This document shows positions 1 to 64,000 of a stretch of 64,000 nucleotides of DNA, in pieces. Both the position numbers and the translations under genes were made by a program. Numbering within the stretch: position 1 is the stretch's first letter; each line of letters opens with the position of its first letter. This stretch comes from Verrucomicrobiota bacterium (GTDB lineage: Bacteria > Verrucomicrobiota > Verrucomicrobiia > Limisphaerales > CANJSG01): assembly GCA_043775315.1 (NCBI GenBank), contig JAYVSO010000125.1:78670-142669 (forward strand), given 5' to 3'. The notes beneath the pieces were generated by a model, which was given only the letters and a program-made list of their open reading frames with translations, had not been told where the DNA came from and did no database searches.

Positions 1-635
1 TGCTGGATAAAGACCCCGCCGTTCGCCGCAACGCGATCCGCGCCCTGCCCGCGAACGAGACCGGACGCCAGATGTTCTTTAGCAGCGCCGTGATCCAAGA
101 CCCGGATCTCATCACCCGCCAGGCTGCCTACGTGAAGCTCGCGGAATTCCCGACCATTCCCGAGATTGAAACAGTCGTGGCCCAGCTTGGGCGGACGCCG
201 GTGAACACGAGCGACGCCTTCTTGAACGATTCGCTCACCCTGCTCGGACGCATCCACAAGGTCACCGGCGTTGGCCAGAACGAGGTGAAGGTCGAAGCGG
301 GCGACGCCAAGCGCGGCGAGGCCCTGTTCTTCACCAGTCCCACGGCCGCCTGCGCCGCCTGCCACACGGTCGGAGGCAAAGGTGGCGACGTAGGACCCAT
401 CCTCGACGGAATCGCCGTCCGCGCGGACAAGGCCTACATCCTCGAAAGCCTCGTGGATCCGAACGCCAAAAAAGCCAAGGGATTCGAGGAGCTTGAGATC
501 TCGCCCATGCCTCCGCTCGGCCTGTTGCTGAAGGAGCAGGAAGTGGCGGACATCCTGGCGTATCTCGCCACGCTCACGACGCCTCCCAAGGACGGCGTGA
601 CGGTTCCGGTGAAGAAGACCAACGCCTTTGAATGA
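1..635 (+). CDS. C-terminal part of a HEAT-repeat / c-type cytochrome domain protein (PVC-type heme-binding CxxCH protein); 5' end lies outside the window
   Basis: Reading frame is open from base 3 (LDKDPAVRRNAIRAL..., HEAT-like) into the ORF 72..635. It has a single CxxCH heme-binding motif (CAACH) followed by a downstream Met (EISPMPP), a cytochrome c fold signature. Confidence 0.7.
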   Translation, partial: LDKDPAVRRNAIRALPANETGRQMFFSSAVIQDPDLITRQAAYVKLAEFPTIPEIETVVAQLGRTPVNTSDAFLNDSLTLLGRIHKVTGVGQNEVKVEAGDAKRGEALFFTSPTAACAACHTVGGKGGDVGPILDGIAVRADKAYILESLVDPNAKKAKGFEELEISPMPPLGLLLKEQEVADILAYLATLTTPPKDGVTVPVKKTNAFE

Positions 636-1246
636 CCATGAAGAAACCATTCACCAAGCTGGGCCTTGTCGCCCTTTTCGGACTGTGGAGCGCGACCGCC
701 TACGCAGCCGACACCTCAAGCCTCGATCAGGCTGGATACATCCGTGACTGGGTCATGCTCGCCCCGATCCCCCTCCCCGATGGCGGGGCCGATCTGCTCC
801 TTCGCGACCAGGTCAAGGATGAGGCTTCCTTGAAACCCAAAGCCGGCGACACGGTCAAGGTCGGCAGCAAGGAACTGGTCTGGAAGAACGTCACCACGGC
901 GACCAATTTCTTCGACTTCAATGCCATCCTGAAATCCATCAACGACCAGTCGGCCGGCTACATGGTCGCCTACCTCGAGTGCGACAAGGACATCCCCGAA
1001 GTGACGATGACCGTGGGCAGCAACGACCAGGCCCGCATCTACTTCAACGGCGTGGACATCTACGCATTCACCGAGGCCCGCACCCTGGAGCTCGACGGGG
1101 ACAAGGGCCGCGTGACCCTGAAGAAGGGCGTCAACGTCATCGTGTTCAAAGTCCACAACGTGCAGAACAGCTGGCAGGGAGCCATGCGCCTGACCGACAA
1201 GTCGGGTGCACCGTTGAAGGACGTCAAGGTCAAGCTGGCCCCTTGA
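632..1246 (+). CDS. Secreted hypothetical protein (signal peptide, beta-rich)
   Basis: ATG overlaps the upstream stop (ATGA). N-terminus is MKKPFTKLGLVALFGLWSATAYA, a signal peptide. No motif recognised. Confidence 0.5.
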   Translation: MTMKKPFTKLGLVALFGLWSATAYAADTSSLDQAGYIRDWVMLAPIPLPDGGADLLLRDQVKDEASLKPKAGDTVKVGSKELVWKNVTTATNFFDFNAILKSINDQSAGYMVAYLECDKDIPEVTMTVGSNDQARIYFNGVDIYAFTEARTLELDGDKGRVTLKKGVNVIVFKVHNVQNSWQGAMRLTDKSGAPLKDVKVKLAP

Positions 1247-1363
1247 GTCCATGCCAGTCTCGACGATCCAGGCACCGGTGATGTCGTCTTCCGATTCAAT
1301 CGACACACAGTCTCCATGACGAACCGGCTGCCCGGATTCCGCGACCAACTACCCGAAACCAAA

Positions 1364-2665
1364 ATGAGAAGCCCCAACTCAAACCCGATCCTAAGAACCG
1401 GCCTGCTCGCCTCCATGCTGCTCGCGGTCGGCCTGCCCGCCCGGTCGGCTGAACTGCCCAGCCTGAAGGAGACGTTCAAGGACTACTTCCAGGTCGGCAC
1501 GGCGTTGAATCGCAGTCAGGCGACCCAGACCGGTGGCGGCCGCCGAAGTCAGGAGCTGACCGACAAGGACGTCGCCCTGGTCAAACACCATTTCAACCAG
1601 GTCGTGTCCGAGAACGACATGAAGTGGGAATCCATCCATCCCCGCACCGGGGCCGATGGCTACAACTTCGGTCCGGCCGACGCGCTCGCGGACTTCGGGC
1701 TCGCCAACAAGATGACGGTCGTCGGCCACACCCTCGTGTGGCACAGCCAGACGCCCAATTGGGTTTTCGCCGGCACCAACCCTCCGCCCGCTTCGGCGAT
1801 CAACACCCCGCCGCCCGCACCTGCGCCCACCGTCGCCACCAACAGCGCCGGCACCAACGCAAACGGCGCACGTCGTCCCGGCTTTGGTCCCGGTTTTGGC
1901 GGCGGCTTCGGCCGCGGCGGGTTCACCGGACCCAGGGCTTCACGCGAGGAACTCCTGGAGCGCATGCGCACCCACATCCACACGGTCGTCGGCCGCTACA
2001 CGGGCAAGGTCAAGGTCTGGGACGTGGTGAACGAAGCCCTTTCCGACAGCGGCACCACCAACGTCCTCCGGAGTTCGCTGTGGTCCGAGATCATCGGCCC
2101 CGACTTCATCGCCAAGGCCTTCCAATACGCCCACGAGGCCGATCCCGCGGCGATCCTCCGCTACAACGACTACGGCCTGGAGAACCCGATGAAGCGCCGC
2201 AAGCTCATCACCATGGTCAGGCAGCTCCAGGAACAAAAGGTGCCCATCCACGCCATCGGTTCGCAGGCCCACATCAACGTCTCCACCACCTTCGAGACGA
2301 TGGACCAGACGCTCGCGGAAATCGCGACCCTCGGCCTGCCCATCCACATCACCGAGCTGGACATCAACACGGCGCAGGGCGGGCAGCGCAGCACCGCCGC
2401 CGATATTTCGGCCAACGCCACCACCACCCAGGGCGGTCTCGTCAGCGACGCCGATAAACGGCTGGCCGATGTCTACGAGGCGGTCTTCCGCGCATTCCTG
2501 AAGCACGACAAATCGATCGACATCGTGACCTTCTGGGGCGTGAACGACGCCGTTTCCTGGCGCGCCCAGGGCAAGCCGCTGATCTTCGACGGCGACAACA
2601 AACCCAAGCCGGCCTTTGACGCCGTGATCCGCGCGGCCACCCCCCAAGCCGCCAAGGTCCAGTAG
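1364..2665 (+). CDS. Glycoside hydrolase family 10 endo-1,4-beta-xylanase (secreted)
   Basis: GH10 signature blocks HTLVWHSQTPNWVF, WDVVNEAL (catalytic acid/base), NDYGLE and ITELDI (nucleophile). Signal peptide follows the ATG at 1364. Unusual Pro/Gly-rich insertion at 1780-1935. Confidence 0.85.
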   Translation: MRSPNSNPILRTGLLASMLLAVGLPARSAELPSLKETFKDYFQVGTALNRSQATQTGGGRRSQELTDKDVALVKHHFNQVVSENDMKWESIHPRTGADGYNFGPADALADFGLANKMTVVGHTLVWHSQTPNWVFAGTNPPPASAINTPPPAPAPTVATNSAGTNANGARRPGFGPGFGGGFGRGGFTGPRASREELLERMRTHIHTVVGRYTGKVKVWDVVNEALSDSGTTNVLRSSLWSEIIGPDFIAKAFQYAHEADPAAILRYNDYGLENPMKRRKLITMVRQLQEQKVPIHAIGSQAHINVSTTFETMDQTLAEIATLGLPIHITELDINTAQGGQRSTAADISANATTTQGGLVSDADKRLADVYEAVFRAFLKHDKSIDIVTFWGVNDAVSWRAQGKPLIFDGDNKPKPAFDAVIRAATPQAAKVQ

Positions 2666-2676
2666 AACGAACGGCC

Positions 2677-3561
2677 ATGAAATCCCTGTCCGGACTCCTG
2701 CTGCTGGCGGCAATGGCGGTTCTCGCGACGACCGGTTGCGTGACCAGCGGTTCCACCTCCGCCGCGACAAACACCCGCTACGTGTTCCTCTGCTTCGGGC
2801 AGTCGAACATGGAGGGCTTCCCCGGCATCGCCGAGGAGGACAAGGGTCCGGTGGACGCACGGTTCCAGATGCTGGCCGCCGTGGACTTCCCCAAGCAGGA
2901 CCGCGTGAAGGGCACTTGGTATCCCGCCGTGCCGCCGCTGTCCCGGCCGTCGGCCGGACTCGGGCCCGTCGACTACTTCGGCCGCACGCTGGTCTCGAAT
3001 CTCCCGCCCCACATCCAGGTCGGCGTCGTCAACGTCTCGATCGGCGGCGGCAAGATCGAGCTGTTCGAGAAAGACTCCTTCCAGGGCTACGTCGCGACAG
3101 CGCCGCGTTGGATGACCAACACCATCGCCACCTACAGCGGCAATCCCTACCAGCACCTCGTCGAGATGGCGAAGCTGGCCCAGAAGGACGGCGTCATCAA
3201 AGGCATCCTCCTCCACCAGGGCGAATCGAACACGAACGACAAGGAATGGCCCAACAAGGTCAAGGCCATCTACGCAAACCTCCTCGCCGATCTCGGCCTG
3301 AAGGCGGAGGACGTGCCCCTGATCGCCGGTGAAGTGGTGAACGCCGACCAGAATGGGGTCTGCGCCGGCATGAACAAGATCATCGCCGATCTGCCCAAGA
3401 CCATTCCGACGGCGCACGTCGTTTCCTCCGCCGGATGCCTTGCCCGGCAGGACCGGTTGCACTTCACCGCCGTCGGCTACCGCGAACTCGGTCGGCGCTA
3501 CGCCGAAAAGTGGCTCGCATCCAGCAGGGTGAGGGCGACGGAGATTAAGGCCGTTCCATGA
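2677..3561 (+). CDS. SASA/DUF303-type carbohydrate esterase (sialate O-acetylesterase-like; probable acetyl-xylan esterase)
   Basis: Signal peptide with lipobox-like TTGC. YVFLCFGQSNMEG motif (GQSNM, SGNH-like DUF303) and C-terminal HFTAVGYRELGRRYA. Confidence 0.8.
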   Translation: MKSLSGLLLLAAMAVLATTGCVTSGSTSAATNTRYVFLCFGQSNMEGFPGIAEEDKGPVDARFQMLAAVDFPKQDRVKGTWYPAVPPLSRPSAGLGPVDYFGRTLVSNLPPHIQVGVVNVSIGGGKIELFEKDSFQGYVATAPRWMTNTIATYSGNPYQHLVEMAKLAQKDGVIKGILLHQGESNTNDKEWPNKVKAIYANLLADLGLKAEDVPLIAGEVVNADQNGVCAGMNKIIADLPKTIPTAHVVSSAGCLARQDRLHFTAVGYRELGRRYAEKWLASSRVRATEIKAVP

Positions 3562-6362
3562 ACGGACCCGCATCATCCCTTGGGTTTTCTTTCCGCAGTT
3601 CTCTGGCGCTTCTCGCGGGTGCGACCGCGTTGCTCGGCAGCCCGGCGTTGAACGCGGCACCGCTCCCGCCGTCGGCGCTGACGTTCATCGACCAGCATTG
3701 CGCGGACTGCCACAACCCCGCCGACAAGGAAGCGGGACTGGACCTCACGAGTCTGGCCTACGACCCCGCCGACGGGGCCAATTTCGCGCGGTGGGTGAAG
3801 GTGCATGACCGCGTGAAGGCCGGCGAGATGCCGCCGAAGAAGAAGACGCGGCCGCAGGCGGCGGGCCTCGATGCGTTCGTGCAGACGATGTCCTCCACCT
3901 TGACCGCTTCCGAGCGGGCCAGGATCGCGAGCGATGGCCGCGCGGTGCAGCGCCGCCTCAACCGCTACGAATACGAAAACGCACTGCGCGATCTGCTGAA
4001 CGTGCCCTGGGCACAGGTGAGGGACAAACTGCCGCTCGAAGGTGAACGCCATGGCTTCAACAAGAGCGGCGAGGCGCTCGACGTTTCGTTCGTGCAGATG
4101 GAGCGTTACCTGGGCGCGGCGGACTACGCGATGCGGCAGGCGATGTCGGCGGCGTTCGAGCGGCCGGCGAAGAGCGTGCGCAAGGTCTACGCGCGCGACG
4201 CCATCGTGGGCTATCAACCGCGCGAGAACGGCACCCTGCCGGACCGCCTTGCCTTCCCTGTGCTCGACTCCCACGCGCAGCCCGAGGTGCGCGCCGGGCG
4301 CGCACCCACCACCAGTCCCGAGACGCGCGAACGCGAGGCCGTGGGGAAAGTGTCCAGCATCTTTAGCGATGCGGGCGGCTACTCCTGGGGCTTCAGTGCC
4401 CCGACTTCCGGCCGCTACCGGATTCGACTGAAAGGCTACAGCGTCTGGGTCAGCGGTGGTGGGATCGGGCGGTGGATGTTTGAAGGGCAAGGAGCGGAAA
4501 AGGCTGCCACCTACTGGCTGCCCGTTTGGCACCGGCCCAACGCCGACGAGATCTGGCCGGGCCGCAACCGCGAGCCCATTGGTTTCTACGCCACGAGTTC
4601 CGGGCAGACCCGTCCAATCGGGGTGGGGGACTTTTCGCCCGACCCATCGGTCGTCGAAATCGAGGCGCAGCTTGCTGGAGGTGAAAGCGTCCGCACCGAC
4701 GCAATGCGCTTCTTCCGCACCCGGGTCAACGGCACCGACGAACAATACGTCAACCCGCTGGCGACCCCGGAGGGAATGCCGGGCTACGCGGTGCAATGGG
4801 TGGAGGTGGAAGGACCGCTGGAGGACCCAGCGCCAACGGCTGGCTACAACCTCCTTTTCGGTGATCTCCCCATGCGTCGCATGGAGGCGGGAAAGGCCGG
4901 TGGAGTGCTGCTGGAGGGCATTTCGTCGGGTGCGTCCGGTAGCGGACGCGGCGGAATTGGCGGCTTCGGTCCCGCCGGGCCGGGCGGTGGACGGGGTGGA
5001 CCGGGTCCGGCCGGTGGGCGAGGCGGGCGCGGTGGCGGGAGTGGCGGCGGCCTGATGGTCGATGTGTTCTCCAAAAGCCCGGAGCAAGACGCGGATCGAC
5101 TGCTGCGCGGCTTCATGCGGACGGCCTATCGGCGGCCGGTGCGCGAAGAGGACGAGCAACGCTTCCTCGGGTTGTTCCAAAAGGAGTTCGCGCAAGGCTC
5201 GGGCTTCGCGCGTTCGATGCTGACGGCCTACACCGGCGTGCTGGCCTCGCCCGGTTATGTGTTCGTCGATGAGTTACCGGGTCGGCTGAACGACATGGCT
5301 CTGGCCACGCGCCTCGCGCTCTTCCTGTGGAACTCCACGCCCGACGCGGCGCTCCGAGCAATGGCCGAGAAAGGCGAACTGCACCGGCCCGAGGTGTTGC
5401 GCGCCGAAACGGAGAGACTGCTCAACGACCCGCGCTCCAGCCGCTTTGTCGAGGCGTTCACGGACTACTGGCTGGACTTGCGGAAGATCGACGACACCTC
5501 GCCCTCCTCGACCATCTACAACGACTACGAGATGGACGACCCGCTCAAGCTCGCGGCGCTCGACGAGACCCGCCTGTTCTTCGCCGAACTCGTGCGCGCC
5601 GACCTACCAGCCCGCAATGTCGTGAACTCCGATTTCACGTTCCTCAACGGCCGCCTCGCCGCGCACTACGCGATTCCCGGAGTCGAAGGCGCGGCCATGC
5701 GTCGGGTGGCGCTTCCCGTGGGCAGCGACCGCGGCGGCCTGATGACGATGGCCAGCGTGCTGAAGGTCACGGCCAACGGCACGACAACCTCGCCCGTGCT
5801 TCGCGGCCACTGGATTACCGAGCGTGTGCTGGGAGTCGAAATCCAGCCGCCACCGGCGGGCGTCAAGGCCGTCGAGCCCGACATTCGCGGCGCGGTCACC
5901 ATCCGCCAGCAGCTTGCCAAGCACCGCGAGGATCCGAGCTGCGCCTCGTGCCACATTAAGATGGATCCGCCTGGCTTCGCGCTGGAGAACTACGACGTGA
6001 TGGGCGGCCGCCGCGACCGCTACCGGGCGGTGGCCGACACTGTTCCGCCCGTGCGCGGCTTCGGCATGAGCGGGCAGGCCTTCGCCTTTCATTACGGCCT
6101 CCCGGTGGACCCGGCGGGCGAACTGCCCGACGGCCGGCCGTTCAAGAACGTGATCGAGTTCAAGGCTCTCGTGCTCAAGGACGAGGTGACCGTCGCCCGC
6201 AATCTTGGAAAGCAGCTCCTGACCTTTGCCACCGGCGCTCCCGTGGGTTTCGCCGACCGCCCGGTGTTGGAGAAAATTCTTCAAAACGCCGCCCCAGGTC
6301 AGTTCGGTGTCCGCACGCTCGTCCACGAAATTGTGCAGAGCGGTTTGTTTCAGAACAAATGA
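3558..6362 (+). CDS. DUF1592/DUF1595/DUF1587/DUF1588/DUF1585 multidomain protein with N-terminal PSCyt (CxxCH) domain
   Basis: Signal peptide. [19 protein letters not shown] heme-binding motif typical of the Planctomycetes cytochrome domain. ~930 aa, followed by a DUF1552 partner. Gly/Arg-rich insert at ~4920-5060. Confidence 0.8.
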
Positions 6363-6369
6363 TCCTGCC

Positions 6370-7722
6370 ATGAGCAAAAATTTTCCGACGGCCCAGGCCC
6401 CGTTCATCGTCACCCGCCGGGCCATATCACGCCGGCGCTTCCTCCAGGGCGCGGGCGTCGCGCTCTCGCTGCCTCTGCTCGACGCGATGCTGCCGCCGTT
6501 TGCCCGCGCGGCCACCGGTTCGTCGCCGATTCAGCCGGGCGCGAAGCCGCGCCGGATGTTTGGCATCTGCAACAATCTCGGCCTGCGGCCCGACCTGTTT
6601 TTCCCCAAGGACAGCGGCCCGAACTACACGGCCTCCCCCTACTTGAAGCTCCTGCAGGAGCACCGCCAGGAGTTCACGGTGTTCAGCGGCGTGTCCCACC
6701 CGAACGTCGATGGCGGGCACCCGGCCGACATCGCGTTCCTCACAGCCGCACCGCACCCGGCGAGCAGTTCGTTTCGCAACACGATCTCGCTCGATCAGCA
6801 GATCGCCGAACGCATCGGCACGCTCACGCGCTTCCCCTCGCTCACGCTCGCGGTCAACGGCGGCGGGCGCGGCCTCTCGTGGACGGGAACCGGTGTCGCC
6901 ATCCCGCCCGAGCAGAGCGCCGCCGAGGTGTTCAATCAGCTTTTCCTCCAAGGCACGCCCGAGCAGGTGCAGGCGCAAATCCGCAAGCTCGACACCGGCC
7001 GCAGCATCCTCGACGCGGTGGGTGAGCAGACCAGGGACTTCCAGCGCGGGCTCGGCGCGCGAGACCGGAGCCGGCTCGAACAGTATTTCACCAGCGTGCG
7101 CGATCTGGAGCACCGGTTGCAGGAGTCGAAGGGCTGGGAGAGCAAACCGAAGCCCGTCGTCAACGTCGCGCCGCCCGCGGACCCGACCAACCCCGCGCAA
7201 TACATGGCGAAGATGAAGGCGATGTATGACCTCGTGCGCCTGGCATTCGAGACCGACTCGACGCGCGCCGTCACCCTGATGCTCAACAGCGTCGGCACGC
7301 CGGTCATCTCCGACACGGGCGAGACCCTGACCGACAGTTACCACAACCTCTCGCACCACGGAAAGGCCGACGAGAAACTCTCGCAGCTCAGGATCATCGA
7401 CGAGGGCCACATGAAGCTGCTCGCGGGCCTGTTCCACGACCTCAAGTCCGTCCGCGAAGGCGAAGACACGCTGCTGGATCGCACCATGGTTCTCTTCGGC
7501 TCCAACCTTGGCGACGCCAACGCGCACTCGACGACCAACATGCCCACGATCTTCGCCGGTGGCGGCTTCCGCCACGGCCAGCACCTGTCGCTCGATCCGG
7601 GCGGAATCTATCCACTGCCCAACCTCTTTGTCTCGATGCTCCAACGCATGGGTTTCGAGGATGAGAAGTTCGCTTCCTCGACCGGCACGATGCGCGGCCT
7701 CGAAGCGAAAGGCTCCGCATGA
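6370..7722 (+). CDS. DUF1552 domain protein with Tat signal (partner of DUF1592 protein)
   Basis: N-terminus [24 protein letters not shown] is a twin-arginine signal. ~450 aa. Starts 8 nt after the DUF1592 stop. Conserved [12 protein letters not shown] and [12 protein letters not shown] blocks typical of this family. Confidence 0.8.
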
Positions 7723-8393
7723 GGCCGATGCTTCCTCGGACGAATTCCTCCGGCGCCGCCATGTGTTCCCGCGCCGCAATCTTTCTCGGCGCCGTGGTGT
7801 CCGCCGTCTGCATCGCCGGCACCACATTCACCCCTGCGCCCGGCCCGCTCGCCTCGCCAGCCGCCATCGCGGCGATCCTCGCCGCCGTGCCGCCGCCCGC
7901 CGAGGGCGAGACTGTTGTGGACTTTGAGAAGGCGGAGATCGGGACGCCCTTGACGAAATGGGAAGAAAAAGGCGTGACCTTCGAACTCGCCGGCCCACTC
8001 AAACGCACCCCAGCGGCGAAACCCCGTGTGATGTTTTTTCCGCACCTCGCCACCGGGCACAAGGGCATCCTCAATGCCATGTCCACCGATCAGGCCGTGC
8101 CGCTCAAGATGACGTTGCCGGGTGCCGGCGCGTCTTCGGTCACGCTTGTGCTCTGGGGTTCGACCGGCTGCCCGGCTGTCGTCGAGGCCTTTGATCAGGA
8201 AGGAAAACTCCTCGATAAAAAATCCGTCGAAGCCATCCCCGGTCGCAAGGCTCCCGGCGAGCCCGTTCCTTTCTGCATGCTCACGGTTCAAGGCTCGTCG
8301 ATCGCCTACGTCAATCTCAGCGGCCCGCGCAACGGCGAATTTTTGGCGGCGGACGAAGTGCGGTTCGTGCCTTCAGCGAAGAGCCAGAAATGA
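7719..8393 (+). CDS. Secreted hypothetical protein translationally coupled to DUF1552 gene
   Basis: ATGA overlap with the upstream stop. Hydrophobic N-terminal signal. No recognised domain. Confidence 0.45.
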
Positions 8394-8458
8394 GACCCCA
8401 TCACCCCAATCCACAGGTGTGTGCTGAACAACTTCGTGCAACAACCAGGGCAATTCCC

Positions 8459-9313
8459 ATGAAAAACCTCTCTTTGCTGCTGCTCCTTGCAGTGGCCCTC
8501 ACGTTCGGATCGTCCGCGTTCGCCGAGCCAGACCCGAATTTCCACATCTACCTCTGCTTCGGCCAATCGAACATGGAGAGCGGAGGCAAAATGGAGGACA
8601 TGGACCGGACGGTGGACAAGCGCTTCCAGGTCATGGCCGACGCCGACTCCACCAACCGGGGCTGGAAAAAAGGCGCCTGGTATGAAGCCGTCCCGCCGCT
8701 GGCGGCGAAAGGCAACGGCATCTGCATGGTCGACTATTTCGGCAGAACGATGGTCGCCAACCTGCCGGAGAAAATCCGTGTGGGCGTGATCAAGGTGTCC
8801 GTTCCAGGCGCCAAGATCGAGCTGTTCGAAAAGAACACCTACACCAACTATTCTGCCACCGCCGCAGGTTGGATGCAGAACCACATCAAGCGATACGACA
8901 GCAACCCCTACCAGTTTCTCGTCGAGATGGCCCGCGCGGCGCAGAAGAAGGGCGTGATCAAAGGAATCCTCCTGCATCAGGGTGAATCCAACCCGGGCGA
9001 CAAGGAATGGCCCAACAAGGTGAAGGGCATCTACGACAACCTGATTAAGGACTTGAACCTTAGGTCCGGGGAAGTGCCGCTGCTGGCAGGCGAGACCGTG
9101 AACGCGGATCAGGGCGGAAAAAGCGCCGGATTCAACACGATCATGGCCGAACTGCCGAAGACGTTGCCGAATTCCCATGTCGTCTCATCGGCCGGTTGCT
9201 CCTGCCACCCGGACAAGCTGCATTTCAATGCGGCGGGTTCGAGGGAGTTCGGCAAGCGCTACAGCGAGAGGATGCTTTCCGTGCTGGGCTACAAGGTCAC
9301 CGACCCCAAATGA
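8459..9313 (+). CDS. SASA/DUF303-type carbohydrate esterase, paralog of 2677..3561
   Basis: MKNLSLLLLLAVALTFGSSAFA signal peptide, HIYLCFGQSNMESG and GILLHQGESN. Collinear and ~50% identical to the esterase at 2677..3561. Confidence 0.8.
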   Translation: MKNLSLLLLLAVALTFGSSAFAEPDPNFHIYLCFGQSNMESGGKMEDMDRTVDKRFQVMADADSTNRGWKKGAWYEAVPPLAAKGNGICMVDYFGRTMVANLPEKIRVGVIKVSVPGAKIELFEKNTYTNYSATAAGWMQNHIKRYDSNPYQFLVEMARAAQKKGVIKGILLHQGESNPGDKEWPNKVKGIYDNLIKDLNLRSGEVPLLAGETVNADQGGKSAGFNTIMAELPKTLPNSHVVSSAGCSCHPDKLHFNAAGSREFGKRYSERMLSVLGYKVTDPK

Positions 9314-9597
9314 CGAAGCACCGGACGGTTCGCCCCATGAAATCCTTCCTCCCTCATAGCCGGCTACCCTGAACCGCACGCGCCGGGTCGCGAGACCGGG
9401 CGGTTCATAGCGGTGTGGGGCTGACTAGATATCGTGGACAAGGCGAGGGGCAAGGGGGGGCGAGAAAGCGATCACAAGAGCCCAGTCACCGACTACGTGG
9501 ATGAATGCCCGTCACTAACAGACGGGGACGCTCCAGCTCTATTTCAATCAGCCCGACCGAACGGCCAATTTCCAGTAAGCTACGCCGCCTGTTCGAC

Positions 9598-10308
9598 TCA
9601 AGCGGCCTTGGCCGCGGACTTGGCCTGAAGCGCCGCGATCATGCTCTCGAAGATGAAGCGTCCGTCGGTCGTGCCGAGTAGGGCTTCGCTGGCGCGGTCG
9701 GGATGCGGCATGAGGCCGGCCACGTTGAAACGGTCGTTGGCGATGCCGGCGATGTTCTGGATGGAACCGTTCGGGTTGGCCGACTCGGTCACCGCGCCGT
9801 TCGCATCACAGTATTGCCAGAGGATCTGGCGGTTCGCCTTGAGCTTGGCCAGCGTCTCGGCGTCGGCGAAGTAGCAGCCCTCACCATGCGCGATGGGAAT
9901 CATCAGCGGCTTGCCGGCGGGGATCTTCGAGGTGAAGGCGGTGCCGAAGTTGTCGGTCTTGATGAAGACCTGCTCGCAGCGGAACTGGAGGTCGCGGTTG
10001 CGGATGAGCGCGCCAGGAAGCAGGCCGGCTTCGCAGAGGATCTGGAAGCCGTTGCAGATGCCGAGGACCATTCCGCCGTTGTCGGCGAACTGCTTCACGG
10101 CCTGCATCACCGGGCTGAACCGCGCGATGGCGCCGCAACGGAGATGATCGCCGTAGCTGAATCCGCCGGGAACGATGACGGCGTCGACAGCGCCGAGGCT
10201 CGTGTCCTTGTGCCAGACGAGCCCGGCATCGTGGCCGAAGACGCGGACTGCATGGACGCAATCCTGATCGCAGTTGGAGGCGGGAAATTGGAGGACGGCG
10301 AAGTTCAT
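9598..10308 (-). CDS. purQ: Phosphoribosylformylglycinamidine synthase subunit PurQ (glutaminase)
   Basis: Class I glutamine amidotransferase motifs GICNGFQIL (catalytic Cys), HGEG and MPHPDR. ~236 aa. Immediately downstream of purS. Confidence 0.9.
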
Positions 10309-10310
10309 GG

Positions 10311-10556
10311 TCAGTCGACGATCTCGAGCCGGTAGTCCTCGATGACGGGGTTGCTCAGGAACTTGTGGGCCGCATCGTTCAAAGCCTTGGTCGCGGCGGC
10401 CTTGTCGGTGCCCGCAGCCAGGTCGATCTCGATGTATTTGCCAACGTGGACGCCGGTGACGCCCTTGTAGCCCATGTGGTCGAGGGCGTTCTGGACGGTT
10501 TTCCCCTGAGGATCGAGGACGGCTTTCTTCGGAGTGATGATGATCTTCGCTTTCAT
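10311..10556 (-). CDS. purS: Phosphoribosylformylglycinamidine synthase subunit PurS
   Basis: 81-aa protein [33 protein letters not shown]...EDYRLEIVD, typical PurS. ATG confirmed at 10554-10556 (minus). The long ORF 10311..11696 is an artefactual upstream extension. Confidence 0.85.
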
Positions 10557-10661
10557 GGTCGTCGGGCGGGGCCCTGCTTCAGAAAGGCGATGTTGGGAAA
10601 GGCGGCCCGAACTCGCGAGCGAATTTTCCCTGCATCCAGTCGCATCCAGCCGGCGTAGAAT

Positions 10662-12335
10662 ATGGAGAAAGCCGTAAATCACTTCCAGCCAACTGCCATG
10701 AAGAACTACATCCCCCTCCTCCAGACCCCAATCCGTCTGGGCCTCGCCGCCCTCGCCACGTTGCCTGCGCTTGCTTCCAGCCATCGCGAAGCCCCCTTGA
10801 TCACGTCGACGCCGAAGATCGACTGCGCCGACTTCTACGCCTTCAACAGCTACGAGGCCGGACGCACGAACTACGTCACCCTGGTCGCCAACTACATCCC
10901 GCTGCAGGACGCCTACGGCGGGCCGAACTATTTCCAGCTCGACACCAACGCGCTCTACGAGATCCACGTCGACAACACCGGCGACGCCCGCGAGGACCTG
11001 ACCTTCCAGTTCCGCTTCCAGAACACTCCGAGGAACATCGCCCTCGAGATCGGCAGCGGCTCCAGCAAGCGCACAAACTCCGTCCCCGTCCTCGCCGTCG
11101 GCCCGATCACGGCCGGCAACAACGCGTCGCTCAACGTCGACCAGACCTATACCCTTTCGGTCATCCAGGGCCTGCGCCGTTCGGGAACCGCCACACCGCT
11201 CACCAACTCGGTCTCGGGCGTGTTCACCAAGCCCCAGGACTACGTCGGCACGAAGACATTCCCCGACTACAACGCCTACGCCGACCAATACATCTACTCG
11301 ATCAACCTCCCGGGCACGACCAACAAGGCCAAGATCTTCGTCGCGCAGCGCAAGGACCCATTCGTCGTGAACCTCGGCGAAACCTTCGACCTCATCAACA
11401 TCTCCACCAGTCCGCTCGGGCCCGAGGACGCCAACCGCGACAGCCTCGCGGACAAGAATGTCACCAGCATCATGCTTGAGCTGCCGAAGGAATACCTGCG
11501 CGGTGCCGGCGCCAACGGCGGAATCATCGGCGCGTGGAGCACGGCCAGCCTCATCCAGAACGGCCAGACCAACCAGATGTCGCGCCTCGGAATGCCCCTC
11601 GTGAACGAAGTTGTCATCGGCATCAGGGACAAGGACAAGTTCAACACCAGCGAACCCAAGGACGACCTCGCCAACTTCGCCGACTACGTTACGCACCCCA
11701 CGTTGCCCGCGATCATCGAACTGCTCTACGGCAGCGCCGGCGCCATCGCCCCGACGCTATTCCCCCGCACCGACCTCGTCGCCGCCTTTGTCACCGGTGT
11801 CACCGGCCTGAACGCCAACGGCGGCGCGGGCGAGATGCAGCGCCTCAACATGGACATCCCGGCCATCGCCGCCGCGTCGCAGAACCGGCTCGGCGTGATC
11901 GCCGGGGACAACGCCGGCTTCCCCAACGGCCGCCGTCCCGGTGACGACGTCGTCGACATCGAGCTCCGTGTCGCCATGGGCAAGCTCATCTCCCTCGGCC
12001 TCTTCGGCACTCCCGGCCAGGCTCCCGCCGGCAACGCGGCCTTCACCGACGGCGCCATGGTCAACGCGTCGTTCTTCCTCAGCCGCTTCCCCTACCTGCA
12101 GACGCCGATCCCCGGATCGCCGAACAGCGCGCAGTTCACCGTGACCGCCCAGACTTCGGGCACCGTGAACGGACCGTTCGTCGACACCTTCGGCGCCTAC
12201 GATCCGTCGACCCGCACCCTCAAGGTGGCGAAACCGTCGCCGAACACCGGCTTCCTCCGGCTAAAGGGCGAGGCTCCGGTCACCTTGGAGAAGCCCGCAG
12301 TCACCAGCACCAACTTCACGGTGAAGATCAAGTAA
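10662..12335 (+). CDS. DUF4331 family secreted protein
   Basis: Signal peptide, then the conserved SSHREAPLIT...DFYAF...YEIHVDNTGDARED block characteristic of DUF4331. 557 aa. Confidence 0.6.
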   Translation: MEKAVNHFQPTAMKNYIPLLQTPIRLGLAALATLPALASSHREAPLITSTPKIDCADFYAFNSYEAGRTNYVTLVANYIPLQDAYGGPNYFQLDTNALYEIHVDNTGDAREDLTFQFRFQNTPRNIALEIGSGSSKRTNSVPVLAVGPITAGNNASLNVDQTYTLSVIQGLRRSGTATPLTNSVSGVFTKPQDYVGTKTFPDYNAYADQYIYSINLPGTTNKAKIFVAQRKDPFVVNLGETFDLINISTSPLGPEDANRDSLADKNVTSIMLELPKEYLRGAGANGGIIGAWSTASLIQNGQTNQMSRLGMPLVNEVVIGIRDKDKFNTSEPKDDLANFADYVTHPTLPAIIELLYGSAGAIAPTLFPRTDLVAAFVTGVTGLNANGGAGEMQRLNMDIPAIAAASQNRLGVIAGDNAGFPNGRRPGDDVVDIELRVAMGKLISLGLFGTPGQAPAGNAAFTDGAMVNASFFLSRFPYLQTPIPGSPNSAQFTVTAQTSGTVNGPFVDTFGAYDPSTRTLKVAKPSPNTGFLRLKGEAPVTLEKPAVTSTNFTVKIK

Positions 12336-12366
12336 CCGCGTCAGATTCCTCGTCGTGTGACAGGAA

Positions 12367-12409
12367 GGCGGATCCCGGGAAAATAAATCCGTGTGCCCCG
12401 GGATCCGCC
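12367..12409 (+). terminator. Stem-loop (13-bp perfect stem GGCGGATCCCGGG / CCCGGGATCCGCC) downstream of DUF4331 gene
   Basis: Perfect inverted repeat 32 nt after the stop. No clear U-tract, so it may be a rho-independent-like or RNA-stability element. Confidence 0.45.
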
Positions 12410-12527
12410 TCAACCTTTCCAATGTTCCGTCCACGAAGGCCACGAAGTTCACCAGGTTCCAGGGCCAACGCCTCCCCTTCGTGTGCTTCGTGCCCTTCGT
12501 GGACGAACTCTTTTCCAAGACCATCCC

Positions 12528-13739
12528 ATGAAGCCGATTCTCAGCATGGCCGCCGGACTGATCCTCGCGCTGTCGGCCGCAGCCGAAACCCGCGGCTTCA
12601 TCCCTCCCTCGGACGACACCGTCATCGAGCGCCTACCGGCCGGATCAGGAACACCCGAGATGCGCCGCGCGCGCGAACTCTCCCGCCGGCTCCGCGAGAC
12701 GCCGGACGATCTGGTGCTGGCTTCCCGCGCCGCCCGCGAACACATCCAGAACGCCCGCGCCACTGCGGACCCACGCCACCTCGGCTACGCGGAAGCGGCC
12801 CTCCGTCCGTGGTGGACCGACAGCAACGCTCCCGCCGAAGCCCTGGTTCTCCGCGCCACCGTCAAGCAGAGCTTGCATGACTTTTCCGCCGCTCGCCACG
12901 ATCTGGAACTCGCCCTGGCCAAGGATCCGGCGAACGCCCAGGCCTGGCTCACGCTTACCACCATCGACACGGTCCAAGGCCGCTACAACGAAGCCCGCCG
13001 CGCGTGCATCCAACTCGCCCGACTCGGCGAATCCTTTTCCGCCACCGTCGCGGCCGCCGCCATCGCCGGCCTGAACGGGCAGTCGGCCTCCGCCGTTCGC
13101 CAACTCGAAAGCCTTCTGGACCGCAACACCGCAGCACCCGTGGATCAACGTCTCTGGGCGACCACCCAACTGGCGGAACTTCTCGCCAGAACAGGCCACA
13201 GCACCGAAGCGGATGCGCGTTTCCGCGAGGCATTGAAACTTTCCGGATCGGATCCCTACCTGCTCGGTGCCTACTCGGATTTCCTCCTCGACCAGAGACG
13301 CGGCGACGAGGTGACCCGCCTTCTGGCCAACCACGATCGACAGGACGGATCGCTCCTGCGCCTCGCCGAGGCCCGCCTACAAATCTCCGACAAATCCGGA
13401 ACATCCGAACTTGATCGAATGACGACCGAACTCCGCTCCCGCTTCGACGCAGCGCGGCAACGCGGGGATTCCGTGCATCAACGGGAGGAGGCCCGCTTTC
13501 TCGTGCGCCTCGGCAACGATCAGACCCGCGCGTTGTCGCTTGCAGTGGAGAACTGGCAACTCCAGCGCGAACCGGCCGATGCGCGGCTGCTGCTGGAATG
13601 TGCCGTCGCCGCGGGCCGCCCCTCGGAAGCCACTGCAGCACTTGATTGGATGGCCAAGAACAGGATCGAGGACAAAGTCATCTCGACGCTACGGGATCAG
13701 TTGACGACGATGACAGCGGCCACGTCCGCCAAGCCATGA
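12528..13739 (+). CDS. Secreted tetratricopeptide (TPR)-like repeat protein
   Basis: ATG at 12528 followed by signal peptide MKPILSMAAGLILALSAAAE. Helical repeat composition (A/L/R-rich, repeated W..A.L motifs). Stop overlaps the start of the HupE gene. Confidence 0.55.
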   Translation: MKPILSMAAGLILALSAAAETRGFIPPSDDTVIERLPAGSGTPEMRRARELSRRLRETPDDLVLASRAAREHIQNARATADPRHLGYAEAALRPWWTDSNAPAEALVLRATVKQSLHDFSAARHDLELALAKDPANAQAWLTLTTIDTVQGRYNEARRACIQLARLGESFSATVAAAAIAGLNGQSASAVRQLESLLDRNTAAPVDQRLWATTQLAELLARTGHSTEADARFREALKLSGSDPYLLGAYSDFLLDQRRGDEVTRLLANHDRQDGSLLRLAEARLQISDKSGTSELDRMTTELRSRFDAARQRGDSVHQREEARFLVRLGNDQTRALSLAVENWQLQREPADARLLLECAVAAGRPSEATAALDWMAKNRIEDKVISTLRDQLTTMTAATSAKP

Positions 13740-14875
13740 GTCGCAGTCTTCAATCGATCATATCAGCCCTCCTGTTCAGCCTGTGCACGGCATGGACGGC
13801 CCGGGCCCACAAGCTCAGCGACGCCTATCTCACGGTCGCGGTCGCCGACGGCCAGGTGACGGGCACTTGCGAAGTGGCTCTTCGCGACCTCGAAATCGTC
13901 CTAGCGCTCGACTCCAATCTCGACGGCGCAATCACATGGGCCGAGCTGAAGGCCAAACAGACCAACGTCGTCGGCTACCTTTCATCGCGCGTGCGGGTCG
14001 AAGCGGACGGGCAAGCCGTTCCACTCAATTGGGACGGCCTCCAAGTCAGCCTGCATCTCGACGGCAGCTACGCCCTGCTGGGCCTGAAGGGGGACATTCT
14101 CCCGACCGCGTCCAAGCTGAAGCTGATCTACGGCCTCCTTTGGGAAGAAGATCCGCTGCATCGGGGACTGTTGAAACTGACCGTGGGCTCCACCACGACG
14201 GTGGCTGTCTTCAGCCAGACGTCGCCGAGCGTCACGGTAGACCTTGAGAAGCCGGTCAGCCTGACACGCTTCGACCAGTTCCTCGTGGAAGGCGTTCTGC
14301 ATATCTGGAAAGGCTACGATCATATCCTATTCCTCGTGGCCCTGCTGCTCCCGGCGGTGATGATCCTCCAGGTCCAGACTTGGCGACCAACGGAAGCCTT
14401 CAAACCGGCCGCCATGAACGTGCTCAAAGTCGTAACCGCATTCACGCTGGCGCACTCGATCACGCTCAGCCTCGCGGCGCTCGACGTCGTGCGACTGCCC
14501 TCGCGCCTCGTGGAATCCACCATCGCCCTCAGCGTGATCATCGCTGCGGCGAACAACCTGAAACCGTTTTTTCGCGATCGCGGCTGGATGGTGGCCTTCG
14601 GCTTCGGGCTGATCCACGGCTTCGGCTTCGCGACAGTTCTCGGAGAACTTGGCCTGCCCGCAGGTTCGCTGGCCAAGGCGCTGGTCGGCTTCAATCTTGG
14701 CGTGGAAGTGGGCCAACTAGCGATCGTCGCCGTGTTCCTGCCCGTGGCGTTCCTCATGCGCTCGACGGTGTTCTATCGGCGCGTGGCATTGCAGACCGGT
14801 TCGCTGGCGATCGCCTTGGTCGCAGGCCTCTGGCTCATCGAACGTGCCTTCAACATCGGCTTCATGCCGTTCTGA
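13736..14875 (+). CDS. HupE/UreJ family metal (Ni/Co-type) transporter with extended N-terminal periplasmic domain
   Basis: ATGA overlap with the upstream gene. C-terminal membrane part has HIWKGYDHILFLVALLL (GxDH signature) and LIHGFGFA. N-terminal ~190 aa secreted domain. Confidence 0.7.
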   Translation: MSRSLQSIISALLFSLCTAWTARAHKLSDAYLTVAVADGQVTGTCEVALRDLEIVLALDSNLDGAITWAELKAKQTNVVGYLSSRVRVEADGQAVPLNWDGLQVSLHLDGSYALLGLKGDILPTASKLKLIYGLLWEEDPLHRGLLKLTVGSTTTVAVFSQTSPSVTVDLEKPVSLTRFDQFLVEGVLHIWKGYDHILFLVALLLPAVMILQVQTWRPTEAFKPAAMNVLKVVTAFTLAHSITLSLAALDVVRLPSRLVESTIALSVIIAAANNLKPFFRDRGWMVAFGFGLIHGFGFATVLGELGLPAGSLAKALVGFNLGVEVGQLAIVAVFLPVAFLMRSTVFYRRVALQTGSLAIALVAGLWLIERAFNIGFMPF

Positions 14876-14876
14876 T

Positions 14877-15560
14877 TTATCGCGGGCGGTCCGAATAAAC
14901 TACAGAGAGAAGTTTAGCCGACACGTCTTCGCTCGGTTTGCGGAAAGTGAATTTGCCGTCCTTTCCAGCTCGAACCGCCATCAGAAAATTCTTGGGGTTC
15001 ACCTTGAAAGGCGCATCCGCACAAAACTGTTTGAGGAAAGAATACGATGCTGGTTCACCCACAGGAACAGGAATGGCGATTCCCATTGGAAATGAGAATC
15101 GACCACCAAGGCGAAGATTTGCAGAGAACATCAGCACCCGCTGCATCTCGTTGCGCAGCTCCATGGAGCCTTCCGGCCACCGAAGGTTGGGCATGGCAGC
15201 GTCCCTCCATTTCAGATCACATCTAAAGGACACCCAAATCGGATCGTCTGGCTTTTTTGAAGCAGGATGAGTCTCGAAGATGAACCTCATGACTCGGTCA
15301 TAGTCGCTTGGTGCTAACGGCCAGTCGTTCGGCATATCCTGCCCACGCTCTCCGAAAATCTGGATCGCCTTTTGCCGTATCCGAGGAACGTGATTCCCCG
15401 TGTCGTAGTAGGGACAGAGATTCAACGTTAGACCGGATGGTTCTATTGGCTCAAAGTAGCGCTTAAGAAACGCATGGGTCCTCTGAATTGCCTTCAGGGT
15501 ATCGTTCGGATGCATCGCAGCGCCCCAACAAGTTCCCTTCGACGCGTTGTATGAGAACAT
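14877..15560 (-). CDS. Hypothetical protein, low-GC orphan
   Basis: ORF 14877..15620 trimmed to the internal ATG at 15558-15560 to avoid overlap with the Nif3 gene. GC is visibly lower than the neighbours. No recognised motif. Confidence 0.4.
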   Translation of the reverse strand: MFSYNASKGTCWGAAMHPNDTLKAIQRTHAFLKRYFEPIEPSGLTLNLCPYYDTGNHVPRIRQKAIQIFGERGQDMPNDWPLAPSDYDRVMRFIFETHPASKKPDDPIWVSFRCDLKWRDAAMPNLRWPEGSMELRNEMQRVLMFSANLRLGGRFSFPMGIAIPVPVGEPASYSFLKQFCADAPFKVNPKNFLMAVRAGKDGKFTFRKPSEDVSAKLLSVVYSDRPR

Positions 15561-15586
15561 AAAACCTACCCTCCTAATTGAAACGA

Positions 15587-16348
15587 TTACAGCCCGCTGG
15601 GATGGTCGATGAAGCTCCACGGCACGCGGAACTTGCGGCTGAGCTGGGCCGCGAGGGCTTTCACCCCAAACGTCTCGGTCGCGTAGTGGCCGGCGTAGAA
15701 GGCGTTCACGCCAAGCTCTTCGGCCAGGGAGAAAGTCCAGTGCGGTCCCTCACCGGTGATGAACGAATCCACACCATCGGCGGCAACCTGGGCCAACTCA
15801 CTTCCGGCTCCGCCGGTGCAGATGCCGAGAGTGCGGATGCTCTCGGATCCGCCGGGCAACAAGTTCACCGGCCCAGCCACGGCCTTCTCCAATCGCTGTT
15901 TCAATTCGGCCCTGCGCCATTTTCCAGAAAACTTGAGACCGATCGGTTGGCCTTTGCTGACGAGGAACGGCATGCCTTTCTTCAGGCCCAGCGCCGCCGC
16001 GAGGCACGCGTTGTTCCCAAGTTTTGGGTGCGCGTCGAGCGGAAGATGGGAGCTGTAGACGGCGAGGTTGCTCTTGATCAACAACCCGAGAAGTTCGCGC
16101 CTTTTGCCGGTCCAGGGAACAGTCGCGCCCCAGAACAAGCCGTGATGCACGATCAGCAGATCGGCGCCGGCCTCGACGGCTTTCTTCACGGTCGCAGAAG
16201 AGGCGTCGACGGTCGCCACGATCCGGGTCACGCGCCCGTCGTTCCCGACCTGAATGCCGTTGTGCGCGCCGTCGTAGTCGAGGATCTCCGACGTGCGGAG
16301 CGTGGTGTCGCAATGACGGACAATGTCGGCGAGTGATGCGGCGGCCAT
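15587..16348 (-). CDS. Nif3-like dinuclear metal centre protein (GTP cyclohydrolase 1 type 2 / YqfO family)
   Basis: Start at MAAASLADIV (ATG 16346-16348). ATVDASSATVKKAVEAGADLLIVHHGLFWG and C-terminal HYATETFG are Nif3 hallmarks. Confidence 0.8.
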   Translation of the reverse strand: MAAASLADIVRHCDTTLRTSEILDYDGAHNGIQVGNDGRVTRIVATVDASSATVKKAVEAGADLLIVHHGLFWGATVPWTGKRRELLGLLIKSNLAVYSSHLPLDAHPKLGNNACLAAALGLKKGMPFLVSKGQPIGLKFSGKWRRAELKQRLEKAVAGPVNLLPGGSESIRTLGICTGGAGSELAQVAADGVDSFITGEGPHWTFSLAEELGVNAFYAGHYATETFGVKALAAQLSRKFRVPWSFIDHPSGL

Positions 16349-16454
16349 ACGACGAGTTAAGCGAAGCCGCGATGGGCCGCAAGGAAGGTGACGACCGGAC
16401 CCGAAGAACTTCGCGTTGACGCAACCGACGAGTAAACGGATTTTCGCCGCTCTT

Positions 16455-18005
16455 ATGGCCCGAATCCAACGCGCGCTGCTCTCCGTTTCCGACAAGTCCG
16501 GCCTGGTCGACTTCGCCAAGGTCCTCGTCGCCGCCGGGGTTGAACTCGTCTCCACCGGCGGCACCGCCAAGGCGCTGCGCGAAGCGGGACTTCCGACGAT
16601 CGAACTGAGCGACTACACGGGCTTCCCGGAGATGTTGGACGGGCGCGTAAAGACGCTGCATCCGAAGATCCACGGCGGGCTTCTCTACCTGCGCGGCAAC
16701 CCCACGCATGAAGCCACCGTGGCGCAGCACTCGATCCGCGCGATCGACTTGGTCATTGTGAACCTCTATCCGTTCGAGCAGACCGTCGCCAAACCGGGAG
16801 TGGAGCTGCACGACGCAATCGAGAATATCGACATCGGCGGACCATCCATGCTCCGCAGCGCGGCGAAAAACCACGAGAGCGTCACGGTGATCGTCGATCC
16901 GGCCGACTACGCCGAAGTATCCCGTCTGGTCCTGGAATCGGGCGAGACGTCGCTGCCCCTGCGCCGAAGATTGGCGGCGAAAGTCTACGCCCGCACCGCG
17001 GCCTACGATTCGGCCATCGCCACCCATCTGGAGAAGGCTTTTGGCATCGCGCAGAACGCCCTTCCATCGACCTTGCGGGTCCATTCACCGATCGCGCAGC
17101 CGTTGCGCTATGGCGAGAATCCCCACCAAAAAGCCGCCCTTTACGGAGGATTCCAGAAGCACTTCACGCAGCTGCACGGTAAGGAGCTTTCGTATAACAA
17201 CATTCTCGATCTGACGGCCGCGGCCCAACTTATCAACGAGTTCGGCGCTGACGGACCGACGTTGGCCATCCTCAAGCACACGAACCCCTGCGGCATTGGC
17301 CAAGGCGCGAACCTGCGCGAAGCGTGGGACCGGGCCTACGCGACGGATCGCCAAGCGCCGTTCGGCGGAATCATCACGGTGAACAAGCCGCTCGACGCCG
17401 CCTGTGCCGAAGCGATCGCGGAGATCTTCAGCGAGGTGATCGTCGCGCCCGAATTCACGCCGGAGGCGCTGGCAGTTCTTCAGAAGAAGAAGAACCTGCG
17501 GCTGCTGAAGATGGCCCGGTTCCCGATGCCCAGCGCTGGAATGGACGTCCGCAGCGTGGGCGTTGAATCGTTCCTTGTTCAGGAACGTGACACCCGGATC
17601 ACGACGGCCTCGGATCTGAAGATCGTCACCAAACGCCAACCAACGGCGACGGAGATCGAAGCGATGCTCTTCGGCTGGCGCGCGGTGAAGCACGTGAAGT
17701 CGAACGCGATCGTCTACGTCGCCGCCGGACAGACCCTCGGCATCGGTGCGGGCCAGATGAGCCGGGTGGATTCGAGCCGGATCGCCGTGTGGAAAGCCGG
17801 CGAAGCCAAGCTGTCGCTGAAGAACAGCGTGGTCTGCAGTGACGCGTTCTTCCCGTTCGCCGACGGACTCATCGCCGCGGCCGAAGCGGGCGCAACGGCA
17901 GCCATCCAGCCAGGAGGTTCAGTTCGTGATGCCGAAGTCATTGCCGCCGCGGACGACCGTGGCATGGCGATGGCCTTCACCGGGCACCGCCATTTTCGTC
18001 ACTGA
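16455..18005 (+). CDS. purH: Bifunctional AICAR formyltransferase / IMP cyclohydrolase PurH
   Basis: [24 protein letters not shown]...STGGTAKAL (MGS-like IMPCH domain) plus a C-terminal AICARFT domain. ~517 aa. Confidence 0.9.
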
Positions 18006-18388
18006 TCGGTCAAGCGGTAGATCGCGAAAACCTGCGCCGCAAACAATGCGGCCAGCGCCAACCAGAAGACGGCCTGTGAAAACTCGGCCGCCTTTTGTTT
18101 TGCCGGCGTCAACGAGACAAGCCAACGCACGGAGCCAGCCACAACCAAATCCCCGCTCCTGAGGATGTGACGAGTGACGGCTTCGCCGTTCACCAACAGG
18201 GTTCCGCTGCTGCAGGCGATCAACGTCGGTCGGCAGAGCTCAAGTTCGACCACGGCGTGCTGATCCCAAACCCCAGGTCGCTCGATCCGGCAGTCGTTGT
18301 CGGCTGATCGCCCGATCCGAAAAGGGAAATGGCGGATCACCTGGTCGGTGTCCGCCAAAGTTGGATCAGCCGGAGTAAGCTGAATCAT
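17999..18388 (-). CDS. FHA domain protein with C-terminal transmembrane anchor
   Basis: [13 protein letters not shown]...VWDQHAVVE...LLVNGEAV pattern typical of FHA. Hydrophobic C-terminal helix. Confidence 0.55.
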
Positions 18389-18391
18389 GGG

Positions 18392-19018
18392 TCAAAAACC
18401 CTGCGGCACATCGATGCGGTCCTGTGGATAGACCTCTAGGTCGAGCTTCGGATTCTGCTTCGCCTTCTTGCAGTTGATGATGTGGCGCTCGCCCCCCGGA
18501 CGGGTCAAAACGACCTTCGTCTTGTCCGCATAGTCGGTGAAGTCACCAGCCGTTTGAATTGCCTGAAGGACCGTAACCCTGCCGATATAAAGCTGACGTC
18601 CCGGCAGTTTAACCTGGCCGCCCACGTAATAGACCTTGTCGGGCCCGGTAACGACGACGTTGAGATTGAGGAAATACTTCGGGACATAGGCCGCCTTAAT
18701 TTCCTTCTCAATGTCACCAAGAGTCTTGCCCGCAACTTTGACGAGTCCGACCAACTCCAAAGAGATTGCGCCGTCCTCTTTGACTTCCGTCTCCACGGTC
18801 TTGAGTCCTGCCGCTTCGACGCTCCCAGCTCCGGAAAACTCCACCTTGATCTTGTCACCTGCCCGGACAGTCACCGTGCCAACGGATTGCGGTTTACCAA
18901 CAGGTGCGTTGGTTCCAGCGGGCTGGGTTGTCTCGCATGCCGTGGTAACCAGCATGACCAGCATCACGCCGACGGCTCCCAACCATTTCAAAATCATTTC
19001 ACGTCCCATACAGATCAT
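18392..19018 (-). CDS. Polysaccharide export protein (Wza/Poly_export + SLBB family), lipoprotein
   Basis: Signal with LVTTAC lipobox. PGDKIKV..GxG and a C-terminal soluble-ligand-binding beta-grasp-like segment. Directly downstream of the Wzc-like kinase. Start uncertain (ATG at 19018, 19009 or 18997). Confidence 0.7.
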   Translation of the reverse strand: MICMGREMILKWLGAVGVMLVMLVTTACETTQPAGTNAPVGKPQSVGTVTVRAGDKIKVEFSGAGSVEAAGLKTVETEVKEDGAISLELVGLVKVAGKTLGDIEKEIKAAYVPKYFLNLNVVVTGPDKVYYVGGQVKLPGRQLYIGRVTVLQAIQTAGDFTDYADKTKVVLTRPGGERHIINCKKAKQNPKLDLEVYPQDRIDVPQGF

Positions 19019-19026
19019 CAGTTAGG

Positions 19027-21201
19027 TCAGAATTTGCTCTTAATCTCAAGCTTCGCGGCGGCTGATTTCGGTCCCTTCTTGGCTGACTTTTTCGATGCGG
19101 CATCGTCGTCATCGTCCTGCTTCGAGTAGTAGTCGTAGTAGTAACCGCTGTAGTAGTAGTAATTTTCGTCAGAGGCCATGTTGATGTTGTTCAACACGAT
19201 TCCAAGCAGGTTGCCACCGACCTTCTGGATCATCTGCTTGGCGCGGATGGTCATGGGCTGCGGGTAGCGCCGGTATTGGATCACCTGCATGACTATATCG
19301 ACCTCGCTCGCCAGGATCGCCGCGTCGCTGATTCCCATGATCGGGGGCGAATCGAAGAAGACGAAATCGTAGCGGCGTTTCAACTCGCCGATCAGCGCCT
19401 TCATCTGCGGGGAACTGAGAATGCCCATCGAGCTCGACGGAAGTTTGCCGGACGGCAGCACATCCAGCGAGGCGAGGCTGGTCCGCTGGATCACCTCCTC
19501 AAGCGTGTTCTGGTTCAGGAGGAAATTCGTCAGACCGAGGGAGTTCGAGACGTTGATGATCTTGTGGATGCTCGGGCGCCGCAGATCGGAGTCGACGACC
19601 AGAACCCGCGCTCCGTTTTGGGCGAAGGTCGTGGCCAGATTGAAGAGCGTGGTGGACTTGCCTTCGCCGGCACCCGCGCTGACCACCGTCATCGTATTGA
19701 AGGTCGGGTCCTTTCGAGAGAACAAGATGTTGGTCCGCAGGACGCGGTATGCCTCGGCGTGGGGGCTTTCGGGTCCTTCGAAAAGGAGGGTCCCAACATT
19801 CTGCGGGATCACCGCGAGCACCGGCGCCTGAAGCGCGCGTTCGACGTCGTCGATCGTCTTCACCGACGTGTCGAGATACTCGATGAAGAACGCAAGCCCG
19901 ACACCTAGGATCAAGCCGACGACAACACCCAACGTGACGTTCAGGGTGATGTTCGGACGAACGGGCTTGAGGGGACGGAGCGCCTTGTCGATCACCTTGA
20001 CCATCGATTCCATCGACAGTTCAGTGTCCAAGTTCTGCTGTTCCTTCCTCAGTTCCAGCGCAGCGATCATTCGGTCAAGCCTGTCCGCTTCCTTCTTTTT
20101 TTCGATGTAGGGAAGGGACAAGGTAGTCTGATCGGTCATTTCCTGCTTCGAGGCTTCAAGCATCTCGCTCACCTTTGCCAGTCGGTTGGAAAAGCTGCGG
20201 ACGTTGATCTCCATGCCGTTGATGATGCCCTTGATCCGATTGTCCAACTCGGTCGTCGTGTTCTCGATGAGAGTTTTCCAGACAATGACTTGGGGATGCT
20301 CGAGACCCAGTTCACCCGTCAGTTTCGTCAGGGCCGCCTTGTAATCGGTCAATGAGTCCGTCAAGCGCTGGAGCGTCGGATCAGGAACAACCGTATACAG
20401 CGACAGTCTAAGATCGGTCGGTGCCAGTTTTACCACCTCGTCCAGTTGCGTTTTGTAGCGGACATATTCGCCTTCGACCAACAGCTTCTGGGAGTTCAAC
20501 TCGCGCAGCGCATTTGCCTGAAGCATCTGGACGCCCTGCATGGATCCCTCGTCGATGAGCGATATCTTGTTTGTGGCCCGGATCATTTTCAGATCCGCCT
20601 GAACAACGGTCAGATTGGTCTCCAGCTGACTCAGTCGCTTCCCCAACTCCTCGACGCCCTTCCTGCTGGTCGATTTGTTGTCCCGTATCCGGGAAAAGCG
20701 GTAGATCTCGGCAACCTTGTCGGCGATCTGGACCGCCTCCTCTATGCTGGTGCTACGAGCTGTAATCTCAATCAAACTTGTGTTTCGAGAAAGGCGCACA
20801 TCCAGACTATTGCTCAAGATTTTTCGCACTTGATCCTTGGTCAAGGTCTGGTTTCCGCCAAATTCCTTCTGCCAAGTCTCCTCCAAATGCAGGTCGTCGA
20901 TCACTTGATCGAGAATTGATTGGGACGTGATGATCTCAAACTGGGTTTGGAGAAAAAATGGGTCGTATCCACCACCCAACGCGGTATCGCCAATTCCCTT
21001 GATGTCGGTTTTGTCCTTGTCGACCTGGATCCGGACCGTGCTCGCGTAGATCTTCTTCATCAACAGCGTCGCAGCGACCGAGGTCATCACCACCAATATG
21101 AAGACGATGAAAATGACCAACTTGCGAATCCGAATGATGCGCCAGTAGTCGAGGAAATGCAGCTTTATCTCCCCACCCTCGGGGCTTTTGGAGGCGTCCA
21201 T
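19027..21201 (-). CDS. Polysaccharide co-polymerase / BY-family tyrosine autokinase (Wzc/GumC-like)
   Basis: Two TM segments flank a large coiled-coil periplasmic domain. Walker A VVSAGAGEGKSTTLFNLA, VVDSDLRRP, and a C-terminal Tyr cluster YYYSGYYYDYYSK. Confidence 0.85.
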   Translation of the reverse strand: MDASKSPEGGEIKLHFLDYWRIIRIRKLVIFIVFILVVMTSVAATLLMKKIYASTVRIQVDKDKTDIKGIGDTALGGGYDPFFLQTQFEIITSQSILDQVIDDLHLEETWQKEFGGNQTLTKDQVRKILSNSLDVRLSRNTSLIEITARSTSIEEAVQIADKVAEIYRFSRIRDNKSTSRKGVEELGKRLSQLETNLTVVQADLKMIRATNKISLIDEGSMQGVQMLQANALRELNSQKLLVEGEYVRYKTQLDEVVKLAPTDLRLSLYTVVPDPTLQRLTDSLTDYKAALTKLTGELGLEHPQVIVWKTLIENTTTELDNRIKGIINGMEINVRSFSNRLAKVSEMLEASKQEMTDQTTLSLPYIEKKKEADRLDRMIAALELRKEQQNLDTELSMESMVKVIDKALRPLKPVRPNITLNVTLGVVVGLILGVGLAFFIEYLDTSVKTIDDVERALQAPVLAVIPQNVGTLLFEGPESPHAEAYRVLRTNILFSRKDPTFNTMTVVSAGAGEGKSTTLFNLATTFAQNGARVLVVDSDLRRPSIHKIINVSNSLGLTNFLLNQNTLEEVIQRTSLASLDVLPSGKLPSSSMGILSSPQMKALIGELKRRYDFVFFDSPPIMGISDAAILASEVDIVMQVIQYRRYPQPMTIRAKQMIQKVGGNLLGIVLNNINMASDENYYYYSGYYYDYYSKQDDDDDAASKKSAKKGPKSAAAKLEIKSKF

Positions 21202-21239
21202 AAAATAAAATGAGGCTGAAAACTAAGTTCTCAGCCTCA
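21202..21239 (-). terminator. Rho-independent terminator downstream of the outer-membrane protein gene
   Basis: 9-bp perfect stem TGAGGCTGA/TCAGCCTCA with a 11-nt loop, followed on the minus strand by UUUUAUUUU. Confidence 0.55.
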
Positions 21240-21264
21240 TCAATGACAAGTTGTATCTCGGGTA

Positions 21265-22497
21265 TCAGTAGGTCGCACGGAGACCAACGAACGCCCGATT
21301 CCGCGTATAGTCGCGGCCAAGGCTATCGGACTCAAGTTTGTCCAAGGAGTAACCAAACTCAGCAGCCCAATTGCGGGTGAAGTCGTATTTCAGGGTGAAA
21401 CCCAATGAGTAATAGGTCTCATTCTTTCCATCCAACGAGCCGCCATCAAATGTAGAAGCCTGCACAAAGCCTAGGGCGTTTCCGGAGAGGAACTCTGTGA
21501 ACTTGTGATTCACGCTGCCGTAAACGGTGGTGGACTGTTGGGCCAAAACAATCTGGTTTACCGCAACTAACCCGGTCACATCGGTCTGAGTCCGTTGGTG
21601 ACGAACGCCCAACTGAACCGATCCAGCGCTGCTGTAAGAATAGGTGGCGGAAACATCGGCATACGGATCAGTCGATTCCTGACCCAGCTTGTAGGAATCA
21701 GTGAACGACAGACCACCACGTGCGGATACCCGCAACTGGCTGCTGAAATCGTGGTCAACTCCCAAGAAAACAGTGTGGGAGCGGCTATTGCGAAGCTTCG
21801 ACGAGAACCCAGGAACGATGTCGTCATTGCTGGTGTAATCAACAATGCGATACTGGTATCCAAGAAGCGCCGTAGTCTGCGGTTGAACAAACCAACGAAG
21901 ACTCCCTGAAATCAGGTGCTCCATCCGATCCAAGAGTGCCGAATAGCTGCCAACACCAGACTTCTTGAAGTCGTAAAAACTATTGGCATAGCCGAGGTCG
22001 TATCCGAACGTCTTCGAAAAGTCCCCACGAAACAGTATGTCGACAACGTTGCGCAGGTTATCGCCTTCGGACCGGAACGGATTCCCTGCACCGTTCAGGA
22101 TTTCAGGATCTTGAGACAGCGAAAAATTCTCGTTGACCTTGAGGTTATAGCGTTCGGAGAAGGAGTGATCCAACCCAAGATTGAACTGGTGGGACAAATC
22201 CCATTCGTTGCTCGGACGGTCCCGGAAGTATTTTCCGGAGAACTCGTAGCTCCCTACGATCAGCGTCTGATCCAAGGGGACATTGAACCCGATTCGCGGG
22301 GTCACCTCAAATCCAATGCTGCTTTCGCTGGTGGCGCTGGGAGCGGTGTTGTAGTTGTCGTCATAGAAGCCGCGAACAGCGGCTGAAACTGTCCAGCCTT
22401 TCGAAGCTTCCGAGGTGGTCAAACCCGGTGCGTAGACGGCATGCAAGCTGACAGCTCCGAGTGCCAGTATCCCAAATGAGGAGGTGATGGTTTTCAT
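21265..22497 (-). CDS. Putative outer-membrane beta-barrel protein (EPS-locus associated)
   Basis: Signal peptide MKTITSSFGILALGAVSLHA. Alternating amphipathic beta-strand pattern rich in Y/S/G. C-terminal aromatic residue (..LRATY). Confidence 0.5.
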   Translation of the reverse strand: MKTITSSFGILALGAVSLHAVYAPGLTTSEASKGWTVSAAVRGFYDDNYNTAPSATSESSIGFEVTPRIGFNVPLDQTLIVGSYEFSGKYFRDRPSNEWDLSHQFNLGLDHSFSERYNLKVNENFSLSQDPEILNGAGNPFRSEGDNLRNVVDILFRGDFSKTFGYDLGYANSFYDFKKSGVGSYSALLDRMEHLISGSLRWFVQPQTTALLGYQYRIVDYTSNDDIVPGFSSKLRNSRSHTVFLGVDHDFSSQLRVSARGGLSFTDSYKLGQESTDPYADVSATYSYSSAGSVQLGVRHQRTQTDVTGLVAVNQIVLAQQSTTVYGSVNHKFTEFLSGNALGFVQASTFDGGSLDGKNETYYSLGFTLKYDFTRNWAAEFGYSLDKLESDSLGRDYTRNRAFVGLRATY

Positions 22498-22617
22498 ATC
22501 TGCAAATTTACCCTTCCATAATCGGCCGAAGACAAAAAGCCTTAAGGCCGCGAATACTTAGGTTGTCCGGCTCCGCAGTGTCAAATCCGAATTTCTAATT
22601 CTGCATCCAATCGTTGA

Positions 22618-24447
22618 TCATCGTTGAGAACTTCCGCGCCACCGCTCCCAATCGCTCAACAATAACTGCCCGGATTCCAGGAACCCGGGCGGCACTTTCC
22701 GAAGCGGAAACCCCGTGGGGACCTCGCCCCGAGAAAAGATATCAGACACAAACCGCCCCCAGCTACGGGTCTGCTTCCACATTCCCGAGTGGAACCTGGC
22801 ATCCAGGGTTCGTGGCGTGAAATAGACGAGCGACACGGTTTTTAGGGAATCGTTTACGAAATAGAAGTCCTCACTGCTGTCGAGCGTCAGCCACATTGAC
22901 TTCCGGCCTCCATACCAGGCGATGGCCCACGGGACATCCGACATCACCATTTCTTCCGGCCTCATCCATTTTCCAATCTGCCCGAACAGCGGGGGGAAAT
23001 ACGGCGGGTAGGCCAATGGAATTGTCCTTGGAGGCATGAGGTGGAGGACCAAGGAAAGGCTAAAAAGAGAAACGGCTCCCGCCTGGATCACATACCGCAA
23101 TTGTCTGAAAGGCAGAATGATCTGATCGAGCAGGACCATGAAGAACCCTGAGCCAAAAACCATGACCATGGGGGCGGCAACGATCAGAAACGCGTCCCCA
23201 TTCACCTCGGGATTCTCAGAGACCCGGAAAGACCTGGACCCGGCGTGGACCAACAGAGCCACCGGGATCGCCATCAGCAGGAACCACCGGAGCCGCCCGA
23301 TTGATGGGTTCATGAAAGGCAGCAACAGGCCTGGCAGGAAGAACGCGATCACCCATGTGCTTCCCATTCCGGGAACATCTTTCTGCACTGCGTCCCGCAG
23401 ATTGGAGGTCAGCTTTCGACCGACTTCTTTTGCGAGCGCTCCGAATTCCACGAACCCCGAGGTCGCCTCGTCGGACCCGCGAGCAAGCTTGAAGTCCAAG
23501 CTGCGCGGCAAAGTTTCCCCCGGAAAAAGACCCGTATCCTCCAACGCCGAATAGGCAGCCGAGCCAAATGGATTTCCAACAATCTGAACGTTCCGAACCG
23601 CCCACGGAGAAAACACCAATAGCATGGTCACCAATGCGACTGCTGGCCCGGCGACCCGCACCGGACGCGCCCAAATCGCCAAAAAAACAACCACCGGCAC
23701 AACAAAAAAGCCGAACGAGTATCGGGTCAGCATTCCAAGGCCAAGCACAAGTCCGGCGAAAAAACAGCTCAGGAGCAGTGATCCTGACGACGATTTCGTT
23801 TCTCCCGAAACCCCACTCTCGATGCGCAAGAGCAACCAAATGAGGGCCAGAAAGAGCAGCATGATGAGACTCGTGTTCATCCCGGAAACCGTGAACCGCC
23901 AAAAAACATCTCCGCCGACGAGAAACGCCGACGAGAGCCACGCGGTTTGAACGTCGAACAGCTTCCTCGCGATAAGGAATACAAACCCAACGGATGCGGC
24001 AAAGAGCAGTTGATTGAAGATCGCCACGATCCACTCCGGCAGGTAGGTGCTGAACGGCTCTTTCCGGGTTTCGCTGATCTCAAACGCTTTTTCCGGAAGC
24101 AGCTTGAACAGGCCCGCAACGATCAAGGGATACAGCGGGGGATGGGAAATATCGGGAACCGCGCCCTTGAGGACCGCCTTTTCGTCGAGGCCCTGCCGTT
24201 TCATCTGTTCCTGCAGCAGAAAGACGTCGAACGGTTTGATGAAATCCGTCGTGAACCCCTTACCCAAGGCGATGTTCCGCGCCAGTTGCGCGTTGTCCAT
24301 CGCATCGGGTGTCTCGAAGTTTCGATAGCACCGGTAATTGAACAGCGCACCGACTCCCACGATCAGCAGAAGCGCGACCGTGATCCGGACCCACTTGGCT
24401 CCGCCGCCTTCTTCAAGTTTGTAGATCAGCTCTTGCAGTCCCGCCAT
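22618..24447 (-). CDS. Polytopic membrane glycosyltransferase, ArnT/PMT-like (GT39/GT83 family) - tentative
   Basis: At least 10 predicted TM helices. N-terminal loop FETPDAMDNAQLARNIA resembles the DE..YA motif loop of the dolichyl/undecaprenyl-phosphate sugar transferases. Start 3 nt downstream of the response regulator stop. Confidence 0.45.
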   Translation of the reverse strand: MAGLQELIYKLEEGGGAKWVRITVALLLIVGVGALFNYRCYRNFETPDAMDNAQLARNIALGKGFTTDFIKPFDVFLLQEQMKRQGLDEKAVLKGAVPDISHPPLYPLIVAGLFKLLPEKAFEISETRKEPFSTYLPEWIVAIFNQLLFAASVGFVFLIARKLFDVQTAWLSSAFLVGGDVFWRFTVSGMNTSLIMLLFLALIWLLLRIESGVSGETKSSSGSLLLSCFFAGLVLGLGMLTRYSFGFFVVPVVVFLAIWARPVRVAGPAVALVTMLLVFSPWAVRNVQIVGNPFGSAAYSALEDTGLFPGETLPRSLDFKLARGSDEATSGFVEFGALAKEVGRKLTSNLRDAVQKDVPGMGSTWVIAFFLPGLLLPFMNPSIGRLRWFLLMAIPVALLVHAGSRSFRVSENPEVNGDAFLIVAAPMVMVFGSGFFMVLLDQIILPFRQLRYVIQAGAVSLFSLSLVLHLMPPRTIPLAYPPYFPPLFGQIGKWMRPEEMVMSDVPWAIAWYGGRKSMWLTLDSSEDFYFVNDSLKTVSLVYFTPRTLDARFHSGMWKQTRSWGRFVSDIFSRGEVPTGFPLRKVPPGFLESGQLLLSDWERWRGSSQR

Positions 24448-24449
24448 GG

Positions 24450-25838
24450 TCAGAATCCTTCCAAGTGATACGTGTGCAGCTTCCGGTGCAGCGTGCGCCG
24501 GCTCATGCCAAGTTTTTGTGCGGCCAGCGTGCGGTTTCCACCGCTCTCCTGCAAGGCACGGATCATCAACTGCCGTTCCGCGTCCTTCACGGAAAGCTCC
24601 GAGCTTGCCGGCGCAGCGGCTCCGGGGCTTGGCGCAGCGACACTCGGCGAAGGCACCGCAGGCGCCCGGACGGACGGCGGCAAGTCACGCAACGTTACCC
24701 GATCCGCCTTCGCAAAGACCACCGCGTGTTCGATCGATGTCCGCAACTCGCGCACGTTGCCGGGCCAACCGTAGCGCATCATCGCTTCGAGTGCGTCGAC
24801 GTTGAAATCGCCGATTTTTTTTCCGTTCTCCTTCGCAAACTCCTTCAAGAACGCGGACGCCAGGAGCGGGACATCCGCCAATCGTTCTCGCAGGGACGGC
24901 ATGTGGATCTCCACAACCTTGAGGCGCCAGAACAGGTCTTCGCGGAAGGTTCCGGCCTTCACCATCTCCTCAAGCTTCCGGTTGGTCGCAGCCACGAGGC
25001 GAACGTCCGATGTCAGAGTCTTGTTCGAGCCGACCCGTTCGAAGGTCCTCTCACCCAGAAAGCGCAGGAGCTTCACCTGGATGATCGCGTCGATCTCGCC
25101 GATCTCGTCGAGAAAGAGCGTTCCACCCTGCGCCTGCTCAACCCGCCCGATGCGCCGTTCATGGGCTCCGGTGAAGGCTCCTTTTTCGTGGCCGAAGAGT
25201 TCGCTTTCAAGCAACGCCGCCGGCAACGCCGCGCAATTGACGGTCACGAGCGGCGCCTTGGCCCGCGGACTGAGTTGGTGAATCGCCTTGGCGATGACCT
25301 CTTTGCCGGTGCCGCTTTCACCCTGGATCAGCACATTGCTCCGGCTCGGGGCCACTTGTTTGATCGTGTCGATGATCTCCAACATCTCCGGCGTCTTGCC
25401 GATGATGTTCTCCAAGCCGAAGCGCGTATCCAACTGCTGGCGAAGCTCCGTGTTCTCCGTTTCCAGCTTCTGCCGGCGAAGCGCGCGCCCGATCCGCATC
25501 TCCAACTCGTCGATCTGCAGACGCCCCTTCGCAATGTAGTCGTCCGCGCCCCTCTTCATCGCTTCGACGGCGATTTCCTCGCTGCCGTAGGCGGTCATGA
25601 GGATGCAGACGGGTGGTTTGGAAAGCGCTTTGGCCCTGGCGATGAGCTTCAAACCATCCTCATTCGGCAGGCGGAAGTCGGTCAGCATCACATCGAAATG
25701 CTCCTGCTCCAAAAGAAGTCCCGCCGCCGCCGCGTCCTCGGCCACGTAGACGTCGTAATGGTCCTCCAACGCCGCGCGGAGGCCTTCCCGCGTGGGTTTT
25801 TCGTCATCAACGATGAGAAGCATGGGCTTCACGTCCAT
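24450..25838 (-). CDS. Sigma-54-dependent two-component response regulator (NtrC family)
   Basis: REC domain (LLIVDDE...D), AAA+ sigma54 activation domain (GESGTGKE, GAFTGA, ESELFGHEKG) and a C-terminal Fis-type HTH. Confidence 0.9.
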   Translation of the reverse strand: MDVKPMLLIVDDEKPTREGLRAALEDHYDVYVAEDAAAAGLLLEQEHFDVMLTDFRLPNEDGLKLIARAKALSKPPVCILMTAYGSEEIAVEAMKRGADDYIAKGRLQIDELEMRIGRALRRQKLETENTELRQQLDTRFGLENIIGKTPEMLEIIDTIKQVAPSRSNVLIQGESGTGKEVIAKAIHQLSPRAKAPLVTVNCAALPAALLESELFGHEKGAFTGAHERRIGRVEQAQGGTLFLDEIGEIDAIIQVKLLRFLGERTFERVGSNKTLTSDVRLVAATNRKLEEMVKAGTFREDLFWRLKVVEIHMPSLRERLADVPLLASAFLKEFAKENGKKIGDFNVDALEAMMRYGWPGNVRELRTSIEHAVVFAKADRVTLRDLPPSVRAPAVPSPSVAAPSPGAAAPASSELSVKDAERQLMIRALQESGGNRTLAAQKLGMSRRTLHRKLHTYHLEGF

Positions 25839-25976
25839 GCGGGAAACTCAATCACAACGCTCCTCACCCGCACAACCTGAATGCCAAAGTGTCCCAGCAA
25901 GTCGGCCTGACTATTGAGCCTGGTTGGCAGTCAACACCCCGTTCAACCAGCGGGCTCCGGCATCCCGTTCACACCC

Positions 25977-27218
25977 TCACGCCGGCCCAGCCAGCAGCTT
26001 CGGCTGCCGTTCGGCCAGGGGGAACCACAGCCGGAAGACCGTCCCCTTGCCCACGTTGCTCTCCAGCTCAATGCGGCCGCCGTGTTCGCGGACGATCCGC
26101 TGGACGATCATCAGGCCAAGCCCCGTCCCCTTGGTCTTCGTCGTGTAGAACGGCTCGAAGATACGGTTGATCTGTTCCTGCGGAATGCCGCCGCCGGTGT
26201 CGGTCACGCTGACCCAGACGCCTTCGCTGGTCTGTCCGGTCGCCAACGTCAGGGCGCCGTCCTTGCTCATGGCCTGCATGGCATTCTTCACCAGGTTCAC
26301 CAGGGCCTGCTTGATCTGAGCGACATCCAACGGCGCAGGGTCCAGCCGTCGCACGCACTTTTCGCGGACGGTGATCCCGCGGTTCTCCATCTCGGGCCGA
26401 AGCAGGTTGAGGGTGTCCAAGACCACCTCGTTGAGCGATGCCGGCTTCAGGTTTGGCTTCGTCGGGCGGATGGCCTGGAGAAACTGCGTGATGATGTAGT
26501 CGAGCCGCGTGATCTCTCCCTTGGCGACGTCAAGGTAGCCGTCGACCTTGTCGAGGATTTCTGCGGCATCGACCGGGGAAGCAGGTTTGCGTTCGCGGAG
26601 CAGAGCCCCGTCCCCCACGCTGCCGTTCAAGGCTTGGCGGAGCTTCTTCGACTCCCGGGTGATGAGTTGCAGATGGATGTGGAGGGCGTTGAGCGGATTG
26701 CCGATCTCGTGGGCCACGCTCGCCGCCAGCAAGGTCAGGGCTTGGATGCGTTCGCTCTCGATCGCCTCGAAGGTCTCCTGCCGGGCTTCAGTGGCGTCGT
26801 GCAGGATAAGCGCGAGGCCCGAACTGCCCTTGGAATCGCCGTCGAGCGGCGCCGCGTAGAGACGGACGAACCGCGGCTCCGGATAGGAGATTTCGAATTC
26901 ATGGCGGACGACCCTTGGCCCTCCCTTGATGTCGAGCTTGCTGAGCCGCTTCCAATCGAGCTCCGGCAGGAACTTGGTGATCGGTTCGCCATCAGCGCCG
27001 TCCGAAGGAAGGTTGAGCAACCGCACGGCGCCCTCGTTGAAGTAGAGGATCCGGCCCGCTTCATCGACCACGAGGACGCCGTCCTCGATGGTGTTGAAGA
27101 GCATTTCGAGGAACGCCCGCTCGCGCGCCAACCGCTCAAACACCGTCTGCATGCCCTGCGGATCCAAGCGGCCGATCCGGCCGAGGACGCGGTCAAGGAA
27201 GCTGGTCTTGGCAGCCAT
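25977..27218 (-). CDS. Sensor histidine kinase (PAS + HisKA + HATPase_c), cytoplasmic
   Basis: PAS-like N-terminus, H-box HEIGNPLNALHIHLQL, N-box LVNLVKNAMQA and G-box GTGLGLMIVQRIV. Confidence 0.85.
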   Translation of the reverse strand: MAAKTSFLDRVLGRIGRLDPQGMQTVFERLARERAFLEMLFNTIEDGVLVVDEAGRILYFNEGAVRLLNLPSDGADGEPITKFLPELDWKRLSKLDIKGGPRVVRHEFEISYPEPRFVRLYAAPLDGDSKGSSGLALILHDATEARQETFEAIESERIQALTLLAASVAHEIGNPLNALHIHLQLITRESKKLRQALNGSVGDGALLRERKPASPVDAAEILDKVDGYLDVAKGEITRLDYIITQFLQAIRPTKPNLKPASLNEVVLDTLNLLRPEMENRGITVREKCVRRLDPAPLDVAQIKQALVNLVKNAMQAMSKDGALTLATGQTSEGVWVSVTDTGGGIPQEQINRIFEPFYTTKTKGTGLGLMIVQRIVREHGGRIELESNVGKGTVFRLWFPLAERQPKLLAGPA

Positions 27219-27221
27219 GGT

Positions 27222-28220
27222 TCAGAGCCATTTCCTGCGCTTGAACCACCAGTAGGTCAGGCCGGTCGAGAACACCGTGACGCCGATGGCGACGGCGTAG
27301 CCGTGCTTCAGCTTCAGCTCGGGCATGTCCTCGAAGTTCATCCCATACCAGGTTCCGAGCATCATCATCGGCGTAGTGATGAGCGTGATGAGCGTGAGGA
27401 GCTTCACCACTTCGCCGGTCTGGTTCGACGACATGTTCAGGTAGACCTGCAGGATGCCGGTGAGGGAGTCGGTGTAGTTCTGCGCCAGCTCGGAGATGTG
27501 GTAGAGGCCGTCGTAGACGTTGCGGTAGTAGGGCACGAGATGCGCTCGGATGAGCTTGAACTCACCCTTGGCGAACCGGCCGATGACTTCGCGCTGCGGA
27601 CCAATGATCTGACGGAGATGGAGCACTTCCTTCTTCACCTGGAGGATCTTGTTCAACGTGTCCTTCGTCGGCGCCGTGAGGGCGAGCTGCTCCAGCTCGG
27701 AGATCTCGAGCGACAGCTCCTCCAAGGCCGGCTTGTAGTTCTCCACGATGGCGTCGAGCAGGCTGTGCGCGACGCGGTCCGGCGCCCGGGCCGTGTGCAT
27801 CGTGCCCTTGATACAACGGTCCTCGATCGACTGCACCGCGCGCAACGGCGTGTCGTGGAAGGTCACGAGGAAGTTTTTCCCGAGGAAGAAATTCAGCTCG
27901 CTCGTGGCGAAGACGCCGTCCTTGCGGCTGTAGTCGACGGCGTGGACCACCATGAAAAGGTAGGGCGCGAAGCGGTCGTCCTCCTTCGGCGAATACTCCT
28001 CCACCTTCGGCGACGGGCTGACCATCACGCAGTCCTCGACCGAGAGCGGATGGAAGTGGAAGACGTCTTCGAGGATGAACTTCGATTCCTCGGGGGTCGG
28101 GTTTTCCAGATCGACCCAGAGGAAGAGGTTCGTGTCCGCCAGCAACGTCGGCATGAGGAACATGTCGATGTCCCGCATGTGCAGACGACCCTGGGTGGTG
28201 AAGGCGAACGAGCGAACCAT
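27222..28220 (-). CDS. corA: Magnesium/cobalt transporter CorA
   Basis: YGMNFEDMPEL (GMN signature) preceding two C-terminal TM helices. ~330 aa. Confidence 0.85.
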   Translation of the reverse strand: MVRSFAFTTQGRLHMRDIDMFLMPTLLADTNLFLWVDLENPTPEESKFILEDVFHFHPLSVEDCVMVSPSPKVEEYSPKEDDRFAPYLFMVVHAVDYSRKDGVFATSELNFFLGKNFLVTFHDTPLRAVQSIEDRCIKGTMHTARAPDRVAHSLLDAIVENYKPALEELSLEISELEQLALTAPTKDTLNKILQVKKEVLHLRQIIGPQREVIGRFAKGEFKLIRAHLVPYYRNVYDGLYHISELAQNYTDSLTGILQVYLNMSSNQTGEVVKLLTLITLITTPMMMLGTWYGMNFEDMPELKLKHGYAVAIGVTVFSTGLTYWWFKRRKWL

Positions 28221-28267
28221 GCGGGGATGATTGGCCGGGCCGACCGCCAGCGGTCAAGACGGCGGGC

Positions 28268-29197
28268 TCACCGATCCCTCTTCAGCAGATACTCCGCGAG
28301 CGCTTCCAGCGCGACGGCCTTGCCCTTAAAGACAGTCAGCGCCTGGAACGCCCGGTCGGTGAGCTGCTGGGCGATCTTCTTCGATTTCTCCAAACCCACG
28401 ATGCTCGGGTAGGTCGCCTTTTGCGCCTGCGTGTCCTTGCCGGCGGTCTTGCCCAGTTGCTCGCTCGTCTGGGTGATGTCGAGGATGTCGTCGATGATCT
28501 GGAAGGCCAGACCCACGCAGAAGCCGAACTCGGTCAATGCCTCCAACTGCTTGGGCGTGCAGTTCGCGCTCATGCCGCCGAGCCGAACGGAGCAGCAGAG
28601 CAGCGCGGAGGTCTTCCGCTCGTGGATGTATTCCAGCTCCTTCTTCGAAAGCGGCTTCCCTTCGCCCTCCAGGTCCGCCACCTGCCCGGCGATGAGCTGG
28701 AGGGAACCCGAGGCTTTGGCGATCTCCATGACCACCGTCCGCATGTCATAACGCTTCCAAGTGCGGCACTGCGCGGCGATCTCGAAGGCCTGCGTCAACA
28801 GCGCGTCGCCCGCCAACACAGCGATGCCTTCGCCGAAGACTTTGTGGTTCGTCAGCTTGCCGCGGCGGTAGTCGTCATTGTCCATCGCCGGCAAGTCGTC
28901 GTGGATCAGCGAGTAGGTGTGGATGCACTCCACCGCGCAGGCCAGCGGCATGGCCTCGGCGATGTCCCCGCCGCAGGCCTCGGCCGCCGCGAGCGTGAGC
29001 GCGGGCCGCATGCGTTTGCCGCCGGCGAAGAGCGAGTAGCGCATCGCCTTGTGGATGGTGGCGGGCTTGGTCTTTTCCGACGGGAGAAAGCGGTCGAGCG
29101 CCCGGTTCACCTGTTCGGTGCGTTCGGCGACGTAGGCTTGGAGATCGAAGCTCCGGTTGGCATTACGGGCTCCGGCTCGGGTGGCGGTGGACGACAT
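28268..29197 (-). CDS. Polyprenyl diphosphate synthase (FPP/GGPP synthase family)
   Basis: FARM LIHDDLPAMDNDDYRRG and SARM GLAFQIIDDILD. Confidence 0.85.
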   Translation of the reverse strand: MSSTATRAGARNANRSFDLQAYVAERTEQVNRALDRFLPSEKTKPATIHKAMRYSLFAGGKRMRPALTLAAAEACGGDIAEAMPLACAVECIHTYSLIHDDLPAMDNDDYRRGKLTNHKVFGEGIAVLAGDALLTQAFEIAAQCRTWKRYDMRTVVMEIAKASGSLQLIAGQVADLEGEGKPLSKKELEYIHERKTSALLCCSVRLGGMSANCTPKQLEALTEFGFCVGLAFQIIDDILDITQTSEQLGKTAGKDTQAQKATYPSIVGLEKSKKIAQQLTDRAFQALTVFKGKAVALEALAEYLLKRDR

Positions 29198-29248
29198 CGC
29201 CGAGGTTTCTAGGGTCCGGCGAATTGCCCGGCAAGACGAGAAGCTAAA

Positions 29249-30970
29249 TCAACCATCGAGACCATCATCTTCACCGTGATGGCGCTCATAGTATCTCTGC
29301 CGCTCTTCCGGGGTCATGCGTTCAATGGCTTGGGTTTCCTTCCACTGACTGGCCTCGGCCAGCATGGTGAACGAGACGTCCATTCCTTTTGAGGAGACTA
29401 GATCGCGAATCTTCTGAAGCGGGAGGCGGAAAAATTCCTTTCGGAAGTTGATCTTGTTGATCCGTCGATCGTCGAACTCGGTATGAAGCAGGAATTCCAG
29501 TGCGGGCGCATCCTGGCTGTAAATCATCGCGTGGACATCGAACCCGAACGGAACTGAGGCGTCGCCAAGCTCCTTGATCCGATCCAGAGGCTCCAGCCGT
29601 CGAGTCATGCCAATCTTGAACACATCTTCGCCAAAAGCACCGAGGTTCGAGATGACGTAGACATGTCCCGCACGGGTTTGTTGGGCCATGGAAAGGGCGC
29701 GTGTTTTAGAAGCTGTATTAGCAAGCTCTTGGCTAAGCTTCGCAATCCGGTCTTCAAGCTTAGCGCGCTGTTCCGCCGTGGCCAACTCCACCTCGGAGCG
29801 GGTCTTTTCAATAGCCTCCCGAATCAATTCCTCCTTCTTTTGAGCTTCCTGGATTGCTCGTTCATATTCGCGTCTGACTTTCTCCTCCTCCCGGATTCGT
29901 TCCTTGATCAGCCGCTGTTCTTCACGCTCTTTCTGCCGGAGCTCATGAACCACGACCGCCCACTTCAATTCTGAAAGCCGTGCGTCCAGATACGCCGGCA
30001 AGACTCGTGCATCTCGAAAGGCTTTGCCGTTCAGGTTCACCAAGCTGAAGGCATCGCGAATTTCTCGTTCAAGGGTCCCGTAGTTGTCGTGCTTCGTTCT
30101 GGAAAGGATGGCGTCCACACGACCGTTGAAGGCGTCGATCACGAAGCGAATGGCGGTTTCGCGGCGATTTGCCTCCGCATACTCACAATCGGCGGCCTGT
30201 GCTTGTTCCACCATCCGTCTCGACTGGTCTCGGGCTGCCGCCAAAGACTGGCCTGCTTCAGTATGCCCAAAGTCTCCGGCCAGATCGTCGAGCAAGCTGC
30301 GGGTAGGGATGATGTAGCGATCCCCATAGCCTTCGACCACGTTCTTGATCGCAGTAACAGCCTGCTGGAGGAGGTGCTTTTCCTTCAGCGCGAGGTAGGC
30401 GTCGCCTCCAATCTCGGCAGCTCTCTTTTCAGCCTGCTCAACAATCCAGCCCGCATCTTTTGTGGCTTGGGACAGCAGTGTTTCGGCGTGGTGGCGTATC
30501 TCCTTTGCTTTTGAGATCGCTTCAGACTGCTCCTTCTGAGCGGCACTTCTGGCCGCTTCCAGTATGGCATCCGCGTCACTCTTCAACCCGACGGCCTGCT
30601 CCAAAGCTTGGGCAAGAATTTTTTGCGCCTCGCCGATGGCATCACTGTTGGCACCATATTTTCTAAGCGGCTCCAGGTCTTTGATGGCCTTGGAAACCAG
30701 TGCGTCGGCCGCTTCCTGAATCTTGCGAGCTTCAGCTTCAAAATGGCCACGAAGGCGCTCCTCTTCTTGCTTCAGGTCAGCCAACTGCTGGTCAATCAGC
30801 GTCCTAGCTTCATTCTCGATGCGGGCTGTCTCAGATTCGAAGTGTGCGGTCAAATCAGCCACCTGCTTAAGGGATGCGGCCAATTTTTTTTCGAGCCGCT
30901 TGACCTCCATCAAGGCTACAAGAAAGAGGCCAGCAAACACTGCTGCCACGATTGCGAAGACGATGATCAT
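29249..30970 (-). CDS. DUF4041 + T5orf172 (GIY-YIG-like) domain protein with N-terminal TM helix and long coiled coil
   Basis: N-terminal MIIVFAIVAAVFAGLFLVALM TM segment, ~350 aa of E/K/A-rich coiled coil, and a C-terminal GHVYVISN...FKIGMTRRLEPLDRIKEL...ALEFLLHTEF block matching T5orf172/MUG113. Lower GC than the flanks. Confidence 0.75.
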   Translation of the reverse strand: MIIVFAIVAAVFAGLFLVALMEVKRLEKKLAASLKQVADLTAHFESETARIENEARTLIDQQLADLKQEEERLRGHFEAEARKIQEAADALVSKAIKDLEPLRKYGANSDAIGEAQKILAQALEQAVGLKSDADAILEAARSAAQKEQSEAISKAKEIRHHAETLLSQATKDAGWIVEQAEKRAAEIGGDAYLALKEKHLLQQAVTAIKNVVEGYGDRYIIPTRSLLDDLAGDFGHTEAGQSLAAARDQSRRMVEQAQAADCEYAEANRRETAIRFVIDAFNGRVDAILSRTKHDNYGTLEREIRDAFSLVNLNGKAFRDARVLPAYLDARLSELKWAVVVHELRQKEREEQRLIKERIREEEKVRREYERAIQEAQKKEELIREAIEKTRSEVELATAEQRAKLEDRIAKLSQELANTASKTRALSMAQQTRAGHVYVISNLGAFGEDVFKIGMTRRLEPLDRIKELGDASVPFGFDVHAMIYSQDAPALEFLLHTEFDDRRINKINFRKEFFRLPLQKIRDLVSSKGMDVSFTMLAEASQWKETQAIERMTPEERQRYYERHHGEDDGLDG

Positions 30971-30980
30971 AGAGCGTTGG

Positions 30981-32051
30981 CTATTGAGCGGGCTTTAACG
31001 GCTGAGGAGAGAGCTGCGTCAGTCTGGAGCTAAGTTCACCTCGCAGCTGCGAAACTCGGGCGACCAGATCATCAATGGTCCAGCTGCCGATAGGGGTGCC
31101 CGATAGTTCCTGCGGTGAGAGAGGGGTGATCCTCTGAAATGCCAAGGCTTTCCGGCTGCCCTTGAAATCACCACGGTGCTGGAACGCCTCGATGGCATCG
31201 GAAGGATCAAGGTGCTCGAAGTTGAGGCGTAGCAGTTCCTGGCGGGGGAACGCGACCGAGAGAACAGCCTGTTCTTCAGTGTTTCCAGTAGCCAAATCCA
31301 GCGCCTCCACCGACGCAGTGATCAGCACGACTTTCAGGGGTAACAGCGCAAATACTTCCCTAGCCACTCGCAGGAGGCACCCGCAAACGTGATCTTGGTA
31401 GATTTCGTGGAAACCCGCTCGCGGCATCGCCTTGATGGAGAGTTTCCCGCCAGCCGAGAGGGATTTGACCTCAGACGGGATGACATGGGTGCCATTCACC
31501 CGCAGTCGACACTCGACGAGTTGTGATGAGTGAACCGTGAAGTGCGCCGATGATCCGAGGCTCGATATTTCGGACAAAGGACTGAGTTCAGCCAACGCTT
31601 CGGCATAGGCCGCGTGGTCTCCGGAAAGGATTCGCACTGCCAAGCGGCGCATCTCCTCCATCTCGGAGACGGCTACAACATGAGCCTTTAGGGCTTCCTG
31701 AAAGCTGCTTTCGTCCAATCGAATTGCGGCTTCGCACGAAACTTCCGATTTTGGGTTCAGCGCCTGAAGCAGGGCGGCTTTCTCGTGCAGCCGTAAGTTG
31801 GATGGGGCAGGCGGCGGAAGGGCAGCGGCAAACTTCCTCCAATTCACTTCCTGCCCCTGCTCCTTGTGGACCGACAGGAGCACCTCCAACAGGTTTTCAT
31901 GGGTTTCAACTTCAAGGCGTGCTTGTTCGATCACGGAGAGCCTGACCTGCTCCTTTGTCCGTCGCTCCAACTCCTTCATCCGTCTCTGCGCCTCACGTTG
32001 CTGCCGTTTCTCGGCGGCTTCTATTGCTCGGAGTGTAGCTTTCCATCCCAT
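30981..32051 (-). CDS. Hypothetical protein with N-terminal coiled coil (partner of DUF4041 protein)
   Basis: Starts 10 nt upstream of the DUF4041 gene on the same strand. EAAEKRQQREAQRRMKELERRTKEQ coiled coil. No recognised catalytic motif. Low GC. Confidence 0.45.
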   Translation of the reverse strand: MGWKATLRAIEAAEKRQQREAQRRMKELERRTKEQVRLSVIEQARLEVETHENLLEVLLSVHKEQGQEVNWRKFAAALPPPAPSNLRLHEKAALLQALNPKSEVSCEAAIRLDESSFQEALKAHVVAVSEMEEMRRLAVRILSGDHAAYAEALAELSPLSEISSLGSSAHFTVHSSQLVECRLRVNGTHVIPSEVKSLSAGGKLSIKAMPRAGFHEIYQDHVCGCLLRVAREVFALLPLKVVLITASVEALDLATGNTEEQAVLSVAFPRQELLRLNFEHLDPSDAIEAFQHRGDFKGSRKALAFQRITPLSPQELSGTPIGSWTIDDLVARVSQLRGELSSRLTQLSPQPLKPAQ

Positions 32052-32156
32052 TGGCGTGCCGAAAACTGGCTTGGGCTTTTGGGAGGAGCAACGCGAAAAC
32101 TTTGCTCTTTCGACGAGGCGATTGCTTGCCGATCAGACGCAGCTCAAGGGAAGAGT

Positions 32157-32240
32157 TGGTGCGGACGAGAGGACTTGAACCTCCACTCCTTACGGAACCA
32201 GATCCTAAGTCTGGCGCGTCTGCCATTTCGCCACGTCCGC
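32157..32240 (-). tRNA. tRNA-Leu (anticodon UAG), CCA encoded
   Basis: Reverse complement gives GCGGACGTGGCGAAATGGCAGACGCGCCAGACTTAGGATCTGGTTCCGTAAGGAGTGGAGGTTCAAGTCCTCTCGTCCGCACCA. It has a 7-bp acceptor stem, anticodon loop CTTAGGA, a long variable arm (class II) and T-loop GGTTCAAGTCC. Confidence 0.8.
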
Positions 32241-32523
32241 ACCCGGCTTGGGATTGATACAAGGACAAGTTCGGCAGAACACGCAGAAAATTGTCAGGCG
32301 ACGGACCACCTTCGATCCTGGTCAAAACGATTCCGCCGGTAGGGCGAAGGCTCCCGCCGAGCCGCCGCTGCGCTTTCTGAAAACAAATGGGCAGCGGCGG
32401 CACCGCCTGACGGTTGATGTAGACGTCCGGCTTCCCACGAGCAGCCGACTTGTCACGAGATGGTCACACGGCGGCTAGCCGGGAGGCTTCGCTCTACCGC
32501 TGCGCTCTTCAGCGACCACGGAG

Positions 32524-34332
32524 CTATTCCAGCGCGATCTGACCTCGCGTGACGCGGGCGTAGTAGCCGTCGCGTTGGCTGAGTTCGTCGTGGTTGCCGC
32601 ATTCGGCGAGACGTCCGTCGTTCAGGACAAGGATCTTGTCGACCCGACGGATGGTGCTGAGGCGATGGGCCACCATGAGCACGGTCCTACCTTTCATGAG
32701 TTCGTGGAAGCTGCGCACCACCAGTTCCTCGCTCTCGGCGTCTAGGGCGCTGGTGGGTTCGTCGAGAAGAAGGATCGGGGCGTCCTTGAGGAAGGCACGC
32801 GCAAGGTTGAGCCGCTGGCGTTCTCCGACGGAGAGACGGGCGGCTCCATCGCCGACCTGGGTGTCGTAGCCCTGCGGCAGGCGGCGGATGAAGACGTCGG
32901 CATTGGCGGATCGTGCGGCGCTTTCAATCTCCTCGCGCGACGCCTTGGGCCGGCCATAGGCGATGTTCTCCGCGATGGTCGTCGGGAGTAGGATCGGTTC
33001 CTGCAGGACGACGGCGATCTGCGAACGGAGATCCCGCAGCTTCAATTGACGAAGATCCGCGCCATCCAGCCGCACTGTGCCTGATACCGGATCGTAGAAG
33101 CGCGGCAGCAGGTTCATCAGCGTGGTCTTGCCGACGCCGCTGGGGCCGATGACGGCGGCGGATTCACCGGCTTTCAGCTCGAAGGTCAACCCCTTCAGAA
33201 TCTCGCGTTCGGGCGTGTATCCGAAATGGACGTCATTGAACTCAATCGCACCCGAGACGGACAGTGCCGTTCCGGTAGCGGAGGCCGGCGCCGCTGAAGT
33301 TGCACGCACGACGGCGCGCGCGTCCGGCGCGTCCTTCACATCTTCCGGGGCATCGAGAAGCTCAAGCACACGCCCGGCTGCAGCCGAGGCGCTGGATACG
33401 GTCGCACCCACATGCGAGAGTTGATTGAGCGGATCGTAGAGCTGGCCGAGGTAGCTCAGGAAGATGAAGAGGTCGCCCTTGGTCAGCTTGCCGGCCAGCA
33501 CCTCGAGGCCACCGACCCAGATGATGAGCGCCGCGCCCAGGCCGAAGATGCCGCCGATCACCAGCCAGTAGATCAACTCCCACGCGTGCTGTTTGAGACG
33601 CTTTTGCTGGGCGTCTTCCGTCTGTGCGGAAAACTGGCCCACCTCGTAGTCTTCCCGGGTGTAGCTCTGGATCAGCGGCAAGGCCGTGACCGTCTGCTGG
33701 ACATGCGTCGTCACCGCGCTGTCGGCCTGCTGCGCCGCCAGGCCGCGCTCGGTCATCTTGCGGCCGAAGAAGCGGATGGCCACAACCAGCAAAGGCACAA
33801 TGGCAAGGGCCACGAGGGTCAGCCGCCAGTTCAAGGCGAGCATGAAGGCGGTCATGCCCACCAGCGTCAGCCCGGCCTTGAGCATCGTGAGCGCGCCCTG
33901 CTGGAAGAGCGTCTGCACCGAATAGGTGTCCCACGAGGCGCGGTAGATCAGGTCGCCGGACTTTGTTCCGTGATGGAACTTCATCGAGAGCCGCTGGAGG
34001 CAGGCGAAGACGGCGTTGCGCGCGCGCATGAGCCCGCGCAGGCCGATGCCTATGGCGGCGTAGTTCTGGGCCGCGTCGATGGACCCGTGCAGCACATAGA
34101 GGCAGAAGGCCGCGACCGCCAGCGCGAAGACCGACGCATCGGGCGTCCACCCCGACGCGGCGTCCAGCCAGGCCGGGAGCGGCTTGGAATCGAGGACGGA
34201 ATCGATCAGCAGCGCGACAGGCCAGGGCTTGAGGAGGTTCGCGCCGATGCCGGCGAGGAGCAGCAGGAATACGCCCGCCAGACGCGGGCTTTCCGGTTTG
34301 TAGAACTGTGAGATCCGACGCCAAAGCGACAT
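32524..34332 (-). CDS. ABC transporter, fused permease/ATP-binding protein (MsbA-like exporter)
   Basis: Six N-terminal TM helices. Walker A GPSGVGKTT, signature LSVGERQRLNLARA and Walker B LLLDEPTSALD. Start set to ATG 34330-34332 (MSLWRRISQFY). Confidence 0.85.
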   Translation of the reverse strand: MSLWRRISQFYKPESPRLAGVFLLLLAGIGANLLKPWPVALLIDSVLDSKPLPAWLDAASGWTPDASVFALAVAAFCLYVLHGSIDAAQNYAAIGIGLRGLMRARNAVFACLQRLSMKFHHGTKSGDLIYRASWDTYSVQTLFQQGALTMLKAGLTLVGMTAFMLALNWRLTLVALAIVPLLVVAIRFFGRKMTERGLAAQQADSAVTTHVQQTVTALPLIQSYTREDYEVGQFSAQTEDAQQKRLKQHAWELIYWLVIGGIFGLGAALIIWVGGLEVLAGKLTKGDLFIFLSYLGQLYDPLNQLSHVGATVSSASAAAGRVLELLDAPEDVKDAPDARAVVRATSAAPASATGTALSVSGAIEFNDVHFGYTPEREILKGLTFELKAGESAAVIGPSGVGKTTLMNLLPRFYDPVSGTVRLDGADLRQLKLRDLRSQIAVVLQEPILLPTTIAENIAYGRPKASREEIESAARSANADVFIRRLPQGYDTQVGDGAARLSVGERQRLNLARAFLKDAPILLLDEPTSALDAESEELVVRSFHELMKGRTVLMVAHRLSTIRRVDKILVLNDGRLAECGNHDELSQRDGYYARVTRGQIALE

Positions 34333-34385
34333 CTCACCGAGACTAGGGAACGAAGCGGGCGAGGGGAACTGGGAATCTGGTGGGT

Positions 34386-34434
34386 CCAGCCGCGCTGCGG
34401 CTGGACGCCGAGTCGCAGCGCGACTCGGCCCACC
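34386..34434. repeat. Compound palindromic element (two adjacent hairpins) - intergenic copy
   Basis: CAGCCGC-GCT-GCGGCTG followed by GAGTCGC-AGC-GCGACTC. ~42 nt nearly identical to 51102..51150 inside the giant ORF. Confidence 0.6.
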
Positions 34435-34456
34435 TTTGCTGGGGGCGCTGCTTCGC

Positions 34457-35545
34457 CTATTTGGCCGGCCAAGCGCCATCCACCATTGGAACTGTCACGA
34501 CCTTTGCCGGATCAACCACCGCATTTTTCACGCGCTGGCGTTTCCATGTGTATGTGATCTGGACGAGTCCGTCGGCCGATTGGATGACGGCGGGGTAGCT
34601 GAACTCCATGTTCGGCTCGTTCTCCAGGACCAGCGCCGCATCCCAAGTTTTGCCGTCGCGACTCACGGCGACATTGAGCGGCGACCGTTTTCCACCCCAT
34701 TGCCCCGGCAGGCCCGGGACGTGGTTGTAGACAATCAGGTGGCGTCCATCCTTGAGCGTGAGCGCGTCGGTGCCGGAATTAGGATTCGGCAACATTCCGA
34801 GCGTCATCGCTCCCCAGGTCTTGCCGCCGTCGGTGGAACTGATGTCGAAGATGCGGTTCTGCCGGGAACGGCCGATGGCCTGAAGGCGCCCATCCGGGTG
34901 AAACAAAATGCTCGGCTGGATCGCGCCGATGGTCCGGCCGTCGTTGACGAATGGCGTCGCCATCCAGGTCTTTCCATTGTCGGAGCTGCGCTCGAAGTAG
35001 ACGCGCCAGGTGTCGGTCTTCGGATCCTCGTTGCTCGTGGGCGAGAGGATCGTGCCGTCGGCGAGCTGGACGGGCTTGTTCTTGATCGGCCCAAGGATTC
35101 CATCGGGCAGACGGCGGCGATTCCTCCAAGAGACACCGCTGTCGTCGGACTCGATGACTTCGCCCCACCACGTCTGCGGACTCAGCCCCACCTTGAAGAA
35201 CAAGAGCAGCGGTCCCTGCTTCGGCTGGAAGAGGACGGGGTTCCACGTCGGAACGCGTTTGGTCGGCGACTGCACACCGTTGGCCACCTCGATTGGCGAC
35301 GTCCATTTGCCGCCGACATTCCGCGAGACCCAGATTCCGACATCGGGATTCTTCTCCCGCGTTCCGCCAAACCACGCCGAGACCAGGCCGGCTTTCGTTT
35401 CCACAATCGTCGACGCATGGCACTCCGGAAACGGCGCGGTCTCGTAGATGAACCCGGATTTCACGAAGCCCGGTTGGGACGCCAGGTCGGCGGCCATCAA
35501 TGAAATCGAGCTCAATGCCAGCAGAGAGATGACGTGAAGTTTCAT
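34457..35545 (-). CDS. BNR/Asp-box repeat glycoside hydrolase (sialidase-like)
   Basis: Signal peptide. Four Asp-box motifs (SDDSGVSW, SSDNGKTW, STDGGKTW, SRDGKTW). Confidence 0.65.
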   Translation of the reverse strand: MKLHVISLLALSSISLMAADLASQPGFVKSGFIYETAPFPECHASTIVETKAGLVSAWFGGTREKNPDVGIWVSRNVGGKWTSPIEVANGVQSPTKRVPTWNPVLFQPKQGPLLLFFKVGLSPQTWWGEVIESDDSGVSWRNRRRLPDGILGPIKNKPVQLADGTILSPTSNEDPKTDTWRVYFERSSDNGKTWMATPFVNDGRTIGAIQPSILFHPDGRLQAIGRSRQNRIFDISSTDGGKTWGAMTLGMLPNPNSGTDALTLKDGRHLIVYNHVPGLPGQWGGKRSPLNVAVSRDGKTWDAALVLENEPNMEFSYPAVIQSADGLVQITYTWKRQRVKNAVVDPAKVVTVPMVDGAWPAK

Positions 35546-35664
35546 GGGGAACGAGCCGACGTTAGCAGAAACCGCCGGCGAGGAAAGATCTCAGAACAAT
35601 CCACGGAAGTGGGTTGACCGGTAACCCTGTCATCGACCCATAACGCCCGAGAACGCCGATCGTT

Positions 35665-35982
35665 TCAACTCACGGAAAGCAGCGAAACTTTCTCGCCCTG
35701 GGGATTGCGGGCCGTCCCGTTGGCGCGCGGATCCAAGACCGGCTTGCCGTCGATCATGAACGCATACTGATGGTGGCCGAGGCTCACGGTCAGTTGGCCC
35801 TGCCACGATCCGTCGACATGTTTTTTCATCGGATTGGCCGCGGGGTCCCATCCGTTGAAATCGCCGACGATGGAAACGGACTTCGCGGCGGGTGAGATGC
35901 AGAGGAAATTGACCGGCTTGGTGACGTTCTTGGCCGAATACTTTTTCAGCCCGTTTTGTTGGTAAGCTCTAAGATACGACAT
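35665..35982 (-). CDS. Small CBM48 / E-set (AMPK-beta/isoamylase N-terminal-like) glycogen-binding domain protein
   Basis: VSIVGDFNGWDP...W...L..GHHQYAFMIDG...LDP pattern in a 105-aa stand-alone ORF. Confidence 0.55.
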   Translation of the reverse strand: MSYLRAYQQNGLKKYSAKNVTKPVNFLCISPAAKSVSIVGDFNGWDPAANPMKKHVDGSWQGQLTVSLGHHQYAFMIDGKPVLDPRANGTARNPQGEKVSLLSVS

Positions 35983-36093
35983 GGCTTAGCGGCAATTTAA
36001 CCGGTTTCGCGTTTTGGCAACCGGGTGAGTGGGATTTTTAGTGGCGCGAAAAAAAAACCAAAGTCGCCCCGCACCTCGCAAGTCCCAAACCTG

Positions 36094-36849
36094 TCACCGG
36101 CCCGAAAGTCGACGCCACCATGCCTTCAGGCTGCGCGACTGATACCGCGCCGTGAATCGCAGCAGTGCGAAACGGCCCGACTCCGAGGAGTTGAAGCCCG
36201 ACGCCGTCGTCACCGCCGTTTTGAACCCCGCCTCGACCACGATATCGCGGACCGATTCGTTCCAATCGCCGAACGGATAGCAGAAGTGGACGACCGGCCG
36301 CTGGAACAGGTCCTCCAGCTTGCGCCGGCTGGAGATGATCTCCTCGCGAGCCTGCTGGAGCGGAATGCGCGTCAGGAACGGATGCGTGCAGGTATGCGCG
36401 CCGATGTTGTGCCCCGCAGCGAGCCAACGGCCGATCTCCTCGCGGTTCATCAACGGCTCCGGCGCTTCGCCCTGAGCGATGTCCCACTCGTTCCGTTTGC
36501 CGATGAGGTCGGGAATGATGAACTGGATGGCGGTCAGCTTGGCTTCGCGCATCGGTTCGAGCGCGTGTTCCAGGACGTTGCGATAACCGTCGTCGAAGGT
36601 GAGGACGATCTTCGGTGGCTGAGATTGCGGCGCGGAAAGGACAGCGTCGGGTGAAGCGGAGGTGAAACCGGCCGCGCCGAGTTCCTTCATCTGCCGAAGG
36701 AACAGGCGCGGCTCGACATACATTCCCTTCAGCCGGACGCGCGACGGGCGCGGGCCGACCTTGTGATACATCAGGATCGGGATCTGCCGCGCGAAGGCCT
36801 CCCGGAACGGGCCGAGCGACGAATACACGGCTGGCAGGCGCGTGGTCAT
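36094..36849 (-). CDS. Polysaccharide deacetylase (CE4 family)
   Basis: LTFDDGY (Asp-Asp metal motif), HTCTHP, and a NodB-like fold. Confidence 0.8.
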   Translation of the reverse strand: MTTRLPAVYSSLGPFREAFARQIPILMYHKVGPRPSRVRLKGMYVEPRLFLRQMKELGAAGFTSASPDAVLSAPQSQPPKIVLTFDDGYRNVLEHALEPMREAKLTAIQFIIPDLIGKRNEWDIAQGEAPEPLMNREEIGRWLAAGHNIGAHTCTHPFLTRIPLQQAREEIISSRRKLEDLFQRPVVHFCYPFGDWNESVRDIVVEAGFKTAVTTASGFNSSESGRFALLRFTARYQSRSLKAWWRRLSGR

Positions 36850-36857
36850 TTCCCGCC

Positions 36858-37037
36858 AAGCTGCGGAGCAGCGAAAGAAAGTAGCCCACGGCGTGAGCTG
36901 TGGGTTTGGCGTCCGAAGAGAATCAAGCCCTGGAAGGGCGACAGAAGCGCGTCTGCCGCTCCTCCGGAGCTCCTGCGTTCGGCGCGGCGAACCCCGGGCT
37001 CACGCCCGGGGCTGCTGTCTTCCGCTGCTCCGCAGCT
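36858..37037. mobile_element. REPIN-like element copy 1 (inverted REP doublet)
   Basis: Terminal inverted repeats GCTGCGGAGCAGCGAAAGAAAGTAGCCCACGGCGTGAGCTGTGGGT ... GGGCTGCTGTCTTCCGCTGCTCCGCAGC, plus an internal CGGAGGAGCGG / CCGCTCCTCCG hairpin. Confidence 0.7.
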
Positions 37038-37071
37038 CAACTGAAAGCCCGACATGGTGATTCGGTTCCCT

Positions 37072-38067
37072 TCACTTCACCCACGTCACGCCGTTCTGCC
37101 GGTAGATGGTCTCCACGACCTGAAGCGCTCTTTTGGCTTCGAGCAGGCCGGGAACGGGCGTCCGTTTTTCGGCGATGTCGCGGAAGAATTCGTCCATCTC
37201 GATCTTCCACGACGCGTCGCCACGCGGGAATTCGTAGATCACCGTATCGGGCGGGCCCATCTCCGGGAGCATCTTGTAGTGGTGGAGCCGTTCCACGCCG
37301 TAACTGCCGCCGAGGCCTTCCCAATGGAGCTTGCCGTGGCGGCCGTAGAGTTCGAGGGAGAAGCCGTTCTTCCATTCGCTGCAGCTCGCGTGCAGCCACG
37401 CCGTCTGGCCGGTGGCGGTGCGGAGGCTGAGGAAGGCGTTGTCGTCGACGGGCATGTCCCAGAAGAACGTGGCCACATGGCCTGAGACTTCGGTGAACTC
37501 GCCGAGAAGCATCCCGGACAAGTCGATGAGATGGACGCCCTGGTCGATGAGTTCGCCACCACCGGCCAGCTTGGGATCGGCCCGCCATTCGCGGTCGTAG
37601 CCGACACGGCCGCCCTGGCCGTAGCGCGCACGGAGGAACATGAGCGGGCCGAGTTCGCCGCTGCGGACGATCTCCACGAGCTTGAGGCACGCGGGATGGT
37701 AGCGGTGGTTGTAGCCCACGCGGACGAGTGCGCCGGTGGCCTTCGCGGCCAACTCGATCTCGTCGAGTTCACAGACGCGGATGGCGGCCGGCTTTTCCAC
37801 GAGGACGTGTTTACCGGCGCGCACGGCGGCCAAGGCCAGCGGCGCCAGCGATGAATTGATCGTGGCAATCATGACCGCGTCGACGTCGGCGGAGGCGACG
37901 GCTTCGTCGATGGAGGCGACGGCGCGGCAACCGGGCGATTGCGCGGCGAGCTTCTGCGCTCGGGCGAGGTCGAGGTCACACGCGACGGTGACGGAGCCTT
38001 TCGGCAACTGGTTCAGCCGTTTCTGGCCGACAAGGCCGCAACCGACGATGGCGATGCGCGTATTCAC
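37072..38067 (-). CDS. Gfo/Idh/MocA family NAD(P)-dependent oxidoreductase
   Basis: N-terminal Rossmann IAIVGCGLVGQKR, EKP motif (VEKP) and a C-terminal GFO_IDH_MocA_C-like region. Confidence 0.85.
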   Translation of the reverse strand: MNTRIAIVGCGLVGQKRLNQLPKGSVTVACDLDLARAQKLAAQSPGCRAVASIDEAVASADVDAVMIATINSSLAPLALAAVRAGKHVLVEKPAAIRVCELDEIELAAKATGALVRVGYNHRYHPACLKLVEIVRSGELGPLMFLRARYGQGGRVGYDREWRADPKLAGGGELIDQGVHLIDLSGMLLGEFTEVSGHVATFFWDMPVDDNAFLSLRTATGQTAWLHASCSEWKNGFSLELYGRHGKLHWEGLGGSYGVERLHHYKMLPEMGPPDTVIYEFPRGDASWKIEMDEFFRDIAEKRTPVPGLLEAKRALQVVETIYRQNGVTWVK

Positions 38068-38110
38068 GGGATAATGAGGCTAGCCCAAGGAAGCATTGTC
38101 GAAGTCGTTT

Positions 38111-38526
38111 TCATGACTCGCCATTAGAGCTTCTGACCTCTTTGTATTTTTTGTTCCACCACCTCACTGCTTCGGCGTGTTGTCCGGAGGGGAGCCATGT
38201 CGTGTTTTCCTGAGAGCTTGGGTCTCCCCCAAAGACCATAGGCTGGATGAACCATCTGATTCTTCCTTTAATCCGTTCGTCTGTGACCAGTGCCAGGGTA
38301 GTTGGAAGTGCGTCGCTTTTCTGAAGGTATGACGCATCCAACGGAACAGTAGGAACCTTGAAGAGATTTCCGGCCGAATCTTGAACGAGAAACTCCGACC
38401 AGTTGCTCAGTCCGATGAAATGAAATTGGGGTAGGGCCTCGTCGATTCCATAGAGCAAGCCGAGATGGAAAGCTTCATCAGGAGTTTCAGCCAGGATCAA
38501 ATAGTCCTCGTTAAACCAGCCTTCTC
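38111..38526 (-). CDS. Possible small ORF (non-ATG start), low GC, function unknown
   Basis: C-terminal 138 codons of the track ORF 38111..39064 lie in a low-GC stretch that does not overlap the SDR gene (the N-terminal part overlaps it in another frame). Sequence ...GWFNEDYLILAETPDEAFHLGLLYGIDEALPQFHFIGLSNWSEF... No ATG, so the start is uncertain. Confidence 0.3.
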
Positions 38527-39402
38527 TCACGACCACTTCCTCCCGCGATCCTCGGGCACGATGCGACGGAGGCAGTAGATGTCGGACTTGGCCAACTCGT
38601 CGCGGCGGGCGGCGAGATCCTTCCACGGGTCCCACTGGGCACTGAGGAGACGGCCGGTGATGCCGTTGCTCTCGGCTGAGGCCAGCCAGACACAGAGGCC
38701 CGCGCCCAGCTCGGGCGGGGTCGCGCCTTCCTCGGACCACTTCTTGTTCTTGGCGAAGAAATCGGCTCCGACCTTCTCGGGTCCGGCTTCGATGATCTGC
38801 TGCACTAAACGGGTGTTCAGCGCGCCGGGGGCAACGGCGTTCACGTCGATGCGGTCGGCGGCGAGTTCGAGGGCGAGCGTTTCCGTGAGGCGCACGACGG
38901 CGGCCTTGGACGCGGCGTAGGAGCTGATGCGCGGGAGCGGATTCGTCGCGCCGCCGCCGGAGATGTTGACGATTTTGCCGCCGCCGCGCGCACGCAGACG
39001 GGGAATGGCCTGACGGCAGGTGTGCATGACGCCGAAGAGATTGATCTCGATGGCCTGCTGCCATTCATCCCACGGCACGTCTTCGGTGGGCCCGAGAGGA
39101 CCGTAGATGCCGGCGTTGTTCACCAACACGTCGAGCGGTCCGAGTTGCTGGTCTGCCAAGGCGAAAAGCGCGGCGACATCGGCAGGTTTGGAAACGTCGG
39201 CGGTGGTGCCGAGAACCTTGGCATTGCCGACGACGAGCGGCTTGTAGGTTTCCAACGCGGCCTGCACATCGGCGGCGGAACGCGCACAGAAGAGCACGCT
39301 CGCGCCTTCGCGCAGGAAGGCCTCGCCGATGGCGCGGCCCAGCCCTTGGCTGCCGCCGGTGACGATCGTGTTTTTGCCGGAGAGTTTCATCGTTTGCGTC
39401 AT
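38527..39402 (-). CDS. Short-chain dehydrogenase/reductase (SDR)
   Basis: TGGSQGLGRAIG (TGxxxGxG), NNAG and YAASKAAV (YxxxK). Confidence 0.85.
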   Translation of the reverse strand: MTQTMKLSGKNTIVTGGSQGLGRAIGEAFLREGASVLFCARSAADVQAALETYKPLVVGNAKVLGTTADVSKPADVAALFALADQQLGPLDVLVNNAGIYGPLGPTEDVPWDEWQQAIEINLFGVMHTCRQAIPRLRARGGGKIVNISGGGATNPLPRISSYAASKAAVVRLTETLALELAADRIDVNAVAPGALNTRLVQQIIEAGPEKVGADFFAKNKKWSEEGATPPELGAGLCVWLASAESNGITGRLLSAQWDPWKDLAARRDELAKSDIYCLRRIVPEDRGRKWS

Positions 39403-39650
39403 CGAAATTGGAGCGACAGGCCGCGAGTCCACGAGCAATTCAATGTCGCGAAGCGACCCAGGAAAGCAGCCAGCCACGAAGTGGCTGGAAGGGCGTTCCA
39501 AGTGAGCGCCAAGTCCTGAAGGGACGATGGAACCGCATGCGCCAGCAAGAGGCTCCGACGTCTCTCCGGGACTTGCGCCTCTGGGTGGCGGGTGGTCCAG
39601 CCACTCTGTGGCTGGCTAATATCCGAAGGCCCTTCGGGCCAAACTCCCAG

Positions 39651-39827
39651 CACCGGAGGTGCGACAGACAGTAGCCCACAGCGTAAGCTGTGGGTCTGGT
39701 ATCCAGGAGGGATCAAGCTCCGGAGGAGCGGTAGAAAGTCTTCTGCCGCTCCTCCGGAGCTGACTTCCACCGATCGGTTAACCCCGGGCTCACGCCCAGG
39801 GCTACTGTCTTCCGCTGCTCCGCAGCT
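39651..39827. mobile_element. REPIN-like element copy 2
   Basis: GACAGACAGTAGCCCACAGCGTAAGCTGTGGGT ... GGGCTACTGTCTTCCGCTGCTCCGCAGC. Perfect internal hairpin CCGGAGGAGCGGTAGAA/TTCTGCCGCTCCTCCGG. Confidence 0.7.
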
Positions 39828-39859
39828 TTCAGGGAGACCTCTTTTGGCGACGCAGATCA

Positions 39860-41131
39860 TTATGTGTTTTGCCCGACGCTGTGGTAACGCAGGCCAGAAA
39901 TCCCCGCGACGACGTTCCGGAGAAATCCATTCGCATCCAGGACGAGCGGACGCCTCATGGATGCGAGCAACGTGGGCCAACTGGCTTCGCGGAAGACTGG
40001 CCATTCAGTGGAAACGACGGCGGCATCGGCTCCGGTGAGCGCTTCTTCCATTGAAGCGGCCGCGAGCAATCCGGGGCACGCATGAGACGCGTCGCGCACG
40101 GCGGGATCGTAGGCGATGCACGCAGCTCCGGCGGCGATGAGCTTGGCGGCAACTTCGAGCGCGAGGCTGCGGCGGAGCGTGTCGGTGCCGGGTTTGTAGG
40201 TGAGGCCGAGGATGGCGACGCGTTTGCCGGAAAGGTCGCCGAGTGTTTCCTGCAATCGCTTCACGGCCCAGCCGCGATGATGGTCGTTGCTGCGCTTGAT
40301 CGCGGGGACGAGTTCGAGGCCGAGCCCACAAGTCTCGCTGATGCGCGAGAGGCTGACGACGTCGCGGGCCAGTGTGCCGCCGGCGAACGGGCCGCCGGGA
40401 TTGACGAAGGCGCGTTCGCCCACGCGCGGATCGCTCTTCAGGCCTGTGGAGACTTCCTTCGCATCGGCACCGAAGGCTTCGCAGACCGTGGCGATCTCGT
40501 TGATGAAGGAGATGGAGAGCGCGAGGAAGCCGTTGAGGGCGTGCTTCACCATCTCGGCGGACTCGGGGCGCATCCAGATGAGGCGCTGGGTGAACCGGCC
40601 GAGAAGAGATTCAAGTAACGGCCGGTTCCTTTCGTGGCGCAGGCCGATGACGATGCGGTCGGCCTTCTCGAAGCCCGCGATGGCCTGGCCGAGACGGAGA
40701 TTCTCCGGCGAGACGGCGAAATCGAGCGCGGCGAATTCGCCTTCCAACTTGGCGCAGGTGCCGACGGGAAGCTGGGAGGAAATCAGCACGACGGTTCCGG
40801 GCGCGAGGTGCGGCAGGACGTTCCGCAGCGGAGCGAGGACGGCTTCGACATCGGACGTGTCGTCATCGGCCACGGGCGTGTCGAACGTGACCCAGAGCAA
40901 TTGCGCTCCAGCGCAGGCGGACGCGGCGTCGGTCGTGAAGCGGAGATGCTTCGTGGCCAGGCCGGAAGCGATCAGTTCGTTCAAGCCCGGCTCGGAGATC
41001 GGCGGTTTGCCGGTGGAAAGGTTCGCGACGAGCGCGGCATCGGGATCAAGGCCGACGACCTCGACGTGTTTCGCGCAGCACGCGGCGGTGACACAGCCCA
41101 GATGCCAGAGACCGAGGACGACGATTTTCAT
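39860..41131 (-). CDS. Nucleotide-sugar dehydrogenase (UDP-glucose/GDP-mannose 6-dehydrogenase family)
   Basis: MKIVVLGLWHLGCVTAACCA NAD-binding N-terminus with a central catalytic Cys region. ~423 aa. Confidence 0.85.
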   Translation of the reverse strand: MKIVVLGLWHLGCVTAACCAKHVEVVGLDPDAALVANLSTGKPPISEPGLNELIASGLATKHLRFTTDAASACAGAQLLWVTFDTPVADDDTSDVEAVLAPLRNVLPHLAPGTVVLISSQLPVGTCAKLEGEFAALDFAVSPENLRLGQAIAGFEKADRIVIGLRHERNRPLLESLLGRFTQRLIWMRPESAEMVKHALNGFLALSISFINEIATVCEAFGADAKEVSTGLKSDPRVGERAFVNPGGPFAGGTLARDVVSLSRISETCGLGLELVPAIKRSNDHHRGWAVKRLQETLGDLSGKRVAILGLTYKPGTDTLRRSLALEVAAKLIAAGAACIAYDPAVRDASHACPGLLAAASMEEALTGADAAVVSTEWPVFREASWPTLLASMRRPLVLDANGFLRNVVAGISGLRYHSVGQNT

Positions 41132-41408
41132 CGGAGGGGGTTGCCCGCAGATGGGCGCGGATGAAAACCGATCAAGAAACCTGACTCGCCTGGCGGCGAG
41201 TTGTAGTCACGGCTGCGCGGCAGCGCAGCCCCACCATTATTGCAGGTAGGGCGGAGCTGCTGCTCCGCCGTCCGTTCTTGTAAAAGCCATCTGGGTTGAT
41301 CTGCGTTCATCTGCGGTTGAACAGCCCGATGCTCAGCGACCACGGCTACAAGGCTTGCCGATTGCAACTGAAGCCCAGTGGAAGGGTTCATCGGAGGCCA
41401 CAAGGTCT

Positions 41409-41828
41409 TCATACTCGTCTCAACGTAATCTCACCGCCGTCTCCGGCATCGTCCTCATCTGCTCCCGCCAAGCCATCGATCTGCCAAGAGCATGTCGGGC
41501 GGGCAGAAGCCTGCTGTATCATCGTGTCGAGAGTGTAAAGCCAAGCACCGTAAATCTGAATCGCTTGGCTTCCCTGTTGCTCACGTCGAAGCTCGCCCAA
41601 CACCTCCTCGCGGTGAGCTTGAAGCTCGCCCCGCAATAACTCGCATTGCGTCCGGATCGTCCGAGCGTCATCCACACCGTTTGCGTTGGTAAACTTCGAG
41701 AACCAGTGGCGCGTGTCCTCCGGGACCACGCACAGCCTGCTGGCGAGGTCTAGCAACTGTGCCCAATTGGGGAGCAGCTCGCCTTCAAAGCGAATGGTCT
41801 TAAGATTGAGATGCGAAGGACGTGCCAT
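41409..41828 (-). CDS. Hypothetical protein
   Basis: 139-aa ORF between the dehydrogenase and epimerase genes. No recognised motif. Confidence 0.35.
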   Translation of the reverse strand: MARPSHLNLKTIRFEGELLPNWAQLLDLASRLCVVPEDTRHWFSKFTNANGVDDARTIRTQCELLRGELQAHREEVLGELRREQQGSQAIQIYGAWLYTLDTMIQQASARPTCSWQIDGLAGADEDDAGDGGEITLRRV

Positions 41829-41846
41829 GCAGCTTAGATAGGTTCT

Positions 41847-42818
41847 TCACCGCTTCTCCAGAATCCACTTGTTCTCGCGGATCCAGTCGATGGTGCGTTC
41901 GACGCTTTGGCGGATGGTCAGCTTGGGCGTCCAGCCGGTGGCGCGGATCCTGGCGGTGTCGAGGTAGATGAACGGGTTGTCGCCGACCCAGCCGCGGTCG
42001 CCGCCGGTGTAGTCGAAGCGCGGCGCGAGCCCGAGCCGCTGGCAGATGACGCCGATGGAGTCCTTCACCGTGACGAACTCGTCGGTGCCGAGGTTGTAGA
42101 CCTGCACGCGGTGTTTGGCGGTCTTGGCCGTGCCGGTCTTCACCACGTGCATGAGCGCGGCGATGCAGTCGCCGACATGGAGGTAGGACTTCCTCTGCGA
42201 ACCGTCGCCCAGCACGCGGAGGTGGTCCGGGTGGTCGAGGAGCTGCTTGTAGAAGTCGAAGACGTGCCCGTGCGTGTAGCGTTCGCCCATGATCGAGACG
42301 AAGCGGAAGACGTAGCCCTCGAAGCCGTAGCCCTCGCAGTAGGAATGGATGAGGCATTCGCCGGCGACCTTGGACGCGGCGTAGAGCGAGGTCTGGATGG
42401 GGAAGGGATGGTTCTCCGGCGTCGGGATGATCTCGGCCTCGCCGTAGACCGAGCCGGTCGAGGAGAAGGCAATGACCTTGGTGCCATTGGCCCGCATGGA
42501 TTCCAGCACGTTGAAGGTGGCGATGGTGTTCTGCTCCAAATCGCGGCGCGGATGGTTCAGGCCGAAGCGCACGTCGGCGTTGGCGGCGAGATGGTAAACG
42601 GTGTCGCAGCCAACCATGGCGGCGGTGAGGGCGGGCAGGTCGAGGTTGTCGCCGCGGACGAGGCGGAAGTTGGGATGCTTCAAGGCCCCGGCGAGGAAGG
42701 TTTCTTGGCCGGTGCTGAAGTTGTCCCAGCCGACGACGGTGCAGCCGGCGGCCAGAAGGACGTCGATCAGGCTGCTGCCGATGAAGCCGGCGGCTCCGGT
42801 GACGAAGACTTGTTTCAT
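41847..42818 (-). CDS. NAD-dependent epimerase/dehydratase (UDP-glucose 4-epimerase / UDP-xylose synthase-like extended SDR)
   Basis: VTGAAGFIGSSL and YAASK motifs. 323 aa. Confidence 0.85.
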   Translation of the reverse strand: MKQVFVTGAAGFIGSSLIDVLLAAGCTVVGWDNFSTGQETFLAGALKHPNFRLVRGDNLDLPALTAAMVGCDTVYHLAANADVRFGLNHPRRDLEQNTIATFNVLESMRANGTKVIAFSSTGSVYGEAEIIPTPENHPFPIQTSLYAASKVAGECLIHSYCEGYGFEGYVFRFVSIMGERYTHGHVFDFYKQLLDHPDHLRVLGDGSQRKSYLHVGDCIAALMHVVKTGTAKTAKHRVQVYNLGTDEFVTVKDSIGVICQRLGLAPRFDYTGGDRGWVGDNPFIYLDTARIRATGWTPKLTIRQSVERTIDWIRENKWILEKR

Positions 42819-43050
42819 GCAATGGGAACGGAACGGAAAGACGCCGCGAATTCAGTCGGTCCCGGCGGGAAACTCAAGGCGGGATGTTCGCGGTTGGAAA
42901 AGAGGGCAGCAAATCCTACTGGCCGCGCCCTTGGCGATTGGGTAACTCCATGTCCGTCCCAAGCCGAACCCAGTTGCCAGATCCGAGGACGGCGGGAGGA
43001 CGAACACGACGAAGGAGCCAAACCCAACCCCACCCCACGCTTTCCCGCCC

Positions 43051-45174
43051 ATGCAATACCTCATCTACGCCGCCATCGCGTTTGTCGTCCTGATCCCCAT
43101 CGCGATCACGATCGTGCTCTGCATCCGCAAGATCCACCCCGGCAAGGCCGGCATCAGCGTCGGCCTCGGAGGGCTGCGCGTGGCCTTCGACTACATGATC
43201 CGCCTGCCGCTGGTGCAGAACTTCGAGGAGATGGACATCTCCGTGAAGAAGCTGGAGATCCACCGCAAGGGCAAGGACGGCCTCGTCTGCAAGGACAACA
43301 TCCGCGCCGACATCTCCGTGGCCTTCTACATCCGCGTCGAGGCCACCGTGGACAGCGTGAAGAAGGTTTCCCAGATGCTCGGCGTCGAACGCGTGTCCGA
43401 CATGGCCCAGCTCCGCGAGCTGTTCGAGGCCAAGTTCTCCGAGGCGCTCAAGACCGCCGGCAAACAGATGGAGTTCCACGAGCTCTTCACCGAGCGCATC
43501 AAGTTCCGCGAACAGATCCAGGCCACCATCGGCAAGGATCTCGACGGCTTCTTCCTCCAGGACGTGGCGATCGACTACCTGGAGCAGACGCCGCTCGACC
43601 AGCACGACCCCAGCAACGTGCTCGACTCCGAGGGCATCCGGAAGATCACCGAGATCACCCAGCGCGAACGCGTCAGCGCCAACGAATTTTCCCAGCGCGC
43701 GCAGGTCCAGATCGAGAAGGAGAACGCCGACGCCGACATCGCCAAACGCGAACAGCGCCGCCGCAACGAGGAGGACACCGCCAAGCAGACCCGCGCCATC
43801 AACGAGGTGAAGGCCAACGAGGAGGCCGAGGCCCGCAAGGTCATCGAAGGTCGCCGCCAGGAAGTCGAAGGCAAGCGCCTGGAAGCCGACGAATCCATCC
43901 AGTTGCGCACCCAGGACATGAACCGCGCGGTGCAGGAACGGGAGTTCACCGTGAAGAAGGAACGGCAGCGCCTCGAACAGGAGGCTGTGCAGGAAGGCGA
44001 GGAGGCCCGCGTCCGCCGCGAACGCACGGTGTCGCTCGCCGAGATGGACAAGGAAGTGAAGGTCAACGAGGCCGCCGTCGAAGTGGAACGCAAGCGCGCC
44101 ACCGTCGTCTCCGAACAGAAGGCCGTCACCCAGCAGGAGGAGGAGAAGCGCAATATCGAGGCCCGCATGACCGCCGAACGCGTCCGCGAGGTCACGCTCA
44201 TCGAAGCCGAGATGAACGCCAAGAAGGACCAGACCGAGAAGGTCGTCGCCTCCGAGGCCCAGAAGGAAGTCGCGCGTAACGTCGCCGAAGCCGACAAGAT
44301 CCGGACCATCACCGCCGCCGAAGCGGGCCGCGAAGCCGCCTTGCGCGATGCCGAACGCATCCAGACCACCGCAGACGCCGAAGCCAAGGTCGCCGACAAA
44401 CGCCGCCACGCCGCCGAGCAGGAAGCCGAAGGCACCGCCGCCCGCGAAGCCGCCAAAGGCCTCGCCGAAGCCAAGGTCACCATCGCCAAGGCCGGGGCCA
44501 TGAAGATTGAGGCCGCCGCCATCAAGGAGGTTGGTCTCGCCGAAGCCGAGGTCATCAAGGCCAAGGGCATGGTCCAGTCCGAGAACACCCAGACCTTGGC
44601 AGAAGCCGACGCCACCGGCATCGAGGCCCGAGGCACGGCCGAGGCCAAGTCGATCCATCTGAAAGCCGACGCCATGAAGCTGCTCCACGCCGCCGGCCAG
44701 CAGCACGAGGAGTTCAAGCTCCGCCTCGCCAAGGACCGCGACGTCGAACTCGCCGGCATCCACGTCCAGCGCGACGTGGCCCAGGCCAACGCCCAGGTCG
44801 TCTCCGAGGCGCTCAAGACCGCCAAGATCGACATCGTCGGCGGCGAGAACGACTTCTTCGAGAAGATCGTCCGCAGCATCGGCACCGGGAAATCCGTGGA
44901 CCGCATGGTGCAGAACAGCGCCACGCTCACCGACATCAAGGAGACCTTCTTCAACGGCGACCCCGAGCACTTCAAGACCCAGCTCCGCCAGTGGGTCGCC
45001 GACTTCGGGATCAAGACCGAGGATCTGAAGAACCTCACGCTGTCCGCCCTGCTCGCCAAACTCGTCGCCTCCACCGACGACGCGGGAGTGAAGGCCACCA
45101 TCAAGTCCGCCCTCGCGCTGGTGAAGGAGAAGGGAATGGGAGAGGTGAAGGCGGAGACAGTGGTGAAGGCATGA
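43051..45174 (+). CDS. Flotillin family (SPFH/band-7) membrane protein with extended E/A/K-rich coiled-coil
   Basis: N-terminal TM helix, SPFH domain (ISVGLGGLRVAFDYMIRLPLVQN...DNIRADISVAFYIRV), then ~400 aa of EA-repeat coiled coil. Confidence 0.8.
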   Translation: MQYLIYAAIAFVVLIPIAITIVLCIRKIHPGKAGISVGLGGLRVAFDYMIRLPLVQNFEEMDISVKKLEIHRKGKDGLVCKDNIRADISVAFYIRVEATVDSVKKVSQMLGVERVSDMAQLRELFEAKFSEALKTAGKQMEFHELFTERIKFREQIQATIGKDLDGFFLQDVAIDYLEQTPLDQHDPSNVLDSEGIRKITEITQRERVSANEFSQRAQVQIEKENADADIAKREQRRRNEEDTAKQTRAINEVKANEEAEARKVIEGRRQEVEGKRLEADESIQLRTQDMNRAVQEREFTVKKERQRLEQEAVQEGEEARVRRERTVSLAEMDKEVKVNEAAVEVERKRATVVSEQKAVTQQEEEKRNIEARMTAERVREVTLIEAEMNAKKDQTEKVVASEAQKEVARNVAEADKIRTITAAEAGREAALRDAERIQTTADAEAKVADKRRHAAEQEAEGTAAREAAKGLAEAKVTIAKAGAMKIEAAAIKEVGLAEAEVIKAKGMVQSENTQTLAEADATGIEARGTAEAKSIHLKADAMKLLHAAGQQHEEFKLRLAKDRDVELAGIHVQRDVAQANAQVVSEALKTAKIDIVGGENDFFEKIVRSIGTGKSVDRMVQNSATLTDIKETFFNGDPEHFKTQLRQWVADFGIKTEDLKNLTLSALLAKLVASTDDAGVKATIKSALALVKEKGMGEVKAETVVKA

Positions 45175-45215
45175 CGGAGTTCGCCCGCCAAGAAGCCAAG
45201 TGATACAAGTAACCC

Positions 45216-45431
45216 ATGAAAACGATCCACGCGGTCTTTGAGCAGGGCGTCTTTCGTCCTTTGGAAAAGGTCGAGCTTCCGGAAAACACGGAAGTTGAGT
45301 TTGAGCCCCGCACCACCCTTGCGCGCCAACCGATGAAGGAAGGCATGGCCGCCATCTACGCCATTCTGTCCGAACGCTACGAGACCGGCGAAACTGACGT
45401 CGCGGCCCGGCACAACGAGCATCAGCCATGA
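45216..45431 (+). CDS. Type II antitoxin (DUF104/AF2212-like) paired with PIN toxin
   Basis: MKTIHAVFEQGVFRPLEKVELPENTEVEFE. 71 aa. Stop overlaps the PIN gene start (ATGA). Confidence 0.6.
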   Translation: MKTIHAVFEQGVFRPLEKVELPENTEVEFEPRTTLARQPMKEGMAAIYAILSERYETGETDVAARHNEHQP

Positions 45432-45826
45432 CGGTCTTCCTCGATACCATCGGCCTGCTGGCCGTCTGGGACAAGACCGACCAATGGCACACTGCGGCAA
45501 CGGTCAGCCTTGCTGGATTGCAGGCGGCCGGGGCGGAACTGGTCACGAGCGCGTATGTCCTGCTGGAGTGTGGCAATGCCGCCGCCCGTCGGCCGTATCG
45601 CCCGTCGGTCATCCGCTTGAAGCAGCGACTCGAAGCGGAGCGATGCCTGATCTTGCCGACCGAAGAAGATTGGTCTGTCGCTTGGAACGCCTACATCCGC
45701 GGCGAAGCCGACTCGGCTGGCATCGTGGACCAGGTCTCCTTCGCCGTGATGCGGCGGCTGGGGATCGCCACCGTCTTTACCAACGACAGACACTTCCTCG
45801 CCGCCGGATTTGAAACCCTGTTTTGA
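45428..45826 (+). CDS. vapC: PIN-domain toxin (VapC-like ribonuclease)
   Basis: MTVFLDT (first acidic residue), E at ~40, D..., and C-terminal TNDRHF. 132 aa. Confidence 0.8.
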   Translation: MTVFLDTIGLLAVWDKTDQWHTAATVSLAGLQAAGAELVTSAYVLLECGNAAARRPYRPSVIRLKQRLEAERCLILPTEEDWSVAWNAYIRGEADSAGIVDQVSFAVMRRLGIATVFTNDRHFLAAGFETLF

Positions 45827-45844
45827 AATGAAACCTGACCGCTT

Positions 45845-45965
45845 AGTCCTGTTCGCCAGACTCGCCGACGATGCCGACGTGAAATACGCGATCAAGTCCG
45901 CCCTCACGTTGGTGAAGGAGAAGGGAATGGGGGAGGTGGGGGCGAAAAAGGCGTTGGAGAGCTGA
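45845..45965 (+). pseudogene. Duplicated remnant of the flotillin 3' end
   Basis: Encodes LFARLADDADVKYAIKSALTLVKEKGMGEVGAKKALES*, against the flotillin C-terminus LLAKLVASTDDAGVKATIKSALALVKEKGMGEVKAETVVKA*. ~120 bp direct repeat flanking the vapBC cassette. Confidence 0.6.
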
Positions 45966-45998
45966 TCCGCCTGATATTCAGCCCAACCCAGTAACCAA

Positions 45999-46568
45999 AT
46001 GAACAGGTTCCTAGAAAAAGCCTTTCCACCGGACCTTGTTCTATCCCTTGGGCCGATCAGTGATCGCTTGATGGCCCCAAGCAACCTAGACCCGAGCGAC
46101 GTATTTGCCGTCATCGTCGCCTCTGGGCCAATCGAGATCCCCTACAGAATTTACGTTGAACCACTCACTCCCCAAGAGATCGACCATCTCCCCGAAAAAA
46201 TTCGGGGTGCTGTCGCCTGCTGGTTTTCAAGACATCACAACGGGCGAATTCGTGAGGATTTCTTACGAAGCATCACCGCTTATGATTCAGACTGGATTAT
46301 TGGCTACGTGTTGCCACTAAGCGGAGAATATGTTCTCCCAATTTTGGAGTTGATCTGGGACCGACGAGATCGTTTTGACATCTCAGTCCTGAGATCTTGG
46401 CTCAAGAACAACGATTCGTTCTACCATACCGTCAGGCGGCGAGTGGTTAGCTACTGGAATTGTTATCATAGACCAGGGAACCCGGATTTTCGGAAATATG
46501 TCGGCGGTAGACTGATCGATTTTTTTGACGGCTATCGAAAGCCTGCGTGCAACGCAATCTCAGCATGA
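45999..46568 (+). CDS. Hypothetical protein, low-GC orphan
   Basis: 189-aa ORF with markedly lower GC, between vapC and the REPIN/RAYT. No motif recognised. Confidence 0.4.
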   Translation: MNRFLEKAFPPDLVLSLGPISDRLMAPSNLDPSDVFAVIVASGPIEIPYRIYVEPLTPQEIDHLPEKIRGAVACWFSRHHNGRIREDFLRSITAYDSDWIIGYVLPLSGEYVLPILELIWDRRDRFDISVLRSWLKNNDSFYHTVRRRVVSYWNCYHRPGNPDFRKYVGGRLIDFFDGYRKPACNAISA

Positions 46569-46663
46569 AAGGGATTTTCGACAGCCGTATGCAACGCCCC
46601 AACGGGGCACCGCCTTCTAGCCCAGGATTGGCGCAACCGCGCCTACCCTGGGAACGCTTGTCC

Positions 46664-46867
46664 TCAGGCGCGGAGCGCCGAAAGAAAGTAGCCCACAGCG
46701 TGAGCTGTGGGTCCTCGTCCCCATTGATTCCCCAGCCCCGGAGGGGCGACAGAATCCTTCGCGCCAATCCCGCGCTCCGCATTCTTTCGCCCCTCCTGGG
46801 CTCGTCCGATTTCCCATCGCAACCCACGGCTCACGCCGTGGGCTACTTTCTGCCGGTGCTCCGCACC
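46664..46867. mobile_element. REPIN-like element copy 3 (5' flank of RAYT)
   Basis: GGAGCGCCGAAAGAAAGTAGCCCACAGCGTGAGCTGTGGGT ... ACCCACGGCTCACGCCGTGGGCTACTTTCTGCCGGTGCTCCGC. Confidence 0.75.
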
Positions 46868-46937
46868 TATGCACTGAGCCTCTGCCGGAATCACACCGCT
46901 CGACCTAAGATTCACTAGAAATCCGACCTGACCCACC

Positions 46938-47390
46938 ATGCCCCGCACTTACACCCAGCTTCTGAACCACATCGTGTTCAGCACGAAGGAGCGCCGGCCC
47001 ACGCTGACGCCGGAGCTGCGGGCGCGGCTGTTTCCCTACATGGGCGGGATCATCCGGCAGCTCGATGGAGCGGCCTTGCTGATCAACGGGGTCGCGGATC
47101 ACGTCCACATCCTCGCGTCGCTGCCCGCTACGGCGGCGTCTTCGGAGTTTGTCGGCAAGCTGAAGGCGAATTCCTCGAAATGGGTGCATGAGAACTTCCA
47201 GGAACATCGCGCCTTTGCATGGCAGCTCGGATACTCCGCCTTCAGCGTAAGCGTTTCGCAGAAGCAGGGAGTTTTGGACTACATCGCCGGACAGGAAGAA
47301 CACCACCGGAAGGTGTCTTTTCAGGAGGAGCTGATCTCGTTCCTGAAGAAGCACGAGGTCGAATATGACGAACGCTACGTGTTTGAATGA
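46938..47390 (+). CDS. REP-associated tyrosine transposase (RAYT; IS200/IS605 TnpA-like HUH Y1 transposase)
   Basis: 150 aa. HUH motif HVHILASLP, catalytic Tyr region LGYSAFSVS, and N-terminal YTQLLNHIVFSTKERRP typical of TnpA_REP. Flanked on both sides by REPINs. Confidence 0.8.
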   Translation: MPRTYTQLLNHIVFSTKERRPTLTPELRARLFPYMGGIIRQLDGAALLINGVADHVHILASLPATAASSEFVGKLKANSSKWVHENFQEHRAFAWQLGYSAFSVSVSQKQGVLDYIAGQEEHHRKVSFQEELISFLKKHEVEYDERYVFE

Positions 47391-47440
47391 AGATGGACGC
47401 CACCAACGCCATAAGCTCTGAAGCGAACCCATCTAGCCAC

Positions 47441-47634
47441 GGAGCGGCGGCAGACAGTAGCCCACAGCGTGAGCTGTGGGTTCTGATCACCCTGAATCTT
47501 AAGCCCCGGAAGGGCGGCAGAATTGTTCGCACCAATCGAGCTCCGACAGCTCTATCGCCCCTCCGGGGCTCATTCACTTTTGGCAGCCAACCCACAGCTC
47601 GCGCTGTGGGCTACTTTCTTTCGGTGCTCCGCAC
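47441..47634. mobile_element. REPIN-like element copy 4 (3' flank of RAYT, 5' of giant ORF)
   Basis: GGAGCGGCGGCAGACAGTAGCCCACAGCGTGAGCTGTGGGT ... ACCCACAGCTCGCGCTGTGGGCTACTTTCTTTCGGTGCTCCGC. Confidence 0.75.
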
Positions 47635-47690
47635 CTTGGGCCGGCTGCCGACGGTTCGGTCTTTTGACCACCATTTTGCCTCTTTGACCC

Positions 47691-50600
47691 ATGGCTGACC
47701 CCACTCCTCCAGCCCAGCCTTCCGCCACCGCCCCGTCCGCCCTCGTGGGCGCGACCTACGAGATCATCCGGCAACGGCTGGCGACGAACTCGTCCACGTT
47801 GCGCGAGCGCATGGGCAAGCTCGACGCACGGCGGCAGGAGGTCTTCGGGCGGATCGAGTCCAAGCTCCTCCAGGCCGACCGTGTCACCACCGCGCACAAC
47901 TGCATGCCGCGCGACATGGTCCCGCTCGGCCACGGCCGGTTCCTCTTCGCCTTCAACGTCCGGTTCGGCCTCAAGAAGGAGATGGATCTGGCGGATGTCT
48001 TCGCCATCTACCGGCGCGACGAGGCCACGGGCGGGTTCAAGGAGGAGTCGCTGGAGCCGCTCCAGGACAAGCAGTTCGTCACCGACTTCAAGCGCCTCTA
48101 CAACGTCTATGAGAAGACCGCGTTCAGGAAGTTCGCCGTCATCGGCGGGAACCTCTACGCCAAGTTCGGCACCGGCGCGTCGCTCAACGACTACGCCGTC
48201 TTCAAGTGGGCCTTCAACGACGGCAACCTCCGCTACCTCGACGGCCGCTCCGAGGCCGAATACCGCCGCGTCGGCTATCCGCCCACGCACGATTTCCGCT
48301 GGCAAACGCCCGACCGCGAGTCCTACCGCTACGGCGACCATCCGCACGTCTCCATCGCGGAGCGCGTCTTCGTCGAGTGCGTCGGCGGCGACCTCACCAT
48401 CAAGGTCGAGGACAACACCGCCACCGGCGAGGGCATCTATTCGGAGTCCGTGGACGACCGGCACCAGAAGGTGGACGACGCCGAAATCGCCTTCGCGGAG
48501 CTGGACCATCTGATCCTGCTCAAGGTCCGGCCCTACAAGGAAACCGCCGCCCGCTTCTTCATCTTCAACGAGAAGCTCCGCTCCGTCGTGCGCGTGGACT
48601 CCATCGGCGACGCCTGCGTGCGGTTGCCGGAGGAACACGGCCTGATCTTCCCCGACGGCTACTACCTCGGCACCGGCGAGCTGAAGCGTTTCGACGCGAA
48701 GGAAACCGGGCTGATCCTGGAGCGCGTGGTCCATTCGCCCAACGGCGAGGATTCGCTCTACGTCTTCCACGGCCGCGCTTCCGGCGAACACGTCCTGCTG
48801 CCCTACCGGTTGATCGAGCAGAAGGTGGAGGAACGCATCGCCTGCCACGGCTTCGCGCTGTTCCCCAACGGCCAGCTCATCCTCTTCCGCGCGGACGACG
48901 TGCCGCAGAAGCACCACCAGATCCAGCTTCGGCAGACGCCCTTCTACCAACTCGGCTTCGAACCTTCCGGCCAGAAGGACGCCTTCCTCTACCAGGTCGG
49001 CAACAAGGACGTGGTCCGCTGCCTAGCCGAGTGCAACGAGGTGCTGACGCTCGCCGGCAAGGACACGCCCTACGCCGAGCTGTATTCCGACCTCGTGCGC
49101 CGCTGCACCGCGATGCTTGATGCGTATCCGTGGCTCACGAGCCCGGATGGCTTCCAGATCAACGACGCGCTCCAGCAGCTCCGCGAGATCGCGGACAAGG
49201 CGGTGGATGAATTCGCCAAGGTCCGCCGGCTCCAGCACGAGGCCGTGCTGCGCATTGCCGACGTGAAGAAGCGTTGCGAGGAACGGTTCCAGGCCGCGCG
49301 CCGGGCCGCGTTCTCCAAGCTGGAGGACTTCGTCCACAACCTCGCCGCGCTCCGCCATCTCCGCGGCGAACTGATCATCACGCGCGAAGTCCGCTACATC
49401 GATCTCGCCGCTCTCGATACGCTGGAGAAGGCCGTCATCGCACAACTCGCCGAGCTTTCCGCCTTGTGCGTGAAATTTCTGCTGAAGCCCGAGGCGCTCG
49501 AGCCCTACCGCAAGCAGGCCGCCGAACACCTCGCCGCCGTGGACAAGGTCGCGAAGGTCGCCGACGGCCGGAAGTTGGAGAAGGCCGTGGCCGACGCGGG
49601 CGGCGAGCTGGAGATGCTCATCGAGATCGTCAACAGCCTGAAGATCGACGACGCCACCGAGACGACGCGCATCATCGACAGCGTCACGGCCGTCTATTCG
49701 ACGCTCAACCAGGTGAAGGCGGCGCTGAAGAAGCACCTCCAGGCGCTGGTCGCAACAGAAGGCGCGGCCCAGTTCAACGCCCAGCTCAAGCTCCTCGGCC
49801 AGTCCGCCTCCAGCTACCTCGACCTCTGCGACACGCCGGAGAAGTGCGACGAGTATCTCAACCGCCTCACCGTCCAGCTTGAGGAGATGGAGGGCGCGTT
49901 CGCCGGGTTCGACGAATACACCGTCCAGCTTTCCGACCGCCGCACCGAGTTCTACGAAGCCTTCGAGCAGCGGAAGATCGCGCTCGTCGAGCAGCGCAAC
50001 AAACGCGCCGGCGCGCTCCTGACCGCCGCCGAACGCATCCTCAAGGTCATCCAGAACCGCCTCGCCGGGTTCAAGGCGCTGGAGGAGATCCACACCTACA
50101 TGGCGTCGGACCTGATGACGGCGAAGGTCCGCGAAACGATCGAGCAGTTGCTGGAGTTGGGCGATTCGGTGAAGGCCGACGACCTGCAGGGCCGGCTCAA
50201 GACCGTGCAGCAGGACGCGGTGCGGCAGCTCAAGGACAGGCAGGACCTGTTCGTCGATGGCACGTCCGTCATCCAGCTCGGCAAACACAAGTTCAACGTC
50301 AACACCCAGCCGCTGGACCTGACCATCGTCCAACGCGAAGGCCAGCCGCACTTCCACCTGACGAGCACGAAGTATTTCGACCCGATCACCGACACGGACT
50401 ACCTCGCCACGCGGCAGGTCTGGGATCAGGAAGTGATCTCGGAGAACGCCGACGTTTACCGCGCCGAGTATCTCGCGTGGCAGATGATGAACGCTTCCAA
50501 GCTCGAAGACTTCCTCGCCCGCCCCGAGGACCAGCGCCTTGCCGCCGTGCAGGCGTTCATGGCCGCGCGTTACCAGGACGGCTACACCAAGGGCCTCCAC

Positions 50601-53114
50601 GACCTCGACGGCTCGCGCATTTTCTCCGTGCTGGCCGAGACGCATCTCGCCCTGCAACGCGCGCGATTCCGCCCCGAAGCGCGGGCTTGCGCGGTGGTTT
50701 ACTGGAGCCGCTTCTGCCCCGCTGAAACCCGCACGCTCTGGACTGCCAAGCTTGCGGCTTTCGGCGAACGCAACCGGCTCTTCCCCGGCGATCCGGTGCA
50801 GCAGGACTACGTCGCCGCGCTCCAGAAACTCATCGGCGAGTTCCTGAAAACCCAGCCGCTCTATCCCGAGACGCTGTCCGCCGAAGCCGGCGAATACCTG
50901 TTCCACGAGCTGAGCGACGGCGAGACCTTCACCGTCACCCGCGAAGCCGACCACTTTGCCACGGCGTTCCAGCAACACCTCGTCGCCAAGGGCCGCGACG
51001 ACACCTTCGCCGCCGCCCGCGCCGCCTTGAACAGGCATCCTTCCAGCGAGCTGGAACTCGTGCGCGACTGGGTGAAGGGATTCCTGCTTTCGCAGGTGGG
51101 TGCGGCTGCGCTGCGGCCGAACGCCGAGTCGCAGCGCGACTCGGCCCACCACACGTCGCATCTCGAAGAAACCACCGCCATCCTCTTCTGCGGCGACGCC
51201 CTGCCGCGCGCGGCCGTCCATGCCGAATCCCGCCGCGTGCTCGAAGCCATGCGCGGCGCGCATCCGCGCATCGAGGTCAGCCGCTACACCTTCGACTACC
51301 TCGACTTTACCGCGCGCCTGCGCCGTTTCGAGACCGAGGCCGCACCGCGCTTCGAGGCGTATCACCGGATCAAGGGGCAGTTGCTCGACCGCGAACGCAA
51401 GCGGCTCCGGCTCGACGAATTCAAGCCGCGCGTCCTCTCGTCCTTCGTCCGCAACCAGCTCACCGACCGCGTCTATCTCCCGATGGTCGGCGACAACCTC
51501 GCCAAGCAGATCGGCGCGGCCGGCGCGGCCAAGCGGACGGATCTGATGGGCCTGTTGCTCCTCATTTCGCCGCCCGGCTACGGCAAGACCACGCTGCTGG
51601 AATACGTCGCCAGCCGGCTCGGCATCGTCTTCGTGAAGATCAACGGCCCGGCCATCGGCCACGCCGTCACCTCGCTTGATCCCGAGGAGGCGCCCAACGC
51701 CGCCGCCCGCGAGGAGATCTCCAAGCTGAACCTCGCGCTGGAGATGGGCGACAACGCGTTGATCTGCATCGACGACATCCAGCACTGCAACCCGGAGTTC
51801 CTCCAGAAGTTCATCTCCCTCTGCGACGGCCAGCGGAAGATCGAGGGCGTCTGGCGCAAGCAGTCCCGCACCTATGACCTGCGCGGCCGCAAGGTCGTCG
51901 TGGTCATGGCGGGCAATCCCTACACCGAGAGCGGGCTGAAGTTCAAAATCCCCGACATGCTCGCGAACCGCGCCGACACCTACAACCTGGGCGACATCAT
52001 CGGTGGCAACGCCGAATGGTTCCGCGCCAGTTACCTCGAAAACGCCGTCACCTCCAACGCCACCCTCGCCCCGCTCGCCGTCCGCAGCCAGGGCGACATC
52101 CGCGCCTTCATCCGCATGGCCGAGACGGGCCAGCGCACCGCCGAGGGATTGGAGGGAACCTATTCCGCGCAGGAGCTGGACGAAGTGCTCTCCGTGTTGA
52201 AGAAACTCGTCGCCGTCCGCGACGTCGTCATGCGGGTGAACGAGGAATACATCGCCTCCGCCGGCCAGGCCGACGAGTTCCGGACCGAGCCCGCGTTCAA
52301 GCTCCAAGGCTCCTACCGCAACATGAACCGCCTCGCGGAGAAGGTCGTCGCCATCATGGACGACGACGAAGTCCGCGCGCTCGTCGTCGTCCATTACCGG
52401 GGCGAATCCCAGACGCTGACCACCGGGGCCGAGGCGAACCTGCTCCGCTTCAAGGAACTCATCGGCGAACTCAAACCCGACGAAGCCGCGCGTTGGGCGG
52501 ACATCAAGAAGACCTTCAAACGAAACCAGTTCACCCGGGGCGTGGACCCGGGCGATCCAGTCGGCCGCCTGGTGGCCCAGCTCGCGCAGTTCCAGGCCGG
52601 GCTCGAATCTATCCAGACCACGCTCGCCAGCGCCGCCGCGCGGTCGAAGGAACCCGTCGTGCTCGATGTCAGCTCGCTCGGCCAGAGCCTCGAATCGCTC
52701 CGCACCACGCTCGAAGACCGTCTCACCCGCGTCATCGCGGCGACGACCCCTCCCGCCGCCGCGCCTGCCTCGACCGCCGGCCTGGAGAAGATCGGCGCGC
52801 AGCTTGGGGAGGGGTTGAAAGCCTTGGGTGAAGATCTCCGCCGTAACGCCGGCGTCGTCCACGACGCGGCCATCACGGGCAAGATCGACAGCCTCTCGCA
52901 TGAGCTGGAGATGATCCACAGCACCATGGCGTCGTTGAAGGATCTAGCCACGCAGCAGCGCGACCATCTCCGCACCGCCGAGGAACTCCTCGCCACCCGG
53001 GCCAAGCAGGGCACGGTGGAAGTGGAGCTGACGCAGGAGATGCTCAGCAACGAACGCGTATTCATGGAACGCTTCCAACAGGTGCTCGACGACGCGCAGA
53101 AGCCGAAGACGTGA
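47691..53114 (+). CDS. Giant (1807 aa) uncharacterised protein with MoxR/AAA_5-like ATPase module in C-terminal quarter and multiple coiled-coil segments
   Basis: ATG at 47691 follows the REPIN. Continuous ORF with coding-like composition. Walker A ISPPGYGKTT (nt 51576-51593), Walker B ALICIDDIQH, sensor-like VVVMAGNPY. The N-terminal ~480 aa and the middle region have no recognised motif. Coiled coil at ~490-800 and 1650-1800. Confidence 0.7.
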   Translation: MADPTPPAQPSATAPSALVGATYEIIRQRLATNSSTLRERMGKLDARRQEVFGRIESKLLQADRVTTAHNCMPRDMVPLGHGRFLFAFNVRFGLKKEMDLADVFAIYRRDEATGGFKEESLEPLQDKQFVTDFKRLYNVYEKTAFRKFAVIGGNLYAKFGTGASLNDYAVFKWAFNDGNLRYLDGRSEAEYRRVGYPPTHDFRWQTPDRESYRYGDHPHVSIAERVFVECVGGDLTIKVEDNTATGEGIYSESVDDRHQKVDDAEIAFAELDHLILLKVRPYKETAARFFIFNEKLRSVVRVDSIGDACVRLPEEHGLIFPDGYYLGTGELKRFDAKETGLILERVVHSPNGEDSLYVFHGRASGEHVLLPYRLIEQKVEERIACHGFALFPNGQLILFRADDVPQKHHQIQLRQTPFYQLGFEPSGQKDAFLYQVGNKDVVRCLAECNEVLTLAGKDTPYAELYSDLVRRCTAMLDAYPWLTSPDGFQINDALQQLREIADKAVDEFAKVRRLQHEAVLRIADVKKRCEERFQAARRAAFSKLEDFVHNLAALRHLRGELIITREVRYIDLAALDTLEKAVIAQLAELSALCVKFLLKPEALEPYRKQAAEHLAAVDKVAKVADGRKLEKAVADAGGELEMLIEIVNSLKIDDATETTRIIDSVTAVYSTLNQVKAALKKHLQALVATEGAAQFNAQLKLLGQSASSYLDLCDTPEKCDEYLNRLTVQLEEMEGAFAGFDEYTVQLSDRRTEFYEAFEQRKIALVEQRNKRAGALLTAAERILKVIQNRLAGFKALEEIHTYMASDLMTAKVRETIEQLLELGDSVKADDLQGRLKTVQQDAVRQLKDRQDLFVDGTSVIQLGKHKFNVNTQPLDLTIVQREGQPHFHLTSTKYFDPITDTDYLATRQVWDQEVISENADVYRAEYLAWQMMNASKLEDFLARPEDQRLAAVQAFMAARYQDGYTKGLHDLDGSRIFSVLAETHLALQRARFRPEARACAVVYWSRFCPAETRTLWTAKLAAFGERNRLFPGDPVQQDYVAALQKLIGEFLKTQPLYPETLSAEAGEYLFHELSDGETFTVTREADHFATAFQQHLVAKGRDDTFAAARAALNRHPSSELELVRDWVKGFLLSQVGAAALRPNAESQRDSAHHTSHLEETTAILFCGDALPRAAVHAESRRVLEAMRGAHPRIEVSRYTFDYLDFTARLRRFETEAAPRFEAYHRIKGQLLDRERKRLRLDEFKPRVLSSFVRNQLTDRVYLPMVGDNLAKQIGAAGAAKRTDLMGLLLLISPPGYGKTTLLEYVASRLGIVFVKINGPAIGHAVTSLDPEEAPNAAAREEISKLNLALEMGDNALICIDDIQHCNPEFLQKFISLCDGQRKIEGVWRKQSRTYDLRGRKVVVVMAGNPYTESGLKFKIPDMLANRADTYNLGDIIGGNAEWFRASYLENAVTSNATLAPLAVRSQGDIRAFIRMAETGQRTAEGLEGTYSAQELDEVLSVLKKLVAVRDVVMRVNEEYIASAGQADEFRTEPAFKLQGSYRNMNRLAEKVVAIMDDDEVRALVVVHYRGESQTLTTGAEANLLRFKELIGELKPDEAARWADIKKTFKRNQFTRGVDPGDPVGRLVAQLAQFQAGLESIQTTLASAAARSKEPVVLDVSSLGQSLESLRTTLEDRLTRVIAATTPPAAAPASTAGLEKIGAQLGEGLKALGEDLRRNAGVVHDAAITGKIDSLSHELEMIHSTMASLKDLATQQRDHLRTAEELLATRAKQGTVEVELTQEMLSNERVFMERFQQVLDDAQKPKT
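51102..51150. repeat. Compound palindromic element, in-frame inside the giant ORF
   Basis: GCGGCTGCGCTGCGGCCGAACGCCGAGTCGCAGCGCGACTCGGCCCACC, ~42 nt identical to 34386..34434. Translates as AAALRPNAESQRDSAHH. Confidence 0.6.
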
Positions 53115-53182
53115 ACCACGAATGGACACGAATCCATTCCGGGTAGCCGCCGACGCGAGGAGGTGGAGCGCGTTCTTTCTTC

Positions 53183-53394
53183 AGGCGCGGAGCGCCGACA
53201 GAAAGTAGCCCACAGCGTGAGCCGTGGGTCAGCGATGCCCGAAACTCCCCAGCCCCGGAGGGGCGGCAGAAGGTTTCGCTGGCTCCTGGGTCAGCTCGTT
53301 CTTTCGCCCCTCCGGGGCTCGTCCGGTTTCCCATCGCAACCCACGGCTCACGCTGTGGGCTACTTTCTGCCGCGCCTCCGGCGCTTTAACCCCG
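53183..53394. mobile_element. REPIN-like element copy 5 (3' of giant ORF)
   Basis: CAGGCGCGGAGCGCCGACAGAAAGTAGCCCACAGCGTGAGCCGTGGGT ... ACCCACGGCTCACGCTGTGGGCTACTTTCTGCCGCGCCTCC. ~90% identical to copy 3. Confidence 0.75.
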
Positions 53395-53628
53395 CGGGCA
53401 TCCGCAGTCCGGGCCATTTCGTCGTCCCGACTCAGCCGGGCTCATGCAGTTGAAGGCCGAGCCGCGAAGCGGCTGCTCCAGGGTAGGGCAGTGCATCTTG
53501 CCTGCCCACGGCGCTGCCGGCATGGAACCAAACGGTGCGGGCGTATCAGGACATCGGACAGTGCGGATACCCTTGCCAGCACGGGGCAGGCTGGAAGCCC
53601 GCCCTACCTTCTACTGCATGAGTCCGAC

Positions 53629-56600
53629 TCAGAAGTCGTGCTTGTGCTCCTGGGCTCCGGCTTTCGGGAGGTTGGCCACGGGGTTGGCCAGGAGGTAGGC
53701 GTCCACGTCCTTTGTGACGACGAGACGGCCCCACATCATCTGGTAGTGATCGGGGAACGTGCAGACGTATTCGTAGTCACCCGGAGTCGTGGGGGCCGTG
53801 ATCTTGAGGGTCACGCGCTGGCCCGCTTCAATCGACTTGGTTGCGGCCAAGATGTCCGTTGAATCCGGCACGAAAGCCCGGCCGGAACGATCCAGCTTGT
53901 CGGGCGTCATCGTCGCGGAGGCTTTGCCGACGGCCTCGCGGGCACCGGGTTTCACCACGACGAGATTGTGCGGCATGAAGTCGTCGTTCTCGACGATGAT
54001 CTCGAAGGCCTTGCCGGCCTCCACGACGATGCGCGGGGTGTCGTAGCGCATCTGCTCGCGCACGGTGCGGACGACGTAGACGTCGACGCGGTAGGCCTTC
54101 AACTCCTTGCGCAAGGCACCGGCCTGGTCGGCCGGGAGCAATCCGGAAAGGTCGTTCGCCACCTGCACGGTTTCGACGTAATCCTGCGACGTGCGCTGGC
54201 CGACAGGGACCGTCTTGGCCCAGCCGAGCAACGACGTCGCCACGGCGCCGCCGGCCGGCTTGGGCCAGGTGTCACGGGGAAGGGCCCGGATGCCCTGTGC
54301 GGCGGCGACGATCTGCTCGCCCTTGCCGATGAGGCCGCCCAGCGCGGTGAACACGGCAGCGGGCTCGCGGCCCATGCTGACGGCCGCGCGGATCGCGGCG
54401 CGTTGGAGGCTGCCGATGGAGTCGTTGCCGACGGCGAGGGCCACGTTCACATCGGGAGCCGGAACACCTGTCTTGCGGTGGACTTCGCCACGGTTTCCGT
54501 CGAGCACGGTGAGCGTGAAGCCTTCGAGGCGTTTGCCGAGCTCGCCGTCACGGCGGTTCCAGACGGTGATCGAATCGATAGCGTAGTCCGCGCCGAGATC
54601 GAGTTCCCACCAGGGATTCCGCTCGTTCTCGTTCGTGTGGGTCTGGGTGCCGGTGTCCGAGTAGGCCCCTTCGGTGCGGCCGTCGATGGCCCTGGAAGCA
54701 ACGCCGTTGTTGGACGTGCTGGACTGTGTGGCTTTGCCGCCGAGAGCGACGTTCCGGCCACCGCTGGCCACCTGCACTTCGGCCAAGGTCAACGTGCCGC
54801 GGCGGGGAAGTTCGATCCGGACGAAACGACCCTTCGCGCCGGCGTTGGCTTTGGCCGCGGCGACGAGGTCGGCGGGAAGAGCCGAAAGAAGCGGTTTCAC
54901 ACGGTCGTAGGCCTTGCCGCGGATCTCGGGATCCACGATCAGCGGAATGCCGGAGAGCAATTCAGCGAGGGTCGCGGCCGACTTCTCGGCGTCGGCCCAG
55001 ACCTTGTCGAAGCCGCCGTCGGTGGTCACGAGCGTGGCCCAACCGTAGTGCCGGACGGCCGGGGTCCGGCCAGAGGAGGCGAGTTTCGCGAGCCGATCAC
55101 GGAAGGACTTCAGCTCCGTCGCAGGCTGCGTCGGCAGGAGGCTGGCGAGCACCGCGACCGAAGATGCGTCCGCCGCATCGATCGACGCGAAGAGTTCGGT
55201 GAGCCGGGTGGATTTGCGGATCTTGGCCAAGCCGTCGAGGGCTTCGATACGGTCGTTGGCCGACGCGTCAGCCCGCTTGAGGATGCCGGCAAGGACGTTC
55301 TCGGTCTTCGGCACCTTGAGCAGTTCGGGCGTGGTCAATCCGCCGACGAGGTAGTTCAAGCCGGCCGGGTTGCCCGAGCTGATCGGCTTTCCCGACGCGA
55401 TGGCCTTGCGCCAGACGGGATCCAACTGGCGGAGCGTCTCCTTCAGCGTGTAGTCGAGGTAGTAGTCGGTCGGGGACTTCAACGCGGCCAACGCGACGTC
55501 GGCGGCTTCGGAGACGTTGAAGAAGCTCGCGGCGCGGACGGCTTCAAGACGGACGCGCGGATGGGCGTCTTCGGCGAGTTTGCCGAAAAGCGAGAGGGCA
55601 TCGGGCACACGGTCGCGCCAGTAGCAGAGCACGCGGGCCGCAGCGGCGCGCGCCCGGTAGTCGGACGAGGTGAGCATCCGGTTGAGGAATCCGGCATCGA
55701 CGCTGTTGTGCCACTGGTGGACCCACAGGGCCTCCATCATCTGGTGCTCATACTCCTTGTCGGACTTGTCCAAGCTGGAGGCCCACTTCTTGGTCGCGGC
55801 GATGACCTTGGCGCTGTCGTGTTTGGAAAGCTCCACCTTGGCGAGTTCGCGAACGCCGTTCTCCGGCTCCTTCAGAAGTTCGAGCAACGCTTCGACCGGC
55901 TGGCCGTCGATCTTCTTCGGCGTCAGCAGCGGGCGGCCCTCGTAGGTGATGCGATAGATGCGGCCAAGTCCCACGGCGCGGTTTGGGTCGCGGAGGTGGT
56001 GTTGCAAGTGGCCGATGATCGTGTTGTGCCAATCGGTGAAGTAGAGTGCGCCGTCGGGTCCGGTGCTGATCGACGAGGGACGGAAGTTCGGGTCGCTGGA
56101 GGAAACCAGATTCTCGAGAGTCTCCCCCTTCAGGCCGGAGCCTTCCTCGTCGACCTTCACGCGGAAGATGCCCTGGAAGCCGATGACATTCAGGTTGAGG
56201 AAATTCCCCTGGAACTCGTCGGGGAAGTGACGGCTGGAGATGATGCCGGTGCCAGGACAGGGCCGCGACGGGCGGTTCCAAAACTCCTTCATGCCGGCGT
56301 GCTTCGCCGGGTAGTCGATGCGTCCACTGAAGGCCGCGCCGAAGTAGGTGTTGTTGCCCGTGGCGTCGGTCACGAAGTCATTGCCCCAGCGGTCGAAGAC
56401 GCGGCCATGGGGATTCGCGAAGCCGTAGGAGATGTAGGTCTCGAACTTCGCGGTCAACGGCTCGTAGCGGTAGATGGCGGCGTCGTTGTTGCGGACGGGG
56501 CCGCTGGCGGTCTCGACCTGCGTGCGGTGGAAGACACCGTCGCTGAGATAGATCGCGCCGCCGGGGTCATGGCAGATGGCGTTCGCCGTGTGGTGCGAGT

Positions 56601-58086
56601 CGGCCGAGTCCATGCCCATGAGCACGCGCTCGCGGGTGTCGGCCTTGCCGTCGCCATTGGTATCACGGACGAACCACACGTCCGGAGCCTGCACGACGAG
56701 CACGCCGTCCTTGTGGAACTGGAAGCCGGTCGGGGCGTTCAAGTCGTCGAGGAACTTGGTCATCTTGTCGGCCTTGCCGTCGCCATCCGTGTCCTCGAAG
56801 ACGAGGAGGCTGTCGCCCTCCTTGCTCCAGGGCGTGCGTTCGGGGTAGTTGCGCCACACGGCGACCCAGAGGCGGCCCTTGGCATCCCAGGCCGATTGGA
56901 CCGGGTTGATGAGTTCGGGGAACTGTTTCTCGTCGGCGAAGAGGTTCACCTTCATGCCGGAGTGGATGGTCATCTTGGCGATCGCTTCCTGGCCGTTGAG
57001 GAAGACATGCGAACCATCTTCCTTCGGACCGGGCTTGTTGGTTGGAACCGGAGCGACGGGCGGAAGGTTGTCATCGATCACGACCAGGTCGCCGCCGCCA
57101 GCCACGGCCCAGACGCGCTTCTCGCGATTGGCCGTCATGACATCGCGCACGGCCATCTCCTGTTGCATGACCTTGTAGTTGGACGTGTAGGGCGCGGGCG
57201 CCTGCCGGTCCGAAATGGAACCGCCCTTGCCCGGAAGATACGCCATGGCGGAACGGCCGCCGTAGACGTTGTAGCCGTCGATCGTGCGGTAGCGGGAATG
57301 CCACATCGCGTTCTTCTCGTTGATGGCGGTGCGGAGCTTTTCGAAACTGGAGGAGGGGCCTTCCGCGCCGGACGCCGGAGCGGCTTCACCGACGAGCCCC
57401 TGGTAGATGACGGACGCGAGGGCCTTGTCACCGGCCTCGCCGAGGAGAAACCCATTGATCGTGAGCGACGCGCCCTGGGCGGCAGCGGCGGCGTAAAGCT
57501 GCTGGCTGGGCTTGAACAGGCCGATGAAGGGAACGCCGTTCGCCTTGGCGACTTCAGCCATCGCGGCCGAATACAGAACAAGGTTGGCGTTGGCCGGAGC
57601 GGGATCGGCGAAGTTCGAGTCGCGATGCTTCTCGGCGGCGATGGGCGAGAAGAGGACGATCCGAGGCGAACCTTTGCCGGAATAGTTCTTCGCCTTCGAC
57701 TCCTTGATCCACTTGTCGAGATCCGCCCGGAACTTCACCAGACCAGCCTCACCCTGGAACGATTCGTTGTAGCCGAAGAACGCGAGGATCACGTCGGCCT
57801 TGACCCGGGTGAGCCAATCGTCGGGCGTTCCGAAATTCTCCGAACGATGCCGCGTGACCACTTCATCGCCAGACGCGGCGAGATTGCGGAAGACGAGTTG
57901 GTGCTTGGGGAATTTGGTCAGGAGCAGCGTCTCCAGATAGCCGGTGTGCTGCATCCGGTCGGGCAAGGCATTGCCGATGAGGGCGACGTGATCGCCGGCA
58001 TTCAGGGTGATCGCCGCCGAGGACTGCCCGTGTGCCGGCCGGACCAAGGTCAGGGCGACCAGGAGTGAGAGGATGAAGATGCGCAT
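53629..58086 (-). CDS. Secreted 1485-aa multidomain protein: SGNH-hydrolase-like N-terminus, glucose/sorbosone-dehydrogenase-type beta-propeller, HEAT repeats, F5/8 type C (discoidin) domain and C-terminal cupredoxin (azurin-like) domain
   Basis: Signal peptide MRIFILSLLVALTLVRPAHG. NPWWELDLGADYAIDSITVWNRRDGELGKRLEGFTL (discoidin). C-terminal GDYEYVCTFPDHYQMMWGRLVV matches the azurin/plastocyanin Cu site (C, H, M). Confidence 0.7.
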   Translation of the reverse strand: MRIFILSLLVALTLVRPAHGQSSAAITLNAGDHVALIGNALPDRMQHTGYLETLLLTKFPKHQLVFRNLAASGDEVVTRHRSENFGTPDDWLTRVKADVILAFFGYNESFQGEAGLVKFRADLDKWIKESKAKNYSGKGSPRIVLFSPIAAEKHRDSNFADPAPANANLVLYSAAMAEVAKANGVPFIGLFKPSQQLYAAAAAQGASLTINGFLLGEAGDKALASVIYQGLVGEAAPASGAEGPSSSFEKLRTAINEKNAMWHSRYRTIDGYNVYGGRSAMAYLPGKGGSISDRQAPAPYTSNYKVMQQEMAVRDVMTANREKRVWAVAGGGDLVVIDDNLPPVAPVPTNKPGPKEDGSHVFLNGQEAIAKMTIHSGMKVNLFADEKQFPELINPVQSAWDAKGRLWVAVWRNYPERTPWSKEGDSLLVFEDTDGDGKADKMTKFLDDLNAPTGFQFHKDGVLVVQAPDVWFVRDTNGDGKADTRERVLMGMDSADSHHTANAICHDPGGAIYLSDGVFHRTQVETASGPVRNNDAAIYRYEPLTAKFETYISYGFANPHGRVFDRWGNDFVTDATGNNTYFGAAFSGRIDYPAKHAGMKEFWNRPSRPCPGTGIISSRHFPDEFQGNFLNLNVIGFQGIFRVKVDEEGSGLKGETLENLVSSSDPNFRPSSISTGPDGALYFTDWHNTIIGHLQHHLRDPNRAVGLGRIYRITYEGRPLLTPKKIDGQPVEALLELLKEPENGVRELAKVELSKHDSAKVIAATKKWASSLDKSDKEYEHQMMEALWVHQWHNSVDAGFLNRMLTSSDYRARAAAARVLCYWRDRVPDALSLFGKLAEDAHPRVRLEAVRAASFFNVSEAADVALAALKSPTDYYLDYTLKETLRQLDPVWRKAIASGKPISSGNPAGLNYLVGGLTTPELLKVPKTENVLAGILKRADASANDRIEALDGLAKIRKSTRLTELFASIDAADASSVAVLASLLPTQPATELKSFRDRLAKLASSGRTPAVRHYGWATLVTTDGGFDKVWADAEKSAATLAELLSGIPLIVDPEIRGKAYDRVKPLLSALPADLVAAAKANAGAKGRFVRIELPRRGTLTLAEVQVASGGRNVALGGKATQSSTSNNGVASRAIDGRTEGAYSDTGTQTHTNENERNPWWELDLGADYAIDSITVWNRRDGELGKRLEGFTLTVLDGNRGEVHRKTGVPAPDVNVALAVGNDSIGSLQRAAIRAAVSMGREPAAVFTALGGLIGKGEQIVAAAQGIRALPRDTWPKPAGGAVATSLLGWAKTVPVGQRTSQDYVETVQVANDLSGLLPADQAGALRKELKAYRVDVYVVRTVREQMRYDTPRIVVEAGKAFEIIVENDDFMPHNLVVVKPGAREAVGKASATMTPDKLDRSGRAFVPDSTDILAATKSIEAGQRVTLKITAPTTPGDYEYVCTFPDHYQMMWGRLVVTKDVDAYLLANPVANLPKAGAQEHKHDF

Positions 58087-58256
58087 GGTGTTCGCGATTA
58101 GAATTCTTACGGACGCAGAGCGTCGACCGTTTGTTCAGATGGGACTTCCCCACCCTGCCACAAGCACCCCGTCCAAGATCAATGGGAATTCCTGCGCGAC
58201 CGGGATTCGCCCGTCCCTCAAGGAATCATGGCGACGCGCTCCGGGACGTGCCCTTC

Positions 58257-59192
58257 TCAGAGCCTTTCCCAGCCTTTCCCTTCGTAGTCCGGCTTCGGGA
58301 ACAGGACCGGGTGGAACACTTCGGCGAGCATTTCGACGGAATCGACCAACCTCGGCCCGGGCCGATTGAAGTAGGCGTCGCCGTCGACCAAGAACACCCG
58401 CTTGTCCTTTACCGCCCGCATTTGCCCCCAACCCGGCAGCCCTGTGAGGATGGCCAATTCGCGCCGCGTCCTGGCGATGTCGAATCCACAAGGCATGACC
58501 ACGATCACGTCGGGATCCGCCTTCGAAACGGCCGCCCAATCAACCCACGGCGAATGGGCTCCCCCGAACGACAGGAGGCTTGTTCCTCCAGCGAGTTCGA
58601 CGATGTCCGGGATCCAGTTCCCGGCGGTCATCAGGGGATCAAGCCATTCGAGGCAGACGACCTTGGGGCACTTGGCCAACTGGAAGACCCGGACGATCAC
58701 GTCTGCGACGCGGGTCTTCAACGACTGGATGTATTCGCGGCCGGAATCGGCCACACCAACGGCCTCGGCGACTTGCCGGAGGTCGGTCCACAGGTCGGTG
58801 AAGCGCTTCGGGCTCAGGGAAACGATCCTAGGCTGAAAACCGATCTCGGCGGCCAGGGCGGCCTCCACCTCGGGCAGCGACACGGCACAAACCTCGCACT
58901 GGGCCTGCGTCAACACGACGTCAGGCCGGAGACGACGCAGGAGCGGGACATCGATCTCGTAGAGCGAAAAGGCATCCTTGAGACGCTGTTTCACCTCGCG
59001 GTCGATGGCAGCGCTCGGGGCGTCCGCGTGGATCCGGGAGCGGGTGCAGACCGGCAGTCCGGCGATCTCGGGCGGGAAGTTGCACTCGTGCGACCGCCCC
59101 ACCAGAAGAGCCTGCATGCCGAGGCCGCAGACGATCTCCGTGCAGCTTGGCAACAGGGAGACCACGCGGGTCAGCGGCGGAGACGGCGTCAT
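58257..59192 (-). CDS. BtuF/FepB-like (class III) ABC substrate-binding protein homolog lacking a signal peptide
   Basis: VVSLLPSCTEIVCGLG...VGRSHECNFP pattern of cobalamin/siderophore binding proteins. No N-terminal hydrophobic signal. Confidence 0.55.
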   Translation of the reverse strand: MTPSPPLTRVVSLLPSCTEIVCGLGMQALLVGRSHECNFPPEIAGLPVCTRSRIHADAPSAAIDREVKQRLKDAFSLYEIDVPLLRRLRPDVVLTQAQCEVCAVSLPEVEAALAAEIGFQPRIVSLSPKRFTDLWTDLRQVAEAVGVADSGREYIQSLKTRVADVIVRVFQLAKCPKVVCLEWLDPLMTAGNWIPDIVELAGGTSLLSFGGAHSPWVDWAAVSKADPDVIVVMPCGFDIARTRRELAILTGLPGWGQMRAVKDKRVFLVDGDAYFNRPGPRLVDSVEMLAEVFHPVLFPKPDYEGKGWERL

Positions 59193-59291
59193 GGCCAGAC
59201 GAAATCAGGCCTGCCCGACGGGAAGCAAGACCGCGATGCAGCCGATCAACCTCCACAAACCTTGTGCTTCATCGAATCCCGATTCGGCGCG

Positions 59292-59750
59292 ATGCTTGGC
59301 GCACAAGTGAACCGAGACATCTGCAACCGCGACGACATCCGCCGGCTTGTCGACGCCTTCTACGCGAAGGCGCTGGTCGATCCGGTCATCGGTTTCCTTT
59401 TCACGGACGTGGCCCGGATCGATCTGCCGACGCACCTGCCCAAGCTCTACGATTTCTGGGAGACGCTTCTCCTCGGAGCCACCAGCTACCAGTCGAGCCC
59501 GTTGATGCCGCACTTCCACCTGCACATGCGGCATCCATTGGAGACGGCTCACTTCGTCCGATGGGTTGAGCTGTTCCATTCCACCGTGGATGAGATCTTC
59601 GATGGACCAGTCGCCCAGATGGCCAAGGTGCGCTCCGAACGGATCGCGCTGAACTTCCGCGAGCGCATCCAGCTGGGAGAGGTCGCCGGATTCTTCGACA
59701 CCTACCGTCGTAAAACCGCGCCGGCGGCGGACTCGGATCAGCCCTTGTAG
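59292..59750 (+). CDS. Globin-like protein (truncated-hemoglobin/group III-like) - tentative
   Basis: 153 aa. DIRRLVDAFYAKALVDPVIGFLF...LPTHLPKLYDFWETLLLG...HLHMRH. Helical globin-like pattern with a candidate proximal His. Confidence 0.45.
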   Translation: MLGAQVNRDICNRDDIRRLVDAFYAKALVDPVIGFLFTDVARIDLPTHLPKLYDFWETLLLGATSYQSSPLMPHFHLHMRHPLETAHFVRWVELFHSTVDEIFDGPVAQMAKVRSERIALNFRERIQLGEVAGFFDTYRRKTAPAADSDQPL

Positions 59751-60247
59751 ACGATGACCACGGCGAAGTCCTCGATGAACTTCTGCGTGCCCACGTCCAC
59801 GTGGGTGTAGGTCACCGGGGTGATGCTGACAAAATTATCGTCGCCGATCTTGGAGAGGAAGTCGGAGGTCACCTCGTCGAACTTGTCCTTGCCCACCTCC
59901 ACGCAATCACCGTGCTTGATCGTCTTCACCCGGAGATGCCGGCCCGTATCCTTGGCCGCCACTTCGAGCGGCCGATTCGGTTTCTGGATGAGGGATTCCG
60001 ATGTGGCCCGCTGCGGCACGTTGAATTCCTTGACCACCTTGGCCGGCGGCCCAGTGGGGGCCGGGGTCGCGGGCGCGCCGCCGGATGACGCCGCCGTCGC
60101 CATCGGCGCGGTGCGGACGTCCGCAGCGTCGCTCGCCGGGATCGTGATCGTCTTGCTGCACGAGGGGCACTCGATCTCGGTGCCGGTATCGACAGGGTCG
60201 GCGGCAAGTTCCTGATCGCAGTAGGGGCAGTTGAAGATGATGTCCAT
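59738..60247 (-). CDS. Zinc-ribbon protein (CPxC...CPxC) with uncharacterised C-terminal domain
   Basis: MDIIFNCPYCDQ...IECPSCSK zinc-ribbon, then a Pro/Ala linker and an ~90-aa C-terminal domain. Confidence 0.45.
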   Translation of the reverse strand: MDIIFNCPYCDQELAADPVDTGTEIECPSCSKTITIPASDAADVRTAPMATAASSGGAPATPAPTGPPAKVVKEFNVPQRATSESLIQKPNRPLEVAAKDTGRHLRVKTIKHGDCVEVGKDKFDEVTSDFLSKIGDDNFVSITPVTYTHVDVGTQKFIEDFAVVIVYKG

Positions 60248-60337
60248 GATAGGGCGGGTCTCGTTGAAGGGCTTCAGGGGTAAACCAATGCCCAAAGAGG
60301 AGCAAGCGCCCAGACTTGCATGGGAACGGACCCGGCC

Positions 60338-60763
60338 TCAGCGGAAATAGGGCTCCAGCTGGAGGATCCGAGGAACGATCGGCGAGTTCGTGGGAGCGCG
60401 GGTCTTCACCATCTCGAAGTAGACCCTGGCCTCATCCGGCTTCGTGCTCCGGGCCAGCACGGCGTATTCGAGCTGGATCCATCCGAGAAGCGGGTCCAGA
60501 CAGCGCTTTTCGTTTTGCCGCATCCATTCACGGAGGCCCCGCGCGCCGTTCCTCCGGGCCTCTTCCAGCGACGGCCGCAGCGATCGCGGAACGCCGGACA
60601 AGGACGCCTCGTCGATCCCGAGCGTCGAGGTCGGCGGCGGCGGACCGGAAGGACCACGCCGGAACCAAAGCAACGCACCCACGCCGACCGCCAACGCCAC
60701 CACGGCGAATATCATCCGGCGCTTGGAACGAAGTGAGGGCATGACGGAAATCAAACCCATCAC
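60338..60763 (-). CDS. Hypothetical membrane-anchored protein
   Basis: N-terminal TM MIFAVVALAVGVGALLWF. No motif. Confidence 0.4.
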   Translation of the reverse strand: MMGLISVMPSLRSKRRMIFAVVALAVGVGALLWFRRGPSGPPPPTSTLGIDEASLSGVPRSLRPSLEEARRNGARGLREWMRQNEKRCLDPLLGWIQLEYAVLARSTKPDEARVYFEMVKTRAPTNSPIVPRILQLEPYFR

Positions 60764-60858
60764 GGCGGACGGTTAAAGCGCAACCTCATCGAAATAACCG
60801 CGCCGATGGACGGCGGCGCAGTTGAATCCCGCACCGGGTTTGGGATTAGTTCAGGGCA

Positions 60859-62337
60859 ATGCGCGCGCGAATGCTGGGTGTCCTGCTTGGGGTCTGGGTC
60901 TTGGCCGGGCTGGCCGTTTCGGGATGGACCGCCGCGCCCAAGCCTCCGGCGCTGCCGCGCGAATTCCGCGCCGCCTGGATCGCCTCCGTGGCGAACATCG
61001 ACTGGCCCTCCCGTCCGGGCCTGCCGGTCGACCAGCAGAAGTCCGAGCTCATCGCCATGCTCGACCGGGCGAAGCAGCTCCGCCTCAACGCGGTCATCTT
61101 CCAGGTCCGTCCCTGCTGTGACGCGCTCTATCTCTCCTCCATTGAACCGTGGTCCGAATACCTGACCGGCCGCATGGGACAGGCGCCCCAGCCGTATTAC
61201 GACCCGCTCGCGTTCGCCATCACCGAAGCGCACCGGCGCGGCCTCGAACTCCACGCGTGGATCAACCCCTTCCGCGCGCTCCACCAGTCCGCCAAGTCGC
61301 CGCCCCCGGCGGACCACGTTTCCCGGCGCAAACCTGGGCTCGTCCGATCCTACGGCCGCCAGCTCTGGCTCGATCCCGGCGACCCGGCCACGCAGGACCA
61401 CTCCGTCTCCGTCATCCTCGACATCGTCCGGCGTTACGACGTCGACGGCATCCACATCGACGACTACTTCTATCCCTACCGCGAGCAGGACGCCTCCGGC
61501 CGCGAGATCCCTTTTCCCGACGAAGACACGTTCAAGCGATACGTCTCGGGCGGCGGGAAACTCGATCGCGACGACTGGCGCCGGAACAACGTCGACCGCT
61601 TCGTCGAGCGCATGTATCGCGAGGTCAAGGCGGCCAAACGCTTCGCCAAGGTCGGCATCTCCCCCTTCGGCATCTGGCGACCGAACAACCCGCCGGGCAT
61701 CCGCGGTTTCGATCCCTACGCCAGCATCTACGCCGACGCGCGCAAGTGGCTGATGAACGGCTGGTGCGACTACCTCGCACCGCAGCTTTATTGGCCGCTG
61801 GCCAAGAAAGAGCAGAGCCTGCCCGCGCTGTTCAAATGGTGGACCGACCAGAGCACCAAAGGCCGCCCCGTCTGGCCGGGCATCAACTCGACCGTTGTCG
61901 GAGAATTGCCCGCCAGCGAGATGGTGAACCAGATCGCAGCCCTCCGGAAGGTGAAGCCCGGCTCCGGCCATATCTTCTGGAACATGAGGAGCCTGATGAA
62001 CAACAAGGGGAAGCTGGTGGAGACCCTGCAGAAGTATTCCTTCCCGGATGCCGCGCTGGTTCCCGAACTGTCATGGCTCGGCGGGAAGACACCGTCCGCC
62101 CCCGGGGCTGTCTACGGCCGCAGCGCCGGCGAGACCGTCATCACCTGGGAATCGTCCACCAATCCGTCCGTCTGCTGGTTCGCGGTGCAGAGCCGCGAGA
62201 AAGGGAGATGGACCACGGAGATCCTGCCGGCCACCCGGCTCATGTGGCGCACGAACCGAAAGGTCGACGCGGTGGCCGTCAGCGCCGTCGTGCGCACGGG
62301 CCAGGCGAGCAAGCCATCTGTCGTGGTCGTTCCCTGA
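60859..62337 (+). CDS. Glycoside hydrolase-like family 10 (GHL10 / DUF187, YngK-like) protein
   Basis: Signal peptide, then EFRAAWIASVANIDWPS...RLNAVIFQVRP...DALY.S..EPWSEYLTG, the conserved DUF187 block. Confidence 0.75.
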   Translation: MRARMLGVLLGVWVLAGLAVSGWTAAPKPPALPREFRAAWIASVANIDWPSRPGLPVDQQKSELIAMLDRAKQLRLNAVIFQVRPCCDALYLSSIEPWSEYLTGRMGQAPQPYYDPLAFAITEAHRRGLELHAWINPFRALHQSAKSPPPADHVSRRKPGLVRSYGRQLWLDPGDPATQDHSVSVILDIVRRYDVDGIHIDDYFYPYREQDASGREIPFPDEDTFKRYVSGGGKLDRDDWRRNNVDRFVERMYREVKAAKRFAKVGISPFGIWRPNNPPGIRGFDPYASIYADARKWLMNGWCDYLAPQLYWPLAKKEQSLPALFKWWTDQSTKGRPVWPGINSTVVGELPASEMVNQIAALRKVKPGSGHIFWNMRSLMNNKGKLVETLQKYSFPDAALVPELSWLGGKTPSAPGAVYGRSAGETVITWESSTNPSVCWFAVQSREKGRWTTEILPATRLMWRTNRKVDAVAVSAVVRTGQASKPSVVVVP

Positions 62338-62437
62338 AGGACCCAACTTCGCGCCCGCGATCCCTCGGGTTCTCGTCCTCTCCGATATGTCCCGTTCCCG
62401 GCAGGAGGATGAGAACAAGCAGCAGGCCCAGAGGAAA

Positions 62438-64000
62438 CTAAACGTCCTCCGCCAACTTGCGGTAGAGGGTGGCCAGGCTGATGTCGAGGATCTCGGCGGC
62501 CTTCTCCTTGTCACCGCCGGCCTGGGCCATGGCGCGGTTGATGTAGGACACTTCCTGGTCGCGGATAAAATTCTTCAAGGCCGCCACTGGCTGGTGGCTT
62601 CCGTTCCCGTTCAGGTGCACGCCGTTTGAAACCGGCGCCAGAGCGGCGCCGTTGGGCGCGACGGGGGCGTTGTTGCCGAGTTGGACCGACTGCGGGTTCG
62701 AGTGCCCGTTGGGCGCGTTCTTCCCGGAAGGCCCGCCCTCGTTGGGGATGACCTCCTCGGATTCCTCGGAAGAAAAGGTGCGGAAGATCGGCGGAAGATC
62801 GGCGACCTGGATCGTGTCGCCCTCGCACAGCGCGCAGGCGCGTTCGATGGCGTTCTCCAATTCGCGGACGTTCCCGGGCCACTCGTGTTTGCACAGGATG
62901 GACATCGTGCGCTTCGAGATGTGGAAGGCCTTGCCCGTTGCTGGATTGGGCCTGGTCCGCAGGAAGTGCAGCGCCAGCAGGGAAATGTCCTCGCGCCGTT
63001 CGCGAAGGCTGGGCAGCCGGATCGTGATGACGTTGAGCCGGTAGAAAAGGTCCTCGCGGAAAGTCCCGCGCTTGATGCGTTCGTCGAGCTTCTCGTTCGT
63101 CGCGGCTATGATGCGGACGTTGACATAGACGGGCGAGTTGTCGCCGACGCGCCGGACTTCCTTTTCCTGCAGGACGCGGAGAAGACGGCTTTGCAGCAGG
63201 GCGGGCATCGTGCCGATCTCGTCGAGGAACATCGTGCCGCTGTCGGCTTCCTGGAAGAGGCCGACCTTGTCGTTCACCGCCCCCGTGAAGGATCCCTTGC
63301 GGTGGCCGAACAGTTCGGACTCGAGAAGGTTCTCGGGAAGCGCGCTGCAGTTGATGGGCACGAATGGCGCGAACTGGCGGCGGCTGTTGAAATGGAGGGC
63401 GCGGGCGATCAGCTCCTTGCCGGTGCCGCTCTCACCCTGGATGAGGACGGTCGACTCGGACTCGATGATCTTCTCGAGCAGGCGGAAGACCGCCTGGATC
63501 GCGCGCGAGGTACCGACGATGTTCTCGAAGCGATAGCGCTCGCCGAGCTCCTGGTTGAGCGACGACAGCTCGCGCTCGCGACGCGTCTGCTCCGCGTGGT
63601 AGGTCTCGATCTCGGTGGCGCCGAGCTCGAGCAGATCACAGAGGTGATCGAGCTCCGTCTCGCGCAGGCGTGGGATGCGAGCGATGGAGCGCTCGAGCTC
63701 GGCCACCTCCTCGACAGGGTTGCCCGGCGCGATCTCGTGGATCTTGCGCAAGAGGGCCTCGTTGCCGAGCGGGCTGAGCGCGGCCTGCACCGACCCTCCA
63801 ACGAACAAAAAACCGGCCAGCTCGCCCTCGAGCGTGATCGAGCAAGCCACGATGTCAAAGTTCAGGTGACAGGCATGGACGATCGCTCGGCGCGAGCGCG
63901 GCGCCGACGCACGCAGCTTGTCGCGCGTGTCCTTGACCGACTCATTGCAGCGACGGAATCCCTCCTTGGAGAAGAGGGCGACCCGACAGAACTCATTGTC
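62438..64000 (-). CDS. Sigma-54-dependent transcriptional activator (GAF-like N-terminus, AAA+ sigma54 domain, Fis HTH); 5' end beyond window
   Basis: GESGTGKE, GSFTGA, ESELFGHRKG and a C-terminal HTH. The frame stays open on the minus strand through base 64000 (the track start at 63850 is a GTG), so the N-terminus is truncated by the window edge. Confidence 0.85.
   Translation of the reverse strand, partial: DNEFCRVALFSKEGFRRCNESVKDTRDKLRASAPRSRRAIVHACHLNFDIVACSITLEGELAGFLFVGGSVQAALSPLGNEALLRKIHEIAPGNPVEEVAELERSIARIPRLRETELDHLCDLLELGATEIETYHAEQTRRERELSSLNQELGERYRFENIVGTSRAIQAVFRLLEKIIESESTVLIQGESGTGKELIARALHFNSRRQFAPFVPINCSALPENLLESELFGHRKGSFTGAVNDKVGLFQEADSGTMFLDEIGTMPALLQSRLLRVLQEKEVRRVGDNSPVYVNVRIIAATNEKLDERIKRGTFREDLFYRLNVITIRLPSLRERREDISLLALHFLRTRPNPATGKAFHISKRTMSILCKHEWPGNVRELENAIERACALCEGDTIQVADLPPIFRTFSSEESEEVIPNEGGPSGKNAPNGHSNPQSVQLGNNAPVAPNGAALAPVSNGVHLNGNGSHQPVAALKNFIRDQEVSYINRAMAQAGGDKEKAAEILDISLATLYRKLAEDV

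Follow-up and report, generated by a model that had tools for sequence, protein, structure and literature searches.

Sequence and family membership of the giant ATPase

The 64-kb window, which is the whole stretch of DNA analysed here, carries on its + strand an intact open reading frame at 47691-53114 that runs from ATG to stop and encodes a giant ATPase of 1807 aa belonging to the family catalogued as DUF3686 or "DNA repair ATPase". An earlier note on this DNA had described the single 1807-aa ORF correctly, but had considered an AAA ATPase to be its only recognisable module and the protein as a whole to be unrecognised. Neither of the latter statements holds, as Pfam finds DUF3686 and DUF7902 in addition to the ATPase, and the family is already in Pfam under these domains and named by NCBI. 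PF12458 (DUF3686) matches aa 37-479 with E = 4.6e-164 and 546.6 bits against a cut-off of 25, the alignment covering profile positions 2-447 out of 448; PF25472 (DUF7902) matches aa 601-683 with E = 1.5e-23 and 83.2 bits against 26; and AAA (30.5 bits, cut-off 21.2) and AAA_5 (28.0 bits) both pass at aa 1289-1412. For the ATPase, NCBIfam returned nothing but P-loop matches below threshold. The order DUF3686, DUF7902, C-terminal AAA agrees with that of other family members, and nearly all of the 240 listed homologues carry the same precomputed Pfam set.

Among scored candidates, 2020 homologues were retrieved at E <= 1e-10, those with E <= 1e-30 form 417 clusters at 50% identity, and relatives of the DUF3686 ATPase are present in at least 584 species genomes. 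The protein aligns collinearly over its full length with hundreds of proteins of 1600-1930 aa, at identities down to ~26%, and therefore the ORF is not an artefact of fusion or assembly, a possibility that had been raised earlier. Single collinear matches extend across aa ~20-1135, and the AAA motifs are invariant in an alignment of 24 sequences sharing 30-48% identity. The ORF thus encodes an intact, ordinary member of the DUF3686 giant-ATPase family. The homology to a characterised family that was to be looked for exists in part, in that the whole protein is homologous to a catalogued family, but this family is itself uncharacterised: no experimental work on any member was found in the literature searched under the family's names. 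DUF3686 ATPases are consequently a widespread and catalogued kind of protein, experimentally uncharacterised as far as the literature search shows.

Predicted domain architecture

AlphaFold2 models having pLDDT values of 85.4 and 87.2 predict an N-terminal helix, a propeller, a rod, a middle region, one AAA+ module, and a clade-specific tail. The DUF3686 region (aa 37-479, 47799..49127, +) is predicted to comprise the N-terminal helix and a β-propeller of about seven blades (aa 58-415). In the model with pLDDT 85.4 the propeller part contains 27-28 β-strands, and its top Foldseek matches are all propeller proteins, with E = 1e-6 to 1e-4. The helical rod that follows (aa 430-853, 48978..50249, +) is modelled as three-helix bundles resembling spectrin repeats, which it also matches in a fold search of the AlphaFold2 model, and it contains DUF7902 (49491-49739, +). 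The middle region (aa 860-1240, 50268..51410, +) is without known relative. Its predicted elements are a small β-barrel at aa 860-898, a helical domain at aa 925-1170, and then a small β unit and a long linker helix; this helical region is specific to the family.

A single MoxR-class AAA+ module with its lid, in which every nucleotide-binding motif is conserved, occupies aa 1250-1640 (51438..52610, +). The motifs quoted in the earlier note (GYGKTT, ICIDD, and VVMAGNPY) are all present, as Walker A SPPGYGKTT at aa 1293-1301, ICIDDIQH at aa 1358-1365 with Walker B DDIQH at aa 1361-1365, and VVMAGNPY at aa 1404-1411 with sensor-1 at N1409; R1427 is a candidate Arg finger. The assignment to the MoxR/AAA_5 class was likewise correct, being supported by the AAA_5 profile match and by a MoxR-like fold that most closely resembles the MoxR proteins CbbQ and NorQ and, after them, midasin and dynein. 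Sequence identity between the module and CbbQ or NorQ is just 13-14%, and PDB sequence searches using the whole ATPase or a profile of its AAA region found nothing beyond Walker A similarity to p97/RuvB. MoxR proteins are ~270-500 aa long, whereas here one AAA module lies within an 1807-aa chain, and whereas midasin and dynein have six AAA modules, the DUF3686 ATPase has one. In place of the canonical hhhhDE of MoxR Walker B motifs, D1361-D1362 is invariant family-wide, and the rate of hydrolysis is therefore uncertain. The C-terminal tail (aa 1641-1807, 52611..53111, +) is coiled-coil or low-complexity sequence specific to the lineage; it is missing in the Bacteroidota and Clostridia members of ~1610-1660 aa, and the alignment consensus stops near aa 1640.

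The SPFH gene and the intervening insertions

The gene upstream (43051..45174, +) encodes a 707-aa flotillin-like protein with an N-terminal TM segment, an SPFH (Band_7) domain, and a long E/A/K-rich coiled coil, and its stop lies 2517 nt before the ATPase start, in agreement with the flotillin/SPFH gene noted earlier at 2.5 kb upstream. Band_7 spans aa 27-172 (E = 1.4e-10, 41.9 bits against a cut-off of 23.6), detected only when the N-terminal 233 aa were scanned alone, the full-length Pfam scan giving no match; for one orthologue (L065) the N-terminal fragment, also scanned alone, reaches 59.2 bits. C-terminal fragments gave no match to Pfam Flot (PF15975) at E <= 0.1, NCBIfam returned nothing meaningful (FloT NF058507 only at E = 9.4), and a PDB sequence search with SPFH profiles detected no SPFH relatives. 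As neither a Flot domain nor a FloT match was found, the product is termed a flotillin-like SPFH protein rather than a demonstrated flotillin. Orthologues with 73-88% identity lie directly upstream of the ATPase in three of the closest verrucomicrobial relatives (L001-L003).

In the window, secondary insertions have put 2.5 kb between the two genes. All of them are on the same strand, and they include the vapBC pair, low-GC orphan, and RAYT reported previously. The vapBC-like pair (45216..45826, +) consists of an AF2212-like antitoxin (45216-45431; PF01954, E = 1.5e-9) and a PIN toxin (45428-45826; PF01850, E = 2.5e-9), and is present also in the closest relative, L004, whose ATPase is 96% identical, and not in L001-L003. 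Next, at 45865..45959 (+), the 3' end of the SPFH gene recurs as a relic second copy, forming with 45074-45168 a direct repeat (D3) of 78% identity; its translation ends in DADVKYAIKSALTLVKEKGMGEVGAKKALES before the stop, and the live SPFH C-terminus in DAGVKATIKSALALVKEKGMGEVKAETVVKA. The relic was displaced by the vapBC insertion. An orphan ORF of 189 aa (45999..46568, +), with a GC content of 0.496 against ~0.65 around it and no match in Pfam, NCBIfam, or PADLOC, belongs to a recent insertion, and L004 has 376 bp in place of the block 45953-47686.

The RAYT, an IS200-like Y1 transposase of 150 aa (46938..47390, +; PF01797, E = 2.7e-22), is flanked by two inverted REP doublets in the arrangement of a REPIN-RAYT system. 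REPIN 1 (46661..46868), each arm of which matches Rfam RF01687, lies upstream of the RAYT, and REPIN 2 (47430..47636), whose + strand hairpin scores as terminator-like, lies between the RAYT and the ATPase start; L002 has a 70% identical RAYT copy at the same SPFH-ATPase intergenic position. REPIN 3 (53178..53385), downstream of the ATPase stop, is shared with L004, which thus keeps the downstream REPIN and lacks the upstream block of orphan, REPIN, RAYT, and REPIN. The REP 25-mer core occurs in eight copies in the window where none are expected, as three doublets and two singletons; REP copies also lie at 36881 and 39671. Doublets do stand on both sides of the ATPase, as the earlier note observed, but the idea that they delimit it as a unit is not supported, since two of the three flank the RAYT; the "REPIN bracketing" is incidental, and the REPIN-RAYT system is a neighbour and not a component of the ATPase system. 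Co-expression of the SPFH gene and the ATPase in this organism is unproven, because the two are 2.5 kb apart and a terminator-like REP hairpin (47591-47620) lies just upstream of the ATPase. No sigma-70 promoters were found across 42.7-53.8 kb in a scan that is uninformative for this phylum.

Conservation of the operon

Gene neighbourhoods were compared at 80 genome loci, 67 of which were informative in having enough upstream sequence, and these represent six phyla. A TM-SPFH gene lies immediately upstream of the ATPase on the same strand at 65 of the 67 informative loci, in six phyla, so that the proximity to flotillin is conserved, and the 707-aa SPFH protein of the window is the conserved operon partner of the giant ATPase. 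The gap between the two genes has a median of 141 nt and is -10 to +30 nt at many Clostridia and Planctomycetota loci. A YqiJ/NfeD-like gene precedes the SPFH gene at 51 of 63 loci; 15 of 53 YqiJ-like members match YqiJ_N (best E = 3.6e-8), the profile of the group matches YuaF weakly, and the Hymenobacter copy bears the NCBI label DUF1449. The operon core is therefore a YqiJ/NfeD-like membrane protein, a TM-SPFH scaffold, and, last, the giant ATPase, which is not a single-gene module, as had been proposed, but the distal gene of a conserved operon of two to six genes.

Bacteroidota and some Proteobacteria lengthen this operon with a CesT-like chaperone and PspA, a member of the ESCRT-III superfamily. 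PspA is present at 16 and the CesT-like gene at 14 of 22 Bacteroidota loci, to which both are restricted among the 80 sampled genome loci, and a regulator with a LexA-family-like HTH and an S24 domain is divergent from the operon in Bacteroidota. In the plasmid collection, the operon of a P. fluorescens SBW25 plasmid also has YjfI and PspA, and depositor annotations give the same operon layout on this plasmid and on a Hymenobacter plasmid; copies of the DUF3686 ATPase also occur on megaplasmids. Beyond the operon, the flanks of the 80 loci are heterogeneous, chiefly metabolic and transport families, and 145 sampled flanking ORFs match 146 Pfam families, none of them in more than two. The flanking genes are thus not conserved, and it is the operon that carries the functional signal.

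In the window the operon has the reduced SPFH + ATPase form of its verrucomicrobial subclade. No homologue of YqiJ, PspA, or CesT was found anywhere in its 64 kb, and the YqiJ-like gene is also missing from the closest verrucomicrobial relatives (L001-L010); this subclade has lost the NfeD-like gene. Seven of these relatives (L001, L002, L005, and L007-L010) have a coiled-coil gene of ~265 aa 3' of the ATPase, which is absent from the window; in L002 only, this gene gives a weak PspA_IM30 match (E = 9e-4).

Comparison with known systems

An operon of this kind has been described by comparative genomics, and a role in membrane dynamics has been proposed for it (PMC11237479). Its ATPase shares the propeller, the helical/coiled-coil region, and the C-terminal AAA+ module, its upstream partner is likewise a TM-Band_7-coiled-coil protein, and homologues in Flavobacteriaceae and other Bacteroidota are found in the exact gene order, including the divergent HTH + protease regulator. 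That account allows abbreviated forms of the operon, and the window differs in having such an abbreviated SPFH + ATPase pair, interrupted by 2.5 kb of insertions. Identity with the published (Dokdonia) family is indicated by the matching architecture and by the operon in related Flavobacteriaceae.

The order of a YqiJ/YuaF-like gene followed by an SPFH gene, common to most lineages of the ATPase operon, is also that of the NfeD-SPFH operons (E. coli yqiJK, B. subtilis yuaF-floT, and QmcA-YbbJ). These classical operons are without the third, ATPase gene, and the SPFH partner here is longer (~700 aa) than the classical ones and has no detectable Pfam Flot domain. Characterised MoxR ATPases such as CbbQ, NorQ, and RavA act with a VWA partner. 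No VWA/MIDAS partner was found among the conserved neighbour clusters or, by Pfam, inside the giant protein, and of the 146 Pfam families in the 145 flanking ORFs, the 25 most frequent do not include VWA. By analogy only, the system can be compared with HflK/C-FtsH and with Vps4-ESCRT-III/PspA, in which, as here, an AAA+ protein is genetically coupled to an oligomeric membrane scaffold. FtsH and Vps4 are classical-clade AAA+ proteins, however, whereas the DUF3686 ATPase is MoxR-like and lacks a protease domain, an MIT domain, and a TM segment.

Proposed function and alternatives

The function most likely to follow from these data is ATP-driven remodelling of flotillin/PspA membrane scaffolds. 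Published accounts describe membrane-attached cages formed by SPFH proteins and the recruitment of PspA by B. subtilis YdjI; the ATPase goes unmentioned in a paper on SPFH proteins of P. aeruginosa. The AAA+ modules would form a MoxR-like hexameric ring in the cytoplasm, with an expected mass of ~1.2 MDa for the hexamer, from which propeller and rod could extend to the oligomeric SPFH/flotillin cage and bind its cytoplasmic face, along with PspA polymers where PspA is present. Hydrolysis of ATP might then assemble, disassemble, or remodel these scaffolds, or extract clients from them, under envelope stress, in the manner of Vps4 on ESCRT-III, FtsH inside the HflK/C cage, or RavA docked on the LdcI cage. 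The SPFH interaction, the hexamer, and the substrate are inferred from gene order and fold analogy. Of the readings offered in the earlier note, a membrane-microdomain-associated machine is the best, because an SPFH gene adjoins the ATPase at nearly all informative loci in six phyla.

A MoxR-type chaperone that inserts a cofactor into a membrane complex or activates it, with the flotillin cage as platform and propeller and rod binding the client, is an unlikely but not unreasonable alternative, given that the AAA module is structurally closest to NorQ and to CbbQ, a Rubisco activase, and that flotillins are regarded as platforms or chaperones for membrane-protein assembly in two papers (PMC11237479; PMC11222466). 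The lack of a VWA/MIDAS partner and of a conserved candidate client gene near the operon speaks against it, as does the finding that the conserved neighbours (SPFH, YqiJ, PspA, and CesT-like) are all scaffold or remodelling proteins. It is improbable that the protein is an anti-phage or anti-mobile-element NTPase, a giant sensor triggering SPFH/PspA-like membrane effectors upon infection, although a large multi-domain NTPase with a propeller as possible sensor would suit such a role, the gene sits in the window among a TA pair and transposon-like elements, and there are the megaplasmid copies. PADLOC candidate families are matched by at most 9 of the 145 flanking ORFs elsewhere, but this count, based on crude ORF calls and having no background control, shows no obvious enrichment and neither supports nor excludes a mild one, and a match to mad8 is sub-threshold (E = 0.001, 16.7 bits; PADLOC-DB v2). 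No PADLOC match of the ATPase, its SPFH partner, or the neighbouring genes was significant; the SPFH protein, vapBC, the orphan, and the gene downstream in the relatives had none at all. Moreover, no family member was found in 50,697 phage genomes or in IMG/VR contigs, the mobile genes inserted here are specific to the lineage and lacking in relatives, the flanks at the 80 loci are mixed and mainly metabolic or transport-related with no conserved defence neighbours, and the operon partners are envelope-stress genes, so that the earlier suggestion of a defence-type NTPase finds little to sustain it.

A part in DNA repair, as the database name would have it, is very improbable. The name comes from the Pfam description of DUF3686 and the NCBI product name; there is weak local similarity to the P-loop region of RuvB (E about 1e-4 to 1e-5), and the regulator divergent from the Bacteroidota operon is LexA-family-like. 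The RuvB equivalog models, however, reach 23.4 and 20.2 bits where their cut-offs are 282 and 299, over aa ~1266-1325 only, and neither a repair-protein model at family level nor a DNA-binding or nuclease domain was found in the ATPase. Neither sequence nor fold nor gene context supports the name "DNA repair ATPase", which is probably misleading. Scarcely any credence attaches to a REPIN-bracketed mobile or recently acquired single-gene cassette lying beside flotillin by chance. REPIN copies do lie within 60-70 nt of either end of the ORF, but the ORF, with a GC content of 0.657, matches both the SPFH gene (0.646) and the surroundings, the pairing of the ATPase with an SPFH gene is ancestral across phyla, the upstream REPIN is part of the RAYT insertion that is missing in L004, and REP copies are scattered over other intergenic regions of the window. 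This reading is effectively refuted by the synteny data.

The description in the earlier note was thus borne out for the ORF, the motifs, and the insertions, though not for the sole recognisable module or the REPIN-delimited unit, and its interpretation for the MoxR class and the flotillin link, though not as an unrecognised, single-gene, REPIN-bracketed, or defensive system. The explanation as a whole, namely a DUF3686-family ATPase in an SPFH-linked operon acting as a remodeller of membrane scaffolds, is considered probable, if by no means assured. A more specific version of scaffold remodelling is put forward tentatively, as rather less than an even chance: the DUF3686 ATPase may be an AAA+ motor on the megadalton scale that is dedicated to SPFH cages and PspA/ESCRT-III polymers, a "Vps4 for flotillin", whose propeller and spectrin-like rod would grip the scaffold while ATP powers assembly, disassembly, or membrane repair.

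Significance

The gene is an ordinary orthologue, and the supposed unrecognised module resolves into a published operon type. Across the DUF3686 family, gene context points consistently to the scaffolding of membranes and to envelope stress. Its large size, strong conservation, and tight coupling to flotillin-like genes make the family a well-defined target for flotillin and PspA research, and tractable carriers include Proteus mirabilis, Vibrio campbellii, Hymenobacter, Flavobacteriaceae, and P. fluorescens SBW25 (plasmid). The domain map of propeller, spectrin-like rod, and MoxR AAA+ module offers constructs as well as point mutants at K1299, D1361/D1362, and R1427. The literature searched yielded no ATP-dependent remodeller of flotillin assemblies, so that a "Vps4 for flotillin" would, if the proposal is true, represent a new class of membrane-remodelling machine, encoded in at least 584 species genomes.

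The ATPase gene and its family

The ATPase gene (47691-53114, + strand) runs uninterrupted from ATG to stop over 1807 codons. An antisense ORF of 1298 codons lies opposite it at 49023-52919 in DNA of 65% GC, a composition at which ORF length alone proves little about the presence of a gene. That 47691-53114 is a real gene is established by homology: among the scored candidates, more than 2000 are related to its translation at E ≤ 1e-10; residues 1-1200, searched exhaustively against 1.84 billion cluster representatives, matched 417 clusters at E ≤ 1e-30; and full-length relatives of 1600-1930 residues align in a single collinear match at identities down to about 26%. A fusion or assembly artefact is ruled out by these collinear relatives.

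An earlier note, made by a model from the sequence alone, had described an unrecognised protein with an AAA_5-type ATPase as its sole recognisable module. The quoted motifs are present (SPPGYGKTT, residues 1293-1301; ICIDDIQH, 1358-1365; VVMAGNPY, 1404-1411) and fall within Pfam AAA and AAA_5 matches above the gathering scores. However, Pfam DUF3686 covers residues 37-479 end to end (E = 4.6e-164) and DUF7902 matches residues 601-683 (E = 1.5e-23), so the AAA module is not the only recognisable one. Nor is the protein unrecognised, given this family membership and a published operon (PMC11237479; mSystems 2024, preprint 2020). That paper describes operons joining CesT/Tir-PspA with three further genes, one of them YqiJ/YuaF, and reports a wider distribution for abbreviated operons comprising a band-7 protein, YqiJ/YuaF and at times the ATPase. 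The gene order and ATPase architecture seen in Flavobacteriaceae other than Dokdonia match this operon exactly, and this match is the basis for equating the present family with the operon ATPase; we regard the family and operon assignment as very nearly certain. The ATPase is a further member of a kind that is catalogued and computationally described but experimentally uncharacterised, and literature searches found no experimental papers on the family. A full-length member of 1711 residues (P0350), 50% identical to the window ATPase, occurs in a eukaryotic proteome collection (eukprot); it may reflect either contamination or a genuine transfer into a eukaryote.

Domain architecture of the ATPase

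Two AlphaFold2 models, both of them confident, were built from an input alignment of 55 sequences (38-94% identity), covering residues 1-860 (mean pLDDT 85.4) and 840-1640 (mean pLDDT 87.2, pTM 0.76). In the first, a predicted helix (residues 17-52) is followed at residues 58-415 by 27-28 predicted β-strands, the number expected for a β-propeller of seven four-stranded blades, and then by predicted long helices (430-853). The top Foldseek matches of this model in the PDB are exclusively β-propeller proteins (E = 1e-6 to 1e-4), including prolyl-oligopeptidase propellers, the clathrin terminal domain, and WD40 and IFT proteins. The second model predicts a small β-barrel (860-898), a helical domain (925-1170) for which no specific fold match was found, a linker helix, and an AAA+ α/β domain with its lid. 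The fold of this last domain is MoxR-like, and the class named in the earlier note is thus correct. An alignment of 24 sequences (30-48% identity) shows invariant Walker A residues G1296 and K1299-T1300-T1301, together with D1361-D1362, N1409 and R1427, indicating that the ATPase site is under selection; Walker B is D-D, not D-E. The C-terminal ∼170 residues, of coiled-coil and low-complexity character, are absent from the ∼1610-1660-residue members of Bacteroidota and Clostridia.

The SPFH partner and the conserved operon

The flotillin-like SPFH gene (43051-45174, 707 codons) stops 2517 nt before the ATPase start. A Pfam scan of the whole 707-residue protein gave no match, for which its long E/A/K-rich tail is the probable cause; residues 1-233 match Band_7/SPFH at 41.9 bits (E = 1.4e-10, cut-off 23.6), and a hydrophobic N-terminal segment precedes this domain. 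A survey with one genome per species found ATPase relatives in at least 584 genomes, and 80 loci were taken from Verrucomicrobiota, Planctomycetota, Bacteroidota, Desulfobacterota, Clostridia and Fibrobacterota; ORFs were called around each ATPase gene and clustered across loci. A plasmid-collection search adds carriers in Pseudomonas, Proteus, Vibrio, Photobacterium, Halomonas, Streptomyces, Nonomuraea and Deinococcus.

A Band_7/SPFH gene of ∼700 codons, in a cluster that includes the window's SPFH protein, lies directly upstream of the ATPase gene on the same strand at 65 of the 67 loci with at least 2.6 kb of upstream sequence. The median gap is 141 nt, and in many Clostridia and Planctomycetota the genes overlap or lie less than 30 nt apart. 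At 51 of 63 loci the SPFH gene is itself preceded by a multi-TM gene of ∼225 codons; 15 of its 53 members match Pfam YqiJ_N (best E = 3.6e-8), the sole PDB match of its profile is B. subtilis YuaF (E = 0.09), and NCBI names the Hymenobacter copy DUF1449. Bacteroidota loci further carry PspA/IM30 (16 of 22; PF04012, E = 6.5e-35) and CesT_Tir_1 (14 of 22; PF22550, E = 1.4e-52), and a divergent HTH and S24-like regulator occurs at 13 loci, all Bacteroidota (HTH_3, E = 4.9e-11; Peptidase_S24, E = 0.002, under the cut-off). The proposed flotillin link is therefore upheld, whereas these upstream genes do not support the idea of a single-gene module. Coupling of the ATPase to the TM-SPFH protein is near-obligate, and coupling to YqiJ/NfeD, PspA and the CesT-like chaperone is looser. 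Beyond the operon no conserved genes were found among 145 sampled flanking ORFs, whose 146 Pfam families each occur in at most two ORFs.

Depositor annotation agrees: a P. fluorescens SBW25 plasmid carries, in this order, YjfI, PspA, rhomboid, DUF2491, DUF350, DUF1190, a glutathionylspermidine-synthase-like gene, a hypothetical gene, SPFH and 'DNA repair ATPase', and a Hymenobacter plasmid carries a divergent LexA-family regulator followed by Tir chaperone, PspA, DUF1449, a hypothetical gene and 'DNA repair ATPase'. On the SBW25 megaplasmid (locus L084; NC_009444.1, 84455-105335) the SPFH-ATPase pair is joined to a complete yjf-type cluster, uniting two PspA operon classes kept separate in PMC11237479; the SBW25 host is genetically tractable. 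The YqiJ-like gene is lacking from the window's verrucomicrobial subclade (L001-L010), and homologues of YqiJ, PspA, the CesT-like protein and the regulator were not found anywhere in its 64 kb.

Insertions and repeats around the ATPase gene

The SPFH-ATPase distance of 2517 nt in the window compares with 19-25 nt at locus L001. Comparison with L004, whose ATPase is 96% identical, reveals two insertion layers. The vapBC cassette (AF2212-like antitoxin and PIN toxin, 45216-45826, +) is common to both and lies between diverged copies of the SPFH gene 3' end (45074-45168 and 45865-45959, 78% identity), a duplication of ∼95-140 nt. The distal copy can still be read as a flotillin C-terminus and has a stop codon of its own. 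The insertion seems to have carried in or re-created a substitute 3' end, leaving the SPFH gene intact. The second layer, a 1.7-kb block at 45953-47686 replaced by 376 bp in L004, comprises a putative 189-aa orphan ORF (45999-46568, +; GC 0.50 against a 0.65 background) with no match in Pfam, NCBIfam or PADLOC, a REPIN, a RAYT (IS200-like Y1 transposase, +) and a second REPIN. With every inserted gene on the + strand, read-through transcription is possible, although the REP hairpin at 47591-47620 has a terminator-like score.

This spacer (45175-47690 in the window) has repeatedly taken up small selfish genes, in different lineages. It differs even between the window and L004; at L002 (6689-7993) it holds, in the same position, a RAYT 70% identical to that of the window, and elsewhere PD-(D/E)XK_3 genes (L023, L034, L074, L083; several Verrucomicrobiota) or DUF559 (Vsr-like) genes (L027, L029, L030, L077; Bacteroidota).

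The flanking repeats are real inverted REP doublets (46661-46868, 47430-47636 and 53178-53385), and the window contains eight copies of their 25-nt core where none is expected. Their reading as borders of a unit is not supported: the upstream doublets sit in the block that L004 lacks, and the downstream one is shared with L004, which assigns them to the RAYT and the general intergenic REP population. All six arms (46666-46711, 47435-47480 and 53183-53228 on the - strand; 46823-46868, 47591-47636 and 53340-53385 on the + strand) match Rfam RF01687, 'Acido-Lenti-1 RNA', at 44-56 bits against a gathering score of 37. PMC2864571 lists the motif among candidate small RNAs of Acidobacteria and Lentisphaerae; in the present verrucomicrobial genome it behaves like a REP unit, paired into REPINs around a RAYT, which suggests that the Rfam family represents a REP element and not an sRNA gene. 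A ∼200-bp element at 53431-53632, ending in 26-nt inverted repeats that are 85% complementary (CTCAGCCGGGCTCATGCAGTTGAAGG / CCTTCTACTGCATGAGTCCGACTCAG), could be a MITE-like insertion; nearly all of it (53436-53623) has no counterpart at the corresponding L004 site.

Genes downstream of the ATPase

Directly after the ATPase gene, L001 (13540-14334) and L002 (13644-14453) encode a ∼265-290-residue protein, with equivalents in L005 and L007-L010 of the same subclade; the gene is missing from the window and L004. In this protein an N-terminal coiled coil is followed by a conserved middle domain and a low-complexity tail; it belongs to no Pfam family, and only the L002 copy shows a weak PspA_IM30 match (E = 9e-4). 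The protein may represent a fourth, lineage-specific component. The convergent neighbour in the window (53629-58086, -; position conserved in L004) encodes a 1485-residue protein with GDSL-like lipase, DUF7133, HEAT-repeat, F5/8 type C and cupredoxin domains, and is unrelated to the ATPase module.

Possible function

The database name would place the ATPase in DNA repair, but the resemblance to RuvB is a Walker A stretch that reaches 23 bits where the cut-off is 282, the fold is MoxR-like, and no support for the name was found; it is probably wrong. The defence NTPase proposed in the earlier note is likewise not supported: the best PADLOC match of the ATPase, mad8, is sub-threshold (E = 0.001), PADLOC gave no match for the SPFH protein, vapBC, the orphan or the downstream gene of the relatives, and no ATPase relative occurs in 50,697 phage genomes or IMG/VR contigs. 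The 13 plasmid-collection records with the ATPase are mostly megaplasmids, chromids and mislabelled chromosomes, and no more than 9 of the 145 flanking ORFs match a PADLOC model (E ≤ 1e-10), mainly from generic candidate families, as a raw count without a background control. That the ATPase is a mobile cassette is contradicted by its composition and by the cross-phylum synteny of the SPFH-ATPase pair.

MoxR ATPases are hexameric remodelling chaperones, and one of them, RavA, docks on a cage-like partner (LdcI). In the literature, SPFH proteins are described as building large cages attached to the membrane, of which some enclose or recruit AAA+ machines (HflK/C-FtsH), NfeD proteins as co-assembling with SPFH partners, and PspA as an ESCRT-III-superfamily membrane-repair polymer whose recruitment is aided by a Bacillus SPFH protein. 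The giant ATPase may form a cytoplasmic hexamer whose propellers and rods would engage the flotillin-like cage and/or PspA, with ATP spent on assembly, disassembly or remodelling of the cage or PspA, or on client extraction, during envelope stress. The main rival, a MoxR-style maturation chaperone for some membrane client with flotillin merely as its platform, appears rather unlikely; remodelling of the flotillin-like cage and/or PspA by an ATPase hexamer is, as a general model, somewhat favoured. The instance in the window would not surprise a specialist; the ATPase family itself offers a testable problem in bacterial membrane biology.

Follow-up and report, generated by a model that had tools for sequence, protein, structure and literature searches.

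The host gene and the two copies of T1

The DNA analysed here (the window, 64 kb in all) carries a giant ATPase gene that contains a small palindromic element, T1, and a second copy of the same element between two other genes. The features are as follows.

47691-53114, + strand: host gene, a giant DUF3686/AAA ATPase ORF of 1807 aa
34379-34434, + strand: intergenic T1 copy, with perfect hairpins; 88.2 bits
51095-51150, + strand: in-gene T1 copy, from base 3 of the Q1135 codon to base 1 of the H1154 codon; 80.1 bits
51095-51099, + strand: 5' arm of the closing stem, GGTGG, which pairs with CCACC at 51146-51150 and holds the GTGG tag of the left REP unit
51100-51122, + strand: hairpin 1, with the conserved top CGCGCTGCG
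51123-51145, + strand: hairpin 2, GCCGAGTCGC-AGC-GCGACTCGGC, the same sequence in both window copies

The host ATPase comprises DUF3686 (aa 37-479), DUF7902 (aa 601-683) and an AAA module (aa 1289-1412), and the DUF3686 family is described as an 'ATPase involved in DNA repair'. All 120 full-length orthologues are Verrucomicrobia-type records. Adjoining the host gene is a Y1_Tnp gene (46938-47390), vertically inherited and RAYT-like, which is flanked by Acido-Lenti-1 RNA (Rfam RF01687), another repeat family of the window that forms inverted pairs and is multicopy in the same genome.

T1 measures 56 nt in the window, with 51 of 56 positions identical between the two copies. The initial annotation had described a palindrome of about 42 nt, present once in intergenic DNA and once in frame in the 1807-aa ORF. 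Both occurrences were confirmed by exact matching of a 30-mer, by folding and by a covariance model, but the element proved larger than stated: family members are 56-58 nt, the repeat extends 7 nt further in the 5' direction, and the in-gene copy encodes 19 residues rather than 16-17, the 17-aa string first read being contained in the 19-aa VGAAALRPNAESQRDSAHH. The 30-mer, ACGCCGAGTCGCAGCGCGACTCGGCCCACC, has exactly two matches (34405-34434 and 51121-51150), with none expected from 100 dinucleotide shuffles. Run with filters off, the family covariance model recovered only the two copies listed above, or two per 64 kb of source DNA; no third copy was found in the whole window, where the next match scored 17 bits (E 0.1). 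Rfam gave no match to T1 at the gathering threshold across the whole window, nor at E <= 1 across 51040-51210.

Both copies fold into a 5-bp closing stem, GGTGG/CCACC, that encloses two 10-bp hairpins with loops of 3 nt. The minimum free energies of the two copies were -46.3 (z -6.5) and -38.7 kcal/mol (z -3.6) as RNA, and -29.1 and -23.5 kcal/mol as DNA. Hairpin 1 is slightly degraded in the in-gene copy compared with the intergenic one (one mismatch and one G-T wobble), and one A-T to G-C change between the two copies in this hairpin is compensatory.

The intergenic copy lies between two genes of the - strand: a BNR_2 sialidase-like gene, whose stop codon (34457-34459) it follows at a distance of 22 nt, and an ABC exporter, whose likely start (34332, MSLWRR) comes 46 nt further downstream; an orthologue of this copy is found in the MAG JAYUUX01 (L078). 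A scan of 34200-34600 gave no terminator or promoter signals around it, and no U-tract follows the in-gene copy, the next letters there being ACACGTCGCATC. An attenuator, which had been proposed as one possible function, finds no support, since neither copy is followed by a U-tract. A role of T1 as a nucleic-acid structure is conceivable.

A dispersed family, probably of REP type

Some 35 full copies of T1 occur in Verrucomicrobia MAGs with unrelated flanks, and three MAGs have matches on at least 16, 9 and 7 contigs; because the family was gathered by exact 19-mer, its size and diversity are underestimated and the contig counts per genome are lower bounds. Of the roughly 24 distinct sites, about 17 lie outside genes. 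The ends are conserved as (C)A/GGTGGG...CCCACC/T (slashes mark the boundaries of the element), and no target-site duplication was present at 26 independent flank pairs, where conservation is limited to C-A at -2/-1 and T at +1. In the alignment, pairing holds in 95.9% of stem cells and falls to 31-41% once the partners are slid. Double changes are seen in 7 of the 10 pairs of hairpin 1 and in both free pairs of hairpin 2, the middle of which was fixed by the 19-mer retrieval and so could not vary. The covariation score of the stems was reached by none of 500 shuffles.

The element is built of two units of about 27 nt, inverted with respect to each other with a spacer of 0-1 nt, whose outer-end GT(G/A)G tags pair and thereby close the structure. 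GTGG is the tag at 29/36 + strand ends and 31/36 - strand ends, with GTAG at 5/36, and the covariance model matches on both strands (76.6 vs 88.2 bits). T1 is a head-to-head (HH) REP heterodimer, having the size, stem-loop, tag, dispersal and inverted pairing of REP units. Most probably, it represents a family of small, palindromic, GC-rich REP-type repeats that are dispersed in Verrucomicrobia.

Members of this family also stand in frame in the genes for LpxB, class-III and class-I/II aminotransferases, an HrpA-like helicase and an FtsX-type permease. The in-gene copies use three reading frames and both orientations, and the family consensus has no stop in any of six frames. The LpxB insert comprises about 22 aa that are missing from E. 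coli 5W8S; in the class-III aminotransferase, the region of the insert varies among PDB homologues, making the indel less clean than in LpxB. The initial annotation had called the palindrome REP-like, which the analysis supports, and it does occur in non-coding DNA and in other genes.

The inserted loop and its linker across orthologues

Within the host ORF, T1 introduces neither a stop nor a frameshift, and the T1-encoded peptide corresponds to aa 1136-1154 (nt 51096-51152). In an AF2 model of aa 1001-1500, the pLDDT of the insert is 51-71, while that of the flanking helices exceeds 90. T1 is thus predicted to form a low-confidence loop that joins confident helices some 135 residues before the AAA module, which agrees with the added loop ahead of the ATPase module foreseen in the initial annotation.

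A linker of about 5 aa, L[ST][QR]P[EA]xxx[YH]L, occupies the T1 site in 64 of the 120 orthologues, including all deep and marine lineages, while T1 is found at the linker in 21; empty and filled alleles are both seen at the DNA level. By alignment, the T1 segment, and with it the 17 aa first noted, is an indel relative to most orthologues. On the gene tree, the distribution of T1 and non-T1 alleles needs at least 10 gains or losses, as it does on 100 of 100 bootstrap trees. At least three palindromic families (T1, T2 and T3) swap at the linker among close relatives, several of which have a different palindrome or an eroded remnant (P0002, with NAGSLRDS, P0056, P0088 and P0097, and L072 with a hairpin replacement). 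A second linker, near aa 934, has also been repeatedly occupied, exchanged and eroded by palindromic families in related lineages. To judge from these alignments, the host-gene linker is a hotspot for palindromic repeats. A small palindrome already present at the empty site was considered as a target and rejected: when 39 empty alleles were folded against sliding windows of their own flanks, the mean percentile was 0.51, L108 and L112 being the only ones to stand out.

Relatives at 88-91% protein identity share the in-gene T1 (P0002, P0003 and P0119; L024, L055 and L089), and a clade that is only about 69% identical (P0025-33 and others) has the T1 peptide with position, frame and orientation unchanged. 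Contrary to the recent insertion first proposed for the source genome, these comparisons indicate that T1 is not recent in this lineage and is older than the split from the relatives at 88-91% identity.

Three in-gene copies (L093, L095 and L137), whose loci were gathered by protein similarity and thus by an unbiased route, are identical at 56 of 56 positions, against about 81% in their flanks and 55-61% at the third codon positions of those flanks. Between the window and L093, T1 is 86% identical and the flanks 65%; between the window and L087, third positions agree at 15 of 18 sites within T1 and at a fraction of 0.56 outside it. The changes between clades are compensatory, the A-to-V and A-to-T replacements in the peptide together representing a C-G to T-A change in hairpin 2. 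In these pairs, the in-gene T1 is better conserved than the adjoining coding DNA, while orthologous T1 copies elsewhere are conserved barely above their flanks.

Alternative explanations

Two readings would make T1 something other than a REP-type insertion. The 19 residues could be an old, native coding segment, with the intergenic copy unrelated or secondary, as the shared peptide, position, frame and orientation in the clade at about 69% identity might suggest. It had been stated beforehand that distant orthologues with the same residues in divergent DNA would indicate such a segment; the residues were indeed found there, but the DNA was not divergent. T1 is instead more conserved than the flanking codons and the changes in its stems are compensatory, preserving base pairs and not amino acids, which argues against an ancient, ordinary coding segment. 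The short conserved linker of the 64 orthologues, the repeated gains or losses on every bootstrap tree, and the presence of the identical sequence both between genes and, with frame and orientation changed, within other genes contradict this reading already, and it is hardly credible. T1 might also be a MITE, moved by cut-and-paste through a DDE transposase acting on GGTGGG/CCCACC terminal inverted repeats. It does have such repeats, and it is small, non-coding and dispersed among unrelated flanks. The 26 flanks without target-site duplication speak against this, however, and the supposed terminal repeats coincide exactly with the GT(G/A)G tags that the two inverted hairpins carry. Versions with a single hairpin exist (L029 and L050), as expected of REPs, and no IS element with T1 ends was seen at any locus. 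MITEs are usually far larger than 56 nt, and a MITE origin is very improbable.

Another explanation, compatible with an origin as a mobile element, is that selection maintains the in-gene T1 for the DNA or RNA structure that it forms within the ORF. It may then serve as a protein-binding or processing site, as a translational pause after the helical domain and ahead of the AAA module, or as a site for the neighbouring Y1 transposase. The excess of identity over the flanks in both sets of comparisons and the compensatory differences between clades favour it. In addition, the in-gene T1 is the sole 19-mer match in some genomes (L009, L055, L067 and L072), yet its hairpins are intact there, so that 'tolerated junk' is an insufficient description. 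On the other hand, many close relatives have no T1, or have another palindrome or an eroded remnant in its place, which indicates that T1 is dispensable. High identity could likewise arise through recent repeated insertion, allele transfer or gene conversion by other copies, and orthologous copies elsewhere exceed their flanks in conservation only a little. Overall, selection for the structure seems rather unlikely. If the linker were a specific landing pad for GT(A/G)G-tagged hairpins and the in-gene doublet were selected as a nucleic-acid structure, these features, together with the adjacent Y1 gene flanked by Acido-Lenti-1, would point to a functional coupling between the REP/RAYT system and the ATPase, such as targeting of, or regulation by, single-stranded DNA hairpins, as opposed to passively tolerated junk insertions. 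We regard this reading as a whole as distinctly doubtful.

The question of a transposase

The local Y1 protein scored 19.7 bits against the NCBIfam RAYT model (cut-off 80) and passed only the IS200 model (61 bits, cut-off 55). No transposase gene with T1 at its flanks was found: the local Y1 gene and its orthologues never had T1 beside them, and within 8 kb of any fetched T1 copy there was no Y1 homologue. By analogy with known REP systems, we infer that T1 may have been moved by a Y1 transposase of the RAYT type.

For a REP-type insertion, the following history is proposed. T1-type units would have moved as single-stranded DNA hairpins through HUH/Y1 (RAYT-type) transposases, and one copy would have inserted into a helix-to-helix linker of the giant DUF3686/AAA ATPase. 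With a consensus free of stops in six frames and a net length change that is a multiple of three, the gene would have stayed intact, and the ATPase would have gained a loop of 19 residues. In related lineages, at least three palindromic families have repeatedly entered this linker and the one near aa 934, replaced one another there and decayed.

Relation to known repeats

In-frame REP dimers have been described in Opitutus terrae (Di Nocera, De Gregorio and Rocco, 2013, BMC Genomics 14:522, PMC3733652). These are small GC-rich stem-loops that end in a GTAG tag; the degenerate tags noted include GTGG in one Verrucomicrobia family, a variant on record for O. terrae. They form head-to-head units with spacers of 1-2 bp, mostly downstream of ORFs and between co-directional genes. 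A sizeable minority are intragenic, lying in frame in real genes (HrpA, queA-type and lipid-A genes, with many DNA-repair genes, which are enriched) and encoding 20-30 aa (PMC3733652). T1 resembles them in its tagged GC-rich stem-loops, its head-to-head arrangement and its in-frame position within genes, but belongs to another sequence family, the listed O. terrae REP peptides being without ESQRD, SRCDS or TSAAT. The present case differs further in that turnover at one linker is high, with three or more families found there across orthologues, that the in-gene copy is better conserved than its flanks in the comparisons above, and that no cognate RAYT was found at the loci examined. In-frame insertion of a REP is thus already known; the repeated filling of one linker by different palindromic repeats is an addition.

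The Rickettsia palindromic elements (families RPE-1 to RPE-10, about 100-150 bp) also stand in frame in unrelated housekeeping genes, where the added peptide is tolerated by the fold (PMC10969869). T1 shares the in-frame insertion into unrelated genes and is set apart by size and host, as a REP doublet of 56-58 nt in free-living, high-GC Verrucomicrobia; its sequence family is presumably unrelated to those of the RPEs. In Pseudomonas and E. coli, the REPIN/BIME-RAYT (TnpA-REP) systems disperse inverted REP doublets, an HUH/Y1 enzyme recognises the GTAG-type tag and hairpin, and the RAYT gene has its own REPs as flanks (PMC2817692, PMC8266576, PMC3479197). T1 is likewise an inverted, tagged doublet with covarying stems; its halves, however, are adjacent without a spacer and fold separately, whereas REPIN/BIME elements form one long hairpin, and the sole Y1 gene in view is flanked by Acido-Lenti-1 and not by T1. 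Acido-Lenti-1 itself also has a tagged hairpin (a hairpin followed by CTAC, which is GTAG on the other strand) and inverted pairs, but it differs in sequence, its model is 46 nt long, and T1 has no match to RF01687.

With T1, a well-documented family joins the few bacterial repeats known to insert their own sequence into proteins. At this one site, more than 100 orthologues provide a natural series of alleles, from empty to filled, swapped and eroded, which can be used to study how REP-type elements choose coding targets or persist in them and how proteins acquire new loops. The bias of intragenic REPs towards repair genes seen in earlier work now extends to the DUF3686 'DNA repair ATPase' family. 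For annotation, it should be borne in mind that short conserved peptides such as ESQRDS, SRCDS and LLTSAAT in Verrucomicrobia proteins are encoded by repeats.

Copies and Fold of the Element in the Window

The 30-mer singled out in the initial annotation occurs exactly twice in the window (34405-34434 and 51121-51150), against a chance expectation of none, and a repeat finder extended the match to 56 nt with 51 of 56 positions identical. The palindrome of about 42 nt proposed there is therefore real and present in two copies, although its 5' start lies 7 nt further upstream and its full extent is 56 nt. This double-hairpin element is referred to here as T1:

34379-34434: intergenic T1 copy, 22 nt beyond the stop codon of a BNR_2 sialidase-like gene and followed after 46 nt by the probable start of an ABC exporter gene
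51095-51150: in-gene T1 copy, inside the giant ORF 47691-53114 (+), encoding aa 1136-1154, VGAAALRPNAESQRDSAHH

Mapping of the gene ends, with both neighbors on the minus strand, bore out the intergenic location assigned to the first copy. Immediately downstream of the ABC exporter gene is a tRNA gene (32160-32240, minus strand; Rfam RF00005, 59 bits). As RNA or single-stranded DNA, both T1 copies share a fold of two side-by-side hairpins (10-bp stems, 3-nt loops) held within a 5-bp closing stem (GGTGG/CCACC); folding energies were -46.3 and -38.7 kcal/mol as RNA (z -6.5 and -3.6) and -29.1 and -23.5 kcal/mol as DNA. A covariance model scan found no further T1 copies in the window, and T1 had no match in Rfam.

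A Dispersed Family of Tagged Hairpin Doublets

T1 is a repeat that is both dispersed and constrained in structure. In one scan covering 185,579 species-representative genomes, the 19-mer CGAGTCGCAGCGCGACTCG matched at least 81 loci, an underestimate of family size given that retrieval was by exact 19-mer and covered the loci listed. About half, from unrelated phyla, matched by chance or within coding sequence; the remainder were complete 56-nt elements, every one from a Verrucomicrobia MAG, with the proviso that binning may err (L009, one retrieved locus, is labelled Bifidobacteriaceae yet carries a verrucomicrobial ATPase). Matches lay on at least 16, at least 9, and at least 7 different contigs in three MAGs. 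Flanks are unrelated between copies, with only (C)A before and T after the element conserved. Flank comparison found no target duplication of the kind expected for a MITE, which makes that classification unlikely.

When 36 distinct copies were aligned, 95.9% of cells formed standard pairs, compared to 31-41% with slid partners. The inner 19 nt are fixed by the search pattern and so uninformative on variation, but two-sided changes were seen at 7 of 10 hairpin 1 pairs and at both hairpin 2 pairs free to vary, a level of covariation reached by none of 500 shuffles. Each half of T1 is a hairpin with GGTGGG ahead of it on its own strand (the tag reads GTGG at 29/36 and 31/36 of the ends, with GTAG at five), the hairpin tops CGCGCTGCG and CGCAGCGCG are mutually reverse-complementary, and a one-strand model also scores the opposite strand (76.6 vs 88.2 bits). 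These features make T1 an inverted doublet in which two related GT(G/A)G-tagged stem-loops adjoin without a spacer, and give it the structure of a REP dimer. Among the retrieved loci, single-hairpin versions occur in L029 (5345-5381) and L050 (7111-7154), while in L002 (7442-7498) and L040 (725-781) the left half differs and hairpin 2 and the closing stem are retained; as sequence variants, these point to a modular assembly of the doublet. In an in-gene copy from a Verrucomicrobiales MAG (L072, 5163-5226), hairpin 1 is swapped for a G8...C8 palindrome, GGGGGGGTTCGGCCGGCCGCCCCCCCC, with hairpin 2 intact, which may be a change nested in the element or an artefact of assembly.

In-frame Insertion in the Giant ATPase

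The 1807-aa product of the giant ORF has DUF3686 and DUF7902 domains and an AAA module at aa 1289-1412. A protein search yielded 120 full-length orthologues, the closest relatives with a name being Verrucomicrobiales MAGs, and their alignment bounded the insertion site by VRDWV[KR]GFLL and [HY]L[ED]E. Two other palindromic families, T2 and T3, were found in the same linker.

Linker states among 120 orthologues of the giant ATPase
Short, typically [ST][QR]P[EA]xxx (including all deep lineages and a marine clade, RNGxNKY): 64
T1 peptide: 21
T2 insert, GSRRGNEAD...VRLLTSAAT: 21
T3 insert, NRSAELPLG...AEQELG: 3
Other or eroded forms: 11

The segment is thus an indel, as the initial annotation had anticipated, and its reading of an in-frame REP-like insertion is essentially correct. 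The linker is recurrently occupied and T1 there is common to close relatives; contrary to what had been supposed, the insertion is not recent. The extra loop predicted upstream of the ATPase module also agrees with structure prediction: in an AlphaFold model of aa 1001-1500 the T1 insert has a pLDDT of 51-71 between helices above 90, consistent with a surface loop or linker gained some 135 residues ahead of the AAA module.

At the DNA level, T2 from the orthologues is a 77-nt hairpin beginning GGTAGCCGCC (DNA MFE -29.7, z -8) and T3 is a palindrome, CGGAGCGCCGAGCTCC...GGAGCTCGGCGTTCCG (MFE -27.9). In the window, a T2 arm, GGTAGCCGCCGACGCGAGGAGGTGGA, lies at 53143-53167, about 30 nt past the giant ORF stop; it has 2 mismatches to the T2 arm of loci L083/L090 and is probably a remnant or single unit.

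In a neighbor-joining tree of the orthologues, T1, T2, T3, and empty states were interleaved at the tips of two clades. Fitch parsimony over 100 bootstrap trees, all distance-based, required 10-12 changes for T1 against the rest and 32-38 for all states (at least 44 with shuffled states). Empty alleles of different sub-lineages have a common linker, QPEAGRY, and are therefore ancestral rather than deletion products. A hairpin already present at the empty site was ruled out as the cause of its frequent occupation. T1 copies of the distant clade share a single 3' junction, CCCACC-AG-TTC-CGC-TAT, with varied 5' junctions (slash at the boundary: ACG CAG/GTGGAT, CTG CGG/GTAGGT, CTG TTG/GTAGGT, TTG CTG/GTAAGT). 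Since T2 alleles of that clade carry the same TTY codon ahead of CGC TAT and empty alleles do not, the junction sequences suggest that one palindromic element may have been replaced by another in place. Eroded inserts were seen in L082 (a shortened T3) and in orthologue P0007 (MTSSAT). This turnover may reflect either repeated targeted insertion or the spread of old alleles by recombination.

A second insertion hotspot in the same protein is the linker near aa 934 (50490-50504, aa 934-938, NASKL), empty here. In many orthologues (among P0004-P0120) it holds T2-like and further palindrome-type inserts of 15-70 aa, the type being judged from the peptides: GSRRGNEAD..VRLLTSAATS; SAGFSPLQRG...REVKRPEGRAP; GAPASGPA...AGSETGAPSL; and SRLQAASEPAKAGT.

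Conservation and Other Host Genes

In-gene T1 copies in the ATPase are more conserved than the surrounding coding DNA, at loci found through protein similarity and so unbiased as to the element. L093, L095, and L137 are identical over 56/56 nt of T1 with flanks at about 81% (third codon positions 55-61%); the window and L093 share 86% identity in T1 and 65% in the flanks; and third-position identity to L087 is 15/18 within T1 and 0.56 outside. Differences between clades keep the pairs, with A-to-V and A-to-T in the peptide corresponding to C-G to T-A in hairpin 2. Both the excess conservation and the pair-keeping changes argue against an ordinary coding segment, and likewise against a neutral insert that has aged with the gene split. 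From these comparisons, the pattern fits structural constraint, recent acquisition, or conversion by other copies. Away from this site, orthologous copies were only slightly more conserved than their flanks.

About 6-7 of some 24 distinct T1 sites are intragenic, judging by frame plots and a Pfam-supported FtsX-type permease call. In the MAGs, T1 lies in frame in this permease, in LpxB (as RWAESRCDSAGSRSAAAATN, encoded by the other strand of the element, with about 22 residues lacking a counterpart in E. coli LpxB 5W8S), in a class-III aminotransferase (QVGPAALRLGAESQRDSAHL), in a class-I/II aminotransferase, where three MAGs have orthologous copies, and in an HrpA-like helicase. These copies use three reading frames and both orientations, and the T1 consensus has a stop codon in none of six frames.

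A Neighboring Y1 Transposase and Known Systems

Directly upstream of the giant ATPase gene is an IS200-like transposase gene with Acido-Lenti-1 (RF01687) motifs in inverted pairs on both sides:

46666-46711 (-) and 46823-46868 (+): Acido-Lenti-1
46938-47390 (+): Y1_Tnp gene, 150 aa
47435-47480 (-) and 47591-47636 (+): Acido-Lenti-1
36859-37037, 39649-39827, and 53183-53385: Acido-Lenti-1 pairs without a transposase, the last beside the T2 arm

The protein matches Pfam Y1_Tnp (E-value 2.7e-22) and has HUH (HVH) and YIxxQxxHH motifs. This is a classic RAYT-plus-REP arrangement. The original description of Acido-Lenti-1 noted only occasional proximity to group II introns; with a hairpin ahead of CTAC (GTAG on the opposite strand), in inverted pairs flanking a Y1 gene, it has the look of a REP family and not of a free-standing sRNA. 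The gene and its flanks are syntenic in both clades at 66-88% identity (L055, L067, L085, L087, L088) and absent from the orthologous loci L082-84 and L086. Enzymes of the Y1 type and tagged hairpin repeats are thus shown to be active in these genomes. T1 never flanks the Y1 gene, at the window locus or at orthologous loci, and mobilization of T1 by it is only putative. T1 would move in the form of a single-stranded hairpin, by means of a Y1/HUH enzyme, and may survive within genes by being short and stop-free and by landing in tolerant linkers.

REPs with a GTAG tag, and the dimers they form in head-head or tail-tail arrangement, have been described previously (Di Nocera et al., 2013; PMC3733652). 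For Opitutus terrae, a verrucomicrobium, that study reported REP dimers with 1-2 bp spacers, one family with a mostly GTGG tag, and about 70 in-frame intragenic REPs, over-represented in replication and repair genes; hosts include HrpA, both UvrA genes, DnaE2, ligase, and a tRNA-ribosyltransferase-isomerase gene (PMC3733652). In-frame REP insertion in Verrucomicrobia is thus a kind of event already described. None of the O. terrae REP-encoded peptides (PMC3733652) resembles T1 or T2, and the palindromic elements of Rickettsia behave like T1 yet are longer and unrelated. The new details here are the T1 family, the hotspot used by several families, and the excess conservation.

Two diverged direct repeats lie elsewhere in the window, in coding-looking DNA. 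One (45074-45168/45865-45959; 95 nt, 78% identity) has one copy close to the 3' end of ORF 43051-45174 and the second some 790 nt further downstream, and the other (2968-3267/8729-9028; 300 nt, 72% identity) has its copies 5.8 kb apart. Both probably represent paralogous segments of genes and have no relation to the palindromic families.
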